The position numbers were made by a program, and so were the translations under genes. This document shows positions 1-64,000 of a DNA stretch of 64,000 bases, piece after piece (within the stretch, counting starts at the first letter, position 1; the number at the start of each line of letters is the position of its first letter). Where the stretch lies: positions 73,081 to 137,080 of the forward strand of contig SHNJ01000007.1 in the NCBI GenBank assembly GCA_004295055.1, given 5' to 3'. The notes under the pieces were generated by a model, which was not told where the DNA came from, did not search any database, and saw only the letters and a program-made list of their open reading frames with translations. The stretch is from Alphaproteobacteria bacterium (lineage in GTDB: Bacteria > Pseudomonadota > Alphaproteobacteria > SHNJ01).

Positions 1-422
1 GCCGGGTGGCACGGTCCAATATTCCAATCCTGTTGAAAATGGGTGCAAAGGTACGCGTGATCGCGCCCCAATCCATGATGCCGCCAAATTATTTCGGCGG
101 ACAGGTGCAAAGTTTTACCGATTTGCGCGCAGGGATCAAGGATGCCGATATTGTGATGATGTTGCGCATTCAAAAAGAACGGATGCAAACCGACGAAGTT
201 CCCAATGAACGCGAATATGCGTTTCATTATGGGCTGGATATGGAAAAATTGAAATTGGCAAAGCCGGATGTTTTGGTAATGCATCCAGGGCCAATGAATC
301 GCGGCGTTGAAATTGATTCCGCGGTGGCCGATAATCCAAAACACAGTATTATTTTGGACCAGGTTAGTATGGGTGTTGCCATGCGCATGGCGATTTTGGA
401 ATGGATTTTAGCAGGTAAATAA
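1..422 (+). CDS. pyrB: Aspartate carbamoyltransferase catalytic subunit, C-terminal fragment (gene starts upstream of window)
   Basis: Translation contains the ATCase C-terminal motif [11 protein letters not shown] and conserved [13 protein letters not shown]; the ORF is open to the window edge. Confidence 0.85.
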
Positions 423-1106
423 ATGACTATATTCGATTCGATCAGCTTGGTATTCGTGTTTATGTTCTGCTATTTCATTGGCGCGATCCCATTTGGGCTG
501 ATCGTTACCAAATATGCTGGCTTAGGCGATATTCGCAATATTGGATCCGGCAATATTGGCGCAACCAATGTGCTGCGCACCGGACGCAAAGGCTTAGCGG
601 CGCTAACTTTGCTGTTGGACGGATTAAAAGGCGCGGTGGCGGTTTATTTGGGCACCCATGTATTAATGCCAGCCCACTTGGCTGAATTTAAAGACAATTA
701 TATTGCCGTATCGTCTTTGGCAGTGGTGCTTGGGCATATATTTCCGGTGTGGCTGAAGTTTAAGGGCGGAAAGGGCGTTGCCACGACATTCGGAGCCTTT
801 GCCATGATAAATCCAATATGGGCGTTAATGTTATTCATTATCTGGATGGGAATGGCGTTTAGTTTTCAATATTCTTCACTGTCCGCTCTTGTGGCTACTT
901 TTATTGCCCCTTTTATAGGGAAATATGTTTTCGATTTTTCTGGTACCGTATTTATTTCAACCTGCATTATTGCGGCGATAGTGATTATTAAGCATAAATC
1001 TAACATTCAGCGATTGTTGAATGGCACGGAAAGCAAAATTAATTTAAAGAAAAAATCCGCGCCACGGCAGGACAACCAAGATGACGGCACCGGTGTACCG
1101 CTCTAA
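423..1106 (+). CDS. plsY: Glycerol-3-phosphate acyltransferase PlsY
   Basis: Multi-TM protein with the PlsY signature GSGNIGATNVLRTGRK and FKGGKGVAT. Confidence 0.9.
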   Translation: MTIFDSISLVFVFMFCYFIGAIPFGLIVTKYAGLGDIRNIGSGNIGATNVLRTGRKGLAALTLLLDGLKGAVAVYLGTHVLMPAHLAEFKDNYIAVSSLAVVLGHIFPVWLKFKGGKGVATTFGAFAMINPIWALMLFIIWMGMAFSFQYSSLSALVATFIAPFIGKYVFDFSGTVFISTCIIAAIVIIKHKSNIQRLLNGTESKINLKKKSAPRQDNQDDGTGVPL

Positions 1107-2247
1107 TTCAGCGCCCAATTACGCGGCGCAGCCCTCAATCTCGGCCGAGGAGAAAATCCATTGGCTGCGACTGATTCGTTCTGAAAACGTTGGACCTATT
1201 ACTTTCTACCAATTGCTGCAACGGTTTGGCACCGCCAAAAAAGCCATCGAGGCCTTGCCGCATCTGGCCCGGCGCGGCGGTAAAAACGGCAATTTAAAAA
1301 TTTGTACGCTGGCGGATGCCGAAGCTGAAATGAAAGCCCATGAAAAGCATGGTAGCCGGATTGTGGTTGCCGCCGAAGCCGAATATCCGCCATTGCTAAA
1401 ACAAATCGAAGACGCGCCGCCAATTTTATCCGTGCGCGGCCATGCGCATTTGTTGCAAAAACCTTGTGCCGCGATTGTGGGTACACGCAATGCGTCGGCG
1501 GCTGGGCGTAAGTTTACTGAAAAACTGGCCAGTGAATTGGGCGAGGCGGGATATATCGTGGCCTCCGGCTTGGCGCGCGGGATTGATTCCGCCGCGCATA
1601 TTGCCGCGTTGCGAACCGGAACGATTGCGGTGATGGCCGGTGGCATCGATCAAATATACCCGCCGGACAATCAGGAATTATACAATCAAATCACGGAACA
1701 AGGAGTGCTGGCCAGTGAAATTCAATTCGGTATCAACCCGCAAGCGAGGCATTTCCCGCGCCGCAATCGGATTGTATCGGGATTGTCGCTGGGCGTTGTG
1801 GTGATCGAAGCCGCGTTACAATCGGGATCGTTAATCACCGCGCGTTGCGCGCTGGATCAAAACCGCGAAGTATTTGCCGTGCCCGGATCGCCGCTCGACC
1901 CGCGTTGCCAGGGCACCAACAGTTTGATTAAACAAGGTGCGACCTTGGTCGAATCGGCGGGCGATGTTCTGGAAGTATTACGCCGCATACAACCGCCCGC
2001 GGCCCATACCAAATCCGATGTATTTTTCAAGGCCCTGGCCTTTACCGAAGAAAAGGCAGAACAGATGATTGCCGAGGCCACACCTATTATATTAGAGCTT
2101 TTAAGCGCCACCCCAACCCCCATTGACGACTTGATCCGAATGTCGGGTTTAACCGCGCCAATCGTGCTTTCTGTGATCATGGAACTAGAGCTGGCAGGCC
2201 GTTTACAGCGCTTCCCTGGAAATAAAGTTGCATTATTCTATCATTAG
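1081..2247 (+). CDS. dprA: DNA processing/protecting protein DprA (Smf)
   Basis: Rossmann-like DprA core (IVGTRNAS, SGLARGIDSAAH, FAVPGSPLD) plus C-terminal winged-helix region; the predicted start overlaps the plsY 3' end so the true start is uncertain. Confidence 0.9.
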   Translation: MTAPVYRSNSAPNYAAQPSISAEEKIHWLRLIRSENVGPITFYQLLQRFGTAKKAIEALPHLARRGGKNGNLKICTLADAEAEMKAHEKHGSRIVVAAEAEYPPLLKQIEDAPPILSVRGHAHLLQKPCAAIVGTRNASAAGRKFTEKLASELGEAGYIVASGLARGIDSAAHIAALRTGTIAVMAGGIDQIYPPDNQELYNQITEQGVLASEIQFGINPQARHFPRRNRIVSGLSLGVVVIEAALQSGSLITARCALDQNREVFAVPGSPLDPRCQGTNSLIKQGATLVESAGDVLEVLRRIQPPAAHTKSDVFFKALAFTEEKAEQMIAEATPIILELLSATPTPIDDLIRMSGLTAPIVLSVIMELELAGRLQRFPGNKVALFYH

Positions 2248-2282
2248 AGTATAAGAGACAACTTTATAACTCACGGGGTACC

Positions 2283-3053
2283 ATGAGCAACGTCGTTATC
2301 GTCGAATCGCCGGCCAAGGCCAAGACTATTAATAAGTATCTGGGATCGGATTACACCGTTATCGCCAGTTTCGGTCATATCCGCGATTTGCCATCCAAAG
2401 ACGGTTCGGTCAAGCCGGACGAAGACTTTTCTATGATTTGGAGCCTCGAAGACCGGGGCGAGGCGCGTATTGCCGAGATTATTAAGGCCCTTAAGAATGC
2501 CGATACTTTATATTTAGCCACCGACCCTGACCGGGAAGGGGAAGCCATTTCCTGGCACGTTAAGGAAGTTTTGCAGGAAAAACGGGCGCTTAAGGACGTA
2601 AATGTCCGCCGCGTGACGTTCAATGAAATTACCAAGTCGGCTGTTAAAGACGCTTTTGACCATGCCCGCGACATAGACTCCCAATTGGTCGAAGCATACT
2701 TGGCGCGCCGGGCGCTGGATTATTTGGTGGGATTTAATATCTCACCAATTTTATGGCGCAAATTGCCAGGCTCTCGTTCGGCTGGGCGCGTGCAATCTGT
2801 TGCATTGCGTTTGATTTGTGAACGTGAATCCGAAATCGAAGTATTCAAGCCACAAGAATATTGGAGCATCCTTGGCACATTCAAATCCGCCAAAGGCCAT
2901 AGTTTCGAAGCGCGCTTGACGCATTTCGATAAGAAATTGGACAAATTCGATATCGGTAACAAGGATGCGGCGGATAAAATCCTGGCCGCTCTACAATCGC
3001 AACAATTCACCGTTGACGATATTGAAAAGAAAACCGTTCGCCGCAATCCATAA
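2283..3053 (+). CDS. topA: DNA topoisomerase I, N-terminal part (TOPRIM), ending at an in-frame TAA
   Basis: MSNVVIVESPAKAKTINKYLG and GHIRDLP TOPRIM motifs; the ORF stops at TAA 3051-3053 although the topA frame continues. Confidence 0.85.
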   Translation: MSNVVIVESPAKAKTINKYLGSDYTVIASFGHIRDLPSKDGSVKPDEDFSMIWSLEDRGEARIAEIIKALKNADTLYLATDPDREGEAISWHVKEVLQEKRALKDVNVRRVTFNEITKSAVKDAFDHARDIDSQLVEAYLARRALDYLVGFNISPILWRKLPGSRSAGRVQSVALRLICERESEIEVFKPQEYWSILGTFKSAKGHSFEARLTHFDKKLDKFDIGNKDAADKILAALQSQQFTVDDIEKKTVRRNP

Positions 3054-3122
3054 GCGCCGTTTATCACATCGACCTTACAACAAGAAGCATCGCGGAAACT
3101 TGGTTTAACTGCGTCCCGCACC

Positions 3123-4904
3123 ATGCGTTTGGCGCAGCAATTATATGAAGGCGTGGAAATCGGAGGCGAAACCGTTGGTTTGATCACCTATATGCGTACC
3201 GATGGTATTACATTGTCGGGCGAGGCGATTGGCCAAGCGCGCCGTTTCATCGAACGCGATTTTGGCAAAAATTATTTGCCGGATTCTCCGCGCGCTTATG
3301 TCAGTAAGGCGAAAAACGCGCAAGAAGCGCACGAAGCGATCCGCCCAACCGATATTTTCAGAACGCCGCAATCGATTGAAAAATACCTCGAAGGCGATCA
3401 GTATAAATTGTACGAATTGATTTGGAAACGCACCGTTGCTTGCCAAATGGAAAGCGCGGTATTGGACCAAGTCGGCGCCGATTTAAAAAGCACTGATGGC
3501 AAAAGTATTTTTCGCGCCACCGGTTCCGTGGTGGTGTTCGATGGATTTTTAAAAGTCTATCAAGAAACGCTGGACGAACCTGATGACAAAGAAGAAGGCG
3601 GACGTTTACCGGCGCTGGAAGTCGGCGAAAAAACCGCAAAAGAAAATATTCGCGGCGAACAGCATTTTACCCAGCCGCCGCCAAGATATTCCGAGGCAAG
3701 CCTTGTAAAGAAACTGGAAGAATTGGGCATTGGCCGTCCATCCACCTATGCCAGCATTATTCAGGTATTACAGGACCGCGATTATGTGCGGCTGGATAAA
3801 AAGCGCTTCATCCCGGAAGATCGCGGCCGTGTAGTCACGACGTTCTTGTCGGAATATTTTACCCGTTATGTGGAATATGGATTTACCGCCGGTCTGGAAG
3901 AACAGCTGGATGATATTTCCGCCGGCAATTTAAATTGGAAACAGGTTCTGCGCGATTTTTGGCGCGACTTCACCGGCGCGATTGAATCTTGCAAAGATTT
4001 GACGATCACCCAAGTTATCGACCGGTTGGATGCCGAATTGGGTCCGCATTTCTTTCCGCCGCAAAGTGATGGCCGCGATCCGCGCAAATGTCCGTCCGAC
4101 GGCGGACGTCTTGGTTTGAAACTGGGTAAATTTGGTGCCTTTATCGGTTGTTCCAATTATCCGGAATGCAAATTCACCAAACAATTGGCTGTTGCGCAGG
4201 CGGATGATGGCACTGGCACAGCCGATTTCCCGAACCAAAAGGAACTGGGCGTGGATTCCTTGTCCGGTATGATGGTCACGATCCGCAAAGGCCCGTATGG
4301 ATTTTATGTGCAATTGGGCGAGGCGGTGAAAAAAGGCGAAAAGCCGAAACGCATGGCCGTGCCGAAAAACGTGTCGCCGAACGATATTGATTTGGAAAAG
4401 GCATTGATCTTGCTTGCTTTGCCGCGCGATATCGGCAAACACCCGGAAAGCGGTGAAATGATCGCGGTGGGGCTTGGCCGTTTTGGTCCATTTCTGAAAC
4501 ATGGCGCGAAATACGTTACCTTGCCGCCAACCGAAGATATTTTTACGATCGGTATTAACCGCGCTGTTGTCGTTATTGCCGAAGCCAAAGATAAACCGTC
4601 CAATAACCGCGTTGCCGCAACGCCAGCCAAGGTTTTGGGCAATCACCCAACCGATGGCAAGCCAATCAAATCCGGCAAAGGCCGTTTTGGCCCGTATGTG
4701 CAATGGGGTAAAACCTATGCCTCGATCCCGAAATCGGTCGATCCCGATACGGTGGATTTAAATCAGGCGGTGGAATTGCTGGACGCTAAAATCGCCAAAG
4801 GCGCTGCGAAAAAAGCGGCAGCGGGCGGTGATGCGGATGTGGCGGAAAAACCAGCCAAACCAAAGGCCAAACGCGCGGCGAAGAAAAAAGCCGCTAGCGA
4901 ATAG
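3123..4904 (+). CDS. topA: DNA topoisomerase I, C-terminal part (catalytic Tyr region, zinc-ribbon and Lys-rich tail), same frame as the N-terminal part
   Basis: GLITYMRTDG active-site region and C4 zinc-ribbon cysteines; the 23 codons between 3054 and 3122 translate to APFITSTLQQEASRKLGLTASRT, a conserved TopA segment. Confidence 0.85.
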   Translation: MRLAQQLYEGVEIGGETVGLITYMRTDGITLSGEAIGQARRFIERDFGKNYLPDSPRAYVSKAKNAQEAHEAIRPTDIFRTPQSIEKYLEGDQYKLYELIWKRTVACQMESAVLDQVGADLKSTDGKSIFRATGSVVVFDGFLKVYQETLDEPDDKEEGGRLPALEVGEKTAKENIRGEQHFTQPPPRYSEASLVKKLEELGIGRPSTYASIIQVLQDRDYVRLDKKRFIPEDRGRVVTTFLSEYFTRYVEYGFTAGLEEQLDDISAGNLNWKQVLRDFWRDFTGAIESCKDLTITQVIDRLDAELGPHFFPPQSDGRDPRKCPSDGGRLGLKLGKFGAFIGCSNYPECKFTKQLAVAQADDGTGTADFPNQKELGVDSLSGMMVTIRKGPYGFYVQLGEAVKKGEKPKRMAVPKNVSPNDIDLEKALILLALPRDIGKHPESGEMIAVGLGRFGPFLKHGAKYVTLPPTEDIFTIGINRAVVVIAEAKDKPSNNRVAATPAKVLGNHPTDGKPIKSGKGRFGPYVQWGKTYASIPKSVDPDTVDLNQAVELLDAKIAKGAAKKAAAGGDADVAEKPAKPKAKRAAKKKAASE

Positions 4905-4909
4905 CTCCC

Positions 4910-5692
4910 TTATTTTTCAGCGACTGGGACCCTAGCGTTTCTTAATTTTCTAGTAAGGGAAGTAATGGAGACCGAGTTTGCGGCAGGGTGCTGGCGTTTC
5001 TGTACTTCATGCAAAGCGTCTCGGTACGGAATCGCTGTTGGCACAAGTGTTGTACATAAACGTCCGGCATTATCTATCACGCGATTGGCGCTATTGATGT
5101 TTTGATCAAGGTAGCTTGAGTCTCTTGCTTTACCATAAGCCCGCGCAGCGCGAATCGCATCATCTTGCGTCATGTTTTCAGGTACCAAAGTTTGATAAAC
5201 GCGATCCATTAATGGCCAGTTAAAATTTATATGCCCTTGTCTTGTTTGCAATAAAACTTCGCTTTGGCAGGTACGGACCATATGTTCCCCAATCGATGTT
5301 CTTTGATCCGGCGATAAACCCGTATGCCAGAATTGTACAAAATCTGCGGCGTTACGCGGCTGCGCAAAAAATTGCCTCAATGTGGAATGGGAGTTCCATC
5401 CTCTCCCACCCGGGATTAAATAGGCTAAACAAAAAATATCCAATCCAATGGGCGCATCTTGTTGTGCTTTGAAAGTAGCATCTGCGCGGCAGGCATAAGC
5501 AAGCAAAACTAGTGGTGAAACAGTTCCCTTTTGCCTTTCAATGTGGCTGATTAAGGCATCTGTTGCCACATCTACGGTAGTTTCGATAGTTTGCCCATCA
5601 CCGTCAACACAAACAATTTGCGGCTTGCGCGAAACCAACCATGCTTTCTCAGTGCTTTGGTTATAACCAGTGACATCACATATCCAGCTCAT
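4910..5692 (-). CDS. Hypothetical protein (no recognisable family), 260 aa
   Basis: Long ORF with coding-like composition between topA and the sugar cluster; no motif I can assign. Confidence 0.4.
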   Translation of the reverse strand: MSWICDVTGYNQSTEKAWLVSRKPQIVCVDGDGQTIETTVDVATDALISHIERQKGTVSPLVLLAYACRADATFKAQQDAPIGLDIFCLAYLIPGGRGWNSHSTLRQFFAQPRNAADFVQFWHTGLSPDQRTSIGEHMVRTCQSEVLLQTRQGHINFNWPLMDRVYQTLVPENMTQDDAIRAARAYGKARDSSYLDQNINSANRVIDNAGRLCTTLVPTAIPYRDALHEVQKRQHPAANSVSITSLTRKLRNARVPVAEK

Positions 5693-5819
5693 CTCACCCT
5701 CTATTATAGGTTCGTTTACTGAAATTCAGCCTAATATAAAAATAAGCCGAATCTCAAGAACAAATTCGGTGGCGAAATAATATAACCAAGGATAAGTCAG
5801 GGGTAGAGCTGGGCGGAGA

Positions 5820-6347
5820 TTAGAGTAACGGATAAGCCAAATCCCGTTCCGATATTATTCGATGAGTGATTTTTGGCCAATCGATGCCGATTTTTGGATC
5901 ATCCCAACGCAGGCCTTTGGATAATTCCGGATAATAAAATTCGGCCATTTGATAAAATACTTCACTGTTATCCGTCAGGGTTTGGAATCCGTGCGCGAAA
6001 CCTTCGGGGATATACATCGCACATCTATTTTCGGCGGTCAGTTCCACGCCAAACCATTCCAAGTAAGTATCGGAATCTGGACGGATATCGACCGCGACAT
6101 CGAAAATCCCGCCCATGGTGCAACGTACCAGTTTGGCTTCTTCGCGCGGAGCGGTTTGATAATGCAAACCGCGCAGCGTGCCAATCTTGTGGTTGAACGA
6201 AATATTGCATTGCGCCAATTTTGGATTGAGACCTTGTTTGATAAATTCTTCGCCGCACCAGGTGCGCGCAAAAAAACCGCGCTCGTCTGTTTGCAACTCC
6301 GGCTCGATAACAAATAGCCCTTCGATAGAGGTGGCGATAAATTTCAC
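5820..6347 (-). CDS. rfbC: NDP-4-keto-6-deoxyhexose 3,5-epimerase (RmlC-like cupin)
   Basis: RmlC family motifs (FIEPELQTDERGFF, RGLHYQ, DWP); likely GTG start at 6347 overlapping the upstream stop as TAGTG; the ORF track extends it to 6395. Confidence 0.8.
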   Translation of the reverse strand: MKFIATSIEGLFVIEPELQTDERGFFARTWCGEEFIKQGLNPKLAQCNISFNHKIGTLRGLHYQTAPREEAKLVRCTMGGIFDVAVDIRPDSDTYLEWFGVELTAENRCAMYIPEGFAHGFQTLTDNSEVFYQMAEFYYPELSKGLRWDDPKIGIDWPKITHRIISERDLAYPLL

Positions 6348-7618
6348 TATAATACCTTTACGGTTGGGATCGGTACCACGAACTTGCCGCCCCATTCCTT
6401 GATATAGGCATGGGTGTTAGCGACTTCATCCCGGATATTCCAAGGCAGAATTAATACATAATCCGGCTTGGTTTCCTTGATTTTTTCTGGCGCATAGATT
6501 GGAATATGCGTGCCGGGCAAAAACATATTCTGTTTATGCGGATTCAGATCCACCACATAATCCAGGAAATCGCCGCGAATGCCGCAATAATTCAGCAGCG
6601 TATTGCCCTTGGCCGCGGCGCCATAGCCGGCGATTTTCTTGCCTTGCTGCTTGGCTTCGATCAGGAATTCCAGCAATTTTTGCTTGGTCACGCGGACTTG
6701 TTGCGCGAATTTTTCATAAGTGCTGATTTGATCCAGCCCGAAAGTCAGTTCTTTTTTTAGAACATCTTGATATCCATCGGTCAAGGTCCGGTGGCCCTGA
6801 TGACAGGCGTGAATTCGCAAGCTGCCGCCATGGGTCGGTAATTCCTCGACATCGAAAATAGTTAGGCCGTGATGGGCAAAAACTTTGGAAATGGCGAGCA
6901 GGGAGAAATAACAGAAATGTTCATGATAAATAGTATCAAATTGGTTCTCTTCCATCAATTTCAGCAAATGGGGGAATTCAAAAGTGATAACGCCTTTTGG
7001 CGCCAGCAATATTTTTAATCCCAACACAAAATCGTTCAGATCGGGCACATGCGCCAAAACGTTGTTGCCCAATAATAAATCCGCTTGGCGGCCCTCGGCG
7101 ACCAATTTCTTGGCGCAAGCTACGCCAAAGAATTCAACACGGGTGGGAACGCATTTTTCGATTGCAACCTTGGCAACATTGGCGGCAGGCTCGATGCCCA
7201 AGGCAGGGATTCCGGCCTTTACAAAGTTCTGCAATAAATATCCGTCGTTGCTGGCAATTTCTATCACCAGCGAGCTTTTACCGATACCGTATTGTTTTTG
7301 CATTTGTTCGCAATAACGTTGGCAATGCGCCATCCAGCTGCTGGAATAGGATGAGAAGTATGCATAATCATGCGCAAAAATTTCTTCGGCGGTATGAAAC
7401 TGTTCCAACTGTACCAAGAAACATTTGTCGCAAACATAGGCGTGCAATGGATAAAACGGTTCCATATCTTTCAATTGATCTTCGCGCAAATAACGATTCG
7501 ATGGTGGGCTCATTCCCAAGTCGCACAGTGTTTGCGATAAATGGCCTTGGCAAAAACGGCAGATATTTTTCGGTGCCAGTCTTTCCTGTTTTGCGGCGAG
7601 ATTCGATACATTAGCCAT
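6347..7618 (-). CDS. NDP-hexose C-methyltransferase (TylCIII-like: N-terminal Cys4 zinc ribbon, SAM methyltransferase core, C-methyltransferase C-terminal domain)
   Basis: CRFCQGH...CDKC zinc ribbon, SAM-binding IEIASNDGYLL, long C-terminal domain typical of sugar C-methyltransferases; ATG at 7618 overlaps the rfbG stop (ATGGCTAA). Confidence 0.7.
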   Translation of the reverse strand: MANVSNLAAKQERLAPKNICRFCQGHLSQTLCDLGMSPPSNRYLREDQLKDMEPFYPLHAYVCDKCFLVQLEQFHTAEEIFAHDYAYFSSYSSSWMAHCQRYCEQMQKQYGIGKSSLVIEIASNDGYLLQNFVKAGIPALGIEPAANVAKVAIEKCVPTRVEFFGVACAKKLVAEGRQADLLLGNNVLAHVPDLNDFVLGLKILLAPKGVITFEFPHLLKLMEENQFDTIYHEHFCYFSLLAISKVFAHHGLTIFDVEELPTHGGSLRIHACHQGHRTLTDGYQDVLKKELTFGLDQISTYEKFAQQVRVTKQKLLEFLIEAKQQGKKIAGYGAAAKGNTLLNYCGIRGDFLDYVVDLNPHKQNMFLPGTHIPIYAPEKIKETKPDYVLILPWNIRDEVANTHAYIKEWGGKFVVPIPTVKVL

Positions 7619-8726
7619 GGTGATCCCCATTAATGAATTCCATAATTTGCGAACGGGTAACATTTTCAACATTTTTTCCTTGATGCTGAACGGCGTACCA
7701 GTGGGCCGTTTTTTGAATTGCCTGTTTTGTGGTCCAGCGCGGATTCCAGCCCAGCGTTTTGCGCGCCAGGCGGTTGTCCAACATCAATAATTTCGCTTCG
7801 TATATGCTATTGTCAGGCACATGTTTCCATTCAGCTTTGGACTTTGAACGGGTATTCCATTCTGTAACAAAATGGTCTGCAATCCAACCAACCGTTTGGC
7901 AATCGCGCGCGTCCGGGCCGATATTAAACGATAATAATGGCGATCGGTGTTTGGCGGTTTCCTCTACAATCCGCATGATCGCATAACAAGGTTCCAGCAC
8001 GTGTTGCCAGGGGCGCACCGATTGCGGATGACGCAGAATTAATGGCTGGCCTGTGCCAAAGGCGCGAACCGCATCTGGAATCAGCCTGTCCACCGACCAG
8101 TCGCCACCGCCAATCACATTGCCGGCACGCAATGTGGCGAATGGGATATTTCGCGATTTGAAATAACTATGCCAATAAGACGAGGTTACAATTTCAGCGC
8201 AGGCCTTGCTGGCGCCATACGGTTCGTAACCGCCCAATTTATCATTCTCGCCATAACCGCGCTGAACTTCGATATTTTCGTAAACTTTGTCTGTGGTGAA
8301 AATCAAAACCGCTTGCAGATCTTTGCATTCGCGTGCGGCTTCTAACACATGAATCGTGCCATTGACATTGGTTGAAAATGTATCGACCGGATCTTTGAAG
8401 GCTGGACGGACTAAGGCTTGTGCGCCCAAATGCAGAATAATATGCGGGTTGAATTCAGAAATGGCCTTTTTGACGGCGCCTGCATCACGCAAATCGGCGA
8501 TATGGTGCTTGCCATAATTTTTAATTCCGGAAAGATCATAAAAGCTTGGATCGCTGGATGGGGCTAACGAAAATCCGGCCAACTCGACTTCCATTTCACG
8601 CAGCCAGAAATACAGCCACCCGCCAATAAATCCGGTATGGCCGGTAATTAAAACGCGTTTATTTAGCCAGAAATTTTTATCTAAGGGGTGGGGAAGTTGG
8701 GTGGAACGGGAAAGAAAAGAAAACAT
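7611..8726 (-). CDS. rfbG: CDP-glucose 4,6-dehydratase
   Basis: N-terminal FWLNKRVLITGHTGFIGGWL Rossmann motif, YGASKACAE catalytic YxxxK, size and order after rfbF. Confidence 0.85.
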   Translation of the reverse strand: MFSFLSRSTQLPHPLDKNFWLNKRVLITGHTGFIGGWLYFWLREMEVELAGFSLAPSSDPSFYDLSGIKNYGKHHIADLRDAGAVKKAISEFNPHIILHLGAQALVRPAFKDPVDTFSTNVNGTIHVLEAARECKDLQAVLIFTTDKVYENIEVQRGYGENDKLGGYEPYGASKACAEIVTSSYWHSYFKSRNIPFATLRAGNVIGGGDWSVDRLIPDAVRAFGTGQPLILRHPQSVRPWQHVLEPCYAIMRIVEETAKHRSPLLSFNIGPDARDCQTVGWIADHFVTEWNTRSKSKAEWKHVPDNSIYEAKLLMLDNRLARKTLGWNPRWTTKQAIQKTAHWYAVQHQGKNVENVTRSQIMEFINGDHHG

Positions 8727-8730
8727 GCGC

Positions 8731-9534
8731 CTACCACAGACGCCATGGCGCCTGACCCTTGTTCCACATGTTGTTCAGCATTTCCATTTCGCGGTATGTA
8801 TCCATGCACTGCCAGAATCCGCCATGCTGATAAACGGCCAATTCGTCGTCACGCGCCAATTTCTCCAATACACCATTTTCCAGGCTGACATCGGTTGAAT
8901 CTTCATCGACATGATCGAATGCGGTTTTGTTTAATACCAGGAAGCCGCCATTGATCCAGCCTTCGGCGACTTGCGGTTTTTCGGCAAAACTATTGACCAT
9001 GCCTTCCTGTATGCCAAGTTCGCCAAACCGGGACGAGGGGCGCACGGCGGAAACCGTTCCCAGTTTTTGCGCGCGGCGATGAGTTTCCAATAATGCCTTT
9101 AAATCGATGTTCGATACACCATCGCCATAAGTCGCCATGAAAGTATCGTTGCGTACATATTTCAACGCCCGTTTGATACGCGATCCGGTCAGTGTGTCGC
9201 GGCCAGTCTCAGCCAGAACAATACGCCAGTCTTCACGATAGGTGTTGGTCAGTGTTTCAACATCGCCGGTTGAAAAATCAATGGCAAAATCGCTGTTCCT
9301 AAAGTGATAGTTTAAAAAATAATCGCGAATGGCATCGCCCTTATATCCAAGACACAGAATAAAATTCTTCACGCCAAAAGAATGGTAGTGTTTCATGATG
9401 TGCCACAGCACCGGGCGGCCACCGACCTCAACCATTGGTTTCGGCTTAAATTCGGTTTCTTCGCGCAATCGCGTGCCTAGGCCGCCGCATAAAATAATGG
9501 CGTCCATTTTGCCGATTTCGTTTGGTGCAACCAT
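8731..9534 (-). CDS. rfbF: Glucose-1-phosphate cytidylyltransferase
   Basis: DAIILCGGLGTRL nucleotidyltransferase motif and full-length similarity pattern to RfbF; true start probably the internal ATG (about 9507). Confidence 0.85.
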   Translation of the reverse strand: MVAPNEIGKMDAIILCGGLGTRLREETEFKPKPMVEVGGRPVLWHIMKHYHSFGVKNFILCLGYKGDAIRDYFLNYHFRNSDFAIDFSTGDVETLTNTYREDWRIVLAETGRDTLTGSRIKRALKYVRNDTFMATYGDGVSNIDLKALLETHRRAQKLGTVSAVRPSSRFGELGIQEGMVNSFAEKPQVAEGWINGGFLVLNKTAFDHVDEDSTDVSLENGVLEKLARDDELAVYQHGGFWQCMDTYREMEMLNNMWNKGQAPWRLW

Positions 9535-9610
9535 GTGAATAAAAACCTTAGGGAGGGACTTAATATCCCTTATAGTCTAGTAAAAGTTAAAGAAAGCTTA
9601 AATCGCTAAC

Positions 9611-10126
9611 TTAACCAATAACGTGTTGAACGGAATATTTGTTGTTTGAAAGCACGAATTGGCGGGCAATCCGGCGGACGCTGTCGACCAGAATAGGGGC
9701 GCGATGGTTGATCGACATGGTAATACCTTGGCCTGGCGCCAGGGTACGGATAGTAATGACAAACATAACTATCAAATCTGGTTTTTGAATGCCTAAGCTG
9801 TCGGCGGCCTCTTTTAAATCTTCGGCATCGATCGGCGCCGTATCGGGATCGGTCGGCAATACAATAAAAGACAGGCGAGGTTCCGCCAAACACTGTAATA
9901 AATTGAATTGGGGCATGTTCGGTAAATTAGCCAGGCCAAATTCATGCACATCCGGAAAACCAACAATGCCAACTGGGAAATTGATTGCCAAGCTGCGATC
10001 ATATTCAAAGGTGCCAAGGTTGTTGGTAATCCGTACCAAATTCGGATTATCCGAACTCGATTCGGTTATGGCCGGCGGGGCGGGATCATTTGGGGCCATT
10101 TGGGTTGCACATCCTTGGTTAAACAT
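9611..10126 (-). CDS. fliW: Flagellar assembly factor FliW
   Basis: FliW-like core (LAINFPVGIVGFPDVHEFGL, FIVLP), size about 150-170 aa, located immediately downstream of flgL. Confidence 0.75.
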   Translation of the reverse strand: MFNQGCATQMAPNDPAPPAITESSSDNPNLVRITNNLGTFEYDRSLAINFPVGIVGFPDVHEFGLANLPNMPQFNLLQCLAEPRLSFIVLPTDPDTAPIDAEDLKEAADSLGIQKPDLIVMFVITIRTLAPGQGITMSINHRAPILVDSVRRIARQFVLSNNKYSVQHVIG

Positions 10127-10146
10127 AACGATGCTCCATATTAAAA

Positions 10147-11154
10147 TTAACGCAGGAAGTTCACAAGACTTACCTGATTCAGACGGGAAATAGTCATGTA
10201 AGAAGCCTCCAGCTGTGTCTGTTCTGCACTAAGCTTGGCCATGGTTTCTGGAATATCGGCTGCTTGCAAGTCTTGAACCAGATCTTCGATTTTGCCCAAA
10301 TACGCGCCATGCGTGTCTTTGGTATCTAATAACATGCGGCCTTGAGCGCCGATGGTTGCCCTGGTATCGGCCAGACTGCCGATCACCGTAGTCATAATGG
10401 TCGAAGCCCCTTCCAGGCGGTCATGTTGTTCCGCGGTTGGCGCTGCGCCAATAGTGGCTGCCAAACGCAAAGCATAAATCAATTGGGCAAAAGCCGGATT
10501 TGAAGCGGTTGTACCGATGGATACAGATAAATTGTCATCCGCGCGCACAGTTTGTGTTGCGGTATTGCCCATATAGTAACCGAAATATTCGGATGTAGCG
10601 TTTGCACCGATGGTTACTGGAAAAGTGGTCGGTGTAGCGGGCAATGTCGGTACGGTATAAGCGTTCGGAGCGTTGAAATTGGTTGGAATAGGCATTGGCG
10701 CGCCCCAACGAGTGGTGTCTACGGGGCGTGTATTGGTCATGCTGCCGGCAAATAAATATTGGCCGTCCACCTGTTTGTTTAGCGTGCTTTGCAAGCTATC
10801 CAGCATGGACTGTGCTTGGGTAGATAAAGAAATCAAGTCGGCATTGTTGGCATTTAAAGCGCCAGTCAATAATGTTTTAAATTGTTCGGCTATACCTTGG
10901 ATGCTGGTCATCGACGCATCGAATTCGTCAATTTTTCTGTCCGCTATGGTAATATTGTCTTGATATCGTTTGATACGCATGTAACTGTTTTCAAGACTCA
11001 GTGCCTGATTGGCGGAAGAGGCAATATCGGAATAGGTTTCACCTTTACGTCCGGTGGCGGCTTGAATCTGCAATGCGGATACACGCGCTTGCGAGTTTTG
11101 AATCAGCAAGTTAATGCTGGTAAATTTTGAATAATCGCCGACACGGAAAGCCAT
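10147..11154 (-). CDS. flgL: Flagellar hook-associated protein 3 FlgL
   Basis: Flagellin-family N-terminal helix and C-terminal LSRLNQVSLVNFLR; follows flgK. Confidence 0.8.
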   Translation of the reverse strand: MAFRVGDYSKFTSINLLIQNSQARVSALQIQAATGRKGETYSDIASSANQALSLENSYMRIKRYQDNITIADRKIDEFDASMTSIQGIAEQFKTLLTGALNANNADLISLSTQAQSMLDSLQSTLNKQVDGQYLFAGSMTNTRPVDTTRWGAPMPIPTNFNAPNAYTVPTLPATPTTFPVTIGANATSEYFGYYMGNTATQTVRADDNLSVSIGTTASNPAFAQLIYALRLAATIGAAPTAEQHDRLEGASTIMTTVIGSLADTRATIGAQGRMLLDTKDTHGAYLGKIEDLVQDLQAADIPETMAKLSAEQTQLEASYMTISRLNQVSLVNFLR

Positions 11155-11335
11155 GATACTACCTCATTAAGGCTGCGGTAAAAGTCATTTTTGGTTTAGT
11201 TAAAGACGAATTCTTGGAAACATCGCAATTGTCCGCTGGTTTATTGTCAATCAATTCATCCGACAGAAAATTGCGTTTATATAAAGAATAGCTGGCCATT
11301 TTTGTTTTTTTATTCATGATCGTACCCTCCTGTCA

Positions 11336-13102
11336 TTATCCAAGAATTCTGGTTAGTTCATCGAACATTTGGTTAACCGTACGAATTACCTGTGCCGATG
11401 CATTGTATGCATTTTCTAAAACCACCATATTCGACATCTCTTCATCGATGCTTACGCCGCTTTCGCTGCCGATGCGTTTGTCCAGATTGTCAATGGTGGT
11501 TTGCGAAATATCGTAATCGGAATTGGCTGTTGAAGCGAGGCTGGCGTTAAATGAAATTAATGCGGCACTGAAATTGCCTATGGTGTTAGTCATTGCGGGC
11601 ATGCCGCCAACCGCAGAGAATGAGTATTGTGTAGTAAATACTGCGGCAAGACGTTGTGCGACCGATCCATCGCCAGGCGCGACGCCGTTTTCGCCAACAA
11701 CTGCGGTTAAAGATAAATCGCCGCGCGAGATATAGCCTGGGTTGGAAACCAAGGTTGGATTTACGGCCAAAGACAATGCTAAATCCCCATTTACCGCAGG
11801 ATTGTCTGTGCCGGTAAAAAAGTCATTTAGCCCAAAATACTGGGACAAGCCCTGGCCAGTTGCGCCGACTTGGCCGGTATTTTCATTGATTGCAACGCCG
11901 TTTGCCGCATTGGTGGCTTGGATTACTATTTGGCCGCTGGCATTAATAGTGCAAGTGCCGTCCGGACCAAGGGCGGCGTTAATAGCGGTAGTTACCGCGC
12001 CCACGGTCGATGCGACGGCTGGTAAGTTATAATCGACCACACGGACGATTGCACCGGTTGCATCGGTAATCGCAATACGAACCGCGCCAGTACTGGCGGG
12101 AAAAACTGTACCGGCGGCAAGTCCGCTTTGGGTGCCTGTTAAAGTACGTTGGGCCGGAACGCAGGTGCCATCATTGTGTACCGCATTCACGCGATCACGC
12201 AGAGCCAAGGCCATGGTGTCCAATTGGGCCATATAGTTCGGCAAAGTGGTATCGCGCAGAGTAATTAAAGATTTTAATTTGCCATTGGTGACTCGAGAAG
12301 TCAGATCGCCAACGCCACCGATGGTAATCGCACCAAAAGTAGTAGATGGGCTAACTACGGCTGCTGGGGTATAAGCGACTGTTTGTACCGTATCGCCAAC
12401 AAGATTATATCCGCCAATCGTGACCATGGTTCTGCCGTCACTGCGCGTATAGGTGGCAACGTCTACCAATTCGGCTAATTCGCGAATGGCTTGATCGCGG
12501 CGATCTTGGGCATCGGTAACGGACGAACCGCCAGCTGTGGTGTTGATGCCTTGCACGATTTGGTCGTTTAGATCATCGATTTGTGTTGCCAATTCATTAA
12601 TTCTACTAATGGTCGTACCGATTTCTTGGTCTGACTGGCCACGCAAATTGTTGGTGCTGGTTGCCATGGAATTGATTTGACGGGCCATGCGTACGGCGTC
12701 GTTCACCGTATCGGCTTGAGTTTGTGTATTTTGTGGTGTCGCGCCTAAGGCCTCGAACGAAGCGGCAAGGCGGCCGATATTGGCATTAATCGCATTTGCG
12801 GAACCGGGTGTGCCGAAGCTGTCTTGCACGCGAGCTAAATAAGTGCTTTGCACATTGCTTAAACCCATACGGCTCATTTGGCTGCGAAGTTCCCTGGCCA
12901 AACCATCATTGACCCGGCGCGTAACGCCAGCAATATCAACGCCGCCACCAATGCCGTTGGCGGTACGGCTCATTTGCTGAACGATTTTGCGGGTATATCC
13001 AGGGGTATTTACGTTAGAAATATTGTTCGACGTCACCGCCAAGCCGAACTGATTCAAGTTCATGCCGGAAAGAGCATTGCGCATGGCGAGGGTGAGTGAC
13101 AT
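11336..13102 (-). CDS. flgK: Flagellar hook-associated protein 1 FlgK
   Basis: N-terminal MSLTLAMRNALSGMNLNQFGLAVTSNNISNVNTPGYTRK rod/hook family motif and C-terminal MVVLENAYNASAQVIRT. Confidence 0.9.
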   Translation of the reverse strand: MSLTLAMRNALSGMNLNQFGLAVTSNNISNVNTPGYTRKIVQQMSRTANGIGGGVDIAGVTRRVNDGLARELRSQMSRMGLSNVQSTYLARVQDSFGTPGSANAINANIGRLAASFEALGATPQNTQTQADTVNDAVRMARQINSMATSTNNLRGQSDQEIGTTISRINELATQIDDLNDQIVQGINTTAGGSSVTDAQDRRDQAIRELAELVDVATYTRSDGRTMVTIGGYNLVGDTVQTVAYTPAAVVSPSTTFGAITIGGVGDLTSRVTNGKLKSLITLRDTTLPNYMAQLDTMALALRDRVNAVHNDGTCVPAQRTLTGTQSGLAAGTVFPASTGAVRIAITDATGAIVRVVDYNLPAVASTVGAVTTAINAALGPDGTCTINASGQIVIQATNAANGVAINENTGQVGATGQGLSQYFGLNDFFTGTDNPAVNGDLALSLAVNPTLVSNPGYISRGDLSLTAVVGENGVAPGDGSVAQRLAAVFTTQYSFSAVGGMPAMTNTIGNFSAALISFNASLASTANSDYDISQTTIDNLDKRIGSESGVSIDEEMSNMVVLENAYNASAQVIRTVNQMFDELTRILG

Positions 13103-13129
13103 AGGAGCGATCCTTTTCCTAAATTAATC

Positions 13130-13594
13130 CTATAAGCGTTGGTCCAAAGTAACCGACAACGCTTCCTTATTGCCTTTGCCGGCATTGGCAGTAACCGTGG
13201 CCGGGTTGCTGTAGCCGCGTGTGCTAGAAACTTGTTCAATTGCAGCGTCGCGAATTGCCTCAAGAACGCGCAAATTAATGTGTCTTGCGGCCGTCAATAA
13301 ATGGATATTCTCACTGGCGGCTTCATCGAAACGGGCAGCCAGATCGTTCAATAATGCTTTCTGATCCTGGCTGATCGATGCAACTACGGCAGGATTTTCA
13401 CGCAAAACGCGAATCTGATTTTCATAGGCAAAGCTTAGACGGGCTTTTTCGCTTTGCAGGCCGCCGGCAGTGTTATATTTACGGTCCTTCAGCAGGGCAT
13501 TTTCTTCACTGATAACGTGAATTAACTGTTCGCTTACGCCGATCAGCATATCGATAAAATCGCTTTTATTTTCCACGGCTATGGTTTGGGTCAT
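13130..13594 (-). CDS. Putative flagellar export chaperone (FlgN-like), low confidence
   Basis: Small helical protein sandwiched between flgJ and flgK and translationally coupled to flgJ; assignment by position and composition only. Confidence 0.3.
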   Translation of the reverse strand: MTQTIAVENKSDFIDMLIGVSEQLIHVISEENALLKDRKYNTAGGLQSEKARLSFAYENQIRVLRENPAVVASISQDQKALLNDLAARFDEAASENIHLLTAARHINLRVLEAIRDAAIEQVSSTRGYSNPATVTANAGKGNKEALSVTLDQRL

Positions 13595-13905
13595 TTTGCC
13601 GCTCCTTGAATTTTGATCATTTCTTTCAAGATTGCATCGCTAATGCCAAGTCCGCCTTTTTGGCTCATGGCGTTGGCATATTCTTGAACCATCATCGAAC
13701 GAAACATATCTTCGCCATGTCCGCCGCCAAATTGGCTATTGGTTTTGATACCGGCAAACATTTGTTGCATCATTTCATTCAAAAATACCGATTCAAAATC
13801 CTGCGCGGCTTTTTTCATTGCCGGCAGATTTTTAGGCGCTGCTTCCGGCAATTTCGCTTCCGGGCGCATCATATCGGCTGTGGTGGCGGGTAAAGCGATA
13901 TCCAT
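13591..13905 (-). CDS. flgJ: Flagellar rod-binding protein (FlgJ N-terminal domain only / CheL-like)
   Basis: AAQDFESVFLNEMMQQMF rod-binding motif; no muramidase domain, as in alphaproteobacteria. Confidence 0.75.
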   Translation of the reverse strand: MDIALPATTADMMRPEAKLPEAAPKNLPAMKKAAQDFESVFLNEMMQQMFAGIKTNSQFGGGHGEDMFRSMMVQEYANAMSQKGGLGISDAILKEMIKIQGAAK

Positions 13906-15035
13906 TACATTACCTCGATATCGGCTTGCATCGCGCCAGCGGCTTTGATGGCTTGCAGAATGCTGATCATATCGCGTGGACCAATGCCAAGAGCATTCAG
14001 GCCGACCACTAAATCTTGAATCGATATACCGGCGCGCATAATGGTCATGCGTTTTTCCGAATCGTCGTCGACTTCAATCTTGGTGCGGTCAACCGTAGTG
14101 GTTTCCCCGGTTTCGGAAAAAGCGTTCGGTTGGGATACTTGCGGTGTTTCTGTAATTTTGATGGTTAGATTGCCTTGGGCGATTGCAACGGTGTTGATGC
14201 GCACATTTTCACCCATAACGATAATGCCGGATTGTTCATCAATCACGACGCGGGCTAATTGATCCGGTGCAATACGCAATTGTTCAATGTCGGTAATAAA
14301 GGCGACGGAATCTTTTTGGTATTTTTCCGGAACTTCAATAACGATAGTGCCAGGATCATTGGCTTTGGCGGCTTGCGCGCCAACGAAGCTGTTGATCGCT
14401 TCGGCAACCCGGCTGGAGGTGGTGAAGTCCGGATTACGCAAAGCAATTTTTAAAGTCTGCAATTCTTTCATTTGGAATGGCAATTCGCGTTCGATGATCG
14501 CGCCATTGGCAATACGGCCGTTGGTTGGCACGCCGCGCGTTACGCTGCCGCCTTTGCCTTCGGCGGTAAAACCGCCAGCGGCAATTTGGCCTTGAGATAC
14601 GGCGTAGACTTCGCCATCAGCGCCAAGCAGGGGTGTAACCATCAAAGTGCCACCCAGTAAACTTTTAGCATCGCCAATAGTGGCGACCGTAATATCAATT
14701 CGGCTGCCTTGACGGGAAAATGGGGGCAGGGTTGCGGTAACCATGACCGCGGCAACGTTTTTGGTTTTCAAGGCATCGTCCCGGGCGTTGATGCCAAGAC
14801 GTTCCAACATACCGATCAAGCTTTCTTTGGTGAATACAGAAGATGTAAGCGAATCGCCGGTGCCGTTCAAACCGACAACAAGTCCGTAACCGACGAGCAT
14901 ATTGTCGCGAACGCCTTCAAAATCGGCGATATCTTTGATGCGGGACATGGCGGCAACCGGGCTTGCAGGCATAAGGCAAGCGATCAGAGCGACCGATAGA
15001 ATGATTTTTCTGCGAATTTCCCCAAAACTAAACAT
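13905..15035 (-). CDS. flgI: Flagellar P-ring protein FlgI
   Basis: Signal peptide, IKDIADFEGVRDNMLVGYGLVVGLNGTGD and full-length FlgI pattern. Confidence 0.92.
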   Translation of the reverse strand: MFSFGEIRRKIILSVALIACLMPASPVAAMSRIKDIADFEGVRDNMLVGYGLVVGLNGTGDSLTSSVFTKESLIGMLERLGINARDDALKTKNVAAVMVTATLPPFSRQGSRIDITVATIGDAKSLLGGTLMVTPLLGADGEVYAVSQGQIAAGGFTAEGKGGSVTRGVPTNGRIANGAIIERELPFQMKELQTLKIALRNPDFTTSSRVAEAINSFVGAQAAKANDPGTIVIEVPEKYQKDSVAFITDIEQLRIAPDQLARVVIDEQSGIIVMGENVRINTVAIAQGNLTIKITETPQVSQPNAFSETGETTTVDRTKIEVDDDSEKRMTIMRAGISIQDLVVGLNALGIGPRDMISILQAIKAAGAMQADIEVM

Positions 15036-15085
15036 GTCTCGACTCGCTTTCTTTCGTTAAAAGCTGTTGAATCATTATTATTGCT

Positions 15086-15101
15086 TGCGAAGATCGTGCC
15101 A
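15086..15101 (-). promoter_or_regulatory. Candidate sigma54 (-24/-12) promoter for flgI: TGGCAC-N5-TCGCA on the minus strand
   Basis: Reverse complement of 15086-15101 reads TGGCACGATCTTCGCA; about 40-nt leader to the flgI ATG. Confidence 0.45.
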
Positions 15102-15323
15102 AAATAAGTTATTGTTAAATATAGGTTTTTTGTTTGTTTTATAGCAAAATTAGGGTAAGAGGTGCCTTGGGTGGGCAAAAAATTCCCAGTCTATATCAAG
15201 GATTTAGATGTTGATTTGGCGTTGCATAATTATTGAATTTGGCCGGATTGGGGACATATTTATCTGGTATGGTATAGTAGCTAGTGTAAAACTCCGATAT
15301 TCTATTAAAGTTCAGCGTAGTTC

Positions 15324-15746
15324 ATGAAAATCAAATCGACGGATTCCGTCAGTTCCAGTGTTGGCGTTCGCAAAGCCGGCAAGACCAAGTCTGCCGGAGG
15401 CAGCAGTTTTGCCAGCCATTTGCAGGAAACCGAAGAAACGCAGGGCGTGATGTCCACGTCCGCGGTAAGCAATGTTGATTCATTGCTTTCATTGCAGGCT
15501 ATGGGATCTTCGACGGATAAAAACACCAAAGCCAGGCAGCATGGAGAAGAGGTTCTGGATGTGCTAGAGCGCGTATTGCACGATTTGTTGGCTGGCGGCG
15601 TGCCCGTTTCGCGTTTGCGAAATCTAGCGGATATGATGCAACGCCAACGGGAATACGCTGGCGTTAGCCCTAAAATGCTTGAAATCATCGATGAAATTGA
15701 AACGCGGGCTTTGGTGGAATTGGCCAAATTGGAAGCCTATTTATAA
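15324..15746 (+). CDS. fliX: FliX-like flagellar regulatory/assembly protein (divergent from flgI as in Caulobacter)
   Basis: Ser/Gly-rich N-terminal half, conserved C-terminal helical region ending EIETRALVELAKLEAYL; divergent arrangement with flgI; family call from memory only. Confidence 0.45.
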   Translation: MKIKSTDSVSSSVGVRKAGKTKSAGGSSFASHLQETEETQGVMSTSAVSNVDSLLSLQAMGSSTDKNTKARQHGEEVLDVLERVLHDLLAGGVPVSRLRNLADMMQRQREYAGVSPKMLEIIDEIETRALVELAKLEAYL

Positions 15747-15865
15747 GGCCTTTATTCTCAGATTTTATGGGCGGAAAACGATAAAGTTGTGAATCGTTCT
15801 AAACATTTTCCCTTGAACTGGCTTTATTCGAACCCTATATTTTCCAGATCTTTAATCCTGTTAGG

Positions 15866-16321
15866 ATGTTTATGATGACCGCAAAACCGCAAACCGCTGT
15901 AATGACCTTGGCTCCGGATTACAAACCATCGACCAAGGAAGAATATATGTGTCCGGCGCATTTGGAATATTTCCGCCGCAAGTTGATCGCGTGGAAAGAG
16001 GAAATTTTGCGCGAATCAAAACAGACTCTGCATCATATTCAGGAAGAAAGTTTACAGCAGCCGGATATTACCGACCGCGCTTCGCTGGAAACCGATATGG
16101 CGCTGGAATTGCGCACCCGCGATCGCGAACGCAAGCTGATTTCTAAAATCGATGCGGCGATGGAGCGTATCGAGCAGGGCGAATATGGCTATTGCGAAGA
16201 AACCGGTGCGCCAATCGGCTTGGCCCGACTAGAGGCTCGTCCGATAGCCACCTTGTGCCTTGAAGCGCAAGAGAGTCACGAGAAATACGAACGTACCCAT
16301 CGCGACGAAGATAAAGAATAA
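15866..16321 (+). CDS. dksA: DksA/TraR-family RNA-polymerase-binding transcription factor
   Basis: Coiled-coil plus C-terminal GEYGYCEETGAPIGLARLEARPIATLCLEAQ DksA finger region. Confidence 0.8.
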   Translation: MFMMTAKPQTAVMTLAPDYKPSTKEEYMCPAHLEYFRRKLIAWKEEILRESKQTLHHIQEESLQQPDITDRASLETDMALELRTRDRERKLISKIDAAMERIEQGEYGYCEETGAPIGLARLEARPIATLCLEAQESHEKYERTHRDEDKE

Positions 16322-16349
16322 TTCTTATATATTCAAGAAAAGTGCCAGG

Positions 16350-18902
16350 TTATGCGTTTGGCAATAGATGCTTGTTGAGGATTTTCTCTACGGTGGCTAG
16401 TTGCACTGGCTTGCTGATGTAATCATCCATTCCGGCATTCAGGGATTTTTCGCGATCGCCTTCTAATGCATCTGCGGTTAAGGCAATAATTGGGTGACGT
16501 TTAGATTGATTTTCCCTTTCTTTCGATCGGATAAGGTTCGTGGCCTGAAAGCCATCCATTTCCGGCATATGAAAATCCATAAAAATTAAATAATAATCTT
16601 TTTTCAGAAACATATCGACCGCTTCGACGCCATTGCTAGCCACATCGGTATTGCATCCGAATTTGGCCAGTACGCTTCGCATCAGCATTTGATTGATGGC
16701 CATGTCCTCGACTACCAGAATATTGCGATTCTGAAATTGGAGAATGTTGTTTTTGCGTTTTTCAGAAAGACGTGGATCCTGAAAAATGCTTTTAATAAAA
16801 TTACGTGTGATGAAATCAGTTGGTTTATTGCTGCTGATTCTGTCCCAAATTAAAATAATGGTTTGCTGAATTTCGGTGGGGTAATAAGGTTTAGTTAACA
16901 TTCCGGCAAATCCGATGGATGACAATTCCTGTTGATTTCCAGCATAAAGATGGGAAGTTAATAGAATTAAGGCTGTATTTTTGATTTTAGGGTTGGCTTT
17001 TATTCTTTGGGCAAGGGTTTTTCCGTCCTGATCCGGCATACGGTAATCTAGAAGGGCAATGTGATATGGCTCGCCTTTGTCCGCCATTGTTATAAGTTCT
17101 TGATAAGCGGCTTCGGAACTATTAACCGCATTGTGGAAAATATTCCAGTTATGACAATAGGCCGCTAAAATATCCGCACTAACAGGATAATCGTCGACAA
17201 TTAGTAAGCGTACAGAAGATATATCTTTTTTCTCCAGTATGAAACCGCTGGTTTCCTTGGCGCCAGGCGCGTTGCTGGCTATGGTAAATGGGATAGTAAG
17301 ACTAAAAGTGGATCCTTCTCCGAATCTGCTGTTTGCAACAATATCGCCACCCATCATCTCGGTTAATTTCTTGCAAATGGTTAACCCCAAACCACTTCCA
17401 CCAAACCGGCGGGTGGTAGATGCCTCGGCTTGGCTGAAAACAGTAAAAATATGGTCTATTTTATCTGGTGAAATGCCGATACCGCTGTCTTTAATTTCAA
17501 AAGTGATAGAGACTTTTTCCTGATCAATGGATTTTGTTTTTATTTCCAATAAAACATAACCCTCCAAGGTAAATTTCAATGCATTACCGAGCAGGTTGAG
17601 CAGTATTTGCCTGACGCGTACAGGGTCGCCAATCAAATTTTCAGGAATCTCGTTGCTGGCATACATTAATAATTCAAGATTCTTTTCTTTGGCCGTAACA
17701 GCCAAAAGATCCATGCATTCTTCAATGATTTTGGATAGGCTGAATGGAATGGATTCTAAGGTAAATTTACCGGCTTCGATTTTGGTAAAATCCATAATAT
17801 CATTGATTAATGTAAGCAAGGAATCGCCGGACCGGCCGACTATTTCCGCCCAGCGCCGCTGTTCTTCGTCCAAATCGCTGTCTAGGAGTAAAGAAGTCAT
17901 GCCTATGACAGCATTCATTGGCGTTCGTATTTCATGGCTCATATTGGCTAGAAATTCGGATTTCGCCGCGCTTGCTTTTAATAATAAGGTATTGGTGGCA
18001 GCCAGTGTTCTGACCGTTTGGTATAACATTATTAGAATAGCAGTGACGTAGCAGATCAAGACTAAAGATAGTAGAAATAAACCAATATTATAAAATACTT
18101 CTGCATTGCGGGCAATGTCCGATCTTTGTGCAATTAGAGAGTTTAGTTCATTCAATAAGTCCTTATTTTCTGGAGCTAATAATTGTTTGGTCAAGTGCAG
18201 AACATCCACATGAGCATTAAGAATAATTCTGATATGTTTTGCCATATATTCCAAACTTTTCTGGTCATCGACAGATAAGCGATAAGGAAAGTGGTCTATA
18301 TTTTTAAGCGCCTGCTCTACATCGAGTCTGCTTTGCTCTTCCCCATCAATGAGGAATAGTAAAGTTGCCTGGTATAGCGCATCGATTTGAAACGCGGCGT
18401 TATGCTGGTTCTTTTTATGTAGGGCCACATCAAGTTCTTGATATATCGTGGGCATATATTTGGCGGAGTTGCGCAGAATGGCATTTTTCGCCTTGAATTC
18501 TTCTAAGGTAGCTTTGCGGACATTATTAAATTCAATATATTTTTCAATGCCGGATTTTATAGACTGTCCAATAATCTGATATTGGCGAGAGTTATATGGA
18601 GATGGGAGAAGAAAGGAAGCGGATATTTGGTTGGTGGTCTCGATTTCTTCTTGAACGACCAGTGATGTTTCATTAATTGCCTGGGATAGGTGTACTAAAC
18701 TATCATAGTTATTCAATAGATTGTTCTTTGCCAATAAAATATTTTCATTCAACTCCGAATTCAAGCTTCGTAGAGTTAGCAACTCATTAAATATGGCAGA
18801 GTAAATATTTCTGGATGACCAATAAGATTGGTAGAAAAAGAAGCAGACCCCGGCGGCCAGGATTGAAATGAAGAAAAAATGCCTTTGAAGGGAATGTTTC
18901 AT
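16350..18902 (-). CDS. Hybrid sensor histidine kinase with periplasmic sensor domain (2 TM), HisKA/HATPase core and two C-terminal receiver domains
   Basis: H-box [21 protein letters not shown]-box motifs, two REC domains ([14 protein letters not shown]... and [13 protein letters not shown]...DFHMPEMDG); AT-rich codon usage. Confidence 0.85.
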
Positions 18903-18904
18903 GA

Positions 18905-19867
18905 CTACTCTGGGACAGGCAATGTGCCAGTTAAAGTTTTAAGGAATTCAACCAGCTTGTGGCGTTCATCAGCCGATAAGGTGCGGCCCAGTTGGTATTT
19001 GGCCATAATATCGACCGCTTCTTCCAAGGTTTTAGCGGTACCATCGTGAAAATAAGGCGCCGTTTTATTTACATTGCGCAGTGATGGAACTTTAAATACA
19101 TATCGATCTTCTTCTCTATGAGTAACGTTAAAGCGTCCATTATCTTCCTGCGTTAAATTTCCACGATCTTTGAAGTAATCACCAACAATGCCGAATTTCT
19201 GGAACATATTGCCGCCGACATTTTCCCCCTGATGGCATGAAGAACATCCCAAATCTTTGAACAATTTATATCCCGCCTTGGCATCTGCAGAGATTGCAAG
19301 TTTCTTGCCCGTTAAGTATTGATCAAATGGCGAATTAATAGGAATAAGGGTGCGTTCGTAATTGGCGATAGCATCTTTGATATTCTTTTCTGTCGGGGGA
19401 GATTTATAAACTTCTCGGAATGCATCGGCATATTCCGGTATTGTTTTCAGCTTGGCAATAATATCGGGCCAAGTATTGCCCATTTCGTCTGGATTTAAAA
19501 TCGGCCCATTAATTTGTTCTTCTAAAGTCGCCGCGCGGCCGTCCCAGAATTGCGCTAAATTAAGTGCGCTGCCCCAAATCGTAGGTACATTGATAAGCAG
19601 GTTTTTTCCGCTTACGCCTTGGATCGGATAAGGTGCATTTAAAGCGCCGCTATTTGCGATATCGTGACAAGAGGAGCAAGAAAGTTTATCGTTCTTGGAC
19701 AGCCTTGGGTCATGGAATAACTTCTGGCCCAATTTTGCACGTCCATGATCCAGTCCTTTTATGGATGTGACGGGTTGAATAGGTTCATTGCTATAAGACG
19801 TGTGATCCAAACCCATGGCGCAGGAAGGAAACAATAAAAGACAAAGAATAAAGTAAATATAGCGCAT
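18905..19867 (-). CDS. Di-heme cytochrome c peroxidase (CCP/MauG family), secreted
   Basis: Signal peptide; two CXXCH motifs (CSSCHD, CSSCHQG), conserved FWDGRA and PYFHDG; stop overlaps the kinase start (ATGA). Confidence 0.85.
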
Positions 19868-19895
19868 TATTTCAACAGGTTTGTTACAGGGAAAA

Positions 19896-20237
19896 TCATT
19901 CTGAGTTGTTGGTGCTGAGTAAGGCGGATTTAACCAGGCCGTATTCTTGTTCTAATAAACGGAGAATTTTTTGCTTTTCCTCCGGGCTGGTCATGTACTG
20001 ATCTTGCGCATTTTTGCATATATCTGCCAGTTTCTCAGCGCCAAGATTGAGGCTGATGCCTTTCCATGCGTGCGCATGGCGTTTCCATTGTTCGGCGTCA
20101 TTTGGGCCTGCAGTTTGCTGCAGATGACTTAGGCATTCTTCCGACGAATCTAGAAAAACATTGAACAATTGCTTTTCCAAATCGATATCGCCACCGGTTA
20201 ATTCCCTAAGATTGGATAAATTCAGAATTTGATTCAT
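19896..20237 (-). CDS. Histidine phosphotransfer (Hpt) domain protein
   Basis: HAHAWKGISLNLGAEKL matches the Hpt H-x-x-KG-S/A signature; 113 aa. Confidence 0.7.
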   Translation of the reverse strand: MNQILNLSNLRELTGGDIDLEKQLFNVFLDSSEECLSHLQQTAGPNDAEQWKRHAHAWKGISLNLGAEKLADICKNAQDQYMTSPEEKQKILRLLEQEYGLVKSALLSTNNSE

Positions 20238-21241
20238 GAATTTCCCTTTGCCTCTTGGCGGGTGTTTTTGTTCGCCGCCAAATACCGATTAACATAAGAC
20301 AATATTTTTTGTTTGCTAAAAGGCTTGACCACAAAACCTTTGACGTTGTTTTTACGGGCAATTTCCACATCATCGACCGAATGATGGGCGGTGACCATTA
20401 TTAAATGCGCGTTGTTGTCTAATTGCTCAATTTTCTGCGCCAGTTCATGTCCGCTGCCGTCTGGCAATTCAATATCGATGAATGCTATATCTGGCACTAT
20501 TTCCAGGTATAAGCGCCATGCTTCCTCTAATGTTCCTGCGGTGTTTACTTGGAATTTATAACCAAGAATTCCGTACAGCAACTGTTGAGAGAATAATTGG
20601 TCTTCCACAATTAATATGCGTATGTGCTGGCGCCCGATCCGCTGCAATTTGGCACTCATAAAATGCTCTATTTGCTGATCGGTGTGATGAAGACTGGCTT
20701 GGGTAATGGCGCGAGATGTTTTTTTCATGGGGTCTATGGAGGTAAGTTTTGTGGGGATGGATGCTGGTTTGGTATCGATGTCAACTAATTTTGCGGAGTC
20801 GGTTATCTGCTTATTCGGTTCTTCGGGTGAAATGGGAATCGGAAGATCCAGGTCGACTTTCAAAAATTTTTTAAGGAATAGGCTTAGTTCATCGGCCATC
20901 AACTGAGCATCGAAATAGGTAAGAACATCGTCGGTTGTTTTTTCAAACTCCGGTTTCAACATATGTGGGATGATAATGGCTCTTAATTTTTCATAAATAC
21001 GTTTTGGCATGCCGCACCAGGCCAAGTATACATCCCCATTTTCCATGAAAAAAATGCGCGCATCCACGGCGCTATGCATGGCTTGTTTTAAGGTGATCAC
21101 AAATTGATCTTGCGGTATGCTGGTTAGGTATTGTGTCCGAATATTCACAATACTCCACGCGCTGGTATGATTGATATTGATTTCTCTAATCAGTTCAATC
21201 AGCGCTTGCTCGGCCTCATGTTCTGTAATTCCAATCAGCAT
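20234..21241 (-). CDS. Response regulator with C-terminal receiver domain and uncharacterised about 200-aa N-terminal domain
   Basis: C-terminal REC (IRILIVEDQLFS...IDIELPDGSG...MVTAHH...KPF); no family recognised in the N-terminal part; stop overlaps the Hpt start. Confidence 0.75.
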   Translation of the reverse strand: MLIGITEHEAEQALIELIREININHTSAWSIVNIRTQYLTSIPQDQFVITLKQAMHSAVDARIFFMENGDVYLAWCGMPKRIYEKLRAIIIPHMLKPEFEKTTDDVLTYFDAQLMADELSLFLKKFLKVDLDLPIPISPEEPNKQITDSAKLVDIDTKPASIPTKLTSIDPMKKTSRAITQASLHHTDQQIEHFMSAKLQRIGRQHIRILIVEDQLFSQQLLYGILGYKFQVNTAGTLEEAWRLYLEIVPDIAFIDIELPDGSGHELAQKIEQLDNNAHLIMVTAHHSVDDVEIARKNNVKGFVVKPFSKQKILSYVNRYLAANKNTRQEAKGNS

Positions 21242-21409
21242 ATGGGCGCACTATAATTTTAGAAGAAGTAAAGGTTCCACTCTTTTATCATATTCTTTCA
21301 TGGCTAACATCTTACTAAAGGATGCGCGAATAGAAAGAAAATATACAACTATATGGTGTATAAGTCTTGGTCCATACATGGGTAAGAAAATACAATTGTA
21401 TTTCATACA

Positions 21410-21448
21410 AAGAAAAATGACCGGTTTAATCCGGTCATAAGTTTTTTT
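21410..21448. terminator. Bidirectional rho-independent terminator (ATGACCGG-TTTAAT-CCGGTCAT flanked by A-run and T-run)
   Basis: Perfect 8-bp stem with TTTTTTT on the plus strand and TTTTTCTTT on the minus strand; lies between the flgH 3' end and the phosphorelay operon. Confidence 0.55.
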
Positions 21449-21469
21449 GGGGGGAGTAGAAACTTTAAA

Positions 21470-22243
21470 TTAGAATGGCAACAAAATATCCATTACCTGA
21501 CTGCCATAGCGCGGCTGCTGCACATCGCTGAGCACGCCGCGGCCGCCATAAGAAATTCTGGCCTCGGCGATTTTGTCGGAGGTAATCGAGTTAACGGAAC
21601 TGATATCGGCCGGGCGAATAATGCCGCTAACGGTCAATTCACGTAATTCATGATTCACGCGAATCTCTTGTTTGCCAAGAATTACTAAGTTGCCATTAGG
21701 CAATACTTGAGTCACCACTGCCGCTACTTTGACATTAATGTCTTCCTTGCGGTCGATCGATGCTTCGCCTTTATTTTTCAAGTCGCTGCTGGTGTTTACT
21801 AAGCTGCTTGGATCAATTGCATTCGGTAATTTTTTGCCCAATTCCGCTTCTAAACCGAATAGACCTGGTACGCCCATGGATTCATCATTTTCGCGTTTGC
21901 GTTCGGTATCGTTATCCAATTTAGCGGAATCCGAAATCTGTACCATGACGGTTAAGATATCTCCGACCCGACCGGCGCGTTGGTCTTTGAAGAAAGATCT
22001 TGATCCCGCACGCCATAAAGAATTCACTTCACGGGTGTCAGGAACGGCCGCTGGCATTGGCATGGTAACGGGGCGATAACCTGCTTGCATGGTTGGATTC
22101 ACCGTGCTGCTTAGGGCAGGGGGCTCGCCTACTTCGGCCAGGCGATCCAAAGTAACGCAGCCAGTCAACAAAAAGCAGGATGCTGTTACTAATAGTACTT
22201 TTGAGTTGCTTAGATGTGATTTTTTCATGATGCTTACTCCCAC
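21470..22243 (-). CDS. flgH: Flagellar L-ring lipoprotein FlgH
   Basis: Lipobox LLTGC, full-length FlgH pattern (GDILTVMV, GNLVILGKQEIRVN). Confidence 0.9.
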   Translation of the reverse strand: MGVSIMKKSHLSNSKVLLVTASCFLLTGCVTLDRLAEVGEPPALSSTVNPTMQAGYRPVTMPMPAAVPDTREVNSLWRAGSRSFFKDQRAGRVGDILTVMVQISDSAKLDNDTERKRENDESMGVPGLFGLEAELGKKLPNAIDPSSLVNTSSDLKNKGEASIDRKEDINVKVAAVVTQVLPNGNLVILGKQEIRVNHELRELTVSGIIRPADISSVNSITSDKIAEARISYGGRGVLSDVQQPRYGSQVMDILLPF

Positions 22244-22987
22244 TTATTTCGCTGCTACGGATTTTTTAGAATTGCTGGTGATGCCGACGGTAGCCTGATC
22301 GGAACCGGTAACAACGGCGTCCAAAATTTTATTGGTTTGTGTATTCAAGGCTCGAATAGTATCTCCCATCGCTCCATCGTTTAACGCGCGCGCTTGATGG
22401 CTGATGGTCAAATATTCGGTTTGATACAGCATGGTGATCAGGTCGTTTTTGCGTACTACGATCGGTGCGCTAACCATGCCAGTGCGAATGACAGATCCTG
22501 ATGCAATTAAACGTTTGGCTGTTTTGCCGACCAATTGTTCTACATTGGTAATTGCGCTATTGCCCAAGCTTGCTTGTTCCATGTCAACAAAGGCGATGTC
22601 GGCATCTTCAATAGTTTCGCCAGCATTGCGTTGAGTGCTTAGAACGGGCACGCTGATCATCGAAATAATACGGCCGGCAAAATTGATTCTTTGTTTCGGA
22701 GAATCGCTAAGGCTGGCCTCGACAGTAAAGCTTTGCGCCGCTTTGTTGATTTCCAGATTGTCCAATATGATTTGATCATTGGCGCTCATGCTGATCAGAT
22801 TTTTACCATTGCGGCTGACTCGTACTTGAACGTTGCTGCCGTATCCTTGATCTAAGGCGGCGGCCTTGACGGCAGCGATCAGTTCCGCATCGGTAATCAC
22901 GCGTGGAGTTACCGTTGCTTTTTCTTCAGCATGAGCGCTAAAAGAAAAAGACAGCAGAACTAAACAAATGAGCAAGATACGGGACAT
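22244..22987 (-). CDS. flgA: Flagellar basal-body P-ring formation chaperone FlgA
   Basis: Signal peptide, SAF-type domain, position between flgG and flgH. Confidence 0.8.
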   Translation of the reverse strand: MSRILLICLVLLSFSFSAHAEEKATVTPRVITDAELIAAVKAAALDQGYGSNVQVRVSRNGKNLISMSANDQIILDNLEINKAAQSFTVEASLSDSPKQRINFAGRIISMISVPVLSTQRNAGETIEDADIAFVDMEQASLGNSAITNVEQLVGKTAKRLIASGSVIRTGMVSAPIVVRKNDLITMLYQTEYLTISHQARALNDGAMGDTIRALNTQTNKILDAVVTGSDQATVGITSNSKKSVAAK

Positions 22988-23011
22988 TACAGAACTCCTA
23001 TATTTAACCTA

Positions 23012-23797
23012 TTACCGCATTTGGCTGATGGTACCCATCATTTGATCGCCGGTTTCGATGACTTTGGAATTCATCTCATAGGCGCGCTGGGCGGTAATCA
23101 AGGTTGTAATCTCGGAAACGATATTGACGTTCGAAGCTTCTAAATAATTTTGTTGGATCGATCCGAAACCGGTCGTGTTGGCTTGGCCGGTAACTGGGGC
23201 GCCGGACGATTCGGTCTCAAGATAAAGGTTATTGCCGTGTGCGGCTAAACCAGACTCGTTTGGAAAAGTCGCCAGATCCAATTGCCCAACGTTGCTCAAT
23301 GCGGTTTGACCATCCTGTTTGACTAATACAGCGCCGTCTTCGCTTATTGCTACATCGACTGCATCGCTGGGAATTGTGATGCTGGGTTGAACTTGATATC
23401 CATCCTGCGTAACCAACTGGCCGCTGGCGTTCAATGTGAACGCGCCTTCGCGGGTATAGGCGGTTTCGCCGTTGGGTAATAAAACTTGAAAGAATCCCTT
23501 GCCTTTGATCGCCAAATCATATGGATTGCCGGTCGATTGCAAAGTACCTTGATCGTGGATACGGTAAACGGCCGCGGTTTGCACGCCCAGACCGACTTGG
23601 ACGCCGGTTGGAACGACTTCGCCACCGCCACCGGTGGATGCACCAACGCGGCGCATGCTTTGGTATAATAAATCCTGAAATTCGGCCCGGCTGCGTTTAA
23701 AGCCAGTAGTGTTCAAGTTGGCGATGTTGTTCGAAATGACCTCAACGTTTGTTTGTTGAGCTAACATTCCGGTGGCAGCAATACTAAGGGCGCGCAT
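23012..23797 (-). CDS. flgG: Flagellar distal rod protein FlgG
   Basis: MRALSIAATGMLAQQTNVEVISNNIANLNTTGFKRSRAEFQDLLYQ and C-terminal rod motif. Confidence 0.92.
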   Translation of the reverse strand: MRALSIAATGMLAQQTNVEVISNNIANLNTTGFKRSRAEFQDLLYQSMRRVGASTGGGGEVVPTGVQVGLGVQTAAVYRIHDQGTLQSTGNPYDLAIKGKGFFQVLLPNGETAYTREGAFTLNASGQLVTQDGYQVQPSITIPSDAVDVAISEDGAVLVKQDGQTALSNVGQLDLATFPNESGLAAHGNNLYLETESSGAPVTGQANTTGFGSIQQNYLEASNVNIVSEITTLITAQRAYEMNSKVIETGDQMMGTISQMR

Positions 23798-23807
23798 GAT
23801 TTTTCTC

Positions 23808-24569
23808 CTATTGCATTTGGGCTAGACGGCGGATCGCTTGGCGGACCCGGTCGTCTTCTCGTTCAATCATCTTTTGTGCCGACTCATAAGACCGCGACAC
23901 TTGCATCATTTTGGTCATTTCTTGTACGCTTTGGACATTGGATGCCTCGATACTGCCTTGAACCATCACGGGATGTTCAATTGGGGCCGGAGCATCGATC
24001 GATCCTTGTGGTAACTTGTATAATCCTGCGCCTTCGCGTTCTAGTAATCCGGCGTTTTTAAAACCGACCAGGCCGATTTTTCCGATCACGTCCTTGTCGG
24101 CGTAAATCGTGCCGTCTTGTGCCACGGTAATTTGCTCTGCGGCAGATGGGACCACGATAGGGGCGCCGCCATCCGATAACAGTGGATCGCCATTTTCATT
24201 GACGATTTGACCATTACCATCCAGACGGAAATGGCCATCACGGGTAAAACGGTTGCCGGCGGCGGTGCCGACAGTAAAGAATCCTTCGCCATTGATTGCG
24301 AAATCGAAATCGGCACCTGTATGGGTAATAGAACCTTGTGAAAAATCGGTTACAACGCCTAATTCTTGAACATAAGATGTATCTTCGCCATCTTCATTTT
24401 TGGCTAAGTATTCTTTGAATGCCAAATTGCTGGATTTAAATCCGGCTGTGGAGATATTGGCAATGTTGTTGGCAATAATCTCCATTTGGCGAGTAAGCGC
24501 CGTTTGTTGAGATATGGCTACGTATGCACTGCTTTCCACTGTCAAATCCCTTTCCAAAAACCAATTCAT
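23808..24569 (-). CDS. flgF: Flagellar proximal rod protein FlgF (true start probably the GTG at 24539)
   Basis: Rod-family N-terminus (SAYVAISQQTAL...ANNIANISTAGFK) and C-terminus; AAGGGA Shine-Dalgarno 7 nt before the internal GTG. Confidence 0.88.
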   Translation of the reverse strand: MNWFLERDLTVESSAYVAISQQTALTRQMEIIANNIANISTAGFKSSNLAFKEYLAKNEDGEDTSYVQELGVVTDFSQGSITHTGADFDFAINGEGFFTVGTAAGNRFTRDGHFRLDGNGQIVNENGDPLLSDGGAPIVVPSAAEQITVAQDGTIYADKDVIGKIGLVGFKNAGLLEREGAGLYKLPQGSIDAPAPIEHPVMVQGSIEASNVQSVQEMTKMMQVSRSYESAQKMIEREDDRVRQAIRRLAQMQ

Positions 24570-24592
24570 TATTTTTTTTCTGGAAGGGTAGT

Positions 24593-24608
24593 TGCAGCTT
24601 CTGTGCCA
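24593..24608 (-). promoter_or_regulatory. Candidate sigma54 promoter for the flgF-flgG-flgA-flgH operon (TGGCAC-N5-CTGCA on the minus strand)
   Basis: Reverse complement of 24593-24608 is TGGCACAGAAGCTGCA; a plus-strand TGGAAG-N5-TTGCA element (24581-24596) overlaps it. Confidence 0.45.
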
Positions 24609-24871
24609 AAATCAAATTACATACAAATCAATGAGTTAATATTCGGAATTGGCGCGGTGATACGGATTTAGCACTATGGATGGTAGATTCTGCCTACTAT
24701 TTCTTGCCAATACTGTTGCAAAGCATTGAAATGAGATAATATTTTTATAATGCACCCCGCATAAATGGCTGGCGTGCAAGTATTTGTTAACCAAGTTCCT
24801 ATACTGTTAAGTGTAGGCACAAAGGTTTTCCGAGTTCCGCATTTATTTCATTTAGTTCCATAGGCATCATC

Positions 24872-25429
24872 ATGGCCGACGATAAAAAAGAAGATAAAAA
24901 AGAAGACGAAAAAGAAAAAAAAGAAGGGGAAGAGGGCGCTGCTGCTGAAGGCGAGGGCGGCGAGAAAAAATCAAAAAAGAAATTGATTTTGTTCATCGTG
25001 CTGCCAATTGTCGCCATCTTGGGCGCCGGCGCGGGTTTGTATTTCTCCGGCATGCTGGATAGCTTGCTTGGCAAAGAAGCAGAACATGCGGAAGAGGCGA
25101 AGGAAGAGCCTAAAAAAATCGAAGATTTCGTGTATTTCGATTTACCTGAAATCGTGGTGAATTTGTCGGCTACCGGCAAGAAAAATACATTTATGAAAAT
25201 TTCCATCAGCCTTCAGGTGGAAAAAGAAGAGGAAAAAACCGAGCTTGAAAAAATCACACCGCGTATTGTCGATAAGTTCCAAGTTTATTTGCGCGGCCTG
25301 CAAGTAGAGGATTTACAAGGCTCTGCCGGTATTTATCGTTTACGCGAGGAGTTATTGGCCCGGGTGAATGTAGTAACGGAACCGATTAAAATTCACGACG
25401 TTTTATTCAAAGAAATTTTGGTGCAATAG
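24872..25429 (+). CDS. fliL: Flagellar basal-body-associated protein FliL
   Basis: Lys/Glu-rich N-terminus, single TM, FliL core (YFDLPEIVVNL...MKISISLQV). Confidence 0.85.
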   Translation: MADDKKEDKKEDEKEKKEGEEGAAAEGEGGEKKSKKKLILFIVLPIVAILGAGAGLYFSGMLDSLLGKEAEHAEEAKEEPKKIEDFVYFDLPEIVVNLSATGKKNTFMKISISLQVEKEEEKTELEKITPRIVDKFQVYLRGLQVEDLQGSAGIYRLREELLARVNVVTEPIKIHDVLFKEILVQ

Positions 25430-25436
25430 GTTAACT

Positions 25437-26507
25437 ATGGCTGACGATACACCACCACCAGAAGAAGCAAAACCCGAAGGCGAAGCGCCGAAAGAAGGCG
25501 AGCCAGGTTGGGACGATCAGGTTGCCCTGAACGAGGCCGCCAGTAGCCGGGTTTTGAACCAGGACGAAATCGACAGCTTGCTTGGCTTTGATGAAGCTGG
25601 CAGCGAGGCTGCGGCGGCATCCGGCATTCAGGCGATTGTCAATTCCGGCATGGTGTCTTACGAGCGCTTGCCTATGCTCGAGGTTGTGTTTGACCGTCTC
25701 GTGCGTGTTATGTCTACGTCATTGCGTAACTTAACATCGGACAACGTCGAGGTTTCTCTGGATAATATTTCTTCGATCCGCTTTGGCGATTATTTGAATT
25801 CGATTCCGTTGCCTGCGATGTTGGGCGTGTTTAAGGCGGAAGAATGGGACAATTACGGTCTGGTGGTTATCGACTCGTCGCTGATTTATTCGATCGTGGA
25901 CGTGTTGCTTGGCGGACGTCGCGGCACCGCCGCGATGCGTATTGAAGGCCGTCCGTACACAACTATTGAACGCAATCTGGTTGAGCGTATGGCCAATGTT
26001 ATTTTGGGTGATTTGACGGCGGCGTTCGATCCGTTAAGCCCAGTTACATTCCGTTTGGAACGTCTTGAAACCAACCCACGGTTCGCCACTATCGCTCGTC
26101 CCGCCAACGCCGCGATTCTGGCCCGGTTGCGCGTGGATATGGATGATCGTGGCGGAAGAATGGAATTGCTATTGCCATACGCCACGCTGGAACCTGTGCG
26201 CGAATTGTTATTGCAAATGTTCATGGGTGAAAAATTCGGCCGCGATACGATTTGGGAAAGCCACTTGGCGACAGAACTTTGGTATACGGATTTACCGGTA
26301 CATGCTGTTTTAGACGAAGTCATGATCCCGCTGGGCCAAATTATGAACTGGAAGGTTGGCGATAAGATTATGTTGGATGTTCAGCCGAATTCTCCGGTCG
26401 AGGTGCGGTGTGGAGACTTATCTATGTTTTCCGCGAAGATTGGCCGCAAAGGCAAAAATATCGCGGTGCGCATTGATGGCAAATTGGGCAAATTGGTGAA
26501 TTTATAA
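25437..26507 (+). CDS. fliM: Flagellar motor switch protein FliM
   Basis: N-terminal CheY-binding LNQDEIDSLLGF motif and FliM middle/C-terminal domains. Confidence 0.9.
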   Translation: MADDTPPPEEAKPEGEAPKEGEPGWDDQVALNEAASSRVLNQDEIDSLLGFDEAGSEAAAASGIQAIVNSGMVSYERLPMLEVVFDRLVRVMSTSLRNLTSDNVEVSLDNISSIRFGDYLNSIPLPAMLGVFKAEEWDNYGLVVIDSSLIYSIVDVLLGGRRGTAAMRIEGRPYTTIERNLVERMANVILGDLTAAFDPLSPVTFRLERLETNPRFATIARPANAAILARLRVDMDDRGGRMELLLPYATLEPVRELLLQMFMGEKFGRDTIWESHLATELWYTDLPVHAVLDEVMIPLGQIMNWKVGDKIMLDVQPNSPVEVRCGDLSMFSAKIGRKGKNIAVRIDGKLGKLVNL

Positions 26508-26508
26508 A

Positions 26509-27012
26509 ATGAATCAAGAGATGTTATCTTTAGGGTTGGATATTGTGATTGCGGTGTTGTTATGCGCAACCATCGTTTACGCCTATATGCTAAACAAGCG
26601 TTTGCAAGCTTTGCGCGCGGACCGGGAAGAAATGGAAAATCTGCTGCGTAAGTTTTATGACGCTACCAATAAAGCGGATGCCAGCATTAAAGGTTTAAAA
26701 CAAACATCAGAAGTCATGGGCGGCGAATTGCAGGAAAAAATCGACAAAGCCAGATCCTTGCGTGATGAAATTACTTTTATGTTGGAACGTGGCGATTTAC
26801 TGGCTAATCAGCTTGAAGGCGCTATCAGCGCTTCGCGTACGGAACGGCCTGGCCAGGACTTAAGCGGATTGATGAATAAAGCCGCGCAAAACATGGAAAA
26901 GAAAAGCAAAACTAAAGATCTGCGTAATTTAGAAAATATTTTTACAGAAGAAGCCGAAGGACAATCGGCGGTGGAAAAAGAACTGTTAAAAGCATTAAAA
27001 GGGTTGCGATAG
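26509..27012 (+). CDS. Hypothetical flagellar-locus protein (single N-terminal TM, coiled-coil)
   Basis: Translationally coupled to fliM (stop/start adjacent); no family assigned. Confidence 0.4.
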   Translation: MNQEMLSLGLDIVIAVLLCATIVYAYMLNKRLQALRADREEMENLLRKFYDATNKADASIKGLKQTSEVMGGELQEKIDKARSLRDEITFMLERGDLLANQLEGAISASRTERPGQDLSGLMNKAAQNMEKKSKTKDLRNLENIFTEEAEGQSAVEKELLKALKGLR

Positions 27013-27018
27013 ACTATA

Positions 27019-27753
27019 ATGGATAAAATTCGCGTTTTGCCATTGCTGATATTTACCTGCTGCTTCATGCTGTTCGTCCGCATTGAAACAATTTGGGCGG
27101 AAAGCAAGGAAATTGCAAAAGAAGCGGCCGCGACCAAGGAAGAGCCAAAAAAAGAAGAAACAAAAGCGGCGGAAACAGTAAAGACTGAAGAAGCGCCGGC
27201 CGCAACCGGCGAGGCGGCAGCCGAAAAACCAGCTGAGGGCGGGGCTGAGCCATCTAAAAACACAGCCGATCCATTGCTATTTAACGATTCGGAACTGGAT
27301 ATATTGCAGTCCTTATCCGCGCGCCGGGCACAATTGGATGAGCGTGAGCGCCAGATCGAACAAAAAGAAGGCTTGTTGCAAATTACCGAACAGCGTATCG
27401 AAGAAAAGCTGACGGAACTAAAGACGCTTAAAGCGGAATTAGAAGCGACTAAGTCAGAAGTAGAAAAGATGACCAGCAGTCTTCAAGGTAAAGAAAAAGA
27501 AGAATTGCTCAGTCTGGTCAAAACCTATGAAACTATGAAGCCAAAAGACGCCGCAGCGCGATTTGATAATTTAGATCTGGCTTTGCAGGTACGTATTGCA
27601 CGCAATCTGAAGGAAGCTAAATTGGCGCCGATTATGGCGGCTATGGACCCCATGAAGGCCGCAAAATTAACGACCGAGCTGGCAACAAGCAAAAACATCC
27701 CTGATCTTAATCCGGAACCAGCCGGCACGCCGCCACCGCCGAAATCCAAATAG
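27019..27753 (+). CDS. motE: MotE-like periplasmic flagellar protein (MgtE_N-like C-terminal domain)
   Basis: Signal peptide, Lys/Glu-rich coiled coil, C-terminal AARFDNLDLALQVRIARNL...IMAAMDPMKAAKLTTEL resembling the MgtE-N/MotE family. Confidence 0.5.
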   Translation: MDKIRVLPLLIFTCCFMLFVRIETIWAESKEIAKEAAATKEEPKKEETKAAETVKTEEAPAATGEAAAEKPAEGGAEPSKNTADPLLFNDSELDILQSLSARRAQLDERERQIEQKEGLLQITEQRIEEKLTELKTLKAELEATKSEVEKMTSSLQGKEKEELLSLVKTYETMKPKDAAARFDNLDLALQVRIARNLKEAKLAPIMAAMDPMKAAKLTTELATSKNIPDLNPEPAGTPPPPKSK

Positions 27754-27757
27754 GCTG

Positions 27758-28150
27758 GTGTTGATGACTGTCGACAAAGAAATCCCAATTTTGATAGTTG
27801 ACGATTACAAGACGATGTTGCGTATTTTGCGGGGCCTTCTAAATCAATTGGGGTTTCGTAATATTGAAGAAGCCACGGATGGAAAAACCGCTATGGCTAG
27901 ACTCCGTAACGAAGCTTTCAGTCTTGTGATATCGGACTGGGGAATGGAACCCATGGACGGCCTGCAGTTGTTAAAAACTATCCGTGCCGATGAAAAACTG
28001 AAAAAAATACCATTTATTATGGTAGCTTCCGATACCAAGCCCGAAGATGTGATGAAGGCCAAGCAAGCCGGGGTATCCAATTTTATTTTAAAGCCATTCA
28101 ATGCGGACACGCTGAAAAGTAAATTGATCAGCGTTTTGGGTCCGTTTTAG
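27758..28150 (+). CDS. cheY: CheY-like single-domain response regulator
   Basis: ILIVDD...LVISDWGMEPMDGLQLLKTIRA...KP closely matches the CheY signature (DWNMPNMDG in E. coli). Confidence 0.85.
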   Translation: MLMTVDKEIPILIVDDYKTMLRILRGLLNQLGFRNIEEATDGKTAMARLRNEAFSLVISDWGMEPMDGLQLLKTIRADEKLKKIPFIMVASDTKPEDVMKAKQAGVSNFILKPFNADTLKSKLISVLGPF

Positions 28151-28254
28151 ACTTTGATCCAAACATCTATCCCACAATCCCCAGAAATATAATCTTTAAG
28201 ACGGGATAAGCCGTCTTTGGCCTTGCGGATATGGTATAGTATTTTACCCTATTA

Positions 28255-31200
28255 TTGGCCTTATTCATGCTGCGTTTTCTTAGAGTATCGATTTTATTTT
28301 TGGGAATTTTGCTGGCGCCATTTTTGGCGCATGCGGCCGATGTGTCCGCGTCTATGCAAAACGACACGGCAACTATTCAGTTCGATTTGGATCAGGACTC
28401 AGGCTATACCGCAAAATTGGCGGGGGGGTCGCTGATCGTTAGGTTCGAGCAGCCGCAAAATATAGAACCGCGTAAAATAAAGCCGGCCTTAAAAGCGTTA
28501 GTTAGCGAGGCAATCTTAAGCGGCGATAAAAAAACCTTGATTGTCGGGCTTACTCATCCGGTTGCGGTTTTGGATGAAAAGGTAGGAAAAACAATCACTA
28601 TTACCCTCTTGCCGCCGTCGGCTGCCGCCACAATGGGAGATGGAAAAAAACCGGCGAAGCCTCCAAAGCCGGTTTTATCGGCAGGCACAGTTAAAATTCG
28701 TGCGGCCCGTCACCCGGATTTTTATCGCACCGTTTATGAATGGCCGGAGAAGGTGGGATATCATTTAGAAGAGCAAGGTCGCCACGCCACTGTGGAGTTC
28801 GAGGCGATTGTTCCAATCCCATCGCAGGAATTGAATAAAATCAAAATACCCGACTGCGAAATGGCATCGCCGATTGTATCAACCACCACGACGAAAATTC
28901 AATTTGAATGCAAGGATTCAATTTCCATCCGGCATTATGCCAAAGAAACGACGGTTGTCCTGGATTTTGCTATGCCGCCACCCGCCGCGCCGGTAAAAAA
29001 GCCGGAAGCCGCGGCTGAACCTGCTCCAGAAGCACAAAAGGCCGAAGCTAAACCTGTTGAACCGCCAAAGCCGGAAGTGCCAGTCGATCCTAAGGAAGAA
29101 GCCAAATTTGCTTTGCCTAGTGTGGATTTGAATCCTCAGGCTGAAGTTACGCCGCCACCGGAACAGGTGCCGCCGCCTTTGGTAGAAGAAGTGCCCGATG
29201 ACCCGCTGGAAGTACAGAATGTGGAATTGGTGGCCAGCAAAACCAGCACGGTATTAAGTTTCAAGGCTGTATGGCCAAAATCGGTGGGCGTGTCCATTTT
29301 CAAACGCGCTGGATTCGCGTGGATGGTGTTTGACCGCCCAGCGACTATCACGATGAATCCCGAAACGCAGTCTGTGTTGAACATTATCGGGGGCATGGAA
29401 ATTGTCAAAGGGCCAACATCTACCGCCTTGCGTATCCATACCGTTACGGGCTTGGAACCGACTGTACAGGCCTCGCCAGACCGGAAGATATGGCAAATTG
29501 ACTATAAATCACAAAAAATCCGCCCAGCCGTAACTATTCCGGCTGAGTATAAAGAGTTTGCCGACAGGCAATTTGGATTGTACCTGACCGTTCCAAGTTC
29601 CGGCCGGGTTATGCAATTGACCGATCCAGAAGTTGGCGATCAAATTATTGTTGCAACGGTAAATATTCCTGGCCGGGGCGTGAATGGCGAACGCAATTTC
29701 AGCGAATTTGCCCTGTTGCCGTCCGCCCAAGGCATTGCCGTGGTGCCTAAAGTATCGGATATAGAAATCCGTCCGGATTTCGATGGATTTATGGTTGTTA
29801 AAAAATCTGGTGTATTATTGTTGGCGCAAAATAAGCCGGTCGAAGTAACCGATCCTAACAAAGCCAATCAAAAAGACGTTTATGGTCCGTGGGTAAATGA
29901 AGGGCCGCCAAGCAATCCTGCGATTTTAAAATATGCGGAATGGCGTGGCGATCCAAAAAAAGGCTTTTTTGATAAAGAGCAGGATTTGCTTGCTGAATTA
30001 GGCAAGTTTAAGCCCGAAGAACGCTTAGACAGGCGAATGGATTTGGCTAAATTATATTACAGCTATGGCTGGATGGCCGAAGCCATCGCGGTATTGAATG
30101 TCAATGCGCAGTGGGATGAAACTTTGGCTCGTGGCGCGGAATTTCTAGCTATTCGCGGATCGGCTTATATTATTGAACAAAATTACAAGCAAGCCACCGA
30201 AGATTTAAAAGATCAAAGATTTGACGAACAGCCGGATATTGCTACTTGGCGCGCGGTATTGGCGGTGCAACAAAATGATTGGGCGGCGTCGGATCAATAT
30301 TTTACCATGTCAGATGAACCGAATGATGCGCCGCCGGCCAACGCCAAGAAAATGATCGGTCTTGCGCAAATTGAATCTGAAATTAATAACAATCATTTAG
30401 ATCAGGCCAAAACTATTATTGATCGCCTGGATAAAGATGCTGAATTGGTGAAAATGCACGATATTCTGAATTACTGGCGGGGCGAGATCGCAATGCGCGA
30501 AACCAAGCCAGAAGAGGCGGTTAAATTATGGGAAGGCGTCGTTAAAAATGAAGAACCATATGCCCGTCCTCGTGCGGAATTTGCGCTGATTAAATATGGG
30601 GAGTCGACGGGCGAGTTAAAACGTGAAGATATTATCGCGCGTTTGGAACGGCTGCGTTTTGCCTGGCGAGGCGATAAATTTGAATTCAATGTCTTGCAGA
30701 TGCTGGGCCGGATGCAGATCGAAGACGGTCTTTATCGCGAAGGCTTGTTCACATTGCGCCGGGCGGTCACCAATTACGCCGATCAGCCTTATGTGGTCGA
30801 ACTGACGGATATGATGACCGATACCTTCAAGAAACTGTTTATGGAAGGCGCCGCCGATAACATGCCGCCGTTGACCGCGCTGGGGCTGTTCGATGAATTT
30901 CGCGATTTGACCCCAACTGGCCCCGATGGCGATAAAATTATTCAGCGTCTGGTTGATCGCTTAATTGCTGTCGATTTGTTGGAACGTGCGGCTGATTTGC
31001 TTTCGCACCAGGTCAATTATCGCTTGCAAGGCGAAGACAAGGCACGGGTAGGGGCCAAGTTAGCTTTTGTCTATATTGCCGACCGGAAGCCAGTAGAGGC
31101 AGTCAAAGCCTTGGATCTAAGCAACGCACCGCAAATTCCAGCGGAATTGGCTGCAGAGCGCCGTTTACTGAAGGCGCGCGCGTTGTTTGATCAAAATAAA

Positions 31201-31671
31201 CCGCAAGAAGCATTGGATTTGATCGCGGCCGAGAAAAGCCGGGAGGCCGACATGCTGCGCACGGATATATACTGGCGGATGCGCAATTGGGGCATGGTGG
31301 CTGAAAAATTGAATCGGTTGATTGTGGAATCTCTGGACGATGAAGAAAAACAGCGTCAACAATCGGATCAGCCAGCACCTGCCGAGCCGGCTAAATTATC
31401 TCCACAGGTCGCCCAGTGGGTCTTGAACTTGGCGATCGCGGCGGCGCTGGACGGCGATGACGATGCCTTGAAGCACATCAAACGCAGCTATTGGGCTAGA
31501 ATGAAAACCTTGCCACAATTTGAGGCGTTTGAAATTATTACCAGTGTGGACGCGAACGAACCGCTCAGCCTGGCCGAATTGACCGGCAAGCTGGATGAAG
31601 CGGTAAAATATGAAAACTTCATGACCTTCTATAAAGAGAAGATCAAAAAAGGCACTTTCGCAATTAATTAG
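28255..31671 (+). CDS. Large secreted protein (1138 aa): signal peptide, Pro/Ala/Glu/Lys-rich linker, beta-rich middle, C-terminal TPR-like helical repeats; candidate periplasmic flagellar scaffold
   Basis: Sec signal MALFMLRFLRVSILFLGILLAPFLAHA; Pro-rich PPPAAPVKKPEAAAEPAPEAQK...; C-terminal 500 aa with repeated helical hairpins; embedded between cheY and fliP. Confidence 0.6.
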   Translation: MALFMLRFLRVSILFLGILLAPFLAHAADVSASMQNDTATIQFDLDQDSGYTAKLAGGSLIVRFEQPQNIEPRKIKPALKALVSEAILSGDKKTLIVGLTHPVAVLDEKVGKTITITLLPPSAAATMGDGKKPAKPPKPVLSAGTVKIRAARHPDFYRTVYEWPEKVGYHLEEQGRHATVEFEAIVPIPSQELNKIKIPDCEMASPIVSTTTTKIQFECKDSISIRHYAKETTVVLDFAMPPPAAPVKKPEAAAEPAPEAQKAEAKPVEPPKPEVPVDPKEEAKFALPSVDLNPQAEVTPPPEQVPPPLVEEVPDDPLEVQNVELVASKTSTVLSFKAVWPKSVGVSIFKRAGFAWMVFDRPATITMNPETQSVLNIIGGMEIVKGPTSTALRIHTVTGLEPTVQASPDRKIWQIDYKSQKIRPAVTIPAEYKEFADRQFGLYLTVPSSGRVMQLTDPEVGDQIIVATVNIPGRGVNGERNFSEFALLPSAQGIAVVPKVSDIEIRPDFDGFMVVKKSGVLLLAQNKPVEVTDPNKANQKDVYGPWVNEGPPSNPAILKYAEWRGDPKKGFFDKEQDLLAELGKFKPEERLDRRMDLAKLYYSYGWMAEAIAVLNVNAQWDETLARGAEFLAIRGSAYIIEQNYKQATEDLKDQRFDEQPDIATWRAVLAVQQNDWAASDQYFTMSDEPNDAPPANAKKMIGLAQIESEINNNHLDQAKTIIDRLDKDAELVKMHDILNYWRGEIAMRETKPEEAVKLWEGVVKNEEPYARPRAEFALIKYGESTGELKREDIIARLERLRFAWRGDKFEFNVLQMLGRMQIEDGLYREGLFTLRRAVTNYADQPYVVELTDMMTDTFKKLFMEGAADNMPPLTALGLFDEFRDLTPTGPDGDKIIQRLVDRLIAVDLLERAADLLSHQVNYRLQGEDKARVGAKLAFVYIADRKPVEAVKALDLSNAPQIPAELAAERRLLKARALFDQNKPQEALDLIAAEKSREADMLRTDIYWRMRNWGMVAEKLNRLIVESLDDEEKQRQQSDQPAPAEPAKLSPQVAQWVLNLAIAAALDGDDDALKHIKRSYWARMKTLPQFEAFEIITSVDANEPLSLAELTGKLDEAVKYENFMTFYKEKIKKGTFAIN

Positions 31672-31676
31672 TGGTG

Positions 31677-32426
31677 TTATCCGCCGGTTCCATAACTCTG
31701 CACCAAGCTTCCGGCGATTAGATACCAGCCATCGACAAGCACAAAGAAAATCAATTTAAAGGGCAGGGCGATCATTGCCGGGGGTAACATCATCATACCC
31801 ATGGACATCAGGATCGATGCAACCACCATATCGATAATCAAAAACGGCAGGAATATTAAAAAGCCAATTTCAAAGGCGCGGCGCAATTCGCTAATCATAA
31901 AGGCCGGAATAACGGCTTGTATTGGTGTTTTGTCAACTTCAACGGCTGGATCGATTTTAGCCATTTCACGGAATAACCCTAAATCCTTGTCGCGCGTATG
32001 TTCCAGCATAAAAGTTTTAAATGGTTCCACGCCACGGCTAAATGCTTCCATTTCATTAATCTGCTCGTTGATCAATGGTTCAATGCCCACGCGATACGAT
32101 TCTTCGAATACCGGCATCATGATAAATAAAGTTAGGAACAAGGCTAAACTGATCAGTACCGAATTTGGCGGGGTTTGCTGAACGCCTAGGGCGCTTCGCA
32201 ATAAGGACAATACGACGATAATTCTGGTAAAAGATGTCACCATCACCAATATCGATGGCGCCAAACTTAGAACGCTGATGAGCGCTAGGAACTGTAAAAT
32301 CCGGCTGGTGGCGGAACCGCCGCCTTCGCCCATATCCAAATTTAATGTTTGTGCCAGGGCCGGTGAGGCAAGTACAAAACTGGCAATCGTAAAACCTAAT
32401 ATTGTCAGAATATGTTTTATTTTCAT
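31677..32426 (-). CDS. fliP: Flagellar export apparatus protein FliP
   Basis: Full-length FliP pattern (signal peptide, FTRIIVVLSLLR, GFLIFLPFLIIDMVVASILMSMGMMM). Confidence 0.92.
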   Translation of the reverse strand: MKIKHILTILGFTIASFVLASPALAQTLNLDMGEGGGSATSRILQFLALISVLSLAPSILVMVTSFTRIIVVLSLLRSALGVQQTPPNSVLISLALFLTLFIMMPVFEESYRVGIEPLINEQINEMEAFSRGVEPFKTFMLEHTRDKDLGLFREMAKIDPAVEVDKTPIQAVIPAFMISELRRAFEIGFLIFLPFLIIDMVVASILMSMGMMMLPPAMIALPFKLIFFVLVDGWYLIAGSLVQSYGTGG

Positions 32427-32725
32427 GCGGTCTTCCTAATATCTTGGGAATTAGCGGCATCCGGCGCGGCAGGGCGGCTGGAAATCAGGCAATCATGGCC
32501 TTGGCCGGTCAGAATCAGATGCTCGGTGTCATCGTGGCGAATTAAAAATAGTTTCTTTTTGTGATCAATCGGCATGATTTCCAGAACTCTGATCCGTCGT
32601 TTATGTTGTGGCATCATTGCGGGTCCAATACCGCCATATTTACGCAGCAAGTAGGCGCAAAGACCCAGTATCGCAAGAACGAATACCAAGGATGCCACAA
32701 ATTTAACGTAAACCACGCCTTCCAT
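32423..32725 (-). CDS. fliO: Flagellar export protein FliO
   Basis: Small single-TM protein immediately upstream of and overlapping fliP. Confidence 0.7.
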   Translation of the reverse strand: MEGVVYVKFVASLVFVLAILGLCAYLLRKYGGIGPAMMPQHKRRIRVLEIMPIDHKKKLFLIRHDDTEHLILTGQGHDCLISSRPAAPDAANSQDIRKTA

Positions 32726-33003
32726 TAATCCTCGCCGGTTGTATTTTTGATGTTGGATGCTTTGTTGTAAGCATGAACCGCTTGGCGGTTTGGATTCAGT
32801 TGCTTGATTTGTTCCATCAATTCGCCATGCCGCGATTTCATTTCCTCGTAATACTTGTCCATATCATCCAAAAGGGCCATTAAATGCGGCTGTACGGTTT
32901 TGCGATCGTTGGCCGGCAGTTTCTGAATCAACCCGCAGACGTCTTTGACGCGCATTTCGACATTGTTCAATTCCATAATTTGTCCGGCCTTCAGCATGCC
33001 CAT
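32725..33003 (-). CDS. Hypothetical small coiled-coil protein in flagellar operon (start chosen at the internal ATG to avoid overlapping the flhB-like gene)
   Basis: ORF between the flhB C-domain paralog and fliO; the longer ORF-track version (to 33129) would overlap the upstream gene by more than 90 nt. Confidence 0.3.
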   Translation of the reverse strand: MGMLKAGQIMELNNVEMRVKDVCGLIQKLPANDRKTVQPHLMALLDDMDKYYEEMKSRHGELMEQIKQLNPNRQAVHAYNKASNIKNTTGED

Positions 33004-33037
33004 CGCGCCGAGCACACTGTTTTTGATGGAATTGACT

Positions 33038-33376
33038 TCATCGATTATCTGTGGAAGGTTTTTCATTCTTTTTCTCCCAAGGCGGGACGATTCCATTCGC
33101 ACGGTACACATAGGACAGGATTTCCGCAACTGCGGCGAAGACTTCGACCGGAATTTCTAAATCCACCTCTAGCGCCGACAGCACTTCGGCCAAATCCGGG
33201 TCTTGGCGAACTTTGATATTGTTTCTGAAGGCTAGTTCCAGAATTTTCTCAGCTATTTTGCCACGTCCTGTTGCCGTAATGCGGGGAATCGCATCGGTCT
33301 CAAGGTCATGTTGCAATGCTACGGCGACTTTTTGTTTCAGTTTACGCCGTTTAGCTTTTTTTTCAGATTCCGCCAT
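33038..33376 (-). CDS. FlhB C-terminal-domain paralog (EscU/YscU/FlhB cytoplasmic domain-like small protein)
   Basis: KVAVALQHD...PRITATGRGKIAEKILELAFRNNIKVRQDPDLAEVLSALEVDLEIPVEVFAAVAEILSYVY resembles the FlhB C-domain around and after the NPTH site. Confidence 0.7.
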   Translation of the reverse strand: MAESEKKAKRRKLKQKVAVALQHDLETDAIPRITATGRGKIAEKILELAFRNNIKVRQDPDLAEVLSALEVDLEIPVEVFAAVAEILSYVYRANGIVPPWEKKNEKPSTDNR

Positions 33377-33648
33377 TATACTTTTGGATCAGGCTTTGGC
33401 TTGGCCAAGGCCTGGGTAGCGGATGGTGCGGTACCGGCTTTGATCAGGTTGGCGGCAAAGTCACCGGCTGCTGCTGCTGCTTTATTTTCTTCCTGAATCC
33501 GGTCATATAATTCCCGGCGCAGGACGCTAGCCGATTGGGGAAAGGTAAAGCCTAATTTGATGGATTTGCCACGAATTTCGACCACGGTAACCTCGATATT
33601 GTCATTGATTACAACGGATTCGCCTACCTTGCGAGTTAAGTAAAGCAT
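33376..33648 (-). CDS. csrA: Carbon storage regulator CsrA with C-terminal extension
   Basis: MLYLTRKVGESVVINDNIEVTVVEIRGKSIKLGFTFPQSASVLRRELY is a near-canonical CsrA; a 35-aa Ala-rich tail follows. Confidence 0.88.
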   Translation of the reverse strand: MLYLTRKVGESVVINDNIEVTVVEIRGKSIKLGFTFPQSASVLRRELYDRIQEENKAAAAAGDFAANLIKAGTAPSATQALAKPKPDPKV

Positions 33649-33722
33649 TGATATACCTATGAAAAATTATCTACCTGAACTTATGTCACATATTAGCGCC
33701 TTTTAGGGGGGTGGGTAAAGCT

Positions 33723-33738
33723 TTAACCGGTCCTTAAC
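33723..33738 (+). promoter_or_regulatory. Candidate CtrA box TTAA-N7-TTAAC upstream of flgB
   Basis: TTAACCGGTCCTTAAC about 95 nt upstream of the flgB ATG in the csrA/flgB divergent region. Confidence 0.4.
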
Positions 33739-33830
33739 CCTAATAAGTTATAACTAAAGGTACGCCTGGAATAGGTATTTGGGGGGAACCAAGTGCCATT
33801 TCAGGGGGATTAGATAAAAACAAATTATAA

Positions 33831-34244
33831 ATGTTGGCACAAATGGACTCTAAACAACCCGAGCTTTTCACGGCTTTACAATCCCAAATGAAGTGGGCTG
33901 CTGCGCGTCAAAGTTTGATCGCGGGCAATATCGCTCATGCCAACACACCCGGATTTCAACCAAAAGACTTAAAGCCACTCGACTTTCGTAGTGTCTTAAA
34001 AGCAACACAAAGTCCTTCGCTGGCTGTTACCAACCCAAAACATATCTCGCCGGTAAGAGCGGAAGGGCCATTTGAAAAGCATCGTTTATCGTATGAAACA
34101 TCGTTAAGCCATAATGGCGTTGATGTAGAAGAACAAGCATTACTATCTGCCAAGACAAAAGACATGCACACGGAAGCCGCGAATATTTACAGCAAATATT
34201 CCGGCATGTTTCGTTTAGTCATTGGCCGTGGCGGCGGATTATAG
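33831..34244 (+). CDS. flgB: Flagellar basal-body rod protein FlgB
   Basis: Rod N-terminal motif (IAGNIAHANTPGF) and size. Confidence 0.88.
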   Translation: MLAQMDSKQPELFTALQSQMKWAAARQSLIAGNIAHANTPGFQPKDLKPLDFRSVLKATQSPSLAVTNPKHISPVRAEGPFEKHRLSYETSLSHNGVDVEEQALLSAKTKDMHTEAANIYSKYSGMFRLVIGRGGGL

Positions 34245-34257
34245 GTAAAGGTGAATT

Positions 34258-34665
34258 ATGGATTTAAGCAAGGCAATGGACATTTCCGCATCCGGTTTAC
34301 GGGCCCAAGGCGCCCGTATTAAGGTGATATCGGAAAATATGGCGAACTCGGAATCCGGTCCATCGCGTCCGGGCGGAGAGCCGTATAAACGCAAAACTAT
34401 TTCATTCAAGGCGCAAGTAGATAAGGCCAGTGGCGCTGAGATGGTAAAGGTTTCCGGTTACGGTCAAGATAAAACACCGCCAAGAATGAAATTCGATCCG
34501 GCCAATCCTATGGCGGATCCAGATGGGTATGTGCCGATGCCCAATATTAATCCCGTTATTGAAATGACCGATATGCGCGAAGCGCAGCGCAGTTACGAAG
34601 CGAATTTAAGCATGATAGAGACATCGCGCAGCATGATTCGGTCGACTTTGGATTTATTGAAATAA
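34258..34665 (+). CDS. flgC: Flagellar basal-body rod protein FlgC
   Basis: MDISASGLRAQGARIKVISENMANSES and C-terminal VEMTDMREAQRSYEANL. Confidence 0.92.
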   Translation: MDLSKAMDISASGLRAQGARIKVISENMANSESGPSRPGGEPYKRKTISFKAQVDKASGAEMVKVSGYGQDKTPPRMKFDPANPMADPDGYVPMPNINPVIEMTDMREAQRSYEANLSMIETSRSMIRSTLDLLK

Positions 34666-34695
34666 GATAGATAGAGTTGAACAGGGAGAAGAATA

Positions 34696-35004
34696 ATGGA
34701 CGCCAGATTTACAAACGCTACCGCCGCTTATGGCAAATCGCCAATGATGGGCGGTTCTGGACTGGAAGCGCGCGATTCCGGCGCTGGCAACAGTTTTGCC
34801 AATACATTGCAAAATATGATTGGCGACAGTTTGAACTCTGTCCGCCAGGCTGAAACAACGACTATGGCCGGATTGACTGGCAATGTTGACCTAACCGATG
34901 TGGTTACAGCAATCAGTAAAGCCGAATTGACTTTGCAAGCCGTTGTCGCCGTGCGCGATAAAGTTATTACCGGTTATCAAGAAATTATGCGTATGCCTAT
35001 TTAA
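34696..35004 (+). CDS. fliE: Flagellar hook-basal body protein FliE
   Basis: FliE C-terminal motif (LTDVVTAISKAELTLQAVVAVRDKVITGYQEIMRM). Confidence 0.88.
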   Translation: MDARFTNATAAYGKSPMMGGSGLEARDSGAGNSFANTLQNMIGDSLNSVRQAETTTMAGLTGNVDLTDVVTAISKAELTLQAVVAVRDKVITGYQEIMRMPI

Positions 35005-35136
35005 TAGGGAATAGGGGTGGCGTAAAGGCTGGCAGGGCTGCAAGTTTATGGCCCCACTGCATCAAGTGTTTACCCCTTTTCCTTTATTATAATAATTTCC
35101 CTATACCCTGTACCATAAACCCTATACCCTGGCCGC

Positions 35137-35403
35137 ATGGAACAATCAGAATTTATCAGTATCTGCCGAGAGGCAATTTGGGTGATGATGAAAGTCGGCG
35201 GACCGATGATGTTGATCGCCTTGATCGTCGGTCTTACCATTTCTTTGGTTCAAGCATTAACGCAAATTCAGGAAACGACTTTATCGTTCGTTCCCAAAAT
35301 CATCTGCATTTTCATGGGTATGATTTTGTTTCTGCCGTTTATGCTGAATTCGCTCACCGCTTTTACTCACGAGATATTCGATAAGATTATCACAATCGAT
35401 TAG
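35137..35403 (+). CDS. fliQ: Flagellar export apparatus protein FliQ
   Basis: 88-aa two-TM protein with the FliQ pattern (AIWVMMKVGGPMMLIALIVGLTISLVQALTQIQE). Confidence 0.92.
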   Translation: MEQSEFISICREAIWVMMKVGGPMMLIALIVGLTISLVQALTQIQETTLSFVPKIICIFMGMILFLPFMLNSLTAFTHEIFDKIITID

Positions 35404-35413
35404 CAGGTAAGCC

Positions 35414-36187
35414 GTGCCGCAAATCGCGCAATTGTTAGTACCGGAATTGCTGTTTGCTTTTTTGTTGGTGCTGACGCGCCTTGGCGGCGTATTTTTAATG
35501 TTGCCTGGATTTGGCGAAGTTTTTATCAGTCCCCGTATACGCATATGTTTGGCGGTTCTGGTCAGTTTTACCATGTTTCCGCTTGTTAGGGATGGATTGC
35601 CCCCGTTGCCGCCGGATGTTTATGGCCTTGTTATGCTGGTCGCTCACGAAGCCTTGATTGGGCTTTTTATAGGCGTTTTTTCCAGGATTGTTTTGTCCTG
35701 CCTCGAAGTGGGGGGTATGATTATTTCCACCCAGATGGGTATTTCCGCCGCCGTCATGTTTAACCCAGTATTGGCGACCCAAGGGTCTTTAATCAGCGTT
35801 TTCCTGACGCTGGCTGGAATCGAAATGATGTTTTTAACCGATTTGCATCATTTATTTTTTCATGCCATGCAGGATAGTTATCAAATTTTTCCAGCAACGG
35901 GCGCATTGCCGCTGGAAGACATGTCACAGACCTTTAGCCAGATTGTAAGTAAATCCTTTAAAATCGCCGTACAATTATCCGCGCCATTTTTGGTGCTCGG
36001 CGTTGTATTTTTCGTCGGCATGGGGCTGCTGGCGCGATTGATGCCGCAAATGCAGGTGTTTTTTATTGCGATGCCGCTGCAAATTTTGTTGGGTTTGCTT
36101 TTAGTTTCAATTAGTTTTTCTGCAATGTTAATTCTTTATCTTGACTTCTTTAACGAATCGCTGACCCCATTTTTGGTGCCAAGGTAA
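35414..36187 (+). CDS. fliR: Flagellar export apparatus protein FliR
   Basis: Multi-TM FliR pattern directly after fliQ. Confidence 0.9.
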   Translation: MPQIAQLLVPELLFAFLLVLTRLGGVFLMLPGFGEVFISPRIRICLAVLVSFTMFPLVRDGLPPLPPDVYGLVMLVAHEALIGLFIGVFSRIVLSCLEVGGMIISTQMGISAAVMFNPVLATQGSLISVFLTLAGIEMMFLTDLHHLFFHAMQDSYQIFPATGALPLEDMSQTFSQIVSKSFKIAVQLSAPFLVLGVVFFVGMGLLARLMPQMQVFFIAMPLQILLGLLLVSISFSAMLILYLDFFNESLTPFLVPR

Positions 36188-36191
36188 GAAA

Positions 36192-37259
36192 ATGGCCGAA
36201 GAATCAGACGATTCCGATAAAACCGAAGAACCCAGTCAACGAAAGCTAGACGAGGCGAGACAGCACGGCCAGGTTCCACAATCCCGTGAAATTACCCATT
36301 GGTTTATGATCATGGCGGCTGGCGTTACTGTGCTGATGTTTGGTCCAAGCTTTGCTCATGGGCTGTATACGGATCTTGTTGGGCTTTGGGAGCATCCGCA
36401 GGATCTGGTATTTAATCAAAACAATATCGGAGATTTGCTGACAGATCTTGTTTTGAAAGTAATGTTCGTAATGCTGTTGCCATTGTTATTGTTGGTGGCG
36501 GCGGCGTTTTTGGGACATGTTTTACAATACGGATTGCTATTTGCGCCTGACCATATTCAACCCAAACTGGAACGCATTTCCTTGATGAAAGGATTTGAAC
36601 GTATTTTTTCCATGCGGTCGGTGGTCGAACTGGTAAAGGGAATTGTCAAAATAGCTATTGTGGGCGGTGTAATTTATATGATTATTCGTCCGATGTTCGA
36701 CCAGGCGCCATCTTTTATTACGTACGATATGCCGGATTTGTTGAAGGCCGTTTATCAGCTGACCGGCAAAGTGCTGATGGTGGTGGTTGCAGTACTAACC
36801 GGAATTGCGGTGGTCGACTGGCTTTATCAGCGCCTGACTTTCATGCAGAAAATGCGCATGAGCAAGCAAGAATTAAAAGACGAGTATAAGCAGTCGGAAG
36901 GCGATCCGATGATAAAACAACGCATCAGGCAGATTCGCGCAGACCGGGCGCGTAAGCGCATGATGGCGGCAGTGCCCAAGTCGACGGTGGTCGTCACCAA
37001 CCCAACCCACTACGCAGTGGCGTTATTATACGAAGGCGAAAAAATGCATGCCCCGCGCGTAGTAGCCAAGGGGGTGGATACAATCGCTCTGCGTATTCGC
37101 GCGATCGCCGAGGAAAACAAAGTGCCCATCATGGAAAATCCTCCTTTGGCCAGGTCTTTATACGCTTCCGTTGATGTAGACGAGGATATACCGGTAGAAC
37201 ATTACAAAGCGGTAGCGGAAGTCATTACCTTCGTTATGAAATTCAAGAAAAGGAAATAG
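36192..37259 (+). CDS. flhB: Flagellar export apparatus protein FlhB
   Basis: Full-length FlhB including the NPTH autocleavage site (VVTNPTHYAVAL). Confidence 0.92.
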   Translation: MAEESDDSDKTEEPSQRKLDEARQHGQVPQSREITHWFMIMAAGVTVLMFGPSFAHGLYTDLVGLWEHPQDLVFNQNNIGDLLTDLVLKVMFVMLLPLLLLVAAAFLGHVLQYGLLFAPDHIQPKLERISLMKGFERIFSMRSVVELVKGIVKIAIVGGVIYMIIRPMFDQAPSFITYDMPDLLKAVYQLTGKVLMVVVAVLTGIAVVDWLYQRLTFMQKMRMSKQELKDEYKQSEGDPMIKQRIRQIRADRARKRMMAAVPKSTVVVTNPTHYAVALLYEGEKMHAPRVVAKGVDTIALRIRAIAEENKVPIMENPPLARSLYASVDVDEDIPVEHYKAVAEVITFVMKFKKRK

Positions 37260-37360
37260 GGAAGAGTCCAAGCCGGTTTTGTGCAGAAAAATGACTAATT
37301 CTGACATACTGCCCACAATGTCCAATTCTTGCTTGCTTTGCCTTATGTAACAACATATCT

Positions 37361-39946
37361 TTGAAAAATAAGTCTTTTTTTACCCTCTATTTTTCGGGCC
37401 GTGTTCCTGTGCTGTTAAAAGGCGAAGAAATTAAAACCGATGATCCATCCAGCAAGCAAAATCGCGCGGTGCTGGTAAGTCCGATTCTATGGTTAACCGG
37501 CGCGACTTTGGCGGCCAGTTTTTATCTGGTATTTTATTATTTTTTTACCGAATACGATTTCCCAAGCGTTCTTTTGTATATTTTTACCGGCATTTCGGTT
37601 TCGCTGGCTATTATTCTATGGTTTAGCTTGCGTCAGTTCCAAATGCTGCAACAAAGTGTGGTCGAATCGCAGATTTATCGCGACGCGTTTGAATATGCTT
37701 ATGACGCGCAGTTAATCTTGAATCAAGACGGGCGAACTTTTTCTTCGAATTTTTCCGCGGGGCGTTTTGCCACCAATAAAAACGAACCTTTGCTCGCGGC
37801 GCTCGATAAAATGATGATCGAAGGCGACCGGGAAGGGCGCTATAACCTTTCTGTTTTGCGCAGCAGCGCCGCCGAAGGCAAAAGCGGCGAAGTTTCCACC
37901 CGTATTTATTCCCCGACCAATTATAATGCCAGAATGCTGGTTGCGGCTGCGCCGTTAAAGGGTTTTCGCGGCATGTCCGTTTGGCGTATCGTCCAAAACG
38001 CGCAGCGCAGCGGGACGCATCAGGATCTTGCGCCGGAATTAGCCGCCCTGCAATATGTGATTGATCAAGTTCCGATCGGTATTTTTACCCTGGGTGAAGA
38101 AGGTATTATGTTGGGTGTCAATAATACCATGGCGGAATGGTTGGGTTGGCCGCCGGGGGAAATCGTCAGCAAGAAATTGAAGATCGACGAGTTTTTGATT
38201 GCGCAAGGGGAAGGCGATGTTAATGCCGCTGAAGAAAAATCCAATCAACCGGAAATCTGTTCAGTCACTTTGAAAGATAAAAAAGGCGGCACGTTTAATG
38301 CCACCTTGGTAAAGGTAAATTTAAAACAAATCTCTGCTGATAAAACGCATGAAAATCCGATTCGCGGCGGTGGGCTGATTATACGGCATATGGATAACAA
38401 CCTTGCGTTGGAATCAGCCTTTAAACGTTCGCGTTTATTATTCAAACGCTTTTTCGAAGACGCGCCGGTGGGTATCGCTTTGGTTGATTTGAATGGCCGC
38501 ATTACCGAAGCAAACCGGACTTTCCGTAAAATGATGGAAAAAACCTTGGGTAAGGTCGAAGGCCGGGCGGTGGCCGATGCGATTAAAAAAGATGATCGCG
38601 AACGTCTTGCCAATATCTTCACTTTTGCCATGTCGTCCACCGACATGTTGCCAATTTTGGAAACCAAGGTTTTAACGGCACAGGAAAAAGTCGCTTCGTT
38701 GTATATCAGCCGGCTCGAAGACGAATATGGCGTCGTGGTCGGATTCGTTATCCACTTTGTCGATGTGACGGAGCAGAAGAACCTCGAAGTCCAATTCGTG
38801 CAATCGCAAAAAATGCAGGCGATCGGCCAACTGGCTGGGGGCATCGCGCACGATTTTAACAATATTCTTACGGCGATTATGGGATATTGCGATTTGTTAT
38901 TGCTGCGCCATCGTCCTGGCGATCAGTCGTTCGGCGATATTCAGCAGATCAAGCAAAATTCCACCCGTGCGGCTAATCTGGTGCGGCAATTGCTTGCGTT
39001 TTCGCGCCAACAGCAATTGAAGCCGCGTGTATTGAACATTACGGACATTCTGTCCGAATTGGCCAATTTGCTTCGCCGTTTGATTGGCGAGAATATCAAG
39101 CTGAACATTACCCATGGTCGCGATCTTGGTCTGTTAAAGGTCGACCAGGTGCAGTTCGAACAAGTGATCATCAATATGGTCGTTAACGCGCGCGACGCTA
39201 TGCCAAAAGGCGGCGAGCTGTCGGTGCGAACCCAAAACGCCACATTCGACGCGCCGGTAAATTATGGGTCTGAGGTAATTCCAGCCGGCGAATATGTGCA
39301 GATCGATGTCAAGGATACCGGCGTCGGCATTCCAAAGGAAAACCTGACCCGTATTTTCGAACCGTTCTTTACCACCAAAGGTCCGGGGGCGGGTACTGGC
39401 CTTGGGCTTTCAACAGTTTATGGTATCGTTAAACAAACCGGCGGATTTATTATCGTCGATTCCACCATCAATGTCGGCACGACATTCACCGTATTTTTAC
39501 CACGCCATATGGGCGGCGAAGAAGCGCAAGCAAAACCGGAAGCTGAAAGCGACGATCAGAATACCAGCGATTTGACCGGCGTCGGCACAATCTTGCTGGT
39601 CGAGGACGAAGACGCGGTTCGTTCGTTCAGCACCCGCGCACTGCGGAATAAAGGATACAAAGTGCTGGAGGCACCGAGCGGCGATGCGGCGTTAAAAATG
39701 ATTATCGAAGACCGTCCGAAATTGGATTTACTGGTGACCGACGTTATGATGCCGGGCATGGACGGCCCCGCCTTGATCCGCGAAGTGCGTAAAATCATGC
39801 CGGATATCAAAGTGGTTTGCATTTCCGGTTATGCCGAAGATACGTTGCGCGAAAAAATCGGCGGCGATCAAAATATTCATTTCTTGCCGAAACCGTTCAG
39901 CCTGAAACAGCTCGCCGGCAAGGTGAAAGAGCTGATGGGGGCGTAA
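37361..39946 (+). CDS. cckA: CckA-like membrane hybrid histidine kinase (TM region, PAS domains, HisKA/HATPase, C-terminal receiver)
   Basis: H-box [21 protein letters not shown], ATPase G-boxes, C-terminal REC ([11 protein letters not shown]...DVMMPGMDG...KPF); architecture as in Caulobacter CckA. Confidence 0.65.
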
Positions 39947-39951
39947 TCCCG

Positions 39952-40854
39952 GTGCCTTTCATTCAACATTATATTTTGGATCCGTTGCTGGGCGCACTGG
40001 TAGCGATCTTGCAAATTATATTCTGGATTCTGCCATTCCGCGTATCGTCGGCGATTGGTGGTGGGTTGGCGCGGTTGATTGGCCCCAATCTAGCTATATC
40101 GCGCAAAGCGCAAAAGAATCTGCAATATGTTTGGCCAGATATGCCGCCCGAACGGCAGCAGGAAATAATTACGCGCATGTGGGACAATCTTGGCCGCAAT
40201 TTTGCGGAATATCCAGGTCTGGGCCGATTGCAATTTGGCAATATGATCCATGTGCATGGGGCAGAGGCTGTAAATTCAATTATTGGTAAAAGGCCAATTG
40301 TATTTGCCGCGGCGCATATCGGTAATTGGGAAACTATTCCTTATTTCTGGGCAAAGCAGGGATGGAAAGTCGATATTGTTTATCGCCGTGCGAATAATCG
40401 ATATGTGGATTGGGTGATACAATTTATCCGCTCGCGGACTGGTTTGACTTTTGCGGCAAAGGGAAGAGAAGCATCAAAACAAATTATTCAATCTTTATCA
40501 AAATCGTCCAGTGTTGCTCTGCTAATGGATCAGCGGATGAGCGATGGTGAGGAAATTGACTTCCTGGGTAAACCCGCAATGACCGGAACCGGGTGGATTA
40601 AGTTGGTATTGCGCAACAACGCTGCAATAGTTCCTGTGTATTGCGTCCGGGGCAGGGATCATGATCCATGTAAATTCGATATGATATACGACACACCGAT
40701 TCTGCCGGAACAATTAAACTTGCCGGCGGATTCCGCCGAGGCGGTACGGTTCGTTGCGGCGGTAGTCAATAAAAAATACGGCGAGTGGATTAGCGCTGGT
40801 CGCGGGGCCGACCAGTGGCTTTGGCTGCACCGGCGGTGGGGTCGCCTCGTTTAG
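39952..40854 (+). CDS. Lipid A biosynthesis lauroyl/myristoyl acyltransferase family (LpxL/HtrB-like)
   Basis: LpxL-family pattern (AAAHIGNWE motif region, acyltransferase core); the ORF-track start at 39817 overlaps cckA by 130 nt, so a GTG near 39952 is more plausible. Confidence 0.7.
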   Translation: MPFIQHYILDPLLGALVAILQIIFWILPFRVSSAIGGGLARLIGPNLAISRKAQKNLQYVWPDMPPERQQEIITRMWDNLGRNFAEYPGLGRLQFGNMIHVHGAEAVNSIIGKRPIVFAAAHIGNWETIPYFWAKQGWKVDIVYRRANNRYVDWVIQFIRSRTGLTFAAKGREASKQIIQSLSKSSSVALLMDQRMSDGEEIDFLGKPAMTGTGWIKLVLRNNAAIVPVYCVRGRDHDPCKFDMIYDTPILPEQLNLPADSAEAVRFVAAVVNKKYGEWISAGRGADQWLWLHRRWGRLV

Positions 40855-41509
40855 CGGATTTCTTCTCTGCATGAATTACGCGGAGGCGGTTTAATGCCTC
40901 TTGGCGTCTATCTCTTTGTCCGAGTATTTTATATGTATCCAGTAAAACAAGGCATAGTCTTTTATCGGCTGTTGCTAAAGATCCATGATATTGATCGGCT
41001 GTGCTTCTTAATTTAGCCCCCTGTTTTCCATAAATATATGTTTTTAATAATATGGTTAAGGCATGGCCATCGTTGGGGTCAAGGGCCAATAGATCGAAAC
41101 ATATCGCCTCTGCTTCGCCGAATTTCTGCATTGCAAGCAGCAGGCTGGCTTTTTTGGTTTTAATTTTAACGGGTAATTTGGGATCGTCCTCTGATCTGTT
41201 ATGCGGATGAGCAAGCAATTTATCATATAATTGAAGGCCCTTTGTTCCATAGCCGGTTCTCAATTCATCGTGAGCAGGCCCTAAGTTTTTTAAATGGGAA
41301 CAAGCCATTTGGCAGGCGGTTGCATAAATCAATATAAATTCAAAATCTTCTGCTGATTCAGGAGTGGTTTCATTCGATTCCCCTAAGGCTAATGCATCCT
41401 TTAGGGGCTCTATATTCCACTTACCGTCTTTATTGCGATTGTGTGTTACGCGGAATAATAACTTACGCATTTGTTCGGCCAAAGGATTTGAATTTCTTTT
41501 TTCGCCCAT
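40790..41509 (-). CDS. Hypothetical TPR-like protein in an AT-rich segment
   Basis: Helical-repeat composition; the gene body is visibly AT-rich relative to its neighbours; the 3' end overlaps the lpxL-like 3' end by about 65 nt. Confidence 0.35.
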   Translation of the reverse strand: MGEKRNSNPLAEQMRKLLFRVTHNRNKDGKWNIEPLKDALALGESNETTPESAEDFEFILIYATACQMACSHLKNLGPAHDELRTGYGTKGLQLYDKLLAHPHNRSEDDPKLPVKIKTKKASLLLAMQKFGEAEAICFDLLALDPNDGHALTILLKTYIYGKQGAKLRSTADQYHGSLATADKRLCLVLLDTYKILGQRDRRQEALNRLRVIHAEKKSAKRGDPTAGAAKATGRPRDQR

Positions 41510-41582
41510 ATTGTATCTTTTTAATAAAAGTCACAGTTTTCTACGACTTCTTCCTAAGCTTAAATTCTTCGCTTGTCAAATA

Positions 41583-41597
41583 GAACAAAACGTGTAC
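41583..41597 (+). promoter_or_regulatory. Possible alphaproteobacterial LexA (SOS) box GAAC-N7-GTAC upstream of recA
   Basis: GAACAAAACGTGTAC about 50 nt upstream of the recA ATG; one mismatch to GAAC-N7-GAAC. Confidence 0.3.
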
Positions 41598-41648
41598 ACT
41601 CGGATTATTCGATAAGTCCTATTCATCATCCATCACAGGGGAATAATC

Positions 41649-42761
41649 ATGGCAAATCCTTCACTCCGCGCCGTTAGCAGCGATAAAGAAAGCAAGAAAA
41701 CAGCGTCATCCGACAATCCTGAGAAAAAACGCGCGCTGGAAGCTGCGTTGTCCCAAATTGAACGTTCTTTCGGTAAGGGTTCGATTATGAAATTGGGGAC
41801 CCAAGATAAAATCGAAGTGGAAACGATTCCAACAGGCTCTTTGGGTTTGGATCTGGCGCTGGGTATTGGTGGTTTGGCCAAAGGACGTATCATTGAAATT
41901 TATGGCCCGGAAAGTTCGGGTAAAACCACACTCGCGCTGCATGTCGTTGCTGAAGCGCAGAAAAAAGGTGGTACGGCTGCGTTTGTCGATGCTGAACACG
42001 CACTCGATACCGCTTATGCGCAGAAACTGGGTGTTGACATCAATAATTTGCTGATATCGCAGCCTGATTCGGGCGAACAGGCGCTTGAAATCGCCGATAC
42101 GCTGGTTCGTTCCGGCGCGGTTGATATTTTGGTGATCGATTCGGTTGCGGCGCTTGTCCCTCGCGCGGAACTTGAAGGCGAAATGGGCGATTCGCACATG
42201 GGATTGCATGCGCGCTTAATGTCTCAAGCCCTGCGGAAATTGACGGGCTCGATCGCGCGTTCCAATACCACGGTAATTTTCATCAATCAAATCCGTTTGA
42301 AAATCGGCGTGATGTTCGGCAATCCGGAAACCACCACCGGCGGCAATGCGTTGAAATTCTATGCCTCGGTCCGTTTGGATATCCGCCGTACCGGCGCGAT
42401 TAAAGCTGGCGAAGAAATCGTTGGATCTTCCACCCGCGTTAAGGTTGTAAAAAACAAACTGGCGCCGCCATTCCGTACCGTCGAATTCGATATTATGTAT
42501 GGCGAAGGTATTTCCAAAACCGGCGAATTGTTGGATTTGGGCGTAACCGCCAATCTGGTCGAAAAATCTGGCGCATGGTTTTCTTATAAAAACAACCGTA
42601 TTGGCCAGGGACGTGAAAACGCCAAGCAGTATCTGAAGGATAATCCAAAGATCGCTGCGGAATTGGAGGCTGCGATTCGCGCCAATGCCGCCGCCGTGGC
42701 CAATAAAATGACCACGGGCCCGGATGCCGGCGATGACAAAGATAATGCCAGTGATGATTAA
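41649..42761 (+). CDS. recA: Recombinase RecA
   Basis: Walker [13 protein letters not shown], full-length RecA conservation. Confidence 0.95.
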
Positions 42762-42768
42762 GTAAATT

Positions 42769-42818
42769 CCAGGCGGCCGGCCGGTTGCAGGACCGGCTAA
42801 TTAGCCGCCTGGTTTTCC
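42769..42818 (+). terminator. Rho-independent terminator after recA (CCAGGCGGC...GCCGCCTGG + TTTT)
   Basis: 9-bp GC-rich stem with internal CCGG palindromes followed by TTTTCC. Confidence 0.5.
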
Positions 42819-42876
42819 TAAGTCTCAATTCTAGATCATATGTATGAAATTCATGGCTTCTTGCAGCTGCCATGAT

Positions 42877-42917
42877 AAGCGGAAGCCTTTCCCTGTAGGG
42901 CTTCCGCTTTTTATTTT
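42877..42917 (+). terminator. Second, strong rho-independent terminator (11-bp perfect stem AAGCGGAAGCC/GGCTTCCGCTT + TTTTTATTTT)
   Basis: Perfect stem, 11-nt loop and U-tract read directly from the sequence. Confidence 0.6.
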
Positions 42918-43041
42918 AATGAAAAAAGAGATCTACATACCAAAGCGTTATTGCCACATTAGAATTTTGCCACAATCAATTGAAATATATAAATAAAACC
43001 TAAAAATAATTGATTTAGGGTGCTGTTTATGCTATATACAA

Positions 43042-43344
43042 ATGATAATAAGAAAAACCAAGTTAGGAGTGCGGGTGCAAAATCAAATTGTGGGGCAAGT
43101 TTCTGGCGGCTTTGCCAATGTGGATGCTGCCTTTAATTCTTATGCTTTTGGGTACAATAATTCAACTGCGGCCCCAAATTTTTTGACCGCAGGGAATATG
43201 GGATCTGTTTCTACCGTACCAGGCTTTACGGTATCCAACAACGCAGCGGATATAATTGGCGTGCCTTCTCCTGGCGCGATAGCGCTGGTTCTTATCGGTA
43301 CCGTAGTGGCATTGCGTGGCCGCAAACGTTCTAACAGCCGTTAA
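43042..43344 (+). CDS. Small hypothetical protein with PEP-CTERM-like C-terminal tail (VPSPGAIALVLIGTVVALRGRKR)
   Basis: C-terminal Pro-x-Pro motif, hydrophobic helix and Arg/Lys cluster; no N-terminal signal peptide found, so the call is weak. Confidence 0.3.
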   Translation: MIIRKTKLGVRVQNQIVGQVSGGFANVDAAFNSYAFGYNNSTAAPNFLTAGNMGSVSTVPGFTVSNNAADIIGVPSPGAIALVLIGTVVALRGRKRSNSR

Positions 43345-43430
43345 TCAATAAAGCTTGAAAACCTGCGGCAAATACTGCAATTTAGCGGCCTTAATGAATT
43401 ATAAGCCCGTTTACCATTGCAGGATTACCG

Positions 43431-46163
43431 ATGCTCGATAAAACCTACAGCCCCGCCGACATTGAAAAGAAACATTACGAACGCGCCGAACAGTCCGGCG
43501 CTTTTGCCGCGCATCCGGGATCGATCAAAAAGCCCTATACCATTATGATGCCGCCTCCCAATGTGACCGGCAATTTGCACATGGGCCATGCGCTGACTTT
43601 TTCGATTCAAGATATTTTGATCCGGTATTACCGCCGAGCCAACCGCGATGCGTTATGGATGCCAGGCACGGATCACGCGGGGATTGCCACGCAAATGGTG
43701 GTCGAACGCCAATTGGCCGAACAAAAAGTAACGCGCCATGATTTAGGCCGGGAAAAATTCCTTGAAAAGGTATGGCATTGGAAAGAAGAATCGGGCGGGG
43801 CGATAACGCGTCAATTGCGTCGCCTTGGCGCCAGCGCCGACTGGAACCGGGAGCGTTTTACGCTGGATGACGGTCTTTCCGCCGCTGTGCGCAAGGTGTT
43901 CGTCGAATTGCACAAACAAAAATTGATTTACCGCGATAAACGCCTGGTGAACTGGGATCCAAAATTGCAAACCGCGATTTCGGATCTGGAGGTTGAGCAA
44001 AGGCCAACCAAAGGCAAGTTATGGTATTTGCATTATCCATTAGTTGGCGAGCAAGGCCATATCACCATTGCTACCACGCGTCCCGAATCGATGCTGGGCG
44101 GCGATGCGGCGGTTGCGGTACATCCCGAAGACGACCGGTATAAAAAACTGATCGGCAAAAAAGTCAAATTGCCAATGGTAGATTGTGTACTGCCCATTAT
44201 TGCCGATGAATATGTCGACCGGGAAAAAGGCAGCGGCGCCGTGAAAATTTCGCCGGCGCACGATTTCAACGATTTTGAAATCGCCAAACGCCATAATTTG
44301 CCGATGCCGAATGTATTCGATAAAACCGCGCATCTGAATGAATTGGCGCCAACCGAATATCGCGGCATGGACCGTTTCAAGGCGCGCGAAAAATTTATTG
44401 CGGAGATGGAGTCGCTTGGATTGCTGGAAAAGATCGAAGACAATGCTATGGTCATTCCGCACGGTGACCGTTCCGGCGTGGTCATCGAACCGTTCCTGAC
44501 CGATCAATGGTATTGCGATGCGGTGACATTGGCCAAACCCGCGATCGAGGCCGTGCGTTCTGGCAAAATCAAATTCGTGCCGCAAAAATGGGAAAATACC
44601 TATTACAGCTGGATGGAAAATATTCAGCCTTGGTGTATTTCGCGCCAATTATGGTGGGGCCACCAAATCCCGGCCTGGTATGGACCGGACGGGCATGTGT
44701 TTGTCGGCATGGATGATGCGGATGTCATTAAACAGGCGGAAAAACATTACAACAATACCGAAGTTTATGTGCAGAATGATCCGAATAAACCTGTTCAACC
44801 GCGCACCGCCAACACCGATAAAATTATCATTCTTAAACGCGATCAAGACGTTCTGGATACTTGGTTTTCATCGGCGCTGTGGCCGTTCTCAACGCTTGGT
44901 TGGGAAAATGGCAAGGATGATCGCGCCAAATGGGATGAATTGAAACGGTACTATCCGACCGATGTGCTGGTGACCGGATTCGATATTATTTTCTTCTGGG
45001 TTGCGCGCATGGTGATGATGGGCATGCACTTTATCAAGGACGTGCCGTTCCGCGAAATTTATATTCACGCCCTGGTGCGCGACGCCAAGGGACAAAAAAT
45101 GTCCAAGACCAAAGGCAATGTGATCGATCCATTATCGACCATAGACGAATTCGGATGCGATGCGTTGCGGTTTACATTGGCGGCATTGTCGGTGCCGGGC
45201 AGGGATATTAAAATGTCCACCGACCGTATTTCCGGATACCGTAGTTTCGCAACCAAATTATGGAACGCTGCGCGGTTCTGTGAAATGAATGGCTGCGCGT
45301 TCGATGCGAATTTCGATCCCAAAACCGCAACCAACGTGATCAATAAATGGATCATCGGCGAGATCGTTTCGTTGGAACAGAAACTGTCCAAGGCGATTCG
45401 CGATTACCGTTTTGACGAAGCCGCCAACGTGATTTATCACACGACTTGGGGCAGTTTCTGCGATTGGTATTTGGAATTCACCAAACCAATTCTGGCGGGC
45501 GAAGATATTATCGCCGCATCTGAAGTACGCAAAACTACGGCCTGGGCACTGGCGCAATTGGTGCATATGCTGAACCCATTCATGCCGTTCATTACCGAAG
45601 AGTTATCGGAAAAATTATCGTTCAATCATGATCGCCCATTAATTACCGAGCCATGGCCGAAATACGATACGATTAAAGTAGATGCGAACGCCGCGGATGA
45701 AGTCAATTGGCTGATCGATGTGATCAGCACCGTTCGCACGTTGCGCATGGAACTGAATATCTCGCCATCCGCGCCATTGTCTTTACTGTTTAAGGATATT
45801 AGTCCGGCGAAAAAAGCGCAGGCGGATCAATATCGCGATGTGATCATGCGTTTGGCCAGATTAAAAGATATAAATTATTTGGCTGGCGATTTGCCCAAAG
45901 GCGCAGTGGTTGGTATCGTGCGCGATGCGACCATCGTGTTGCCGGTCGCAGATGTGATCGACCTTGGCGTTGAACGCGCGCGTTTGGAAAAAGAAATGAA
46001 AAAACTGGCGGACGAGTTGGCCAAATTAGATGCCAAGCTGAACAACCCCAAATTCATGGAAAACGCCGCCGAAGACGCGGTCGAGGAAGTTCGCGAAAAA
46101 CGCGCCGAGGCGGTGGAAATTAAAGAAAAACTGGAATCGGCCCTGAAGCGGATTGCCGGATAA
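43431..46163 (+). CDS. valS: Valine--tRNA ligase
   Basis: HIGH (PPPNVTGNLHMGHAL) and KMSKS (KMSKTKGNVIDP) motifs, C-terminal coiled coil. Confidence 0.95.
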   Translation: MLDKTYSPADIEKKHYERAEQSGAFAAHPGSIKKPYTIMMPPPNVTGNLHMGHALTFSIQDILIRYYRRANRDALWMPGTDHAGIATQMVVERQLAEQKVTRHDLGREKFLEKVWHWKEESGGAITRQLRRLGASADWNRERFTLDDGLSAAVRKVFVELHKQKLIYRDKRLVNWDPKLQTAISDLEVEQRPTKGKLWYLHYPLVGEQGHITIATTRPESMLGGDAAVAVHPEDDRYKKLIGKKVKLPMVDCVLPIIADEYVDREKGSGAVKISPAHDFNDFEIAKRHNLPMPNVFDKTAHLNELAPTEYRGMDRFKAREKFIAEMESLGLLEKIEDNAMVIPHGDRSGVVIEPFLTDQWYCDAVTLAKPAIEAVRSGKIKFVPQKWENTYYSWMENIQPWCISRQLWWGHQIPAWYGPDGHVFVGMDDADVIKQAEKHYNNTEVYVQNDPNKPVQPRTANTDKIIILKRDQDVLDTWFSSALWPFSTLGWENGKDDRAKWDELKRYYPTDVLVTGFDIIFFWVARMVMMGMHFIKDVPFREIYIHALVRDAKGQKMSKTKGNVIDPLSTIDEFGCDALRFTLAALSVPGRDIKMSTDRISGYRSFATKLWNAARFCEMNGCAFDANFDPKTATNVINKWIIGEIVSLEQKLSKAIRDYRFDEAANVIYHTTWGSFCDWYLEFTKPILAGEDIIAASEVRKTTAWALAQLVHMLNPFMPFITEELSEKLSFNHDRPLITEPWPKYDTIKVDANAADEVNWLIDVISTVRTLRMELNISPSAPLSLLFKDISPAKKAQADQYRDVIMRLARLKDINYLAGDLPKGAVVGIVRDATIVLPVADVIDLGVERARLEKEMKKLADELAKLDAKLNNPKFMENAAEDAVEEVREKRAEAVEIKEKLESALKRIAG

Positions 46164-46165
46164 GA

Positions 46166-47134
46166 TTAAGAATCCAGCAAGGCTTGCACATGCGCCTTGG
46201 CACTGGCGGCGCTCGCGGCGATATCGTAACCGCCTTCTAATACCGACATGATTCTGCCTTTGGCATGTTTCTGCGCTAGGGAAATAAGGTCTTTGGTAAC
46301 GGTATAATAATCTTGGGTTTCTAAATTTTGCGATCCTTTGGGGTCGTCTTTGTGAGCGTCAAACCCGGCTGAGATAACAATAAATTCAGGCGCGAATTTA
46401 TCGATCGCCGGCAAAATTTTGGTTTGCCAGCTTTGCATCCACGCATCGCGTGAAATATCGGGTTTTACAGGAACATTAATAATATTGCCGACGCCGGTTT
46501 CATGTTCGTATCCGCTTTCTGGCCAAAGAGGCAATTGGTGGATGCTGGCAACCAGTACAGAATTATCTTTTTCAAAAATTTGTTGCGTACCATTGGCGTG
46601 ATGCACGTCAAAATCCACAATCGCTACTTTTTTGATTTTATATTGTTGCTGCGCATAGCGTGCGGCGATAGCAGCATTGGCGAATACACAAAATCCCATC
46701 GATTTATGGGTCAGGGCATGATGGCCAGGTGGACGCGTGGCCGCAAAAGCGGTTTTGGCCTGGTTCTTAAAAATCAAATCTACTGCATGGCAAGATGCGC
46801 CGACACTGCGCCACAAGGCTTCGCCCGATGCAGGGCTTAGGGTAGTGACTTCACCACCGTCATCATTGGAAACAACTTCGTTAATCTCAACCGCTTTATA
46901 TCCTTGGGTTGGGACATTCTGAAAAATGAAATCCATATATTCCGGCGTGTGGGCCAGCAATATTTGTTCCTTATTTCCGCGTGGGGCTTCGATCCATTGA
47001 ATATTTTGATTGGCGATTTCTTTCAAAGCTTTTTCAATCGCTACCAAACGTTCCGAACGTTCAGAATGATTTGGCCCCGGATCATGAGCGATGCAGGCCG
47101 AATGATGAATAATAGCGAGTTTAGACATATACAA
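46166..47134 (-). CDS. Histone deacetylase-family amidohydrolase (AcuC/acetylpolyamine amidohydrolase-like)
   Basis: HDAC motifs (RPPGHHA, VDFDVHHANGTQ, SAGFDAHKDDP, EGGY). Confidence 0.8.
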   Translation of the reverse strand: MYMSKLAIIHHSACIAHDPGPNHSERSERLVAIEKALKEIANQNIQWIEAPRGNKEQILLAHTPEYMDFIFQNVPTQGYKAVEINEVVSNDDGGEVTTLSPASGEALWRSVGASCHAVDLIFKNQAKTAFAATRPPGHHALTHKSMGFCVFANAAIAARYAQQQYKIKKVAIVDFDVHHANGTQQIFEKDNSVLVASIHQLPLWPESGYEHETGVGNIINVPVKPDISRDAWMQSWQTKILPAIDKFAPEFIVISAGFDAHKDDPKGSQNLETQDYYTVTKDLISLAQKHAKGRIMSVLEGGYDIAASAASAKAHVQALLDS

Positions 47135-47146
47135 TAAAGTTATAGA

Positions 47147-48172
47147 TTACGCACGGATACGACTTCTGTGACATGCGGCTAATGTACGTACCACATCTGG
47201 AGTTAAGACACCAATTTTCATTTCATGCTTTTCATAACTGAGCGGTTTACCACCAAGCGCTGCCAGAGCATGTTGTAATAATGTATTATCGCTTGCAACC
47301 TTAACATCTATGTTGCCTGCAGGAGGAATGCCCATTTGATGAGCGGCTTCGGCCAATAATATGCGCGCAAGTGCTTCCGGACTTTTTGCATGCTCATGTT
47401 CGATTAATTGGGGGTCGTTTTGGGTAATAGCCAGATTAGCGATATGTAATCCGGCGGCGGCATTAAAGGTAGAATAGCTAGTATAGCCGCTAAGTGTGTT
47501 AGCATGACCATTATCACCAAAAGAAACCGCGATTTCATGGGGCTGCAATACCGATAAGGCAGGCATAGTTTCCAATCTTGTTACATCACCAGACAATCGT
47601 CTATGTTCCATAACTTGGGCACAGGATACGCGCCAACTGCCCATATCTTCCGGAAATTTTGCGCCGACTTTTTCATACATGGTGATTGCGGCTTGATTTA
47701 CTTTATCGACTTCCCATACAATTTTGGAATGACCAGCCTGTTCCGCTAAATTGGCCAAATATTCCATCATAATGCGGCCATAACCATGACCGCGACGAGT
47801 ATGATCGGTAACAATGTCTTCTAAGTATAAATGACGGTTCTTGCCATCATGGCCGGGATAAATGGTAATAACACCAGCTACGGCATTTTGTACCGTCAAA
47901 AAATGCGCGCCCCAAACACCATTCTGAAGGTGGTCGATTAAACGTCTGCGATAGGAAGGTTCTGTGGGAAGAGGAGTGTCGTGTTGTTTGCCTTGTTGAT
48001 CCAGAAGTTCGATCAAACCTTCCAAATGGGCAGGGCTGCCATTGAACGGTTCAATAATACCTGTGCTTCTATCTTTTAATTCAACGGTAACAGGGGTAGT
48101 TGTAATGGGAAGTGCCATGCGCCCTGGAAGAGGCTCAGTAGTCGTAACGGTGGCGGGTACCGTATTAGTCAT
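47147..48172 (-). CDS. GNAT-family N-acetyltransferase with extra N- and C-terminal regions
   Basis: Acetyl-CoA-binding motif RRGHGYGRIMMEYLANLAEQAGHSKI; 12-nt spacing to the downstream deacetylase. Confidence 0.65.
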   Translation of the reverse strand: MTNTVPATVTTTEPLPGRMALPITTTPVTVELKDRSTGIIEPFNGSPAHLEGLIELLDQQGKQHDTPLPTEPSYRRRLIDHLQNGVWGAHFLTVQNAVAGVITIYPGHDGKNRHLYLEDIVTDHTRRGHGYGRIMMEYLANLAEQAGHSKIVWEVDKVNQAAITMYEKVGAKFPEDMGSWRVSCAQVMEHRRLSGDVTRLETMPALSVLQPHEIAVSFGDNGHANTLSGYTSYSTFNAAAGLHIANLAITQNDPQLIEHEHAKSPEALARILLAEAAHQMGIPPAGNIDVKVASDNTLLQHALAALGGKPLSYEKHEMKIGVLTPDVVRTLAACHRSRIRA

Positions 48173-48471
48173 TATTTTTATATCCCCTGTAACAAATTAG
48201 CAATATCTTTAAAGGATTCATTATATTTAAATCGATTGTAAAATCAACATAATAATAGGTGTTTACGCAAGCCTTATTTACACTTTCTTCTCTACATCAG
48301 TAACTTATCCACAGACCAGTATAAGGACTTTTCATTAATTTCAAATAGTTAGAAATAATCATCCTTATCAGAAGCTAATTTACTGTCGTACATTTTAGCT
48401 AATTTAAACTATTTGCTAACCTCACGCCTATAAGCTGGACCCATAAAACAAACAAAGAACAGGGTTCGGTT

Positions 48472-48885
48472 ATGTACTTCAATCTTTCGCGCTATATGTG
48501 CCGTTTTGTATTTTTCGCCATCACCGGATCGGTGCGCATGGTGACCAGCTTGGCCTTTTTACCGGTCAAGATTTCTTACAAATTATTGGCCCTGACTTGC
48601 GGCGGTTTGGCATTTGCTGCCGTTAATCCAGCCCGTAAGGCAATTCAAAATAAATTCTTTCCGCCTGTACCGCCAAAACGCTATATGAAAGTGGGCAAGC
48701 CCGCTGTTGCGCCTATCACGGCCAGTGCTGTTAACCGCCCATCCTTAGGCGATGTCGCGCCAGTCATGTATGCCTATAGAAACGTGGCCAGTGTTGATGC
48801 GGCTATGGATCATATGAAACGCAGCTTGATCCAAAAACAAATCTTCCGCGCCAAATTTGCGGATGTGGTTCAGGTGGGCGCTTAG
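48472..48885 (+). CDS. Hypothetical membrane protein
   Basis: Two predicted TM helices at the N-terminus; no family assigned. Confidence 0.3.
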   Translation: MYFNLSRYMCRFVFFAITGSVRMVTSLAFLPVKISYKLLALTCGGLAFAAVNPARKAIQNKFFPPVPPKRYMKVGKPAVAPITASAVNRPSLGDVAPVMYAYRNVASVDAAMDHMKRSLIQKQIFRAKFADVVQVGA

Positions 48886-49652
48886 TTCAATTCAATAACA
48901 ACCGGCGTGTGGTCGGATGGTTTTTCCCATCCGCGCGGGGTTTTGTCGATAGTTGCGGATTTTAATCGCTGCGCCGCATAGGCATTGGCGAACAAATAAT
49001 CGATCCGGAATCCTAAATTGCGTTCGAATCCGCCAGCGCGGTAATCCCACCAAGAAAATTCATGCGCGCCTGGATTCATCGCGCGATAGCAATCGACCAA
49101 GCCAAGATTGACAATGCTGTGTAACGCCGCGCGTTCAGGATCGGAAAATAAAACTTCGCCACGACAAACCTTGGCATCGAAAACATCGATATCCTGCATT
49201 GCGACGTTGAAATCGCCGCCAATGACAACTTTACGTTCGGTTGCAAGGGCGAGGGCGATGTGTGCGCGCAACCGTTCATAAAATTTCATCTTATAAGCGA
49301 ATTTGTCTGAACCAACCGCCTGGCCATTCGGCACATAGATATTGATCAATCGCCAGCCATCCGGCAAATCGACTTCGATATATCTCGCTTGTAAATCCTC
49401 ATCATCGCCGGGCAGGGCAGAATGGACTACTTTGGATTTGATGCGCGATAGGATCGCGACGCCATTATAGGTTTTCTGGCCCACAAGTTCTGCGTGATAT
49501 CCAAGCCCTGTGAAATCGAGCGCGGGAAAATCCTCCGCCACGCATTTCAATTCCTGCAACATAACCACATCGGGTTGCGCGTCATGCATCCAGCGCATCA
49601 AATGCTCGCGTCTGGATTTTATGGAATTAACGTTCCAACAAGCTATTTTCAT
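48882..49652 (-). CDS. xthA: Exodeoxyribonuclease III
   Basis: MKIACWNVNSIKSR N-terminus and the EEP nuclease motif pattern. Confidence 0.92.
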   Translation of the reverse strand: MKIACWNVNSIKSRREHLMRWMHDAQPDVVMLQELKCVAEDFPALDFTGLGYHAELVGQKTYNGVAILSRIKSKVVHSALPGDDEDLQARYIEVDLPDGWRLINIYVPNGQAVGSDKFAYKMKFYERLRAHIALALATERKVVIGGDFNVAMQDIDVFDAKVCRGEVLFSDPERAALHSIVNLGLVDCYRAMNPGAHEFSWWDYRAGGFERNLGFRIDYLFANAYAAQRLKSATIDKTPRGWEKPSDHTPVVIELN

Positions 49653-49655
49653 TAT

Positions 49656-50210
49656 TTACGCTGCGGTGCGACGGCGAGAACGGGTATGAACGGCTTCGTT
49701 ATCTTGATGCTGGCGGAAACGCTCTTCTAAGATGGCATTATTGGCGCGGATCGCCTCGTTTTGAATTTTTGCGGCTTGTTGTTCGGTCAAAGAACCATTC
49801 GCCCGTATTTCCTTTGCGCCAGAAAACATCGCATTGGCAAAAGCAGTATTGCCCGACATTTGGGCAATGTCCCGGGCTGCGTCGATAATTTGCGGATTGC
49901 GCACGCCAACCAAAGCTTCTGCAACTTCTTTTAGGTTTCCATTATAAGCCGCATGCAATAATTGCCGTTCCATCGGGCTTAACGCCATGTTGGTTCCAGC
50001 CAAAGTATTTTCCAGAATTTCCAACATCATTGGAATATTTTTGGTGCGCACGGCTTCGGCATAACCGGAATCTAAATCCAAACGCAAATTGCCAATATTT
50101 TGATTCGCCCCAGGATTTGGATTGGCGCCTCTTTCAACGGCGGATTCATATGCTTCGCGGTCGCCATGAGTGATGGCGGTTAAAGCTTCTTCATCTCTAA
50201 TGCGATCCAT
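49656..50210 (-). CDS. Hypothetical protein co-transcribed with xthA
   Basis: 4-nt gap to xthA; helical composition; no family assigned. Confidence 0.4.
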   Translation of the reverse strand: MDRIRDEEALTAITHGDREAYESAVERGANPNPGANQNIGNLRLDLDSGYAEAVRTKNIPMMLEILENTLAGTNMALSPMERQLLHAAYNGNLKEVAEALVGVRNPQIIDAARDIAQMSGNTAFANAMFSGAKEIRANGSLTEQQAAKIQNEAIRANNAILEERFRQHQDNEAVHTRSRRRTAA

Positions 50211-50219
50211 AACTCTCTC

Positions 50220-50555
50220 CTATATTGAAAAACTGACGCCGCAACCGCAACCGCTGGCGGCGTTGGGATTTTTAACTGAAAAATACGCGCCGATCATTTC
50301 TTCGACATAATCGATGCGGCTGCCTTTGACCAATTCCAAGGATATCGGATCGATCACCAATGCCATGCCGTTATGTTCGAATAAAAGGTCATCATCGGCC
50401 TTTTTATCATCGAAATCGAAAACATAGGAAAAGCCGGAACATCCACCCGAATCCACCCGTAGGCGCAACATCAGGGCCGGATTTTTCTCGGTTTCCCGCA
50501 TTTCGGCGATCCGTTTGGCGGCATTATCGGTCAAAGTAACGCTGTCGTTCATCAA
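50220..50555 (-). CDS. erpA: Iron-sulfur cluster insertion protein (ErpA/IscA, HesB family)
   Basis: C-terminal CGCGVSF motif and conserved Cys in GGCSGFSY. Confidence 0.85.
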   Translation of the reverse strand: MMNDSVTLTDNAAKRIAEMRETEKNPALMLRLRVDSGGCSGFSYVFDFDDKKADDDLLFEHNGMALVIDPISLELVKGSRIDYVEEMIGAYFSVKNPNAASGCGCGVSFSI

Positions 50556-50676
50556 AACCCCATATATTCTTATGGGTAATGTAATTAATTATGGAAAAAA
50601 GTCAATTTTTTCAGCAATAAACTTGCTCAATAATCGCAATATGCTAGCTTAATCCGCTTAGAAAAATAAGGGTATT

Positions 50677-51885
50677 ATGGCTGTTCGAAATATTAAATCG
50701 CCTGCTGGCGTTGCGAATGAAAATAGGTCCAAAGATCTGGCTGTGTATGCCTGCAGCGCGGCGAACAGCCGCGGCCGGCTGATTCGCGAACCATTGCCAT
50801 CCAACCGCACAGAATTTCAACGCGACCGAGACAGGATTATTCACTCCGGTGCGTTTCGCAAGCTGGAATATAAAACCCAAGTCTTCGTCAATCACGAAGG
50901 CGATTATTACAGAACGCGTTTGACCCACTCATTAGAAGTCGCGCAAATCGCGCGTTCTATTTCCCGCAATTTGCAATTGGACGAAGATCTGGCCGAAGCC
51001 TGCGCGCTGGCGCATGATCTTGGCCACACGCCATTTGGCCACGCGGGCGAAGATGCGTTGAACGAAGTGATGGAATCATTCGGCGGGTTTGATCATAATG
51101 ATCAAACGTTGCGTGTATTGACGCAACTGGAAAAACGCTATGCGAAATTCGATGGGCTGAATCTAACCTTTGAAACGCTGGAAGGCGTTGTGAAGCATAA
51201 CGGGCCAATGGGCAAAAAAACATTGCCGACAACTATCGCGGCCTACAGCAAAAAACATGATTTGAAATTGAACACCCATCCAAGTGCGGAGGCGCAAGTC
51301 GCGGCGCTGGCGGATGATATCGCCTATTGTAACCACGATATCGATGATGGCATTCGCGCGGGATTATTCACCATCGATGATTTGCAATCCGTGTCGATTA
51401 TTTCTGGCGTTATTGCACGGGTGCGTAAATCTTATCCAAAAATTGATACAGACCGATTGATGCACGAAGCCATCCGCGAAATGATTGGCAATATGGTTTC
51501 GGATGTACTGGCTGAAACTCGCCGCCGCTTGAAAAAAATCGCGCCGGAATCGGTCGATGATATTCGCGGCGCCAAAATGCCGGTAGTGGCGTTTTCGAAA
51601 TCGATGCAGGAAAATTTGCTGGAATTAAAACAATTCCTGATGCGCCGCATGTATCGCCATTACCGCGTCAACCGGATGACCAGCAAGGCGCGGCGCGTGG
51701 TGCGGGAATTATTCATGATTTTGTTGGCCGAACCGGAATGTTTGCCGGAATCCTGGCAAGATGATATGCAAGGCCAGAATGAAAAAACCCGCGCGCGCAT
51801 TGTCGCGGATTATATTGCGGGCATGACCGATCGCTATGCGCTCGACGAACACCGACGATTGTTCGATTTATACGCCAAAAGCTAG
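50677..51885 (+). CDS. dgt: dGTP triphosphohydrolase-like HD-domain protein
   Basis: YRTRLTHSLEVAQIARSI and HDLGHTPFGHAGE HD motifs. Confidence 0.88.
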   Translation: MAVRNIKSPAGVANENRSKDLAVYACSAANSRGRLIREPLPSNRTEFQRDRDRIIHSGAFRKLEYKTQVFVNHEGDYYRTRLTHSLEVAQIARSISRNLQLDEDLAEACALAHDLGHTPFGHAGEDALNEVMESFGGFDHNDQTLRVLTQLEKRYAKFDGLNLTFETLEGVVKHNGPMGKKTLPTTIAAYSKKHDLKLNTHPSAEAQVAALADDIAYCNHDIDDGIRAGLFTIDDLQSVSIISGVIARVRKSYPKIDTDRLMHEAIREMIGNMVSDVLAETRRRLKKIAPESVDDIRGAKMPVVAFSKSMQENLLELKQFLMRRMYRHYRVNRMTSKARRVVRELFMILLAEPECLPESWQDDMQGQNEKTRARIVADYIAGMTDRYALDEHRRLFDLYAKS

Positions 51886-51924
51886 TTCCTATAATCAACC
51901 CAATTTAAATAAAAGCCTATTGTA

Positions 51925-53694
51925 ATGACCAATATCTTTAATGATTTTAAAAATAAAATTGAAAAAATAATTCAGGATCTGAATGCGGCAGGGGAATTAC
52001 CCGGTCAGTTGGATTTATCCAAAATTACCGCCGAACCGCCGCGCGATCCATCGCATGGGGATATTTCCACCAATGTGGCGATGGTATTGAGTAAACAAGT
52101 TAGTCTCTCCCCAAAAGCTACCGCAGATATAATTCTGCCTATTGTCAGTGGATTGCCATATGTTCAATCTGCTGAAACAGTGGGGCCAGGTTTTATTAAT
52201 TTGCGATCGCAAAAAAGTATGTGGCAAAGCCATTTAGCAGAAATTTTGAATGCTGGAACTAATTACGGTTTTGAGAATATTGGCAAGGGCGAGCCCATCA
52301 ACGTTGAATTCGTATCCGCGAATCCAACCGGGCCAATGCATGTGGGCCATGGGCGCGGCGCGGTGTTTGGCGATACATTATCGACATTATTGGAAAAAAC
52401 CGGATACAAAGTCACGCGTGAATATTATCTGAACGATGCCGGTGCGCAGGTGGAAAAATTATCGCGCACTTTGCATCTTCGGTATCGCGAACATTTTGGC
52501 GAAAATATCGGTGAAATTCCCGCCGGGCTTTATCCGGCCGAATATATGAAGGAAGTTGCGGCGGCACTGGCAGAACGTGACGGCAAAAAATGGTTGGGCA
52601 AGGAAGAACCGGAATGGTTGGAACCGTTGCGCCAATTTGCGGTGAATCATATTCTTGGCTGGATCAAGGACGATTTAAAATTTCTTGGGGTGCGGCACGA
52701 TGTGTTTTCCAGTGAATTTGAATTAATCAAGGCCGGTAAAGTCGATGTGATGATCAAACGCCTGCAGGATTTAGGGTTGTTGTATGTCGGCGTGCTGGAA
52801 CCGCCAAAGGGCAAAAAGCCGGACGATTGGGAACCGCGCCCGCAAACATTGTTTCAATCGACCAAATTTGGCGACGATATCGACCGCCCGTTAAAAAAAT
52901 CGGATGGCAGCAATACCTATTTCGCCAATGACGTTGCATATCATTATGATAAATATCTTCGTACAGGCAAGAATCTGGTCAATTGCCTTGGCGCGGATCA
53001 TGGCGGCTATGTTCGCCGTATTACTGCCGCGACCAAGGCCGTCAGCAATGGCGAGGCGGAGCTGGATTGCAAGCTGAATCAACTAATCAATATCATGCGT
53101 AATGGCGAACCGGTGCGTATGTCCAAACGGGCAGGGACGTTTGTAACCTTGCGCGATGTGCTTGAGGATGTGGGTAAGGATGTATTCCGCTTCGTTATTA
53201 TGACCCGCAAAAACGATGTGGCCTTTGATTTCGATTTGGTGAAGGTCAAGGAACAATCCAAGGATAACCCAGTATTTTATGTTCAATACGCTCATGCCCG
53301 GATCTGTTCGGTTATGCGGCATGCGGCGGAAATGTTCGGCGCGGCGACGATTGCCACAGACCAACTTAAAAAAGCCAATTTTAGCCTGTTGAATGATGAA
53401 GCCGAAATGGGGCTGATCAAGCTGATGGCCGCGTGGCCGCGCGCTATCGAGGCGGCAGCCTTGGCCCACGAACCGCATCGCCTGTGTTTTTATATTCAGG
53501 ATCTGGCCGCCGCGTTCCATAGCCTGTGGAACAAGGGCAAAGATCACGCCGAGCTGCGATTTTTGATCGAAGGCAAGAAAGATGAAAGCATCGCGCGCCT
53601 GGCTATGATAGAATCGTGCCGTAGTATTATCGAAAGCGGTCTTTCGGTATTCGGTGTTCAAGCAGTAAAAGAAATGAGTGCAAAGGAAGAGTGA
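51925..53694 (+). CDS. argS: Arginine--tRNA ligase
   Basis: HIGH-region SANPTGPMHVGHGR and full-length ArgRS pattern. Confidence 0.95.
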   Translation: MTNIFNDFKNKIEKIIQDLNAAGELPGQLDLSKITAEPPRDPSHGDISTNVAMVLSKQVSLSPKATADIILPIVSGLPYVQSAETVGPGFINLRSQKSMWQSHLAEILNAGTNYGFENIGKGEPINVEFVSANPTGPMHVGHGRGAVFGDTLSTLLEKTGYKVTREYYLNDAGAQVEKLSRTLHLRYREHFGENIGEIPAGLYPAEYMKEVAAALAERDGKKWLGKEEPEWLEPLRQFAVNHILGWIKDDLKFLGVRHDVFSSEFELIKAGKVDVMIKRLQDLGLLYVGVLEPPKGKKPDDWEPRPQTLFQSTKFGDDIDRPLKKSDGSNTYFANDVAYHYDKYLRTGKNLVNCLGADHGGYVRRITAATKAVSNGEAELDCKLNQLINIMRNGEPVRMSKRAGTFVTLRDVLEDVGKDVFRFVIMTRKNDVAFDFDLVKVKEQSKDNPVFYVQYAHARICSVMRHAAEMFGAATIATDQLKKANFSLLNDEAEMGLIKLMAAWPRAIEAAALAHEPHRLCFYIQDLAAAFHSLWNKGKDHAELRFLIEGKKDESIARLAMIESCRSIIESGLSVFGVQAVKEMSAKEE

Positions 53695-53697
53695 CCC

Positions 53698-54744
53698 ATG
53701 ACGGACAATGAATTTCGGATGAATCGCGACGAACGTATTGGTGACGAAGATTCGCCGCGCCGTCCGCGCCGCGTTAAACGTTATGTGGTTCTAATTGTGC
53801 TCCTTGCATTCGTTGGTATCGTATTCTACGCCTTCAGCCAAGGCCAGCAAAATGGCATTAGCGGCGTGACGCCGGTGATCAAAGCCGATGCCGAACCATT
53901 CAAGGTCCGTCCGGATCAGCCAGGTGGTATGGAAATTCCGCACCAGGACAAATTGGTTTATGAGCAGATTCAGGGCAATGAATCAGCCTCCGCCACCGAA
54001 AAATTGGTGCCTGGCCCAGAAAAACCAATTGATCCTGCAACCAAAGTATCGGCAAGCGAATCCGATGCTGGCGATGCCGATCTGGAAATCATTGCTATCG
54101 ACCGTGCCGGTAATGCGCAAAGCAAGCCAGAATCGCTTGCGCTAGCGCCAGCCAAGGAAGTCAATGTTGCCGAAGTGCCAAAACCGGAAACAAAGAAACA
54201 AGAAGCACAAAAACAGCCGGAGATGAAATCCGAGCCAGTTACTGTTCAAGAAGCTAAAAAACCGGAACCAAAGGCGGAACCTGTTAAGCAAGCGAAGAAA
54301 GAGCCTGTGAAAACGGAAACCCTAAAAACAGAAGCCGTGAAAACTGAAACCGCTAAAACCGAGACTGTTAAAACAGAGCCAGTGAAAAAAGCCGAAACGA
54401 CAAAAACTGCGGTAAAAACAGAAAGCAAAAAGACGGCCAGTACGGTGAAAACTGAAAAACCGGCTGCAAGCTCTACGCCAACATCGACGGCCACTGGCGC
54501 GCATAAGATTCAGTTGGCTTCCCTGCCGGATAAAACCCAGGCGGAAAAAGCCGCTGCTTTGTTCAAAAGCAAATATCCAGATGTGCTCAGCAATCGCCGT
54601 TTGAATATTCGTTCCGCCGATATCCCAGGAAAAGGAACATATTACCGTGTTCAGGCTGAAGGATTTGCCGACAAAGCTTCGGCCAGCGCTGCCTGCACAT
54701 CGTTGAAATCCCACGGCCAAGGATGCTTGTATGTCGCCCCATAG
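53698..54744 (+). CDS. SPOR-domain septal peptidoglycan-binding protein with TM anchor and (V/A)KTE-type tandem repeats
   Basis: N-terminal TM segment, Lys/Glu/Thr-rich repeat linker, C-terminal SPOR fold (HKIQLASLPDKTQAE...YYRVQAEGFADKASASAAC). Confidence 0.75.
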   Translation: MTDNEFRMNRDERIGDEDSPRRPRRVKRYVVLIVLLAFVGIVFYAFSQGQQNGISGVTPVIKADAEPFKVRPDQPGGMEIPHQDKLVYEQIQGNESASATEKLVPGPEKPIDPATKVSASESDAGDADLEIIAIDRAGNAQSKPESLALAPAKEVNVAEVPKPETKKQEAQKQPEMKSEPVTVQEAKKPEPKAEPVKQAKKEPVKTETLKTEAVKTETAKTETVKTEPVKKAETTKTAVKTESKKTASTVKTEKPAASSTPTSTATGAHKIQLASLPDKTQAEKAAALFKSKYPDVLSNRRLNIRSADIPGKGTYYRVQAEGFADKASASAACTSLKSHGQGCLYVAP

Positions 54745-55714
54745 CAATCTGCGCCCGGCGATTTTTGGAATTTCTGGCACGGTTCTAACCGATGCCGAGA
54801 AAAAGTTTTTCCAGGAAACCAATCCGGTCGGGGCGATTTTATTCGCGCGCAATATCGAAAGTTTGGATCAAGTTACCGCATTGACAGCGTCATTGCGCGA
54901 GGTAACAGGCAATAAAGATTTGTTGGTACTGATTGATCAAGAAGGCGGCCGCGTAGCGCGATTGAAACCGCCTTTATGGCCCGAATATCCGCCTGCGCGA
55001 ACTTTTGGCGATCTTTATGCCAAAAATCCGGACGATGCTTTGGAAAAAGTATACGACAATTATGTGCGTATTGGGCAGGGATTGCTAGATCTTGGCATTA
55101 ACGTCGACTGTGCTCCGGTGCTGGATATTCCAATTTCAGGGGCGCATGATGTGATCGGTGATCGTGCTTTTGCCGAAAAATCCTGGCCTGTCACCCAATT
55201 GGGCCAAAGCGCCTGTTTGGGTTTGATTGATTCCGGCGTATTGCCGGTGATTAAACATATTCCTGGGCATGGCCGCGCCATGGCCGACAGCCATCATGAA
55301 TTGCCGCGTGTCGATACGGATTATGCAACGTTGAAAACAACCGATTTCGCGCCATTCAAATTTTTATGCGACATGCCGCTCGCCATGACCGCGCATATTC
55401 TGTACACCGATATCGATCCGGAATTGCCGGCGACATTATCACCTAAGATTGTGGAACAGGTCATTCGCGGCGATATTGGTTATTTAGGTGTGTTGATGTC
55501 GGACGATATCGGCATGAAAGCCTTAAAAGGCGATTTCGCCGATTTAACCCGGCAGACGCTTGCGGCTGGATGCGATTTGGTTTTGCATTGCAGCGGCAAA
55601 ATGGATGAAATGTTGGCGGCGGCTTCAGCGTTGCCAAAAGCCATGAATGAACAAAGCGCGCAACGTTTTGAACAAGCGTTACACCTTGTGCTGCACAGTA
55701 AATTGGTGGCTTAG
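54731..55714 (+). CDS. nagZ: Beta-N-acetylhexosaminidase NagZ (GH3)
   Basis: LIDQEGGRVARL and KHIPGHGRAMADSHHELP motifs. Confidence 0.88.
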   Translation: MSPHSNLRPAIFGISGTVLTDAEKKFFQETNPVGAILFARNIESLDQVTALTASLREVTGNKDLLVLIDQEGGRVARLKPPLWPEYPPARTFGDLYAKNPDDALEKVYDNYVRIGQGLLDLGINVDCAPVLDIPISGAHDVIGDRAFAEKSWPVTQLGQSACLGLIDSGVLPVIKHIPGHGRAMADSHHELPRVDTDYATLKTTDFAPFKFLCDMPLAMTAHILYTDIDPELPATLSPKIVEQVIRGDIGYLGVLMSDDIGMKALKGDFADLTRQTLAAGCDLVLHCSGKMDEMLAAASALPKAMNEQSAQRFEQALHLVLHSKLVA

Positions 55715-55717
55715 ACC

Positions 55718-56419
55718 ATGGATACCGGAATTGATTTTTCAACTGTGATTACGGGTTTAGCCCATTGGGGCATACCCGTGCTGCTTGCCATTTGTTTGCA
55801 CGAGGCCGCGCATGGTTATGTCGCCTGGATGCTGGGGGACGATACCGCCAAACGTCTTGGCCGCGTTAGCATCAATCCATTCCGCCATATTCATCCGGTA
55901 GGCACCATTTTATTGCCTGCCATTTTGTTTTTCGCACGCGCCCCGTTTTTGTTTGGCTTTGCGAAACCAGTTCCGGTCAATTTTACCCGCCTGCGCCACC
56001 CCAAAACCGATATGGTTTGGGTTGCCTTGGCCGGGCCAGCCATCAATATTTTTCTGGCTTTTGTTTCGGCGCTTTTATTGCACACGATCGATCTTGCTGG
56101 GCCTTATGCCGATATTTTGCAGGAAAATCTGTCTAATTCCTTTATGGTTAATATTGGCCTTGCAGTTTTCAACATGTTTCCTTTGCCCCCCCTGGATGGT
56201 GGACGAATTATTACTGGAATTCTGCCTTTAAAATGGGCTATACCTTATGCAAAGCTTGAAAGTTATGGGCTATTTATCTTAGTTAGCTTGATTTTTCTGC
56301 TGCCCATGATGGGAGATCGATACGGGCTGGATTTAGACTTATTCAGCCATTTTATGGAAGTCGGGATCGCCAGCTTGGGTAATTTAATTATTTTATTGGC
56401 CGGGGGATTCAGCCATTGA
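55718..56419 (+). CDS. Site-2 protease-family zinc metalloprotease (M50-like membrane protein)
   Basis: HEAAHG zinc-binding motif within a TM helix; multi-TM. Confidence 0.7.
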   Translation: MDTGIDFSTVITGLAHWGIPVLLAICLHEAAHGYVAWMLGDDTAKRLGRVSINPFRHIHPVGTILLPAILFFARAPFLFGFAKPVPVNFTRLRHPKTDMVWVALAGPAINIFLAFVSALLLHTIDLAGPYADILQENLSNSFMVNIGLAVFNMFPLPPLDGGRIITGILPLKWAIPYAKLESYGLFILVSLIFLLPMMGDRYGLDLDLFSHFMEVGIASLGNLIILLAGGFSH

Positions 56420-57225
56420 CGACAACACTTAATCCATCGTTCGAAGCGGATGTTCATCCGCCACAAGCCAGCAATGAAAATACTGGCGGCGAGGGGTTGC
56501 GCGTCGATTTAGGCGGATATGAAGGCCCGTTAGATGTTTTGCTGAATCTTGCCCGCGATCAGAAAATCGATTTGGCGCAAATCAACATTGTCGCCTTGGC
56601 CGATCAATATCTCAGCTTTATTCATTTAGCCAAAAAACAAAATTTGGAAATTGCCGCCGATTATTTGGTCATGGCCGCTTGGCTGACTTATTTAAAATCG
56701 CGTTTGTTGCTGCCAGATCCGCCGCCGGAAGACGAGCCAACACCCGAAGAATTATCCGCGGCCCTGCAATGGCAATTGCAACGTTTGGCGTCGATGCAAA
56801 AGGCTGGCGCGCAATTAATGTCCAAATCGCGTTTGGGAATAGATGTGTTCCGCCGCGCAGAACCAGAAGGCATTCCGGTCGTACATAATTCCGAATATGA
56901 TGTCAGTTTGTATGATTTATTGTCGGCTTATGGCGATTTTAAACAACGGATCACGGCCGCAAAAACATTTACCATCAATCCGGATTTGCTGGAAACCATT
57001 GAGCGCGCAATGGGCCGGTTGCGCCAACGCATGGGTTTGTCGCAACATTGGGAGTCCTTGATTTCTTATCTGCCGACGGAATTATTGCCAGGCGTTGTAG
57101 GAAGATCCTTTATCGCATCGACTTTTGCCGCATCCTTGGAATTGACCAAATCGGGCGAGGCGCAATTGCGCCAGTTGCAAAATTTTGGACCATTATATAT
57201 CCGCAAGAAAAGTGAGACCGCATGA
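56416..57225 (+). CDS. scpA: Segregation and condensation protein A
   Basis: ScpA pattern (LAQINIVALADQYLSFI...YLVMAAWLTYLKSRLLLP). Confidence 0.88.
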   Translation: MTTTLNPSFEADVHPPQASNENTGGEGLRVDLGGYEGPLDVLLNLARDQKIDLAQINIVALADQYLSFIHLAKKQNLEIAADYLVMAAWLTYLKSRLLLPDPPPEDEPTPEELSAALQWQLQRLASMQKAGAQLMSKSRLGIDVFRRAEPEGIPVVHNSEYDVSLYDLLSAYGDFKQRITAAKTFTINPDLLETIERAMGRLRQRMGLSQHWESLISYLPTELLPGVVGRSFIASTFAASLELTKSGEAQLRQLQNFGPLYIRKKSETA

Positions 57226-57905
57226 CCGAATCTAATGCCGCCATCATAGAAGCCGTTGTTGAAGACGCCGATAACGATAATGTGGTTCCATTTCAAGACC
57301 GGGCAGAGCATAGACGCTTGCTGGAAGCTTTGATTTTCGCGACCGATAAACCGCTATCGCTGTCGGATTTGAAATCCTTTTTTCCAGAAGATTTTGACAT
57401 CGAGCCATTGTTGGCGGAATTGGAAGAAACCTATCGCAATACCGGATTCCAATTGACGCAAATTGGCGGTAAGTGGTCGTTTCGCACCGCAGCCGATTTA
57501 GGTCCGTATTTGAAGCGTGAAAAAACCGTACAGCGTAAATTGACCCGCGCAACAGTGGAAACTCTGGCGATCATTGCGTATCACCAACCGGTCACCCGCG
57601 CCGAAATCGAAGATATTCGCGGCGTATCGGTGGCGCAGGGGACATTGGATATTTTGCTGCAGGCCGGATGGATTAAACCAGGCCGCCGCCGGGAAACGCC
57701 TGGTCGTCCGGTAACCTGGATTACAACGGAAGAATTCTTACAGCATTTTGGCGTTGCCGCTATCGAGGATCTGCCAGGATTCGATGAATTGAAGGCATCC
57801 GGTCTATTGGATAAAAACCGGCCTGTGGCGGGTCCTTTATTCCAGCAGACGGAAGAGGGTGAACCGGCCGTTTCGGAAGATGCGGAAGATAGCGAAGAAT
57901 TGTAA
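57222..57905 (+). CDS. scpB: Segregation and condensation protein B
   Basis: LEALIFATDKPLS and tandem winged-helix pattern; overlaps the scpA stop. Confidence 0.88.
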   Translation: MTESNAAIIEAVVEDADNDNVVPFQDRAEHRRLLEALIFATDKPLSLSDLKSFFPEDFDIEPLLAELEETYRNTGFQLTQIGGKWSFRTAADLGPYLKREKTVQRKLTRATVETLAIIAYHQPVTRAEIEDIRGVSVAQGTLDILLQAGWIKPGRRRETPGRPVTWITTEEFLQHFGVAAIEDLPGFDELKASGLLDKNRPVAGPLFQQTEEGEPAVSEDAEDSEEL

Positions 57906-58032
57906 TTTTTATCTAAAAAGCGCCACATCCGCCCATAAAATAGCTAAAAAACCGCCGATTATTGAGCAAATATCCATTATTTGCCGATATGATATACTAT
58001 CTTATTGAAATTCCTTATCTGTCGAGGTTCTT

Positions 58033-58206
58033 ATGGGTTCATTTAGCTTAATGCATTGGTTGATCGTAATCGTGGTCATTCTGTTGTTGTTTGGCCGCGG
58101 ACGTTTGTCGCAAGTCATGGGCGATTTCGCCAAAGGCATCAAAGCCTTTAAAACTGAAATGAAAGACGACAGCAAAGACGATCAGCAAAAAATCAATAAA
58201 GATTAA
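58033..58206 (+). CDS. tatA: Sec-independent translocase TatA (57 aa, below the ORF-track length cutoff)
   Basis: [40 protein letters not shown] matches the TatA TM plus amphipathic helix. Confidence 0.8.
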
Positions 58207-58217
58207 TCGGTAAACCC

Positions 58218-58541
58218 ATGTTTGATATCGGTTGGTCCGAACTTGCATTGATCGGGGTTGTGGCGATCGTGGTGATCGGCCCCAAGGACATGCCCAAAGT
58301 AATGAAGCAAGTTGGTAAATTCGTCCGCACCGCTCGTAAGATTATGCGCGATTTTCAAAATCAGGTCGAAGAAGTGGTCCACGCCGAGGAAGTCAAAGAA
58401 TTTCGCGAGCAGTTGGAAAAGCACGGAATTACCGATTTTCATGAGCAGATTCAGCGAGAACTGGATAACACGGCGGCCCAGATGCAAGAAGGGTTAACTG
58501 ACAATTCAGGTGAAACTTCAGATACCAAGCCTAAAGCATAG
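58218..58541 (+). CDS. tatB: Sec-independent translocase TatB
   Basis: MFDIGWSELALIGVVAIVVIGPKDMPKV TatA/B-family N-terminus with longer C-terminus. Confidence 0.85.
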   Translation: MFDIGWSELALIGVVAIVVIGPKDMPKVMKQVGKFVRTARKIMRDFQNQVEEVVHAEEVKEFREQLEKHGITDFHEQIQRELDNTAAQMQEGLTDNSGETSDTKPKA

Positions 58542-58543
58542 TA

Positions 58544-59356
58544 ATGACAACGGAAAAAAATAAAAGTGCCGACGATCAATTTATGGAAATGCCGTTTATG
58601 CAGCATTTCATCGAGTTGCGCGCGCGGTTGTTTTATGTTGCGGTTGGCTTTGTAATCGCATTCGGCATTAGTTTCCATTATGCCGGCCACGTTTATGATT
58701 TTCTGGCAAGGCCATTGATCGATGCCATGATTGCCAATGGCCACAGCAATCCACATATGATTTTTACAGGCATTGCAGAAGCGTTTTTTACCCATCTGAA
58801 GCTCGCGATGTGGATGGGATTGTTTATCACCTTGCCATTGTTGCTTTCGCAAGTATGGATGTTTGTTGCCCCAGGATTGTATAAAAACGAAAAACGGGCG
58901 TTTTTGCCGTTTCTGATTGCAACGCCAATTCTGTTCCTAATGGGCGCGGCGATGGCTTATTATGTTGTCTTTCCGATGGCTTGGAAATTTTTTCTTAGTT
59001 ATGAGACAATCGGCACCGCGGATGGTTTGCCAATCCAACTGGAAGCAAAAGTGAATGAATATTTATCTATTGTTACTGGATTGCTGATGGCGTTTGGATT
59101 TTGTTTTGAATTGCCGGTGCTTTTGGTGCTGCTGAATAAAGTGGGCTTAATTATGGCCCAGACTTTGGCGGAAAGCCGCCGGTATGCGATTGTCCTTATA
59201 TTGATCGTGGCGGCCATCGTCACCCCGCCGGATGTTATCAGCCAGCTTATGCTCGCTATCCCAATGTATTTTTTATATGAAATATCGGTCTGGATCTGTA
59301 TTGCCCAGGAAAAGGCCGCTGGAAAGCGCGAATTAATTGCGGCGAATAAGTCCTAA
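58544..59356 (+). CDS. tatC: Sec-independent translocase TatC
   Basis: Six-TM TatC pattern (HFIELRARL..., FITLPLLLSQVWMFVAPGLY). Confidence 0.92.
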   Translation: MTTEKNKSADDQFMEMPFMQHFIELRARLFYVAVGFVIAFGISFHYAGHVYDFLARPLIDAMIANGHSNPHMIFTGIAEAFFTHLKLAMWMGLFITLPLLLSQVWMFVAPGLYKNEKRAFLPFLIATPILFLMGAAMAYYVVFPMAWKFFLSYETIGTADGLPIQLEAKVNEYLSIVTGLLMAFGFCFELPVLLVLLNKVGLIMAQTLAESRRYAIVLILIVAAIVTPPDVISQLMLAIPMYFLYEISVWICIAQEKAAGKRELIAANKS

Positions 59357-59381
59357 ACCATAACAGTGCCCTAATTTTAAA

Positions 59382-59504
59382 TTCCCCTCCCTTTGGGAGG
59401 GGGTGGGGGGGAGGGTTAGGCAAGACCTAAATCAGAAAAACGAAATGAATGTAGCAGATACCGGGCCTAACCCCCTCCTTACCTCCCCCAAAGGGGGAGG
59501 AATT
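59382..59504. repeat. GC-rich nested palindromic element (MITE/REP-like): two about 40-bp imperfect inverted arms, each an internal palindrome (CCCTCCC-TTTGGG-AGGGGG), separated by about 43 nt
   Basis: Left arm TTCCCCTCCCTTTGGGAGGGGGTGGGGGGGAGGGTTAGGC, right arm GCCTAACCCCCTCCTTACCTCCCCCAAAGGGGGAGGAATT; strongly different composition from the flanks. Confidence 0.5.
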
Positions 59505-59575
59505 TCCGAATTATATCATTACTAAATTCACGACAAAGATTGATTTTCTGGGCTTTTTACGTTATTTAGCTACTC

Positions 59576-61048
59576 ATGCACGATATTCAATTTATTCGCG
59601 ATCATCCCGATCAATTCGACAAATCCTTAAAAAGCCGTGGCCTTGCCGCGCAGGCCCAAGCCATTTTAGACGTTGACGCGCGCCGCCGTGCCGCCTTGAC
59701 CGAATCGCAACAATTGCAGGCGAAACGCAACGATTTATCCAAGCAAATTGGGCAATTAAAAAAACAGGGCGTCAACACCGATATGGTGATGAAAGAAGTC
59801 GCCGATATGAAAGATCGCTTGGCCGGTCTTGAAAAGGTCGCCGCCGATCTTGATGCTCATATGGAATCCATGCTTGCTTATATCCCGAATCTGCCGGCAA
59901 ACGATGTGCCCGTGGCTGGCGATGAAACGGGCAACAAGGAAGCGCGTAAATTCGGAACGCCCACGAAATTGCCATTTGAAGCCAAGGCACATTACGATCT
60001 TGGCGAAAAATTGGGGATGATGGATTTTGAAGTTGCCGCCAAAATTACCGGTTCCCGGTTTGTGATGCTAAAAGGCCCATTGGCGCGCTTGGAACGGGCG
60101 ATTGCGCAATTCATGATCGATACGCACACACGGGAATTCGGTTATACCGAAGTATCTCCGCCCTATATGGTCAACGATACATCCATGTACGGCACCGGTA
60201 ATTTGCCGAAGTTCGCCACCGATTTATTTTATGCCGACAGTCTGGTGCTGGATGAATCCGCCCCGCTGGAAGACAGCGAATTAGAACGCCGCATCTTCGG
60301 CCAAATGAAAAAAGATTTGGCCGATCGCAATCCAGAGCTATTGAATTACATTACTCAAGCCGTTGGCGCTGGCGACCACGAAGCCTTTATCAAATTGATC
60401 GAGGCGGTCGAAGCGATGATGCGCCAAAACCGCAATTTGAATAATCGCAAATGGCTGATTCCAACGGCCGAAGTGCCGCTGACCAATATTGTCGCCGATC
60501 AAATTTTAAGCGCGGAGCAATTGCCGTTGCGCTTTACCGCATTTACGCCATGCTTTAGATCCGAAGCGGGGTCGGCCGGCAAAGACACGCGCGGGATGTT
60601 GCGCCAACATCAATTCAGCAAAGTGGAATTGGTCAGTGTTGTCGAGCCAGAAAAAAGCAATGAAGAACACGAACGGATGACAGGCGCCGCTGAAACGATT
60701 TTGCAGCGTTTGGAGTTGCCGTACCGTACAATGTTATTGTGCACCGGCGACATGGGATTTGCTTCGCGCAAAACCTACGATCTCGAGGTTTGGTTGCCGG
60801 CGCAAAATACTTACCGGGAAATTTCCAGCTGTTCAAATTGCGGCGATTTCCAAGCCCGCCGGATGAAGGCGCGTTACCGTGGCAAAGACGATAAAAACAC
60901 CAAATTCGTGCATACATTAAACGGTTCGGGCCTTGCTGTGGGACGCACGCTGATTGCGGTTATGGAAAATTATCAAAACGAAGATGGATCCATAACAATT
61001 CCATCCGTGCTGCAACCTTATATGGGCGGTCTTAACAGAATTGGATAA
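59576..61048 (+). CDS. serS: Serine--tRNA ligase (with lineage-specific about 60-aa insertion)
   Basis: N-terminal coiled coil, class II motifs ([40 protein letters not shown]); 490 aa versus typical about 425-430. Confidence 0.92.
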
Positions 61049-61137
61049 ATCAGGGTTTAGGGTATTGTGGTTTGGGTTTAAGGAGTAGAGAAATTTCCAA
61101 AACCCAATACCCAGAACCCAAAACCCATAGGAATCAA

Positions 61138-61803
61138 ATGGTATTTGACCCTCGCGTAATTCGTTTAATCATGGACCTTCGCACTGGCGGCGTGTCCGAT
61201 ACCGAAGTTCTATCGGCGATAGAACGTGTTCCACGCCATTTGTTCGTGCCGGATTCTTTGCAAGACCAAGCTTACGACAACGCCGCATTGCCGATCGGTC
61301 ATGGCCAGACGATCAGTCAACCTTTGATTGTTGCCTTGATGTGTCATGCGTTGGAGCCGGATAAAAAAATAAAAGTCCTGGAAATCGGAACCGGATCTGG
61401 ATATCAGGCCGCTGTTCTATCTTTTTTATTCCGCAGGGTTTATTCCATCGAATTGCACAAGCCGTTATTGGACGAAGCCAACGCGAAATTGGCCAATGCC
61501 GGCATTACCAATGTCACCACCAAATTGGGTGACGGCTATCAAGGTTGGGTGGAACAAAAACCGTTTGAGCGTATCATCGTTTCTGCGGCCGCAACCGAAA
61601 TTCCGCAAACCCTGGTCGATCAATTGGCGGATGGGGGTATTATGGTTATCCCGGTCGGGCCGCAAGACGGGGCGCAATATGTTATTAAATTAACCAAAAC
61701 GGGCGATTCTTATACCCAAGAAACGCTTTGGTCAGTGCAATTTGTGCCTTTTATATCAACAAATAATGGGCCAAATAATCAACAAAAACGAAAAATAAGT
61801 TAA
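61138..61803 (+). CDS. pcm: Protein-L-isoaspartate O-methyltransferase
   Basis: GQTISQPLIVALM and VLEIGTGSGYQAAVL SAM motifs; the ORF-track start at 61072 is a TTG inside an inverted repeat, so the ATG at 61138 is preferred. Confidence 0.85.
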   Translation: MVFDPRVIRLIMDLRTGGVSDTEVLSAIERVPRHLFVPDSLQDQAYDNAALPIGHGQTISQPLIVALMCHALEPDKKIKVLEIGTGSGYQAAVLSFLFRRVYSIELHKPLLDEANAKLANAGITNVTTKLGDGYQGWVEQKPFERIIVSAAATEIPQTLVDQLADGGIMVIPVGPQDGAQYVIKLTKTGDSYTQETLWSVQFVPFISTNNGPNNQQKRKIS

Positions 61804-61867
61804 TTGCAATATAGGCCGGTTTCGTTTATTTCTTTATCAGCAAAATTAACCCGAAATGAGGTAGAGA

Positions 61868-62251
61868 ATGTTTATTCGCAATGCCTGGGCCGATGCTCCG
61901 GTTGTTACTTCCGATGTTCCCGCCGCAGCCACCGGCACAACCGCTATGCCAGGACTGATGGGCCAGTTGGCGCCGCTAGTTTTGATTTTTGTCGTATTCT
62001 ATTTTCTATTGATTCGCCCACAACAAAAGAAATTGAAAGCGCATGTCGATATGGTCGCTGCTTTGCGTCGTGGAGATAAAGTTGTCACCGGCGGCGGAAT
62101 TGTTGGCACTATTACCCGTTTAATCGACGATAAAGAAGTTTCGGTAGAGATCGCCGACGGCGTTGAAATTAAGGTCATCCGCAGCTCGATTGCGGAAGTC
62201 ATTTCTAAAAGTCCGGTCAGCGCCCAGGACACCAAGGGCAAAGCCGCTTAA
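61868..62251 (+). CDS. yajC: Preprotein translocase subunit YajC
   Basis: Single TM plus LIRPQQKKLKAHVDMVAALRRGDKVVTGGGIVGTI YajC motif; the true start may be the internal ATG about 61946. Confidence 0.8.
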   Translation: MFIRNAWADAPVVTSDVPAAATGTTAMPGLMGQLAPLVLIFVVFYFLLIRPQQKKLKAHVDMVAALRRGDKVVTGGGIVGTITRLIDDKEVSVEIADGVEIKVIRSSIAEVISKSPVSAQDTKGKAA

Positions 62252-62275
62252 AAAGCTAAAGAATCAGGAAATACC

Positions 62276-63844
62276 ATGCAATCCAACAGACTTTATATTT
62301 GGTTCATCGTTTTTATTTGCGTTATGGGATTTATCCTAGCGTTGCCCAATGCCATCAGCGATGAGCGCTTGGCCAAATTGCCGGATTGGTTTCCGAAACA
62401 TAAAATCACTTTAGGTTTGGATTTGCAGGGCGGGTCGCATTTGCTGCTCGAAGTTAAAACCAGCGATGTTATTGCCGAACAACTGAATAATATGTTGGAT
62501 GGCGTGCGTTCCACGTTGCGGACGCAGGATATCGGTTATACCGATTTGTCGGCTGGCGATGGCGCGATTCAATTTACCTTGCGCGATTTGGCGCAAAAAG
62601 ACGCTGTATACGAAGCCTTGCGCAAAGAATATGGCCAGGATGCCGTGGTTGATATTAAGGCTGACGGCAAGGGCAGCATTACATTGCGCGAAGAATATGT
62701 TGCCAGCCGCAAAAAACTGGCGGTTGAGCAATCGATCGAAGTTGTCCGGCGCCGCGTCGATGAAACCGGTACCCGCGAGCCGACCATTATCCGTCAGGGT
62801 GAGGACCGTATTTTGGTTCAATTGCCGGGCGAGGGCGATCCAGAACGCTTAAAACGTTTGTTGGGCAAGACCGCGAAATTGACTTTTCAATTGGTGGATA
62901 TGAGCACCAGTGTGGATGAAGCCCGTATGGGACGTACGCCGCCAGGCTCGCAACTATTGCCGGCGGATAAAAAAGACGGCTATGCCTCGGATTACGTTGT
63001 TAAACGGCAAGTTATTATTTCCGGCGATATGCTGGTCGATGCCCAGCCAAGTTACCAGGAAAATCAACCTGTCGTGTCATTCCGTTTCGATTCGCGCGGT
63101 TCAAAAAAATTCGGCGAAGTAACTTCGGAAAATATCGGCAAGCCATTTGCGATTATTTTAGACGGTAAAGTAATCAGTGCGCCGGTAATCCGTTCCGCCA
63201 TTATTGGCGGTTCCGGCATTATCAGCGGTAGTTTTACGACCGAATCGGCGAAAGATCTGGCGTTATTGTTGCGCGCCGGTGCGTTGCCAGCGCCATTGAC
63301 GGTATTGGAAGAACGCTCGGTCGGTGCGGAATTGGGCCGCGATTCGGTTGAGGCGGGTACCATGGCCAGCATTATGGGTTTTGCGCTTGTCTCCTTATGT
63401 ATGGTTTTATGCTACAGCCTGTTTGGCGTATTCGCGGTGATTTCCTTGACCGTGAACTTGGCTTTGCTGGCGGCGGCGTTATCATTGTTGGGTGCAACGC
63501 TGACCCTTCCTGGTATTGCCGGGGTGGTTTTGTCGATCGGTATGTCGGTGGACGCCAACGTGCTTATTTTCGAACGTATCCGCGAGGAATTGCGTTTGGG
63601 ACGCGGCCCCCGCGCGGCGGTCGATAACGGATTCAAACATGCGGTCGGCACGATTACCGATGCCAATCTGACTGCATTGATTGCCAATTTCTTTTTATAT
63701 TTGTTTGGTACAGGGCCAGTGCGCGGCTTTGCCGTGACCTTGTCGATTGGTTTGTTGGCGTCGATGTTTACCGCCATCACCTTAACCCGTTTGATTGTGC
63801 AGGCTTGGATGAACCGCGTTCGTCCGCAAGCCTTGCCATTATAA
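62276..63844 (+). CDS. secD: Protein translocase subunit SecD
   Basis: N-terminal TM, periplasmic domain, C-terminal 6-TM RND-like bundle (GIAGVVLSIGMSVDANVLIFERIREE). Confidence 0.92.
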   Translation: MQSNRLYIWFIVFICVMGFILALPNAISDERLAKLPDWFPKHKITLGLDLQGGSHLLLEVKTSDVIAEQLNNMLDGVRSTLRTQDIGYTDLSAGDGAIQFTLRDLAQKDAVYEALRKEYGQDAVVDIKADGKGSITLREEYVASRKKLAVEQSIEVVRRRVDETGTREPTIIRQGEDRILVQLPGEGDPERLKRLLGKTAKLTFQLVDMSTSVDEARMGRTPPGSQLLPADKKDGYASDYVVKRQVIISGDMLVDAQPSYQENQPVVSFRFDSRGSKKFGEVTSENIGKPFAIILDGKVISAPVIRSAIIGGSGIISGSFTTESAKDLALLLRAGALPAPLTVLEERSVGAELGRDSVEAGTMASIMGFALVSLCMVLCYSLFGVFAVISLTVNLALLAAALSLLGATLTLPGIAGVVLSIGMSVDANVLIFERIREELRLGRGPRAAVDNGFKHAVGTITDANLTALIANFFLYLFGTGPVRGFAVTLSIGLLASMFTAITLTRLIVQAWMNRVRPQALPL

Positions 63845-63862
63845 TAAATAAAGGATTGAATC

Positions 63863-64000
63863 ATGCTGCCTATTCACTTAATTCCACAGCAACCGAACAT
63901 CAACTTTTTGCGCTATAAATGGATCGCGGTTGGATTGACCTTGTTCCTAACTTTGGCATCGATCTTTGTGGTCAGCACCAAGGGCCTGAGTTACGGCATC
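63863..64000 (+). CDS. secF: Protein translocase subunit SecF, N-terminal fragment (continues past window)
   Basis: MLPIHLIPQQPNINFLRYKWIAVGLTLFL resembles the SecF N-terminus; follows secD. Confidence 0.75.
   Translation, partial: MLPIHLIPQQPNINFLRYKWIAVGLTLFLTLASIFVVSTKGLSYGI

Follow-up and report, generated by a model that had tools for sequence, protein, structure and literature searches.

Bacterial type IA DNA topoisomerase I (TopA) has a common domain order, in which a Toprim domain is followed by a Topoisom_bac core with the catalytic tyrosine in an ITYMRTD motif, a zinc ribbon and C-terminal repeats; the enzymes of E. coli (4RUL, 1ECL) and of mycobacteria (5D5H, 6PCM) have this order, and it is the same in the gene described here. 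E. coli cells that lack topA can be grown in culture only if compensatory mutations are present, and extra topoisomerase III has been reported to suppress the topA defect in part (PMC3313902). As far as the account in PMC6160223 goes, the usual compensators of a topA-null state are substitutions in gyrA or gyrB, or amplification of parC/parE. For Bacillus subtilis, what is described in PMC6547408 extends to the replacement of all type IA enzymes by topoisomerase IV.

The topA gene considered here lies in a window of 64,000 nucleotides, the whole stretch of DNA that was analysed, from an uncultured alphaproteobacterium with a GC content of about 47%. Its TopA shares 63-67% identity with the enzymes of Dongiaceae, Nitrospirillum and Stellaceae, and among the matches listed the closest species-representative genome is Nitrospirillum-like, at 61% on the protein level. 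The original prediction, made on the window, had drawn attention to a stop codon within this gene and had offered three explanations for it, namely a sequencing or assembly error, a very recent nonsense mutation and stop-codon readthrough; the first two survive the analysis presented below, whereas the third is left without support.

The topA gene and its interruption

The interruption is a TAA at 3051-3053, where the window reads CGC AAT CCA TAA GCG CCG (3042-3059). The ORFs on its two sides, 2283-3053 (256 aa) and 3123-4904 (593 aa), are separated by a gap of 69 nt and share one frame, as had been predicted and as is borne out by the single-frame translation of 2283-4904, which spans 873 codons and is interrupted by one internal stop. 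The features of the gene are the following.

2283..4904, plus strand: whole topA (type IA DNA topoisomerase I), 873 codons and a terminal TAG, read across the internal TAA (single-frame translation, P0001 match, Pfam)
2283..3050, plus strand: N-terminal ORF of 256 aa, with the Toprim domain and the first 122 positions of the core profile, without the catalytic Tyr (ORF list, Pfam)
3051..3053, plus strand: premature TAA in place of TAC for Tyr257, the changed base being 3053, a third-position C-to-A transversion (L081 alignment, sister species)
3054..3122, plus strand: 23 orphaned codons, translating to APFITSTLQQEASRKLGLTASRT, directly past the position that aligns with the E. coli Gly in KPGAPFITSTLQQ (translation)
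3123..4904, plus strand: downstream ORF of 593 aa from Met281, with the remainder of the core, Tyr303, the zinc ribbon and the C-terminal repeats (ORF list, Pfam)

Pfam places the Toprim domain (PF01751, E = 1.7e-21) and positions 2-122 of the Topoisom_bac profile on the first ORF, and positions 125-410 of the same profile after the stop, as in one gene cut into two pieces; the rest of Topoisom_bac is followed by the zinc ribbon and three Toprim_C_rpt domains. The acidic residues of the Toprim domain stand before the stop (E8 in VESPAKA; D81-P-D83-R-E85 in DPDREGE), and the catalytic tyrosine of the Topoisom_bac core (PF01131), Tyr303 in GLITYMRTDG with its codon at 3189-3191, lies past it. 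At the C-terminal end Zn_ribbon_Top1 (PF01396, E = 1e-12) and three copies of PF13368 (E = 5e-54) are found, as in alphaproteobacterial TopA, and a PDB sequence search with TopA returned strong matches (E = 1e-116 to 1e-150), the core aligning to solved TopA structures. The gene is a standard alphaproteobacterial topA.

The zinc ribbon (residues 603-629, window 4089-4169) has three cysteines only, C603 in C603-P-S-D, C623 and C629. Among the related proteins, the CPSC...C...C set is complete in P0003, and CPND is found in P0002; since a cysteine ligand is missing here and P0002 carries CPND, the TopA metal site may be degenerate in this lineage.

The window contains 11 pairs of long open stretches that share a frame, and 10 of the 11 (all but topA) are explained without gene breakage, most of them being adjoining genes, each with a Pfam family of its own. 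The topA pair is not such a chance pairing of adjoining genes, and the prediction of a single in-frame TAA in an otherwise intact topA is upheld by translation, by Pfam and by the intact conspecific allele described in the next section.

As the record stands, translation would end after Pro256; the resulting 256-aa fragment would have the Toprim domain but not Tyr303, and no useful enzyme would be expected from the downstream 593-aa ORF. If the TAA is real, the product would lack the catalytic tyrosine and the gene would in effect be a null allele. A gene caller would report topA either as two ORFs or as a pseudogene, and topoisomerase I would wrongly go missing from inferences on the completeness or metabolism of the genome.

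Codon 257 in the conspecific, the sister species and more distant homologues

The joined protein was searched against a collection of 5.8 billion protein clusters. The best match, P0001, comes from contig 1370 of the Logan assembly SRR8466248; it is 873 aa long and 100% identical apart from residue 257, where it has Tyr (RRNPYAPFITSTLQQ). Between the contig that carries it (L081) and positions 1-14904 of the window there is one mismatch, at 3053, with A in the window and C in the contig, that is TAA against TAC. Since this is the sole mismatch in 14,904 aligned bases, the 2,622-nt topA carries no further change, and the reading frame that is interrupted in the window at 3051-3053 is whole in L081 and P0001. 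Position 3053 is covered by one conspecific assembly (SRR8466248), no topA-covering contig of SRR8466247 having been retrieved. A comparison with closely related genomes had been proposed together with a list of sense codons to look for, and the independent conspecific assembly does have one of these, TAC.

The same codon is found in a sister species, which has 84% DNA identity to the window and an identical gene order, running from OTCase through a plsY-like gene and dprA to topA and then to sugar-nucleotide and flagellar genes. The triplets CCA TAC GCG are present in all four sister assemblies, which come from different samples (GCA_013565695.1, with contig L082, SRR27901409, SRR28520275 and JACCDG010262434.1; the remaining contigs are L083, L084 and L092). 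Since TAC is present both in the conspecific and in the four sister assemblies, it is the ancestral codon.

Among more distant proteins, P0002-P0004 (75-80% identical) have RRNPYAPF, with Tyr at the position in question, and P0005 (67%) has Pro. A sense residue was found in 117 of the 117 homologues scored at position 257 (Q 32, P 21, F 21, Y 19, S 11, A 11, L 1, W 1); the aligned residue is Gly in the E. coli enzyme and Tyr in those of mycobacteria. The original prediction was therefore right that the segment is conserved and that homologues have a sense codon at this place; in detail, however, the E. coli motif is KPGAPFITSTLQQ, with Gly, and not RRPSAPFITSTLQQ as had been given, and the description of the site as a Pro/Ser/Ala region is inexact, the closest relatives having Tyr.

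Neither the 256-aa nor the 593-aa product has an exact match among about 15 billion public proteins. A 52-nt pattern in which the site was left open (N) had no match in the JGI metagenome contigs, and a 23-nt pattern matched one contig only, which belongs to the sister species and has TAC. On the sequences compared, the stop is thus private to the present record, with TAC in each of the conspecific and sister-species assemblies that cover the site.

Differences between the window and independent assemblies

The window was compared with Logan contigs of SRR8466248 and SRR8466247 over 57,991 of its 64,000 bases, the stretches 56640-58186 and 59539-64000 being left out. Five sites differ in these 57,991 bases, four of them by transversion.

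3053: window A, Logan C; topA Y257*
15316: window C, Logan A (A in both SRR8466248 and SRR8466247); 8 nt ahead of the start codon of fliX (15324)
16592: window A, Logan (SRR8466248) C; D771Y in the YDLIFMD motif of a receiver domain, hybrid histidine kinase
45803: window T, Logan C; synonymous third position in valS (43431-46163)
45809: window G, Logan C; synonymous third position in valS, 6 nt from 45803

With five differences in the compared bases, the window belongs to the same population as these assemblies, with a different consensus. Each site outside topA has features of its own. Position 15316 falls in the likely ribosome-binding region of fliX. The hybrid histidine kinase gene (16350-18902, minus strand, 850 aa) has DAHL, HisKA, HATPase_c and Response_reg domains, and D771Y, in the KKDY[D/Y]LIFMD stretch of its last receiver domain, is a radical change of an Asp that is usually conserved and that stands five residues ahead of the presumed phospho-acceptor Asp. 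The two valS sites flank CCGGC; being linked and silent, they suggest genuine variation between strains, or a short tract of recombination, and not random error.

Exact-protein look-ups returned 'not on record' for several genes, including 20234-21241 and 16350-18902. The failure for 16350-18902 is explained by D771Y, and, because the DNA of 20234-21241 is identical in the window and the Logan contigs, a failed look-up of this kind does not point to a difference.

Polymorphism within the sister species comprises 99 transitions and 45 transversions. Under this spectrum the probability of at least four transversions in five differences is 0.036, against 0.46 under uniform random error. The spectrum of the differences is error-like, which with five sites is weak evidence. 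No shared sequence motif around the five sites, of the kind linked to methylation-dependent base-calling error, was seen by eye.

Gene neighbourhood

The window contains a large flagellar gene cluster, in which an ORF of about 1,134-1,138 aa without a Pfam match (28255-31671, plus strand) lies between a response-regulator gene and fliP. The stretch 16000-22000, which is enclosed by flagellar genes, has a GC content of 0.405-0.428, against about 0.47-0.50 elsewhere, and carries genes for the hybrid histidine kinase mentioned above, a CCP_MauG cytochrome c peroxidase, an Hpt protein and a response regulator. Directly downstream of topA, on the minus strand (4910-5692), is a 260-aa ORF without a Pfam match, the position and length of which are kept in the sister species.

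On the other side of the locus, upstream of OTCase, positions 1-6294 of the sister contig from GCA_013565695.1 (L082) encode a Vsr endonuclease, a C5 DNA methylase, a DUF6119 protein and an 831-aa protein without a Pfam match; this segment resembles an island of the restriction or defence type. In the conspecific contig L081 the first called gene upstream of OTCase is preceded by 378 bases, too few for a comparison of the island. Near the far end of the window, the ORF of a seryl-tRNA synthetase (59576-61048, plus strand, 490 aa) gave no match in the exact-protein look-up; its Pfam matches are an N-terminal domain that reaches to residue 107 and a class II core that starts at 287. Further differences between the window and the assemblies may lie in this stretch, which is outside the compared bases.

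Origin of the stop codon

The stop is a private, extremely recent and unprogrammed single-base change, because the TAA is unique, no other lesion accompanies it, rescue signals are absent and TAA serves as a normal terminator. In the likeliest account, the A at base 3053 stands where the topA of the organism normally has C, turning the TAC of Tyr257 into TAA, and it would stem either from a consensus or base-calling error or from an unrepresentative minority allele taken up by the assembler. Such an error or minority allele is probably the cause of the TAA, and the A at 3053 presumably does not represent the living population. Speaking for an error, the window has no sign of genome decay and no second broken gene, its coding density being about 94% (66-ORF estimate) with no other split gene, and E. 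coli does not tolerate the loss of topA unless it is compensated. About 4.2% of random single substitutions in topA create a stop, so that one nonsense change among four unselected coding changes (~16%) is unremarkable. On the other side stand the four further differing sites, with the linked synonymous valS pair looking natural, and the size of the data, the transversion argument consisting of five sites and the conspecific assemblies at 3053 of one. Since the valS changes resemble strain-level variation, the source may be a truly distinct genotype with a real TAA.

That genotype would carry a genuine, very recent topA Y257*, with topoisomerase I lost and supercoiling rebalanced elsewhere. 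We regard this as possible but doubtful, and equally tentative is the form that the rebalancing would take, with reduced-activity gyrA/gyrB alleles, extra topoisomerase IV or topoisomerase III as candidates. The window genotype does stand slightly apart from the Logan assemblies (five SNPs in 57,991 bases, including the natural-looking valS pair and D771Y), and very close genomes often still hold deleterious changes that have not been purged. Compensated topA-null E. coli grow, and in B. subtilis topoisomerase IV substitutes for the type IA enzymes. Against a genuine loss, the intact allele occurs in the same population and the difference spectrum is error-like; moreover, the back-up topoisomerase I/III gene suggested in the original prediction was not found by Pfam within the 64-kb window, no second type IA topoisomerase being present among the calls for the genes from 1 to 56 kb and from 56 to 64 kb. 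Any inactivation of topA would be extremely recent, as the 2,622 nt are otherwise unchanged. If the TAA is the majority base in the reads, the strain is a natural topA-null; a compensated strain of this kind would be conceivable, but it would belong to known biology, compensation of topA loss through gyrase or topoisomerase IV being established for E. coli.

It is also conceivable in principle that the TAA is real and that full-length TopA is nevertheless made by leaky or suppressor-tRNA readthrough, with near-cognate Tyr, Gln or Lys at Pro-UAA-G, although we consider this quite improbable. Position 257 tolerates many residues in the 117 homologues, and insertion of Tyr or Gln would for this reason give a normal enzyme; Tyr, Gln and Lys are reportedly the residues inserted in a yeast study of UAA readthrough, and in E. 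coli termination is slowed by a C-terminal proline. Spontaneous readthrough of UAA in bacteria is very low, of the order of 1e-4 to 1e-3, and it is hardly credible that a free-living flagellated alphaproteobacterium would live on trace amounts of readthrough TopA, with leaky termination keeping a presumably essential gene in function. None of the relatives compared has the stop; a stop conserved in orthologues, which is a feature of programmed readthrough, was not found, the codon being TAC in L081, L082, L083, L084 and L092. TAA is also the commonest terminator in the window, and G follows in 10 of the 37 TAA stops, as it does here. The suppressor tRNA that had been proposed was not detected, ARAGORN finding no tRNA within the 64-kb window, and the fold of 3040-3160 (121 nt) gave no sign of a stimulatory RNA structure (-26.1 kcal/mol against a shuffle mean of -29.05, z = +0.80). 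Readthrough is unlikely, and nothing points to its being enhanced.

A naturally split enzyme, in which products of 256 and 593 aa would be made by reinitiation at ATG 3123 and would assemble into an active form, is very improbable. Both ORFs are long, in frame and 69 nt apart, and type IA enzymes made in two parts are known, such as the reverse gyrase of Nanoarchaeum, which is encoded by two genes. A start at ATG 3123 would, however, drop 23 highly conserved codons (APFITSTLQQ...), and the gene is unsplit in the conspecific and in all relatives. No in-frame ATG, GTG or TTG occurs in 3054-3122, ATG 3123 being the first in-frame start, and the 25 nt before it (ggtttaactgcgtcccgcaccATG) contain no purine-rich Shine-Dalgarno-like stretch. 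Reinitiation was rejected on these features of the sequence.

Reassignment of TAA to a sense codon in this organism, for which nothing speaks besides the in-frame TAA itself, has a next to negligible probability and is refuted for the window, since TAA is the commonest terminator of the 66 non-overlapping ORFs of at least 100 aa (TAA 37, TAG 21, TGA 8) and the in-frame stop is confined to topA among the window genes. A split enzyme or codon reassignment is thus very improbable at best. A decaying pseudogene was likewise dismissed, the 2,622-nt gene having no other difference from the intact allele and no broken gene nearby.

Comparison with known systems

Set beside bacterial TopA in general, the gene is unlike its counterparts in two respects, the cutting of the frame by TAA at codon 257 and the three cysteines of the zinc ribbon; its dprA-topA neighbourhood is common to the alphaproteobacterial relatives. 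With programmed readthrough and suppression the locus shares an in-frame stop, an open and conserved continuation and a position that tolerates near-cognate residues, but it is unlike them in that the stop is not conserved, no stimulatory structure accompanies it, the window contains no tRNA and the codon is the main terminator. From an established pseudogene it differs in having no frameshifts, no extra substitutions and no adjoining broken genes. The finding is of an ordinary, already known kind, and no new decoding mechanism, signal or system is indicated; like internal-stop pseudogenes and the consensus errors of draft metagenome-assembled genomes, topA here combines one substitution in an otherwise perfect gene with an intact allele in a parallel assembly.

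Follow-up and report, generated by a model that had tools for sequence, protein, structure and literature searches.

Identity and organization of the cassette

Which activated sugar do four genes lying directly downstream of fliW supply, and to what would it be attached? We addressed these questions in a 64-kb window, by which we mean the whole stretch of DNA analyzed, from an alphaproteobacterium that is uncultured. The first-pass annotation had placed four CDP-sugar enzymes at 5820-9534 on the minus strand, and both the identities and the coordinates were borne out by NCBIfam, Pfam and PDB matches:

8731-9534, minus strand: rfbF, glucose-1-phosphate cytidylyltransferase, 267 aa (TIGR02623, PDB 1tzf)
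7611-8726, minus strand: rfbG, CDP-glucose 4,6-dehydratase, 371 aa (TIGR02622, PDB 1wvg and 1rkx)
6347-7618, minus strand: TylC3/TcaB9-type NDP-hexose C-methyltransferase, 423 aa, ATG at 7618 (Pfam, PDB)
5820-6347, minus strand: RmlC-type NDP-4-keto-6-deoxyhexose epimerase, 175 aa, GTG start at 6347 (TIGR01221, PDB RmlC)

RfbF scored 329 bits against TIGR02623 (cut-off 300) and matched 1tzf at 1.4e-78. RfbG scored 396 bits against TIGR02622 (cut-off 278), matched 1wvg at 1.2e-90 and 1rkx at 1e-86, and carries the GxxGxxG and YxxxK motifs as ITGHTGFIGG and YGASK. The methyltransferase matches PF08421 (the zinc domain), PF13489 and PF08484; C20, C23, C63 and C66 and the motif Y231-H232-E233-H234 are invariant in 17 homologues, and its best PDB matches, MtmC 4rv9 (1.5e-82), KijD1 5t64 and TcaB9 3ndi, are all C3-methyltransferases. 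The RmlC-like protein scored 196 bits against TIGR01221 (cut-off 156), matched PDB RmlC entries at about 1e-50, and aligns to RmlC at RGLH, KLVR and the Tyr within YQMAEFY.

The translational coupling and the two start/stop overlaps claimed earlier can be read directly from the DNA: ATGGCTAA at 7618-7611 contains the methyltransferase ATG and the rfbG TAA, and TAGTG at 6349-6345 contains the methyltransferase TAG and the rmlC GTG. The spacing between rfbF and rfbG is 4 nt. The cassette is flanked by the following features:

13905-15035, minus strand: flgI, head of the co-directional array (Pfam)
13591-13905, minus strand: rod-binding FlgJ-like gene (Pfam)
13130-13594, minus strand: 154-aa unknown ORF in the head of the array
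11336-13102, minus strand: flgK, hook-associated protein 1 (TIGR02492, 282 bits)
11159-11317, minus strand: 52-aa ORF between flgK and flgL, with a GGAGGG ribosome-binding site
10147-11154, minus strand: flgL, hook-filament junction protein (Flagellin_N/C, TIGR02550)
9611-10126, minus strand: fliW, flagellin-binding assembly factor (PF02623, 2.3e-18), 76 nt upstream of rfbF
5747-5769, minus strand: terminator-like hairpin and T-run, 50 nt past the rmlC stop (consensus match only)
4910-5692, minus strand: orphan 260-aa ORF in a variable slot between rmlC and topA

From flgI to rmlC, 11 genes run in one direction with a largest gap of 76 nt, and neither a terminator-like nor a sigma-70-like site was found in the fliW-rfbF gap (9535-9610). 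A weakly suggestive sigma-54-like TGGCAC-N5-TCGC lies at 15101-15087 on the minus strand, 52 nt ahead of flgI. The stem of the hairpin after rmlC, CCGAATTTGTTCTTGAGATTCGG, is 8 bp long and precedes CTTATTTTTA; the hairpin is identical in L001, a close relative. Judging from spacing, the cassette may be co-transcribed with the late flagellar operon and would then be expressed as the tail of flgI...flgK-flgL-fliW. The 52-aa ORF has no Pfam match, and a gene of 51-53 aa is called at its position in L001, L004 and L005.

Predicted sugar chemistry

On these assignments, RfbF would form CDP-activated glucose from glucose-1-phosphate and CTP, RfbG would convert it to CDP-4-keto-6-deoxy-D-glucose, and the TcaB9/TylC3-type enzyme would use SAM to add a C-methyl group to the carbon adjoining the 4-keto group. 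Because the closest solved relatives all methylate C3, this is the most likely site, C5 also being possible. The RmlC-type enzyme would epimerize the remaining enolizable center; with C3 quaternary, that center would be C5 and the product an L-series sugar.

Comparable chemistry occurs in the antibiotic sugar pathways to dTDP-L-mycarose and its kin (TylC3/EryBIII, TylK/EryBVII, TylC2/EryBIV; MtmC, TcaB9, KijD1), in which a three-domain zinc methyltransferase C3-methylates an NDP-4-keto-6-deoxyhexose with SAM before an RmlC-family 5-epimerase acts. Those pathways differ in that their dTDP sugars are first 2-deoxygenated or 3-aminated and are destined for polyketide aglycones, and in that they include a 4-ketoreductase. 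With the CDP-3,6-dideoxyhexose and yersiniose pathways, the cassette has in common the first two enzymes (RfbF/DdhA and RfbG/DdhB) and CDP-4-keto-6-deoxy-D-glucose. The later steps there are carried out by RfbH and RfbI and then by RfbS, RfbE, AscE (a 5-epimerase that resembles RmlC and works on a CDP sugar) or YerE/YerF, whereas the window has no E1/E3 (RfbH/RfbI) genes for 3-deoxygenation. Yersiniose is made by 3-deoxygenation and addition of a two-carbon branch by a ThDP-dependent enzyme rather than a SAM methyltransferase; the cassette has a SAM methyltransferase and no ThDP branching enzyme, and the likeness to yersiniose proposed in the first-pass annotation therefore fails past the first two steps. 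Chemistry of the predicted kind is seen in the CDP-vinelose of Azotobacter vinelandii, 6-deoxy-3-C-methyl-2-O-methyl-L-talose, a CDP-linked 3-C-methyl, O-methylated 6-deoxy-L-hexose, which, unlike the sugar we propose below, is not an amino sugar. The further claim that the four genes together would yield a C-methylated 6-deoxyhexose does not hold for a finished sugar, as they include no C4 ketoreductase, while non-flagellar cassettes couple a putative one to rmlC.

Conservation of the fliW-linked cassette

The fliW-rfbF-rfbG-methyltransferase-rmlC junction is kept in at least five close relatives, among them L001, L004, L005/L088 and L090, with identities of 73-93% for the methyltransferase, 60-88% for FlgL and 87-96% for RfbF. 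The topA-dprA-plsY-pyrB synteny is likewise conserved within this clade, so gene order within the clade alone carries little weight. Against L001, omega was 0.024 for rfbF, 0.08 for rfbG, 0.036 for the methyltransferase and 0.033 for rmlC at a dS of 0.8-1.2, a constraint like that on flgI, flgK and flgL. As judged by these values (0.02-0.08), the four genes are functional and under strong purifying selection.

A second clade of alphaproteobacteria, itself deeply diverged, has the same junction (L094, L095, L167/L168 and L169), with identities to the window of 34-38% for FlgK, 32% for FlgL and 42-44% for FliW. There, the cassette has flgK-flgL-fliW on one side and flagellin-fliD-fliS-fliK-flgD-flgE on the other, and is part of an island that also encodes a LegC/PseC/DesI-like DegT aminotransferase (384 aa), a NeuD/VioB-family acetyltransferase (TIGR03570, 195 bits, cut-off 161), a CmcI-like methyltransferase (PF04989) and a transferase of about 855 aa combining TPR and PF13844 (GT41), whose gene lies next to that for flagellin and points away from it. 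This island contains no 4-ketoreductase. Downstream of rmlC, the two clades differ completely, with topA in the window clade and island genes in the second.

In neighbor-joining trees, the fliW-linked cassettes of the two clades paired as sisters with values of 100/100 for RfbF, 74/100 for RfbG and 100/100 for the concatenate, but the single-gene trees of the methyltransferase and RmlC did not join them (0/100 and 10/100, respectively). For these two proteins, sequences from outside stand nearer to either clade (64-65%) than the two clades stand to one another (57-60%), a result that counts against a flagellar reading of the cassette.

None of the second clade's additional genes was found near the window's cassette. 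Pfam searches of every ORF in the 64 kb that reaches 130 aa detected no glycosyltransferase, flagellin or second SDR, and tblastn of the window with the relatives' island proteins gave no match and no relics, in keeping with the earlier observation that the window lacks a glycosyltransferase. The 64 kb likewise contain no DegT, acetyltransferase or reductase gene, and no polysaccharide export or polymerase gene. The 10-kb flanks in relatives of the window clade have no flagellin, glycosyltransferase, DegT, acetyltransferase or reductase gene, and among the best 120 matches to the relatives' TPR-GT41 protein, none was an orthologue attributable to the window clade. The link to flagellin is therefore comparative, not direct, and is made here only by homology of position.

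A proposed role in flagellin glycosylation

On balance, we lean toward the view that the cassette encodes the early steps of a pathway to a CDP-linked, C-methyl-branched 4-amino-4,6-dideoxyhexose used in flagellin O-glycosylation, the remainder being encoded elsewhere. Since relatives carry the same four genes inside a full flagellin-glycosylation island, the activated methyl-branched sugar, by analogy, most probably ends up on the flagellar filament. Genes lying elsewhere than in the window would supply the enzymes that finish the CDP-4-keto product; in line with the relatives, these would be a C4-aminotransferase of the DegT family, an N-acetyltransferase of the NeuD/VioB type and a methyltransferase resembling CmcI. 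A cytoplasmic TPR and GT41-type glycosyltransferase would then move the finished sugar to flagellin Ser/Thr residues. Because the flagellar relatives handle C4 with an aminotransferase and an N-acetyltransferase, a 4-acetamido-4,6-dideoxy C-methyl sugar is the more likely end product. The predicted glycan unit is 4-acetamido-4,6-dideoxy-3-C-methyl-(O-methyl)-hexose, for which the predicted residue mass is about 201.10 Da when the O-methyl group is missing and 215.12 Da when it is present. The original idea of a donor for a flagellar or surface glycan thus gains real support, of a comparative kind, from the fliW-linked cassette in the relatives' island with flagellin and TPR-GT41.

Split systems of this kind have a precedent. 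In Pseudomonas syringae, the flagellin sugar is a 4-amino-4,6-dideoxyhexose made via VioA, VioB and VioM, and its island is separate from the flagellar cluster (PMC3927599). The Pseudomonas systems (viosamine genes vioA, vioB, vioM and vioT of P. syringae pv. tabaci; the P. aeruginosa PAK island) share with our proposal an origin from NDP-4-keto-6-deoxyglucose and the use of a DegT-type C4 aminotransferase, a NeuD/VioB-family acyltransferase and a methyltransferase (PMC3927599). They differ in using dTDP rather than CDP, in having no C-methyltransferase or RmlC-type epimerase, and in their transferases, VioT and Fgt1/2, whereas the window covers the first four steps only, with no aminotransferase, acyltransferase or transferase found. 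FlmG of Caulobacter crescentus, an alphaproteobacterial TPR and GT-B flagellin glycosyltransferase, performs cytoplasmic O-glycosylation, and the sister-clade TPR and GT41 proteins resemble it by architecture, with an N-terminal TPR (flagellin-binding) region and a C-terminal GT-B-type domain (PMC7591256). The FlmG system differs in its pseudaminic acid donor (PMC7591256), and the window has no protein of this architecture. In other phyla, rfbF and rfbG have been predicted in flagellin-glycosylation islands (FGIs), namely Enterobacteriaceae FGI type 23 (PMC4875605) and the CDP-paratose FGI of C. butyricum DSM 10702 (PMC13317340); both are bioinformatic CDP-sugar predictions and, unlike the case here, neither paper mentions a C-methyltransferase.

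Alternative explanations

Rather unlikely, in our view, is that the cassette serves polysaccharide synthesis (LPS O-antigen, capsule or other) by making a C-methyl 6-deoxyhexose, which is apparently its role in most other bacteria, with the 4-ketoreductase and glycosyltransferases encoded elsewhere and the adjacency to fliW accidental. In 80 loci from many other phyla, the same methyltransferase family occurs with rfbF, rfbG and rmlC inside polysaccharide clusters, next to GT2, GT1, Wzm/Wzt ABC transporter, DegT, PIG-L and DUF4910 genes. A flagellar gene lies within 10 kb in 0 of the 80, a finding that goes against our preferred reading and shows a flagellar setting to be atypical for this cassette. 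In at least 15 loci, the start of an SDR gene overlaps rmlC or directly follows it. The resulting and widespread five-gene cassette, rfbF-rfbG-C-methyltransferase-rmlC-SDR (for example in L078 (Bosea), L085, L031, L046, L083, L099 and L116), matches the window's in the kind and order of its first four genes, with 57-66% methyltransferase identity, but differs in its coupled SDR, a putative 4-ketoreductase, in its GT2/Wzm/Wzt neighbors and in having no flagellar genes nearby; no characterized product was found for it. A polysaccharide role would also fit a window without flagellin or a flagellin glycosyltransferase. Against it, no reductase is coupled to rmlC here, the 64 kb hold no export or polymerase gene, the RfbF and concatenate trees join the window's cassette to the island-embedded rather than the polysaccharide-cluster cassettes, and the fliW-rfbF junction has been held in two deeply diverged clades despite wholly different genes after rmlC.

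It is improbable that an ancestral flagellin-glycosylation island was split by rearrangement and left the cassette stranded, its end product unused or its keto-sugar used directly or otherwise. The C4-modifying enzymes and transferase of the sister clade are indeed missing beside the cassette, and the variable orphan ORF and topA take up the island side. However, at least five diverged genomes retain all four genes in intact form, with omega of 0.02-0.08 at a dS of about 1, catalytic motifs are kept, there are no pseudogene relics, and flagellin sugar genes can be split between loci (PMC3927599). Quite improbable, finally, is a target other than flagellin made alongside late flagellar parts (sheath, pilin, S-layer protein, FlgL, FlgK or FliD): in the window clade, the cassette's neighbors are fliW, flgL and flgK, not a flagellin gene, and TPR-GT41 homologues are reported to act on non-flagellin targets elsewhere, such as a cyanobacterial pilin (PMC9306852), but the sister clade's transferase gene divergently adjoins the flagellin gene, and direct evidence for another target is nil.

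The orphan 260-aa ORF beyond the hairpin is probably not part of the sugar pathway. It matches nothing in Pfam or NCBIfam and has just two homologues among 5.8 billion proteins; it is absent from L004, diverged in L005 and replaced in L090. Its AlphaFold model is mainly helical, with a pLDDT of 47.

Identity of the four cassette genes

Curated family models and solved structures agree with the first-pass annotation on the names of four consecutive minus-strand genes at 5820-9534, a glucose-1-phosphate cytidylyltransferase, a CDP-glucose 4,6-dehydratase, a sugar C-methyltransferase, and an RmlC-type epimerase.

The four cassette genes, in order of transcription, with their best-matching models and structures
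8731-9534, minus strand: rfbF; TIGR02623 329 bits (cut-off 300); PDB 1tzf 1.4e-78 over residues 11-267
7611-8726, minus strand: rfbG; TIGR02622 396 bits (cut-off 278); PDB 1wvg 1.2e-90 and 1rkx 1e-86
6347-7618, minus strand: C-methyltransferase; PF08421, PF13489, and PF08484; MtmC (4rv9) 1.5e-82, KijD1 (5t64), and TcaB9 (3ndi)
5820-6347, minus strand: RmlC-type epimerase (rmlC); TIGR01221 196 bits (cut-off 156); RmlC PDB entries at about 1e-50

RfbF matches the glucose-1-phosphate cytidylyltransferase model (RfbF/DdhA) over its full length and exceeds the curated equivalog threshold. RfbG is likewise an equivalog-level match to CDP-glucose 4,6-dehydratase (RfbG/DdhB), and the models for dTDP- and GDP-sugar dehydratases score far under their own cut-offs on this protein. 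Read from the DNA, its GxxGxxG NAD site is ITGHTGFIGG and its catalytic YxxxK is YGASK. In the RmlC-type epimerase, the RGLH and KLVR stretches and the tyrosine of YQMAEFY align with the RmlC structures, and the catalytic His, Lys, and Tyr are retained (TIGR01221/PF00908).

The methyltransferase has three domains, an N-terminal four-cysteine zinc domain (PF08421, 81.8 bits), a class I SAM domain (PF13489, 49.9 bits), and a C-terminal Methyltransf_14 domain (PF08484, 222 bits), all of which exceed their cut-offs, and it aligns end to end with MtmC. Across 17 homologues, the zinc cysteines C20, C23, C63, and C66 are invariant, as is the stretch N225-Q-F-D-T-I-Y-H-E-H234, which aligns with NEFDTIYHEH of MtmC. 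We take DTIYHEH to be the surroundings of the catalytic histidine, by its role in TcaB9. As the closest solved structures are all sugar C3-methyltransferases, methylation at C3 is favored over C5 for this predicted enzyme, and the rfbF/rfbG context suggests that its nucleotide specificity would be for CDP.

The overlaps of start and stop codons that had been described at two junctions were confirmed in the DNA: in ATGGCTAA at 7618-7611 the methyltransferase start overlaps the rfbG stop, and in TAGTG at 6349-6345 the methyltransferase stop overlaps the GTG start of rmlC. The longest-ORF starts at 7672 and 6395 are unlikely; the overlapping codons are where the family models begin. The spacing between rfbF and rfbG is 4 nt, and the G+C content over the cassette is unremarkable.

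The cassette closes a run of flagellar genes

On the same strand, 5′ of the cassette, lie flgI, a FlgJ-like rod-binding gene, a gene for a 154-aa protein of unknown function, flgK, a 52-aa ORF, flgL, and fliW. Counting the cassette, 11 co-directional genes extend between flgI (15035) and the rmlC stop codon (5820), the widest gap being the 76 nt between fliW and rfbF, and a hairpin with a T-run follows rmlC at 5769-5747. No terminator-like site was found between fliW and rfbF, and the spacer holds no motif conserved across the close relatives that keep this junction (hereafter the window clade). A scan with a sigma-70 pattern gave fewer matches than in shuffled sequence, and a sigma-28-like pattern showed no enrichment. 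Sigma-54-like elements stand on the appropriate strand before flgI (15087-15101, minus, TGGCAC-N5-TCGC) and before flgF (24594-24608, minus, TGGCAC-N5-CTGC), and these would fit Caulobacter-style class III promoters; a relaxed form of the pattern, with 154 matches in the window, is too frequent to weigh. The window, which comes from an uncultured alphaproteobacterium, also encodes FliX, further flagellar genes (flgH, flgA, flgG, flgF, fliL, fliM, fliP, flgB/C, fliR, and flhB), two-component regulators, and housekeeping genes.

Two smaller features of this region were noted. The 52-aa ORF between flgK and flgL (11159-11317, minus) has a strong GGAGGG ribosome-binding site, and a gene of 51-53 aa is called at the same position in three window-clade loci (L001, L004, and L005). 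It has no Pfam match, is not CsrA-like, and is a candidate small regulator or chaperone for the flagellum. In both the window and L001, dksA/fliX and flgH are separated by an inserted block (16350-21241, minus) whose products are a DAHL-domain hybrid histidine kinase, a di-haem cytochrome c peroxidase, an Hpt protein, and a response regulator; L004 and L005 lack the block at this position.

The cassette is a widespread module with an unusual flagellar address

With the methyltransferase as query (57-64% identity), we sampled 80 loci in species-representative genomes spread over many phyla, and with RfbF a further 80 metagenomic loci. The order rfbF-rfbG-methyltransferase-rmlC is frequent among them, and none of the 80 methyltransferase-sampled loci has a flagellar gene within 10 kb, a result that holds when the threshold is relaxed. 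As a module the cassette is thus widespread, and its flagellar location is unusual. At least 15 loci (including L031, L040, L046, L078, L083, L085, L099, L107, L116, L158, and L166) carry an Epimerase-family SDR of 303-331 aa that starts at or just past the rmlC stop codon and is expected to be a 4-ketoreductase; the window version is without this fifth gene. The usual neighbors in those loci, DUF4910/M28-like proteins, PIG-L, a DAO-type oxidoreductase, GT2, GT1, Wzm/Wzt, and DegT, mark them as putative polysaccharide clusters.

Three of these neighbors co-occur with the methyltransferase across the non-flagellar loci L007-L086 (for example L007:12993-14312, L007:17172-17831, and L012:1380-2594). 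A DUF4910/DUF2172/HTH_47 (M28 peptidase-like) protein is present in 37 of 77 loci, a PIG-L deacetylase in 23, and a DAO-type FAD oxidoreductase in 21; as a set they make up a conserved and apparently uncharacterized module for sugar modification.

The pathway in the window is incomplete

Within the 64-kb window we found no flagellin gene, glycosyltransferase, DegT aminotransferase, or second sugar SDR, rfbG being the sole SDR. The lack of a glycosyltransferase, already stated in the first-pass annotation, was borne out by Pfam scans and tblastn. Dedicated flagellin glycosyltransferases (Maf, FlmG/TPR-GT, Fgt, etc.) are absent from the window and from the 10-kb flanks of the window-clade loci, and no ketoreductase or aminotransferase for the C4 step to a stable donor was found in the window. 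Going by their assignments, the four enzymes would end at a CDP-4-keto sugar, leaving the predicted pathway incomplete here. The earlier interpretation holds in part: the product proposed there, a finished CDP-linked C-methylated 6-deoxyhexose, gives way to a 4-keto intermediate since there is no C4 step, and the analogy to yersiniose was dropped.

Candidates for the missing enzymes were rejected. The 1138-aa TPR-like ORF at 28255-31671 (plus) carries a signal peptide and lacks a GT domain. It lies within the flagellar cluster, contains a Pro/Ala/Glu-rich linker, matches TPR models only below threshold, belongs to no Pfam family, and may serve the flagellum as an accessory protein in the periplasm. 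The 260-aa orphan ORF between rmlC and topA (4910-5692, minus) was rejected as a reductase, transferase, or any other pathway member: it has no Pfam or NCBIfam match, and an AlphaFold model from a two-sequence alignment is mostly helical (pLDDT 47), with no Rossmann or GT fold. Only two cluster matches to it were found among 5.8 billion proteins, and its slot is variable, being empty in L004, filled by a 311-aa protein of 24% identity in L005, and by an opposite-strand 269-aa ORF in L090.

Distant relatives carry the cassette inside predicted flagellin-glycosylation islands

The window clade (L001/L092, L004/L087, L005/L006/L088/L089, and L090) keeps the order from flgI to flgK-flgL-fliW-rfbF-rfbG-methyltransferase-rmlC, with methyltransferases 73-93% and FlgL 60-88% identical. 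This conservation says little, because the order topA-dprA-plsY-pyrB beyond the cassette is likewise kept. In the window itself, topA (2283-4904, plus) is split into two same-frame ORFs by an in-frame TAA at 3051-3053 (...KKTVRRNP*APFITSTLQQ...). As topA is intact in the relatives (874-882 aa) and, at 873 aa, in L171, an independent Logan assembly from the same sample series, the stop is probably a MAG consensus error or strain variant and not the mark of a pseudogene.

The decisive evidence comes from a second clade of distant alphaproteobacterial loci (L094, L095, L167/L168, and L169), which keeps the fliW-rfbF-rfbG-methyltransferase-rmlC junction with a wholly different far side. Compared with the window, L094 and L095 (G+C 57-64%) show identities of 34-38% for FlgK, 32% for FlgL, 42-44% for FliW, and 67-69% for RfbF. 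Here the cassette lies between flgL-fliW and flagellin-fliD-fliS. Convergent on it are a 384-aa DegT aminotransferase, whose best models are LegC, PseC, ArnB, and DesI and which is not RfbH-like, and a NeuD/PglB/VioB-family acetyltransferase (TIGR03570 195 bits, cut-off 161). Beyond these lie a PF04989 (CmcI/rhamnosyl-O-methyltransferase-like) methyltransferase and, in L094, L095, L167, and L169, a protein of 850-870 aa in which TPR repeats at the N terminus are joined to a PF13844 (GT41) domain at the C terminus. A divergently oriented flagellin gene (486 aa) directly follows the TPR-GT41 gene in L167/L168 and L169, ahead of fliD and fliS, and L167/L168 continue with fliK, flgD, and flgE. Both in where it lies and in the genes it holds, the second-clade locus matches a classical flagellin-glycosylation island. 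No 4-ketoreductase was found in these islands; C4 of the predicted sugar is evidently transaminated and N-acetylated, which would account for a fliW-linked cassette without a reductase.

An additional gene, at L167:15153-16676 (minus; same coordinates in L168), lies in the island between DegT and rmlC. It encodes a 507-aa fusion of TPR and radical-SAM domains that may carry out an additional modification of the sugar or the flagellin.

A likely common origin of the two fliW-linked cassettes

Neighbor-joining trees were built from 30 loci carrying all four genes, with 100 bootstrap replicates. Each fliW-linked clade received 96-100% support. RfbF and the concatenate each united the two clades in 100/100 replicates and RfbG did so in 74/100, against just 0/100 with the methyltransferase and 10/100 with RmlC. 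Pairwise identities run the same way: RfbF is 67-69% identical between the clades versus at most 62% to outsiders, whereas the methyltransferase is 57-60% identical between clades and 64-65% to outsiders, and RmlC 54-57% and 61-62%, respectively. The discordance of the last two could be due to fast evolution, composition bias, or gene replacement. Because both clades share the junction and RfbF unites them, a common origin of the two cassettes seems likely.

Proposed pathway and alternatives

Based on the sequence assignments, RfbF would convert glucose 1-phosphate and CTP to CDP-glucose, and RfbG would convert this to CDP-4-keto-6-deoxyglucose. By the chemistry of their families, the methyltransferase would then perform a SAM-dependent C-methylation via the enolate adjoining the 4-keto group, most probably at C3, and the RmlC-type enzyme would epimerize the remaining acidic center. 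The 4-keto product probably goes on to be made into a 4-acetamido sugar: the genes of the second clade point to C4 transamination, N-acetylation, and O-methylation as the next steps, and to a TPR-GT41 enzyme that would bind flagellin by its TPR domain and transfer the sugar to it. The TPR domain of FlmG binds flagellin in Caulobacter (PMC7591256).

Our tentative reading, to which we give somewhat less than an even chance, is that, in a lineage of flagellated, uncultured alphaproteobacteria, flagellin is O-glycosylated by a TPR-GT41 enzyme with a CDP-activated, C-methyl-branched 4-acetamido-4,6-dideoxyhexose and that the pathway is split in the window clade. Just as tentative is its corollary that the dehydratase/C-methyltransferase/epimerase half stays joined to the flgK-flgL-fliW operon, which would time the supply of sugar to the assembly of the filament. 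The flagellar glycan donor proposed in the first-pass annotation is strengthened by the second-clade islands; in the window, which has neither flagellin nor transferase, the acceptor is inferred, and the cassette stands directly 3′ of flgL-fliW, glycosylation islands being classically located between flgL and fliC.

Searches by tblastn with DegT, the acetyltransferase, the CmcI-like methyltransferase, GT41, flagellin, FliD, FliS, and the reductase of the Bosea locus L078 found no relics in the window or its clade. None of the best 120 matches to the TPR-GT41 protein of L095 was assignable to the window clade; the protein P0145, labelled 'Alphaproteobacteria bacterium', stands in an unrelated gene context. 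Selection ratios (omega) against L001, at dS 0.8-1.2, are 0.024 for rfbF, 0.080 for rfbG, 0.036 for the methyltransferase, and 0.033 for rmlC, with 0.031-0.064 for flgI, flgK, flgL, and fliW and 0.20 for the orphan 260-aa ORF. Given the low ratios and the lack of island-gene relics, the cassette must, on this evidence, be in use, with its putative partner genes elsewhere in the genome.

A possible alternative is that the sugar goes to LPS or capsule, its apparent fate in most cassette-carrying bacteria; that no acceptor system is visible in the window is compatible with this destination as well. Another late-flagellar glycoprotein is also a possible target. That the cassette is a stranded remnant is disfavored by the same low omega values.

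Flagellin glycans affect filament assembly, motility, and phage and immune recognition, and their chemistry is known for few cultured pathogens only. The window alone is a well-annotated partial pathway with an inferred acceptor; the main value of the finding, within the known framework of flagellin-glycosylation islands, is the complete islands uncovered in relatives. Together with those in L167, L169, L094, and L095, the locus offers a predicted gene set, concrete enough for testing, for a flagellin sugar of a new kind, CDP-linked, C-methyl-branched, and 4-aminated. The rfbF-rfbG-C-methyltransferase-rmlC cassette, with or without the SDR, is very widespread and biochemically uncharacterized, and its gene contexts indicate at least two fates, polysaccharide and flagellin. 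For glyco-engineering, its enzymes would offer a useful source of branched deoxysugars other than the antibiotic pathways of actinomycetes.

Our literature search found no paper on vinelose and none connecting a C-methyltransferase, CDP-glucose, and flagellin; if flagellin does carry the proposed sugar, then, as far as the literature found shows, no branched-chain sugar and no chemically defined CDP-dependent donor would have preceded it on a flagellin. CDP-sugar genes have been predicted in flagellar islands of Erwinia/Pantoea (PMC4875605) and Clostridium butyricum (PMC13317340), but no C-methyltransferase is mentioned there. Among experimentally defined systems, the nearest analogue is the dTDP-N-acyl-2-O-methyl-viosamine pathway for Pseudomonas syringae flagellin (VioA/VioB/VioM), which is likewise encoded at a distance from the flagellar cluster (PMC3927599).

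Follow-up and report, generated by a model that had tools for sequence, protein, structure and literature searches.

A phosphorelay operon inserted beside flgH couples a di-haem peroxidase gene to a DAHL-domain hybrid kinase gene

Results and Discussion

A four-gene operon was inserted once between flgH and dksA, and hence between two flagellar operons, in the common ancestor of the uncultured alphaproteobacterial lineage studied here and one sister lineage. It encodes a response regulator, a hybrid sensor kinase, a stand-alone Hpt protein, and a cytochrome c peroxidase with two haems (CCP). Synteny, more than composition, shows this insertion. Across the sampled loci, the pairing of a CCP gene with a gene for a DAHL sensor domain is near-universal, whatever the output of the DAHL protein. 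We consider it reasonably probable that the operon is an acquired relay of two separately conserved modules, with the CCP serving as a haem co-sensor of peroxide or redox state.

Gene content and relay motifs

All positions refer to the window—i.e. the whole stretch of 64,000 nucleotides of contig SHNJ01000007.1 that was analyzed. The four minus-strand reading frames are confirmed (Table 1), and all four genes are present as the sequence-only reading had described them. Pfam matches the Hpt protein to Hpt at 42.4 bits (cutoff 24.6), the peroxidase to CCP_MauG at 179.6 bits, and the kinase to DAHL at 77.1 bits (cutoff 38). For the regulator, Pfam finds only the C-terminal Response_reg, and the N-terminal ~200 residues have no Pfam family.

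The earlier claim that one tight operon encodes a complete His-Asp-His-Asp relay also stands, with every motif found by Pfam and motif search. The kinase has the H-box SHEIRTP (H323) together with N and G boxes, and the receiver aspartates (D619 and D776 in the kinase, D256 in the regulator) and the Hpt motif HAWKG (H56) are all intact. The phosphoryl group would pass from H323 to a kinase receiver Asp (D619 or D776), from there to H56 of the Hpt, and then to D256 of the regulator. One of the two reported ATGA overlaps, at 20234–20237, is present and joins the regulator stop to the Hpt ATG; the other, between the CCP and kinase genes at 18902–18905, is instead a TAG-tc-ATG junction with a 2-nt gap. 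The operon does end convergent with dksA.

Table 1. Features of the inserted operon and its flanks (window positions)
Feature	Position	Strand	Details
Response regulator	20234–21241	-	335 aa
Regulator N-terminal degenerate GGDEF-like domain	20846–21241	-	residues 1–132; followed by a disordered linker
Regulator C-terminal receiver	20291–20617	-	residues 209–317; D214, D256, T284, K306
Stand-alone Hpt	19896–20237	-	113 aa; phospho-His motif HAWKG (H56); Pfam Hpt
Predicted secreted di-haem CCP	18905–19867	-	320 aa; Pfam CCP_MauG and Cytochrom_C
Hybrid sensor kinase	16350–18902	-	850 aa; Pfam DAHL, HisKA, HATPase_c, and 2 Response_reg
Kinase TM1	18822–18890	-
Kinase periplasmic DAHL domain	18102–18803	-	between the two TM segments
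Kinase TM2	18003–18107	-
Kinase HisKA	17769–17966	-	H323
Kinase HATPase_c	17283–17630	-
Kinase receiver 1	~16848–17210	-	D619
Kinase receiver 2	16380–16721	-	D776
Upstream intergenic region of operon	21242–21416	-	presumed promoter region; inside inserted DNA
flgH intrinsic terminator hairpin	21417–21438	.	A-run before, T-run after; terminator-like on both strands
flgH (flank)	21470–22243	-
dksA (flank; then fliX)	15866–16321	+	convergent with kinase gene
Spacer between dksA and kinase stop codons	16322–16349	.	28 bp; right edge of insertion

Insertion between flgH and dksA

A FlgI-anchored scan over 185,579 species genomes yielded 80 loci. Among these only L013 carries the island, and it belongs to a sister lineage that was sampled also as L004 (FlgI 96% identical); the island is absent from the 78 loci of other lineages. 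In ~45 Rhodospirillales-like relatives (Kiloniellaceae, Thalassospira, Nisaea, Pelagibius, and others) flgH directly abuts dksA, while in the closest outgroup (L014, FlgI 84%) a haem-oxygenase gene separates the two and the island is absent. At the flgH–dksA junction the sister lineage carries all four genes as well. Since its junction and intergenic sequence are homologous to those of the window, the acquisition is not recent but older than the divergence of the two lineages. The order regulator–Hpt–CCP–DAHL kinase also recurs in an unrelated context, between RND efflux and FIST-kinase genes (L010/L011).

The intergenic region upstream of the operon is homologous over its full length between the window and L004. 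L014 lacks this region, and the sequences part right after the flgH hairpin. The hairpin itself is kept in this island-less relative, with compensatory stem changes (GACCGG/GGCCGG), so it belongs to flgH and bounds the insertion on the left. The bidirectional terminator proposed to separate the island from flgH is thus real as a both-strand hairpin, but it is not the island's own element. No terminator-like site was found between dksA and the kinase gene; a G+C-rich hairpin follows dksA in L014, and neither the window nor L004 has it. Mobility genes, tRNA, or flanking repeats marking the island were not found.

The GC content of the island genes is 0.400–0.436, compared with 0.480 ± 0.023 for the 61 other ORFs of the window, and they rank 1, 2, 5, and 7 of 65 (lowest first). 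A four-gene run with GC this low occurs in 0.2% of gene-order permutations (P ~ 0.002). The dip in GC3 (0.41–0.46 vs 0.50 ± 0.047; z −0.8 to −2.0) is not significant in the window, where a four-gene run this low is found in 30% of permutations (P ~ 0.30), and much of the GC deficit lies at codon positions 1–2 and so reflects amino-acid composition. The AT-richness described earlier therefore holds for total GC but only weakly for third codon positions. The sister lineage's copy is AT-rich as well (GC 0.43 vs 0.494 ± 0.025).

These data also bear on a rival history in which the four genes are ancestral here, with repeated losses elsewhere, and owe their AT-richness to amino-acid composition and low expression. 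The GC3 result, the location of most of the deficit at codon positions 1–2, the occupied junction of the sister lineage, and the lack of mobility signatures are consistent with such a history, as is L094, another alphaproteobacterium, in which a regulator–Hpt–kinase set lies ~2–4 kb downstream of flgH, near flgFGAH. However, the flgH–dksA adjacency in the ~45 relatives means that many independent, precise losses would be needed, and in the nearest outgroup another gene occupies the junction. Furthermore, the cassette in the unrelated L010 context also has GC3 below that of its neighbors (0.57–0.58 vs 0.60–0.75), and the sister copy, although in the same place, is AT-rich while outgroups lack the four genes. 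We regard an ancestral origin as most improbable; the horizontal acquisition first proposed from the sequence is supported by outgroup absence, the neighboring of flgH and dksA in relatives, the L010 recurrence, and AT-richness in both lineages.

Pairing of CCP and DAHL genes

In each of the seven contexts examined for close CCP homologues, a DAHL kinase gene lies immediately downstream. A metagenome scan was seeded with a single DAHL motif, [FY]K[AS]xNA[IL][LY][RK]N, and as such samples a DAHL subfamily, not necessarily all of PF19443. Upstream sequence of at least 1 kb is available at 70 loci; in 68 of them a CCP gene lies immediately upstream of the DAHL gene on the same strand, and the other two have no CCP. 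Ten further loci have less upstream sequence, and eight of these still show a truncated CCP. All full-length scan proteins (62/62) match Pfam DAHL, and the outputs of the DAHL proteins are diverse: HATPase_c (36), GGDEF (13), EAL (12), Guanylate_cyc (4), SpoIIE (2), and MCPsignal (2). No third conserved gene was found around the pair; in L007, a KatG gene adjoins the CCP–DAHL operon.

Divergence of CCP and DAHL is correlated (r = 0.75, Mantel 0/999), and weakly so among distant pairs (r = 0.26). A correlation of this kind would arise from shared phylogeny alone. Within the DAHL domain, D67, K137, N140, N145, and H223 are invariant and Y66 nearly so; among the invariant columns we saw neither Cys nor Trp.

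Judged by gene order, the island CCP is the conserved gene partner of the DAHL sensor domain, which goes beyond the sequence-only reading. There it was a "secreted enzyme" of the operon; an incidental role does not fit a gene paired with DAHL in 68 of 70 loci.

A peroxidase without the distal histidine

The window CCP has two CSSCH haem motifs (C64–H68 and C208–H212) and a hydrophobic, signal-like N-terminus; the public gene call (P0001, 303 aa) begins 17 codons later and so lacks the latter. Its closest solved structure is S. oneidensis CcpA (3o5c, E 2e-77), with about half of the aligned residues identical, and N. europaea CCP (1iqc) matches at E 2e-74. These and P. aeruginosa CCP (1eb7) belong to the same fold family, with full-length matches from E 2e-77 to 9e-68, and share with the window CCP both CXXCH motifs, the inter-haem Trp (W108), the Met ligand (M288), and the catalytic Gln and Glu (Q118, E128).

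We compared the distal-His loop with 1eb7, 1iqc, 3o5c, and 6qkn, and took a residue census over 68 DAHL-adjacent CCPs. Where the canonical resting enzymes have the ligand-His loop GHGWQKGP, GHKWQQGP, or GHHWQEGP, the window CCP reads GVSGKNLL, with V85 in the place of the distal His, and none of the 68 has His in this column. Among DAHL-paired CCPs the haem motifs and W108 are invariant, M288 is found in 68 of 69, and 17 of 69 have another residue in place of the catalytic Glu. Unlike canonical CCPs, the DAHL type includes a quarter of members without the catalytic Glu and is near-obligately paired with a sensor gene. By these residues, DAHL-paired CCPs are a distinct clade, predicted to bind both haems but to have no distal His closing the peroxidatic haem.

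A putative periplasmic peroxide or redox sensor

The first of the two modules, the sensor, would comprise the secreted di-haem CCP and the membrane hybrid kinase with its periplasmic DAHL domain, and the second, the output, the stand-alone Hpt and the atypical response regulator. The CCP–DAHL pair probably forms a periplasmic peroxide/redox sensor, in which the H2O2 reaction, redox state, or ligand state of the CCP would be read by DAHL through protein contact and would set kinase activity. We infer that CCP and DAHL are physically coupled and that they respond to peroxide, and likewise the direction of regulation and the output; our guess at the signal is H2O2, the redox state of the electron donor pool, or some other ligand of the haem.

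In C. jejuni, the CCP gene docA (Cj0020c) overlaps docB (Cj0019c)—i.e. Tlp10, the founding DAHL receptor (PMC3156733, PMC9796306, PMC13462783). DocA is dispensable for H2O2 resistance and required for colonization (PMC3156733), and a 2026 paper speculates that it signals peroxide availability to Tlp10 (PMC13462783). The Tlp10 DAHL domain detects several small ligands including malate, according to a summary in which DocA is unmentioned (PMC9796306). Compared by published description, this arrangement is like that of the island, with a CCP gene immediately upstream of, and translationally coupled to, a transmembrane DAHL receptor gene. The output differs, being a chemoreceptor in Tlp10 and a hybrid kinase, Hpt, and atypical regulator in the island. 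A similar CCP and DAHL-MCP arrangement is repeated in metagenomic loci L138 and L174.

Since the window CCP keeps every catalytic residue and strongly matches real peroxidases, it may simply be an enzyme—i.e. an ordinary detoxifying or respiratory CCP that shares the relay's expression or is regulated by it, with DAHL sensing small molecules directly. Besides the retained haems and residues, the several ligand classes reported for Tlp10 DAHL (PMC9796306) and the suggested role of periplasmic H2O2 as electron acceptor for C. jejuni CCPs (PMC13462783) argue for this reading. We nevertheless find it unlikely. The pairing extends to DAHL proteins with chemoreceptor, GGDEF/EAL, cyclase, or SpoIIE phosphatase outputs, and these do not control transcription of a neighboring gene. 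In addition, 17 of 69 CCPs paired with DAHL are without the catalytic Glu and none carries the distal His, and DocA makes no contribution to H2O2 resistance (PMC3156733).

It is also conceivable, if quite improbable, that the CCP acts like MauG or MbnH, with an H2O2-driven covalent modification of DAHL serving as maturation or as an irreversible switch. PF03150 includes MauG, an oxidizer of a partner protein, and MauG chains are detectable as homologues of the window CCP (E ~1e-19 to 1e-20); the invariant polar and aromatic DAHL residues and the tight coupling of the CCP and kinase genes point the same way. However, the CCP matches true peroxidases (E 1e-77) far better than it does MauG (E 1e-20), it keeps M288 as in the aligned solved peroxidases where MauG has a Tyr ligand, and the invariant DAHL columns include no Cys or Trp.

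For the co-sensor reading, there are parallels in systems where a separate periplasmic partner controls the sensor domain of a hybrid kinase, e.g. TorT-TorS-TorR (E. coli, TMAO) and LuxP-LuxQ-LuxU-LuxO (Vibrio). The periplasmic sensor domain of TorS is all-helical, and LuxU is a stand-alone Hpt. These systems share with the island a separately encoded periplasmic partner and a His-Asp-His-Asp relay, but TorT and LuxP have small-molecule-binding periplasmic-binding-protein folds and TorR and LuxO are DNA-binding regulators, whereas the island has a haem enzyme and a regulator with a degenerate GGDEF-like domain. In H-NOX/HnoK and NosP/NahK, a stand-alone haem protein beside kinases or c-di-GMP enzymes is the ligand-sensing subunit, one sensor family serves several output classes, and some hybrid kinases feed a separate Hpt. 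The H-NOX and NosP sensors are mostly cytoplasmic, carry a single haem b, and sense NO, unlike the island's predicted periplasmic di-haem c peroxidase, for which the receiving part would be a dedicated transmembrane domain.

The regulator–Hpt module and motility

The Hpt gene follows a gene of this regulator family in all seven contexts read, and the pair is combined with different hybrid kinases across them. This use of a stand-alone Hpt and regulator is like the P. aeruginosa HptB relay, which PMC8543379 mentions. There, several hybrid kinases signal through HptB to HsbR, a regulator of motility and biofilm that does not bind DNA. The output of HsbR is a phosphatase/kinase, not a GGDEF-like N-domain, and Pfam and fold comparison found no output-domain homology between the two regulators. 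The N-terminal domain of the island regulator is rare and has a degenerate GGDEF-like fold, for which the same analyses found no DNA-binding or recognizable motility output. The degenerate GGDEF domains of BcsE, LapD, and PelD act through binding. The regulator's domain would probably act through binding of protein or nucleotide, not of DNA.

The sequence-only reading suggested that the operon could be a signaling input into motility, a link to which only its position points. A dedicated flagellar input, with the GGDEF-like domain binding the motor, the switch, or a flagellar regulator so that peroxide modulates swimming, is doubtful. The place of the operon inside the flagellar cluster in two lineages, the second regulator–Hpt–kinase set of L094, a regulator without a DNA-binding domain (with BcsE, LapD, and PelD as precedent), and the two chemoreceptors among DAHL partners are consistent with it. 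By contrast, at least five other lineages have unrelated genes at the flgH–dksA junction (for haem oxygenase, TerC, LysE+LysR, HpcH aldolase, and CN hydrolase), and other genes of the regulator family are found beside those for tRNA synthetase, fpg, metK, or Fic, without flagellar neighbors. Upstream of the operon we found no match to a flagellar sigma-54 or sigma-70 promoter consensus (partly read by eye), and the upstream intergenic region has no minus-strand match to the sigma-70 consensus. A flagellar input is compatible with the co-sensor explanation, to which it would add a specific output.

Operon content and phosphorelay

ORF calling and Pfam searches bear out the 4 genes that a sequence-only reading had described (see table), i.e. 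a response regulator (RR), a stand-alone Hpt protein, a di-haem cytochrome c peroxidase (CCP), and a hybrid kinase with a periplasmic DAHL sensor domain. That reading was largely right in what it observed, with corrections for 1 false gene overlap, a weak GC3 signal, and a hairpin that belongs to flgH; its acquisition and relay stand, its link to motility is unsupported, and it overlooked the peroxidase as a conserved partner of the sensor domain.

Every motif of the proposed His-Asp-His-Asp relay is in place across the hybrid kinase, Hpt, and RR. Specifically, the phospho-acceptor motifs are all intact (kinase H323, D619, and D776; Hpt H56, in HxxKG; regulator D256), the ATP-binding N and G boxes of the kinase are found (NALKF, DSGIG, and GSGLGL), and receiver residues D214, D256, T284, and K306 are kept across the RR family. 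The DAHL domain covers kinase residues 34–267 (77.1 bits vs. a PF19443 cutoff of 38) and lies between transmembrane-like segments at residues 5–27 and 266–300, as judged by hydropathy. The RR and Hpt genes do share an ATGA overlap and the Hpt–CCP spacing is 28 nt, while the second ATGA overlap, claimed for CCP and kinase, is instead a 2-nt gap. Upstream of the operon, the sigma-70 consensus has no match on the minus strand, and reading a GG-N10-GC in the intergenic sequence as a sigma-54-like element failed; the element is also not conserved in L004, a member of the sister lineage. The 4-gene relay as such is a phosphorelay of known kind, and it is the CCP–DAHL pair and the GGDEF-like regulator that set it apart.

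Features of the four-gene island, its junction, and the loci compared with it (window coordinates unless a locus is named)
Feature	Position	Strand	Content or evidence
Island, four ORFs	16350-21241	-	ORF calling and Pfam
RR, 335 aa		-	C-terminal receiver; first ~200 residues without Pfam family
Hpt protein, 113 aa		-	Pfam Hpt
CCP, 320 aa		-	Pfam CCP_MauG (PF03150), 179.6 bits vs. cutoff 25.6
Hybrid kinase, 850 aa		-	Pfam DAHL, HisKA, HATPase_c, and two receivers
Flanks			flgH at one end; convergent dksA at the other, followed by fliX and flgI
flgH terminator hairpin	21417-21438		Kept in L014
Between dksA and kinase stop codons	16322-16349		28 bp
Low-GC3 ORF	4910-5692	-	GC3 0.395
Low-GC3 ORF	40790-41509	-	GC3 0.379
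Low-GC3 ORF	47147-48172	-	GC3 0.363
L014 junction cargo	7806-8465	-	Haem oxygenase
L014 hairpin 3' of dksA	8620-8660		G+C-rich; terminator
Other junction cargo	L089 6220-6843; L092 6292-7893; L091 7011-7817; L078 7842-8558; L046 2900-8690
L007 operon and katG-type gene	4718-11446		RR, CCP, DAHL kinase; PF00141
L093 relay genes	7001-11498		RR, Hpt, hybrid kinase
L094 flagellar and relay genes	1-8237		Other alphaproteobacterium

The peroxidase gene is paired with DAHL sensor genes

All 7 close homologues of the CCP that were traced to contigs (46–75% identical) are followed directly by a gene for a DAHL-type kinase, including L009, where this kinase is split into 2 ORFs. A scan of metagenome contigs seeded with aligned DAHL domains only, which samples a motif-selected subfamily, returned 80 loci whose domains are 20–30% identical to that of the window. 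Of the 70 loci whose upstream sequence extends to 1 kb or more, 68 have a same-strand CCP gene immediately upstream, and 8 of the 10 loci with less sequence show a truncated CCP. The Pfam DAHL model matches all 62 full-length proteins (61 from the scan plus the window kinase), which carry different outputs: 36 are histidine kinases, 13 have GGDEF and 12 EAL, and nucleotide cyclases account for 4, SpoIIE phosphatases for 2, and chemoreceptors for 2. The divergence of CCP and DAHL is correlated (r = 0.75; Mantel 0/999), with a weak correlation for distant pairs (r = 0.26). All-against-all clustering of the flanking ORFs found no third conserved gene near the pair, such as an electron donor.

The sequence-only reading had listed the peroxidase as a secreted enzyme and missed its role as a conserved partner of the DAHL sensor domain. 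A CCP neighbor that persists from one output class to the next is the mark of a sensory subunit, unlike a regulated target gene, and the pairing across output classes suggests a periplasmic haem sensor that is complete in itself. In the literature, we found no account of CCP–DAHL pairing as a trait shared by DAHL proteins in general, although the original Tlp10 description may mention the pairing, and nothing relevant on CCPs acting together with kinase or cyclase sensors.

The only loci among the 70 without an adjacent CCP gene are L129 and L156, of which one codes for a kinase and one for a GGDEF protein. Separately, 4 of the 62 DAHL ORFs also match Y1_Tnp (IS200-like transposase), which may reflect either an artefact of upstream ORF extension to the first in-frame start or real insertions near some loci.

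The DAHL-associated peroxidases lack the distal loop histidine

The window CCP has CSSCH haem motifs at residues 64 and 208 and matches Shewanella oneidensis CcpA (3o5c) over nearly its full length (E 2e-77). Residues W108 (inter-haem), M288 (ligand of the electron-transfer haem), Q118, and E128 (both catalytic) align with the solved enzymes. At the position of the distal loop histidine (His71 in Pseudomonas aeruginosa), the window protein has V85, and 1eb7, 1iqc, 3o5c, and 6qkn have His. The loop itself reads GVSGKNLL in the window, compared with GHGWQKGP in P. aeruginosa, GHKWQQGP in Nitrosomonas europaea, GHHWQEGP in S. oneidensis, and GHKGQFGG in Neisseria. Among 68 DAHL-adjacent CCPs, this column is occupied by I, V, G, A, M, or F, with no instance of His. 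The haem motifs and W108 are invariant in this group, whereas in 17 of 69 proteins the catalytic Glu has given way to Ser or an aliphatic residue, and the Gln is replaced in 10 of 69. In resting di-haem peroxidases, the loop His is a ligand of the peroxidatic haem and closes it, and its absence suggests that the haem of these CCPs may be permanently open. The second-best structural relative, a 417-aa "probable cytochrome c peroxidase" (PDB 9qdt chain A; E 1e-75), is likewise without this His, its loop reading GVGGAVGP, and carries an N-terminal extension of ~120 residues.

Residues 1–22 of the CCP are hydrophobic and compatible with a signal peptide, i.e. with predicted export. The public gene call (P0001, 303 aa) starts 17 codons after the ATG at 19867 (19817–19867) and omits this hydrophobic N-terminus; an exact look-up with the 320-aa sequence had no match. 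Because a c-type cytochrome requires export, the longer ORF of 320 aa appears more plausible.

A rare regulator family with an Hpt partner

The 4-gene order recurs elsewhere, which the sequence-only reading had proposed to check: L010/L011, with unrelated surroundings, carry the same RR–Hpt–CCP–DAHL kinase cassette, with RND efflux genes to one side and a FIST/hybrid-kinase pair to the other. The RR family is rare, and a word-indexed search across 5.8 billion proteins yielded about 25 full-length homologues. A profile of its N-terminal domain has 186 matches among 1.84 billion representatives, mostly proteins of 270–330 aa in which the domain is N-terminal; 8 of 10 sampled matches have a C-terminal receiver, and the remaining 2 are ~150-aa proteins or fragments.

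In each of the 7 contexts read, an Hpt gene follows the RR gene. The hybrid kinase found with this pair is of the DAHL type in the window, L004, and L010. In L093, RR and Hpt lie upstream of a 1010-aa hybrid kinase whose sensor part consists of a 4Fe-4S ferredoxin and an Fe-only-hydrogenase large-subunit-like domain, so the output pair is there joined to another redox-type sensor. The kinases of L094 and L175 are without a recognised sensor domain and without a Pfam-detected membrane domain, and L176 has the RR–Hpt pair without an adjacent hybrid kinase. On these gene orders, the cassette is built of 2 modules, an RR–Hpt output and a CCP–DAHL sensor.

For the fold search, the N-terminal domain of the regulator was modelled apart from its receiver (pLDDT 88, pTM 0.83), because the receiver would dominate the matches of a whole-regulator model. 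The domain has no match to Pfam GGDEF (PF00990) and shows MENGDV at the position of the GGDEF active site. Binding of c-di-GMP through an I-site is rejected on sequence grounds, as RxxD is absent at the expected position. Given this lack of a family match, active-site motif, and I-site, the modelled domain is best described as a degenerate GGDEF-like domain with a putative binding role. These proteins define a rare response-regulator family with such an N-terminal domain and an obligate Hpt partner.

The island was probably inserted once between flgH and dksA

The island genes range in GC from 0.400 to 0.436, compared with 0.480 ± 0.023 in the window's 61 other ORFs, and rank 1, 2, 5, and 7 of 65 from the lowest end; a 4-gene run with GC as low occurs in 0.2% of permutations (P ~ 0.002). 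The AT-rich composition noted earlier holds for total GC, and the A/T third codon positions claimed with it are a modest signal: GC3 is 0.41–0.46 vs. 0.50 ± 0.047, which is not significant for a run in the window (P ~ 0.30), and codon positions 1 and 2 hold much of the GC deficit. Three other ORFs match or undercut the GC3 of the island (see table), so low GC3 is not island-specific within the window. The AT-richness of the island extends to the sister lineage (GC 0.43 vs. 0.494 ± 0.025), the GC3 dip is clearer in L004 and L010 than in the window, and GC3 of the L010/L011 cassette is below that of neighboring genes. Composition alone would not establish a foreign origin and, as GC3 alone is not significant, we used synteny as evidence of transfer.

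A FlgI-anchored synteny scan with 1 genome per species returned 80 loci, which were annotated by tblastn with the window proteins. The nearest named FlgI relatives of the source, an uncultured alphaproteobacterial MAG, are Kiloniellaceae, Pelagibius, and Rhodospirillaceae (~70% identity). Among the 80 loci, L013 alone carries the island, at the same position, and belongs to the same lineage as L004 (FlgI 96%). In the closest outgroup, L014 (FlgI 84%, DksA 92%, FlgH 81%), a single haem-oxygenase gene lies between flgH and dksA, and about 45 other loci, among them those of Kiloniellaceae, Pelagibius, Nisaea, and Thalassospira, have flgH directly abutting dksA. This distribution, with the island present in the sister lineage only, supports the horizontal acquisition proposed earlier.

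The 175-bp region upstream of the RR gene can be aligned throughout between the window and L004, and homology to L014 ends directly after the flgH terminator hairpin. We conclude from the synteny that the island entered once, in the common ancestor of the window lineage and its sister, and diverged afterwards. Protein identity between these 2 lineages is 69–75% for the island, 89–96% for most flanking proteins, and 78% for FlgA. The hairpin had been read as a bidirectional terminator separating the island from flgH; it is that of flgH, conserved in island-free L014 with compensatory stem changes. On the other side, the hairpin 3' of dksA in L014 is missing from the window and L004, where the convergent stop codons of dksA and the kinase are separated by 28 bp and 11 bp, respectively, without a hairpin. 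We found no integrase or transposase among the 4 island genes (Pfam), no tRNA gene across the whole window, and no Rfam family in the search for mobile-element signs, and the direct repeats flanking the island are short and at chance level.

Elsewhere, the same junction holds haem oxygenase, TerC, LysE with LysR, HpcH aldolase, CN hydrolase, or unidentified genes; one such cargo is a 5.8-kb stretch without any Pfam match. In related flagellar clusters, the flgH–dksA junction is a recurrent site of insertion, set between 2 convergent terminators. The idea that the island is a signalling input into motility has its position as sole evidence and is unsupported, being weakened by this varied cargo and further by other RR-family members that occupy nonflagellar contexts. 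In Rhodospirillales-type flagellar clusters, the junction is permissive for insertion, and location there is no ground for annotating a flagellar function. In L094, a hybrid kinase, RR, and Hpt are found ~2–4 kb downstream of flgF-flgG-flgA-flgH, separated by a 2OG-Fe oxygenase, an HTH/Gp49 toxin-antitoxin-like pair, and a SpoU methylase, an arrangement that at most hints at a flagellar output.

A proposed periplasmic redox sensor

Bacterial peroxide sensing outside the cytoplasm is poorly understood; OxyR, PerR, and other known sensors of peroxide act in the cytoplasm. In the mechanism we propose, the putatively secreted His-less CCP would react with periplasmic H2O2, or report the periplasmic redox or ligand state, and the DAHL domain would read the state of the CCP and set kinase autophosphorylation at H323. 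Phosphate would then pass to D619 or D776, from there to Hpt H56, and finally to regulator D256, whereupon the N-terminal domain of the regulator may alter a binding interaction.

More broadly, DAHL domains could be dedicated transmembrane receivers for the His-less CCP clade, the 2 together forming a widespread periplasmic H2O2/redox sensing module that feeds every major bacterial output, a proposal to which we give an even chance of being correct. If true, it would cover histidine kinases, c-di-GMP enzymes, nucleotide cyclases, PP2C phosphatases, and chemoreceptors, and would constitute a novel class of haem-based sensors acting outside the cytoplasm, with Campylobacter jejuni DocA/Tlp10 and the window operon both being instances. 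The general CCP–DAHL pairing is the part that merits follow-up.

In C. jejuni, the CCP gene docA is immediately followed by docB, the gene for Tlp10; CCPs of this species contribute nothing to H2O2 resistance, and docA mutants are poor colonisers (PMC3156733). A paper of July 2026 reports that cj0020c overlaps cj0019c, with translational coupling (PMC13462783). It was in the receptor Tlp10 that the DAHL domain was first defined, and, according to a literature summary, direct small-molecule binding by Tlp10 is reported (PMC9796306). The CCP–DAHL pairing would give a concrete answer to a long-standing puzzle, i.e. why DocA is needed for gut colonisation and not for peroxide resistance.

One further locus, L007, has the Hpt fused to the DAHL kinase, and its RR–CCP–DAHL kinase operon is divergently adjoined by a katG-type catalase-peroxidase gene, a neighbor that is in line with the peroxide theme as a single anecdote.

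Follow-up and report, generated by a model that had tools for sequence, protein, structure and literature searches.

A di-haem cytochrome c peroxidase (CCP) and the periplasmic DAHL domain of a hybrid sensor histidine kinase, encoded next to each other in a 64,000-nucleotide stretch of alphaproteobacterial DNA (the window), are proposed here to form one periplasmic sensing unit, a reading to which we give a probability of about 0.6. The peroxidase is probably part of the sensor, beyond being a detoxifying enzyme alone, because the pairing with this sensor domain is found again in at least seven phyla; on the best reading, a haem co-sensor that responds to peroxide or redox state would feed a His-Asp-His-Asp relay. 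The components of the proposal differ in strength: functional coupling of CCP and DAHL is very likely and a direct physical complex between them fairly likely, while H2O2 as the physiological signal stands at about even odds. The initial annotation of this DNA had already suggested the peroxidase as a co-sensor for the periplasmic domain of the kinase, and this suggestion is supported by the conserved CCP-DAHL adjacency and by the distinct sequence cluster, with an altered loop, to which the CCP belongs.

The four-gene unit in the window

The unit occupies the minus strand and runs from the response regulator gene (21241..20234) through the Hpt (20237..19896) and CCP (19867..18905) genes to the hybrid kinase gene (18902..16350), CCP and kinase constituting its distal half. 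Its main features are:

21417..21438, no strand: palindromic, terminator-like hairpin that lies between the regulator gene and flgH
20234..21241, minus: response regulator, 335 aa, receiver C-terminal at aa 209-317, nt 20291-20617 (Pfam Response_reg, 2e-19)
19896..20237, minus: stand-alone Hpt phosphotransfer protein, 113 aa (Pfam Hpt, 8.3e-11)
18905..19867, minus: di-haem CCP, 320 aa, proposed co-sensor subunit (PF03150, 7.6e-53; 48-50% identity to solved bacterial CCPs, E about 1e-75)
18900..18907, minus: CCP/kinase junction, TAG-tc-ATG (CCP stop, 2-nt spacer, kinase ATG)
16350..18902, minus: hybrid sensor histidine kinase, 850 aa, with TM1, DAHL, TM2, HisKA, HATPase_c, REC and REC in this order (Pfam)
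18087..18824, minus: periplasmic DAHL sensor domain, aa 27-272, with TM1 (nt 18825-18881) and TM2 (about nt 18015-18089) on either side
18465..18497, minus: top-conserved DAHL motif F136-146; with Y66-D67 (nt 18693-18710) and H223 (nt 18222-18239) it makes up the candidate site of CCP contact or of the signal
17283..17966, minus: kinase core (Pfam), HisKA at nt 17769-17966 (H-box HEIRTPMN, aa 323-330) and HATPase_c at nt 17283-17630
16380..17213, minus: two receivers (two Pfam Response_reg stretches), REC1 at about aa 564-677 and REC2 at aa 727-841

The hairpin, as a match to the consensus only, appears to set the unit apart from flgH and to mark its upstream boundary. Both the peroxidase gene and the kinase gene that had been annotated in succession are real; the overlap between the stop codon of the first and the start codon of the second, which had also been claimed, is wrong. 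The junction reads ...GAG TAG tc ATG AAA..., and the kinase has no earlier in-frame start. The two genes closely abut without overlapping, an arrangement compatible with coupled translation. Further upstream, the Hpt start and the regulator stop do overlap, as ATGA.

The kinase shares 100% identity with an Alphaproteobacteria MAG protein (P0001). Its hydrophobic helices, at about residues 8-26 and 272-296, bound a periplasmic domain of about 245 aa, where a sensor domain of roughly 260 aa between two TM helices had been claimed; in the structure model, helices are found at residues 2-27 and 245-304. Residues 34-267 match the Pfam family DAHL (PF19443) with 77.1 bits against a cut-off of 38. 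The predicted DAHL fold is all-helical and two-module, a double four-helix bundle, and the nearest structural matches of the model are McpS and TorS, a sensor with periplasmic TorT as its binding partner; this is the likeness to binding-protein-dependent kinases that had been pointed out earlier. Eight DAHL residues (Y66, D67, F136, K137, N140, N145, S146 and H223) stand out with 83-100% conservation in a set of 88 DAHL domains whose identity is otherwise about 22%; all eight are present in the window kinase, and they constitute a candidate site for contact with the CCP or for the signal.

Judged by sequence motifs, the parts of a multistep phosphorelay are all present: the H-box His, the ATPase domain, a receiver Asp, the Hpt His and a terminal receiver. 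REC1 and REC2 each carry an Asp at the expected acceptor position, with the motifs LLDYRMP and IFMDFHMP in the translation, and the putative phospho-His of the Hpt protein is H56 (nt 20070-20072) within a HAWKG motif; the relay motif FIDIELPDG is likewise read from the translations. The response regulator is the likely terminal acceptor of the relay. Its N-terminal stretch of about 200 aa has no Pfam match even at E<=10, and orthologues of the regulator occupy the same operon position in two other loci (L001, 32% identity; L006, 71%).

The CCP matches PF03150 (CCP_MauG) with E=7.6e-53 and 179.6 bits (cut-off 25.6), and the solved structures 3o5c (Shewanella CcpA) and 1iqc with E=2e-77 and 1.7e-74, respectively. 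The following features are read from its sequence:

19811..19867, minus: signal-peptide-like N-terminus, aa 1-19 (in the translation, a positive n-region and a hydrophobic core, then SCA/AMG)
19661..19678, minus: first haem motif C64-S-S-C67-H68, of the peroxidatic low-potential haem, invariant in alignments
19580..19618, minus: loop G84-V-S-G-K...N93-V-P-T, with V85 at the distal-His column and N93 as the Ca-site Asn (alignment)
19229..19246, minus: second haem motif C208-S-S-C211-H212, then Q213; no other signature of DAHL-linked CCPs is as strong as CxxCHQ

Of what the initial annotation attributed to the peroxidase, the two CXXCH sites and a signal-like N-terminus are recovered; the latter, read by eye, points to export to the periplasm. 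M288, W108, N93, E128 and Q118 align with the canonical M275, W94, N79, E114 and Q104. Every catalytic residue checked is kept (E128, Q118, W108, M288, H274 and N93), and the window CCP could therefore be a fully active peroxidase. The canonical GHxWQ loop is absent, with V85 in the distal-histidine column (P. aeruginosa His71); this replacement predicts a peroxidatic haem that stays open permanently.

Pairing of CCP and DAHL genes

A CCP-DAHL pair was defined operationally as a CCP gene immediately upstream of a DAHL gene, on the same strand and with a gap or overlap of a few nucleotides. By this definition, a pair is present at 55 of the 59 DAHL genes that were sampled independently. The largest sample, drawn from GTDB species genomes, gave 38 of 38 loci in seven phyla, namely Pseudomonadota (alpha, beta, gamma), Cyanobacteriota, Acidobacteriota, Bdellovibrionota, Armatimonadota, Planctomycetota and Myxococcota, in a scan that used a peptide pattern from CCP-linked DAHL domains and may under-sample divergent, unlinked DAHL proteins. 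A CCP is also upstream in five of five metagenome contexts (the three informative DAHL kinase contexts and two further ones) and in 12 of 16 plasmid records retrieved with a chemoreceptor-type DAHL query. The commonest junction among the relatives is a 4-nt overlap (27 of the 38 genome loci, taking the first in-frame start). Adjacency of CCP and DAHL is far above chance; a lack of conservation elsewhere had been named as what would refute the co-sensor idea, and the pairing proves to be conserved.

The proteins that carry the DAHL domain differ widely in their output. Among 39 scanned, all of them with a Pfam DAHL match, there are 29 HATPase_c kinases, four GGDEF proteins, three EAL proteins, one cyclase and one chemoreceptor (MCP); one stand-alone DAHL protein is also CCP-linked. 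CCP adjacency tracks the DAHL sensor domain, not the kinase, which argues against the CCP being merely a co-regulated target. Three plasmid loci encode a DAHL kinase with no CCP within 2.5 kb; two of these orphans have lost four and six of the near-invariant DAHL residues and the third keeps them all, as do the five CCP-linked relatives with which they were compared. Mean pairwise difference is 78% among the DAHL domains and 54% among the CCPs, and the two distance matrices correlate with r=0.75 (permutation maximum 0.12), a value equally expected from plain co-inheritance of neighbouring genes.

The linked CCPs are themselves distinctive. In a reverse test that started from the CCPs most like that of the window, 53 of 74 informative loci were DAHL-linked and 21 unlinked; the canonical G[HD]xW loop is found in 0/53 of the former versus 12/21 of the latter (Fisher p=1e-8). 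Over all linked CCPs, the loop occurs in 0/92 and a His at the distal-His column in 1/92, the latter frequency being 9/21 in unlinked CCPs. A Gln after the second haem motif (CxxCHQ, Q213 in the window) is present in 93% of linked versus 5% of unlinked CCPs. Linked CCPs form a sequence cluster of their own, the nearest neighbour of each being another linked CCP (92/92), and the window CCP fits this cluster with its V85 and Q213. The cluster keeps both haem sites (92/92), the inter-haem Trp, the His/Met-ligated electron-transfer haem (Met in 39 of 39 linked CCPs from genome loci) and the Ca-site Asn, without the canonical distal-His loop. The catalytic Glu, retained in 70/92, is replaced in 22/92 linked versus 0/21 unlinked CCPs (p=0.012), and the Gln is retained in 77/92. 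The separate cluster, the altered loop and the loss of the Glu fit a signalling role better than bulk detoxification.

This raises the question as to whether the CCP could be an ordinary periplasmic H2O2 reductase, serving detoxification or respiration, with a DAHL domain that senses another signal such as organic acids; the shared transcript would then ensure co-production, or the CCP would shield or tune the sensor locally without signalling contact. The full set of catalytic residues in the window CCP and its roughly 50% identity to characterised CCPs speak for such an enzyme, as does the proposal that bacterial CCPs make H2O2 usable as an electron acceptor (PMC5656828). So does the Campylobacter jejuni DAHL chemoreceptor Tlp10, reported to bind several small molecules directly, malate among them (Elgamoudi 2021, as cited in PMC9796306). 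A housekeeping gene is, however, not expected to stay beside a single sensor domain in seven phyla while the output takes five forms, and these outputs include chemoreceptors and c-di-GMP enzymes, which exert no control over transcription. The separate clustering of linked CCPs with their altered active-site loop, the absence of the catalytic Glu from about a quarter of them and the fact that none of the 12 CCPs with a canonical loop is DAHL-linked point the same way, and C. jejuni docA (CCP) mutants are not notably peroxide-sensitive yet fail in colonisation. A plain enzyme is thus considered improbable.

Proposed mechanism and its competitors

In the proposed co-sensor mechanism, the CCP would be exported, acquire its haems and then dock on the membrane kinase at its DAHL domain, a double four-helix bundle, probably through the conserved residues Y66 to H223 listed above. 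As the peroxidatic haem lacks a distal His and would be permanently open, it could react with H2O2 without reductive activation, and its state would be set both by H2O2 and by the electrons that the periplasmic cytochrome c pool delivers. A shift in the state or conformation of the haem would be transmitted through the DAHL domain and TM2 to the kinase core and alter autophosphorylation. Phosphoryl groups may then pass from the H-box His to a receiver Asp of the kinase, on to the His of the 113-aa Hpt protein and finally to the Asp of the 335-aa regulator, whose N-terminal domain would provide the output.

Tlp10 also touches on the partnership itself: its reported binding of small molecules bears against a direct-partner reading, as DAHL domains may sense ligands alone.

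A different kind of partnership is known from MauG, which acts with pre-methylamine dehydrogenase, and MbnH, which acts with MbnP; both are CCP_MauG superfamily enzymes with an open five-coordinate haem and with a partner protein encoded adjacent to them. By analogy, the CCP could use H2O2 to oxidise a DAHL residue such as Tyr66, Lys137 or His223, either in a one-off maturation that builds a ligand site or as a peroxide-dependent covalent switch. The shared superfamily, the location of each enzyme beside the protein that it modifies, the permanently open haem and the few near-invariant polar or aromatic residues in an otherwise very divergent DAHL domain are all in keeping with this idea, and MbnH and MauG are the best two NCBIfam matches of the window CCP. 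These matches nevertheless fall far under their cut-offs (162 against 362.85 for MbnH, 155.9 against 443.85 for MauG), and true peroxidases, with E=1e-77, are much better matches of the window CCP than MauG (1e-20) or the di-haem enzyme 6e1c (5e-26). The second-haem ligand is Met in all 39 linked CCPs from genome loci and Tyr in MauG, the DAHL domains contain no conserved Trp of the kind expected in a partner for MauG/MbnH-type modification, and replacement of the Glu in 22/92 linked CCPs is hard to square with an obligatory oxidising enzyme. Modification of the partner is accordingly unlikely.

A haem co-sensor for NO, O2, CO, sulfide or the redox poise of the periplasmic cytochrome c pool, which would resemble cytochrome c' or the cytoplasmic H-NOX/NosP partners of kinases, gains from the missing distal-His loop, from a whole subclade that keeps the gene pair without the peroxide-specific acid-base Glu and Gln, and from the precedent of H-NOX and NosP haem proteins encoded beside kinases or cyclases, but most linked CCPs, that of the window included, retain the full peroxidase active site, which makes it quite improbable.

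Beyond the window, the co-sensor reading can be extended to the family as a whole: it is about as probable as its opposite that CCP-DAHL is a widespread and ancient receptor module, in which a di-haem peroxidase has become the subunit that perceives the signal, be it periplasmic H2O2 or the redox state of the cytochrome c pool; histidine kinases, chemoreceptors, c-di-GMP enzymes and nucleotide cyclases would be interchangeable outputs of this module, which would span at least seven phyla. The count becomes eight if C. jejuni is included from the literature.

In bacteria, cytoplasmic peroxide is sensed via OxyR and PerR; to our knowledge, no dedicated peroxide or redox receptor outside the inner membrane has been established. 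If the CCP is a sensing subunit, gene expression, chemotaxis, c-di-GMP and cyclic nucleotides would, in many phyla, all be tied through one module to periplasmic H2O2 or electron flux, the four-gene phosphorelay of the window being one instance. The DAHL family (about 2,200 clusters at 50% identity) would thereby acquire a function, and the well-studied CCP enzymes a second role. Such a module would also account for C. jejuni DocA being required in colonisation and not in peroxide resistance, and make the long-standing DocA/Tlp10 gut-colonisation puzzle directly testable. Natural variants offer experimental handles, in the form of CCPs without the catalytic Glu and of orphan DAHL kinases with a degraded conserved site.

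Comparison with known systems

The window CCP is 48-50% identical to P. aeruginosa CcpR, the N. europaea CCP and S. oneidensis CcpA, and shares with canonical CCPs the two CXXCH motifs, the inter-haem Trp, the Met ligand, the Ca-site Asn and the catalytic Glu/Gln. In canonical enzymes the distal His ligates the peroxidatic haem in the resting state, which underlies reductive activation; their GHxWQ loop, which bears this His and a Trp, is GVSGK in the window CCP, and the CxxCHN of their second haem motif is CxxCHQ.

Peroxidases that pass on a signal have been described in yeast, where Gpx3/Orp1 is the primary H2O2 receptor and hands the signal to the regulator Yap1. Yeast Ccp1 is also reported as an H2O2 sensor (PMC5369544). 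These relays are eukaryotic, involve unrelated proteins and chemistry (mono-haem class I or thiol peroxidases) and are not membrane receptors.

H-NOX-HnoK and NosP-NahK follow a comparable logic, a separate haem protein being encoded beside a kinase or c-di-GMP enzyme and controlling it by protein-protein contact, with several output types. These systems are cytoplasmic, contain b-type haem and sense NO, whereas the CCP-DAHL unit would be periplasmic, with c-type haems and a peroxidase fold.

On the receptor side, the kinase with its modelled DAHL fold resembles the TMAO-sensing TorT/TorS system in combining a periplasmic sensor of stacked helical bundles with a hybrid kinase and an Hpt-mediated relay. 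DAHL and the TorS sensor have no detectable sequence relationship, with about 10-13% identity in structural alignments. In TorT-TorS, LuxP-LuxQ, ChvE-VirA and XylFII-LytS, the partner is a periplasmic binding protein that holds a small ligand, whereas here it would be a redox enzyme with two c-type haems.

The closest counterpart is found in C. jejuni, where docA (Cj0020c/CcpA1), encoding a CCP, is translationally coupled to docB (Cj0019c), encoding the DAHL chemoreceptor Tlp10 (PMC13462783). Chick colonisation requires both genes, neither of the C. jejuni CCPs contributes in a major way to oxidant protection, and DocA, which is not oxygen-regulated, stands apart phylogenetically from the typical CCP Cj0358 (PMC13462783, PMC3156733, PMC5656828). 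A 2026 paper speculates that DocA may signal peroxide availability to Tlp10 (PMC13462783); this interaction is a suggestion in the literature and the sole precedent found there for a CCP-DAHL pair. Initially, the pairing was not recognised as a described signalling module; given the docA/docB coupling and the speculation attached to it, it is at least partly described. As in DocA-DocB, the di-haem CCP gene of the window lies directly upstream of a transmembrane receptor with a DAHL periplasmic domain; unlike the Campylobacterota pair, whose output is a chemoreceptor, it is joined to a hybrid kinase phosphorelay.

The operon of the window and its surroundings

The hybrid kinase of the window belongs to a group of four minus-strand genes that lie between flgH and dksA, with a terminator-like hairpin ahead of the regulator gene:

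21417-21438, terminator-like hairpin
21241..20234, minus strand, response regulator, 335 aa (ORF)
20237..19896, minus strand, phosphotransfer (Hpt) protein, 113 aa (ORF)
19867..18905, minus strand, di-haem cytochrome c peroxidase (CCP), 320 aa (Pfam PF03150, E=7.6e-53)
18902..16350, minus strand, hybrid kinase, 850 aa (Pfam DAHL, HisKA, HATPase_c and two receiver domains)

The CCP shares 48-50% identity with solved bacterial CCPs (E=2e-77 to S. oneidensis CcpA) and carries a signal-like N-terminus, as read from the sequence, followed by two CXXCH motifs (C64-H68 and C208-H212); in the kinase, two hydrophobic helices (approximately residues 8-26 and 272-296) enclose a domain of about 245 aa. 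Pfam matches, helices and haem motifs thus bear out the gene identities of the initial annotation, a CCP and a hybrid kinase with a periplasmic domain. The overlap of stop and start codons that it described between the two genes is not present, the junction being TAG-tc-ATG with a 2-nt spacer. Upstream, the regulator and Hpt genes overlap (ATGA), and a gap of 28 nt separates Hpt from CCP. The kinase is 100% identical to a protein from an Alphaproteobacteria MAG.

The operon is enclosed by a flagellar gene cluster (13905-15746 and 21470-27753) with FlgI, FliX, DksA, FlgH, FlgA, FlgG, FlgF, FliL and FliM-like ORFs, where FliX and DksA are called by Pfam and the others by translation only. Locus L006, from the closest relative, has identical synteny (FlgH-RR-Hpt-CCP-HK-DksA-FliX-FlgI). 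The control of motility that such a site might imply is not relied on here, since the site is common only to L006 and the orthologous operon of L001, a JGI metagenome contig, is surrounded by efflux and cytochrome-biogenesis genes; at L001:8537-14145, genes for a FIST-domain protein, a second hybrid kinase and a fused ResB/CcsA cytochrome c biogenesis protein come after that of the DAHL kinase. The G+C content of the four-gene module (16350-21241) is 0.40-0.43 versus 0.47-0.50 in its flanks, and between the window and L006 the flanking proteins are 90-97% identical versus 70-75% for the module proteins and only 56% for the DAHL domain. This low G+C and fast divergence could reflect a horizontal origin or a rapid adaptive change of the sensor. 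Pfam gives no hit, even at E<=10, for residues 1-208 of the response regulator (window 20618-21241); conservation of these N-terminal ~200 aa extends to the orthologous operons of L001 and L006, where, for instance, IFFMENGDVYLAWCG is aligned to LYFYPDGDLVVAWQG.

Conservation of the CCP-DAHL pair

The first contexts came from matches of a full-length kinase search that also carry DAHL, at 34-37% identity overall and 23-26% in the sensor domain; each of the three informative contexts has a CCP gene directly upstream, and in one of them the order is regulator-Hpt-CCP-kinase, as in the window. The DAHL domain is too divergent for a word-indexed protein search, and as a result the sensor domain alone gave no match in such a search and a profile of 36 DAHL domains retrieved only 4 proteins. 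Any two of 88 DAHL domains differ on average by 78%, yet Y66, D67, F136, K137, N140, A141, L143, N145, S146 and H223 are conserved in 83-100%. The distance matrices of CCP and DAHL correlate (r=0.75; permutation maximum 0.12), which shows that the two have co-diversified, although co-inheritance alone could give the same correlation. The domain of the window is modelled by AlphaFold2 as all-helical (pLDDT 93.3, pTM 0.84). A five-domain DAHL profile matched 2,184 clusters in a library of 1.84 billion proteins, with kinase, chemoreceptor and GGDEF/EAL architectures among them.

A five-sequence DAHL alignment, run against one genome for each GTDB species, gave 38 loci, from alpha-, beta- and gammaproteobacteria (Bradyrhizobium, Dongia, Pseudomonas and others), cyanobacteria, Acidobacteriota, Bdellovibrionota, Armatimonadota, Planctomycetota and Myxococcota. 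In every one of them, the DAHL gene is immediately preceded, on its own strand, by a homologue of the window CCP (tblastn, 37-75% identity). The junction is a 4-nt overlap in 27/38 cases, counted from the first in-frame start in a set that includes three loci from the kinase-search contexts; RefSeq likewise annotates a "cytochrome c peroxidase" overlapping by 4 nt a "DAHL domain-containing protein" in Gloeocapsa PCC 7428, Vitreoscilla filiformis and Rhizobium etli. Pfam confirms DAHL in 39/39 proteins, whose outputs comprise 29 HATPase_c, 4 GGDEF, 3 EAL, 1 adenylate/guanylate cyclase and 1 MCP. Two further contexts are linked too, one of them a 303-aa stand-alone DAHL protein. In an independent forward test, where plasmids were searched by tblastn with a chemoreceptor-type DAHL domain, a CCP lies upstream in 12 of 16 records and is absent from four (three distinct loci). 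Adjacency, on which the initial annotation had made its proposal checkable, is therefore kept far beyond the window, in 38/38 species-genome loci and in 55 of the 59 DAHL genes sampled overall.

Several loci have neighbours of their own. At L132:157-2176, a CCP gene precedes a 303-aa TM-DAHL-TM protein without output domain and, 4 nt on, an FGE-sulfatase/SH3 protein. At L130:49-1972, an IS200/IS605-type pair (Y1 transposase and TnpB/Cas12f-like protein) adjoins the CCP-DAHL pair; the Y1_Tnp family is also matched by 3/39 translated DAHL ORFs (alignment A3).

The three orphan DAHL kinases, which lack a CCP within 2.5 kb, are from plasmids of Rhizobium sp. BG6 (L133), Rhizobium sp. CC-CFT758 (L135) and Rhizobium sp. 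007 (L140), the last sitting between virD4 and virB11. Two of them have lost 4 and 6 of the near-invariant DAHL residues, K137 and H223 being gone in both; the third orphan and five CCP-linked relatives keep them all. The two annotated orphans are named "VirA-like sensor kinase" in RefSeq; the periplasmic domain of Agrobacterium VirA binds ChvE.

Active site and surface of the linked CCPs

For the reverse test, a CCP alignment with canonical enzymes among its sequences was run against metagenomes; the 80 loci most similar to the window CCP and six plasmid loci were taken, and a downstream DAHL was sought with a DAHL HMM, which gave 74 informative loci, 53 linked and 21 unlinked. At the distal-ligand column (His71 in P. 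aeruginosa numbering), His is found in 1/53 linked versus 9/21 unlinked CCPs (p=2e-5), and the canonical G[HD]xW loop in 0/53 versus 12/21 (p=1e-8). Linked CCPs from the genome loci have the distal His in 0/39, both haem motifs, W94, H261 and M275 in 39/39, and N79 in 38. Loss of the distal His is not unique to linked CCPs, as 12/21 unlinked ones also lack it: three have a G-D-x-W variant of the loop and nine have no loop, several of these being long (~470 aa), a length to be expected of tri-haem YhjA-like enzymes. A tandem pair of canonical (GHNWQ) CCP genes, 3 nt apart and without DAHL neighbour, occurs at L123:2876-4984.

For each of the 92 linked CCPs, the nearest neighbour is another linked CCP. 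The most discriminating position is Q213 (CxxCHQ in linked CCPs versus CxxCHN), and several discriminating positions lie close together right behind the second haem motif (Q213, E215, N216, N220 and M221, within aa 213-222, window 19202-19231). In canonical CCPs, the domain that holds this motif takes electrons from the redox partner; residues 213-222 may form a changed docking surface.

Of the linked CCPs, 22/92 have another residue for the catalytic Glu, versus 0/21 unlinked ones (p=0.012), and 15/92 versus 0/21 have another residue for Gln104, a Bradyrhizobium-type clade supplying much of both; the window CCP retains the two residues (E128 and Q118). The clade without Glu114, mostly replaced by Ile, comprises L013, L016, L021, L024, L025, L030, L032-L034, L036, L039 and L042, from Bradyrhizobium, Dongia, Rhodopila and alphaproteobacterial MAGs. 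Eight of its CCPs also have Asp for Gln104, and the segment before the FKVPSLRN motif is shortened, both haems and the gene pair being kept. Such CCPs resemble "pseudo-peroxidases" that have been kept for signalling. That linked CCPs have an altered active-site loop and have repeatedly lost the catalytic Glu speaks against catalytic turnover as the function under selection.

A proposed haem co-sensor and its likeness to known systems

This comparative evidence makes it very likely that the CCP is functionally coupled to the DAHL domain. The co-sensor role proposed for it in the initial annotation gains support from conserved adjacency, the only decisive test open to the analysis, and from several unplanned tests; the interaction and the identity of the signal are putative. 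A haem co-sensor is the most economical mechanism, with a probability of roughly 0.6. The peroxidatic haem, predicted to be permanently open, would react with H2O2, or report how well the cytochrome c pool supplies electrons, and the change would be passed to DAHL, then along kinase, Hpt and response regulator.

Among the alternatives, a covalent modification of DAHL by the CCP is conceivable after the example of MauG and MbnH, partner-modifying enzymes of the same superfamily, but it is improbable given the retained Met ligand of the CCP, its sub-threshold family scores and the lack of a conserved Trp in DAHL. It is just as doubtful that CCP and sensor are plainly co-expressed: the independence of the pairing from output type argues against a merely co-expressed detoxifier. 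A haem co-sensor responding to another haem ligand, such as NO, is less probable still. That the CCP is a regulated target of the two-component system is rejected, since DAHL proteins with chemoreceptor, GGDEF/EAL or cyclase output, or with no output domain, are paired with a CCP as well.

A described CCP-sensor module was sought in the literature, whose coverage was incomplete; only remarks on C. jejuni were found, and no paper on a cross-phylum CCP-DAHL association, on its independence of output domain or on an active-site signature. In C. jejuni, the CCP gene docA (cj0020c) overlaps docB (cj0019c, Tlp10), to which it is translationally coupled (PMC13462783), and Tlp10 is the founding DAHL receptor (PMC9796306). 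By phylogeny, DocA stands apart from the typical CCP Cj0358 and nearer to tri-haem quinol peroxidases, and it is not oxygen-regulated (PMC13462783, PMC3156733, PMC5656828). The docA-docB arrangement, a CCP gene overlapping a DAHL receptor gene, is like that of the CCP-DAHL pairs, of which the window locus is, judging by its sequence, a kinase-type member. TorS is a hybrid kinase signalled by its periplasmic partner protein TorT and, by analogy, the conserved CCP-DAHL module would be a variant of a known principle, that of sensors dependent on an accessory protein.
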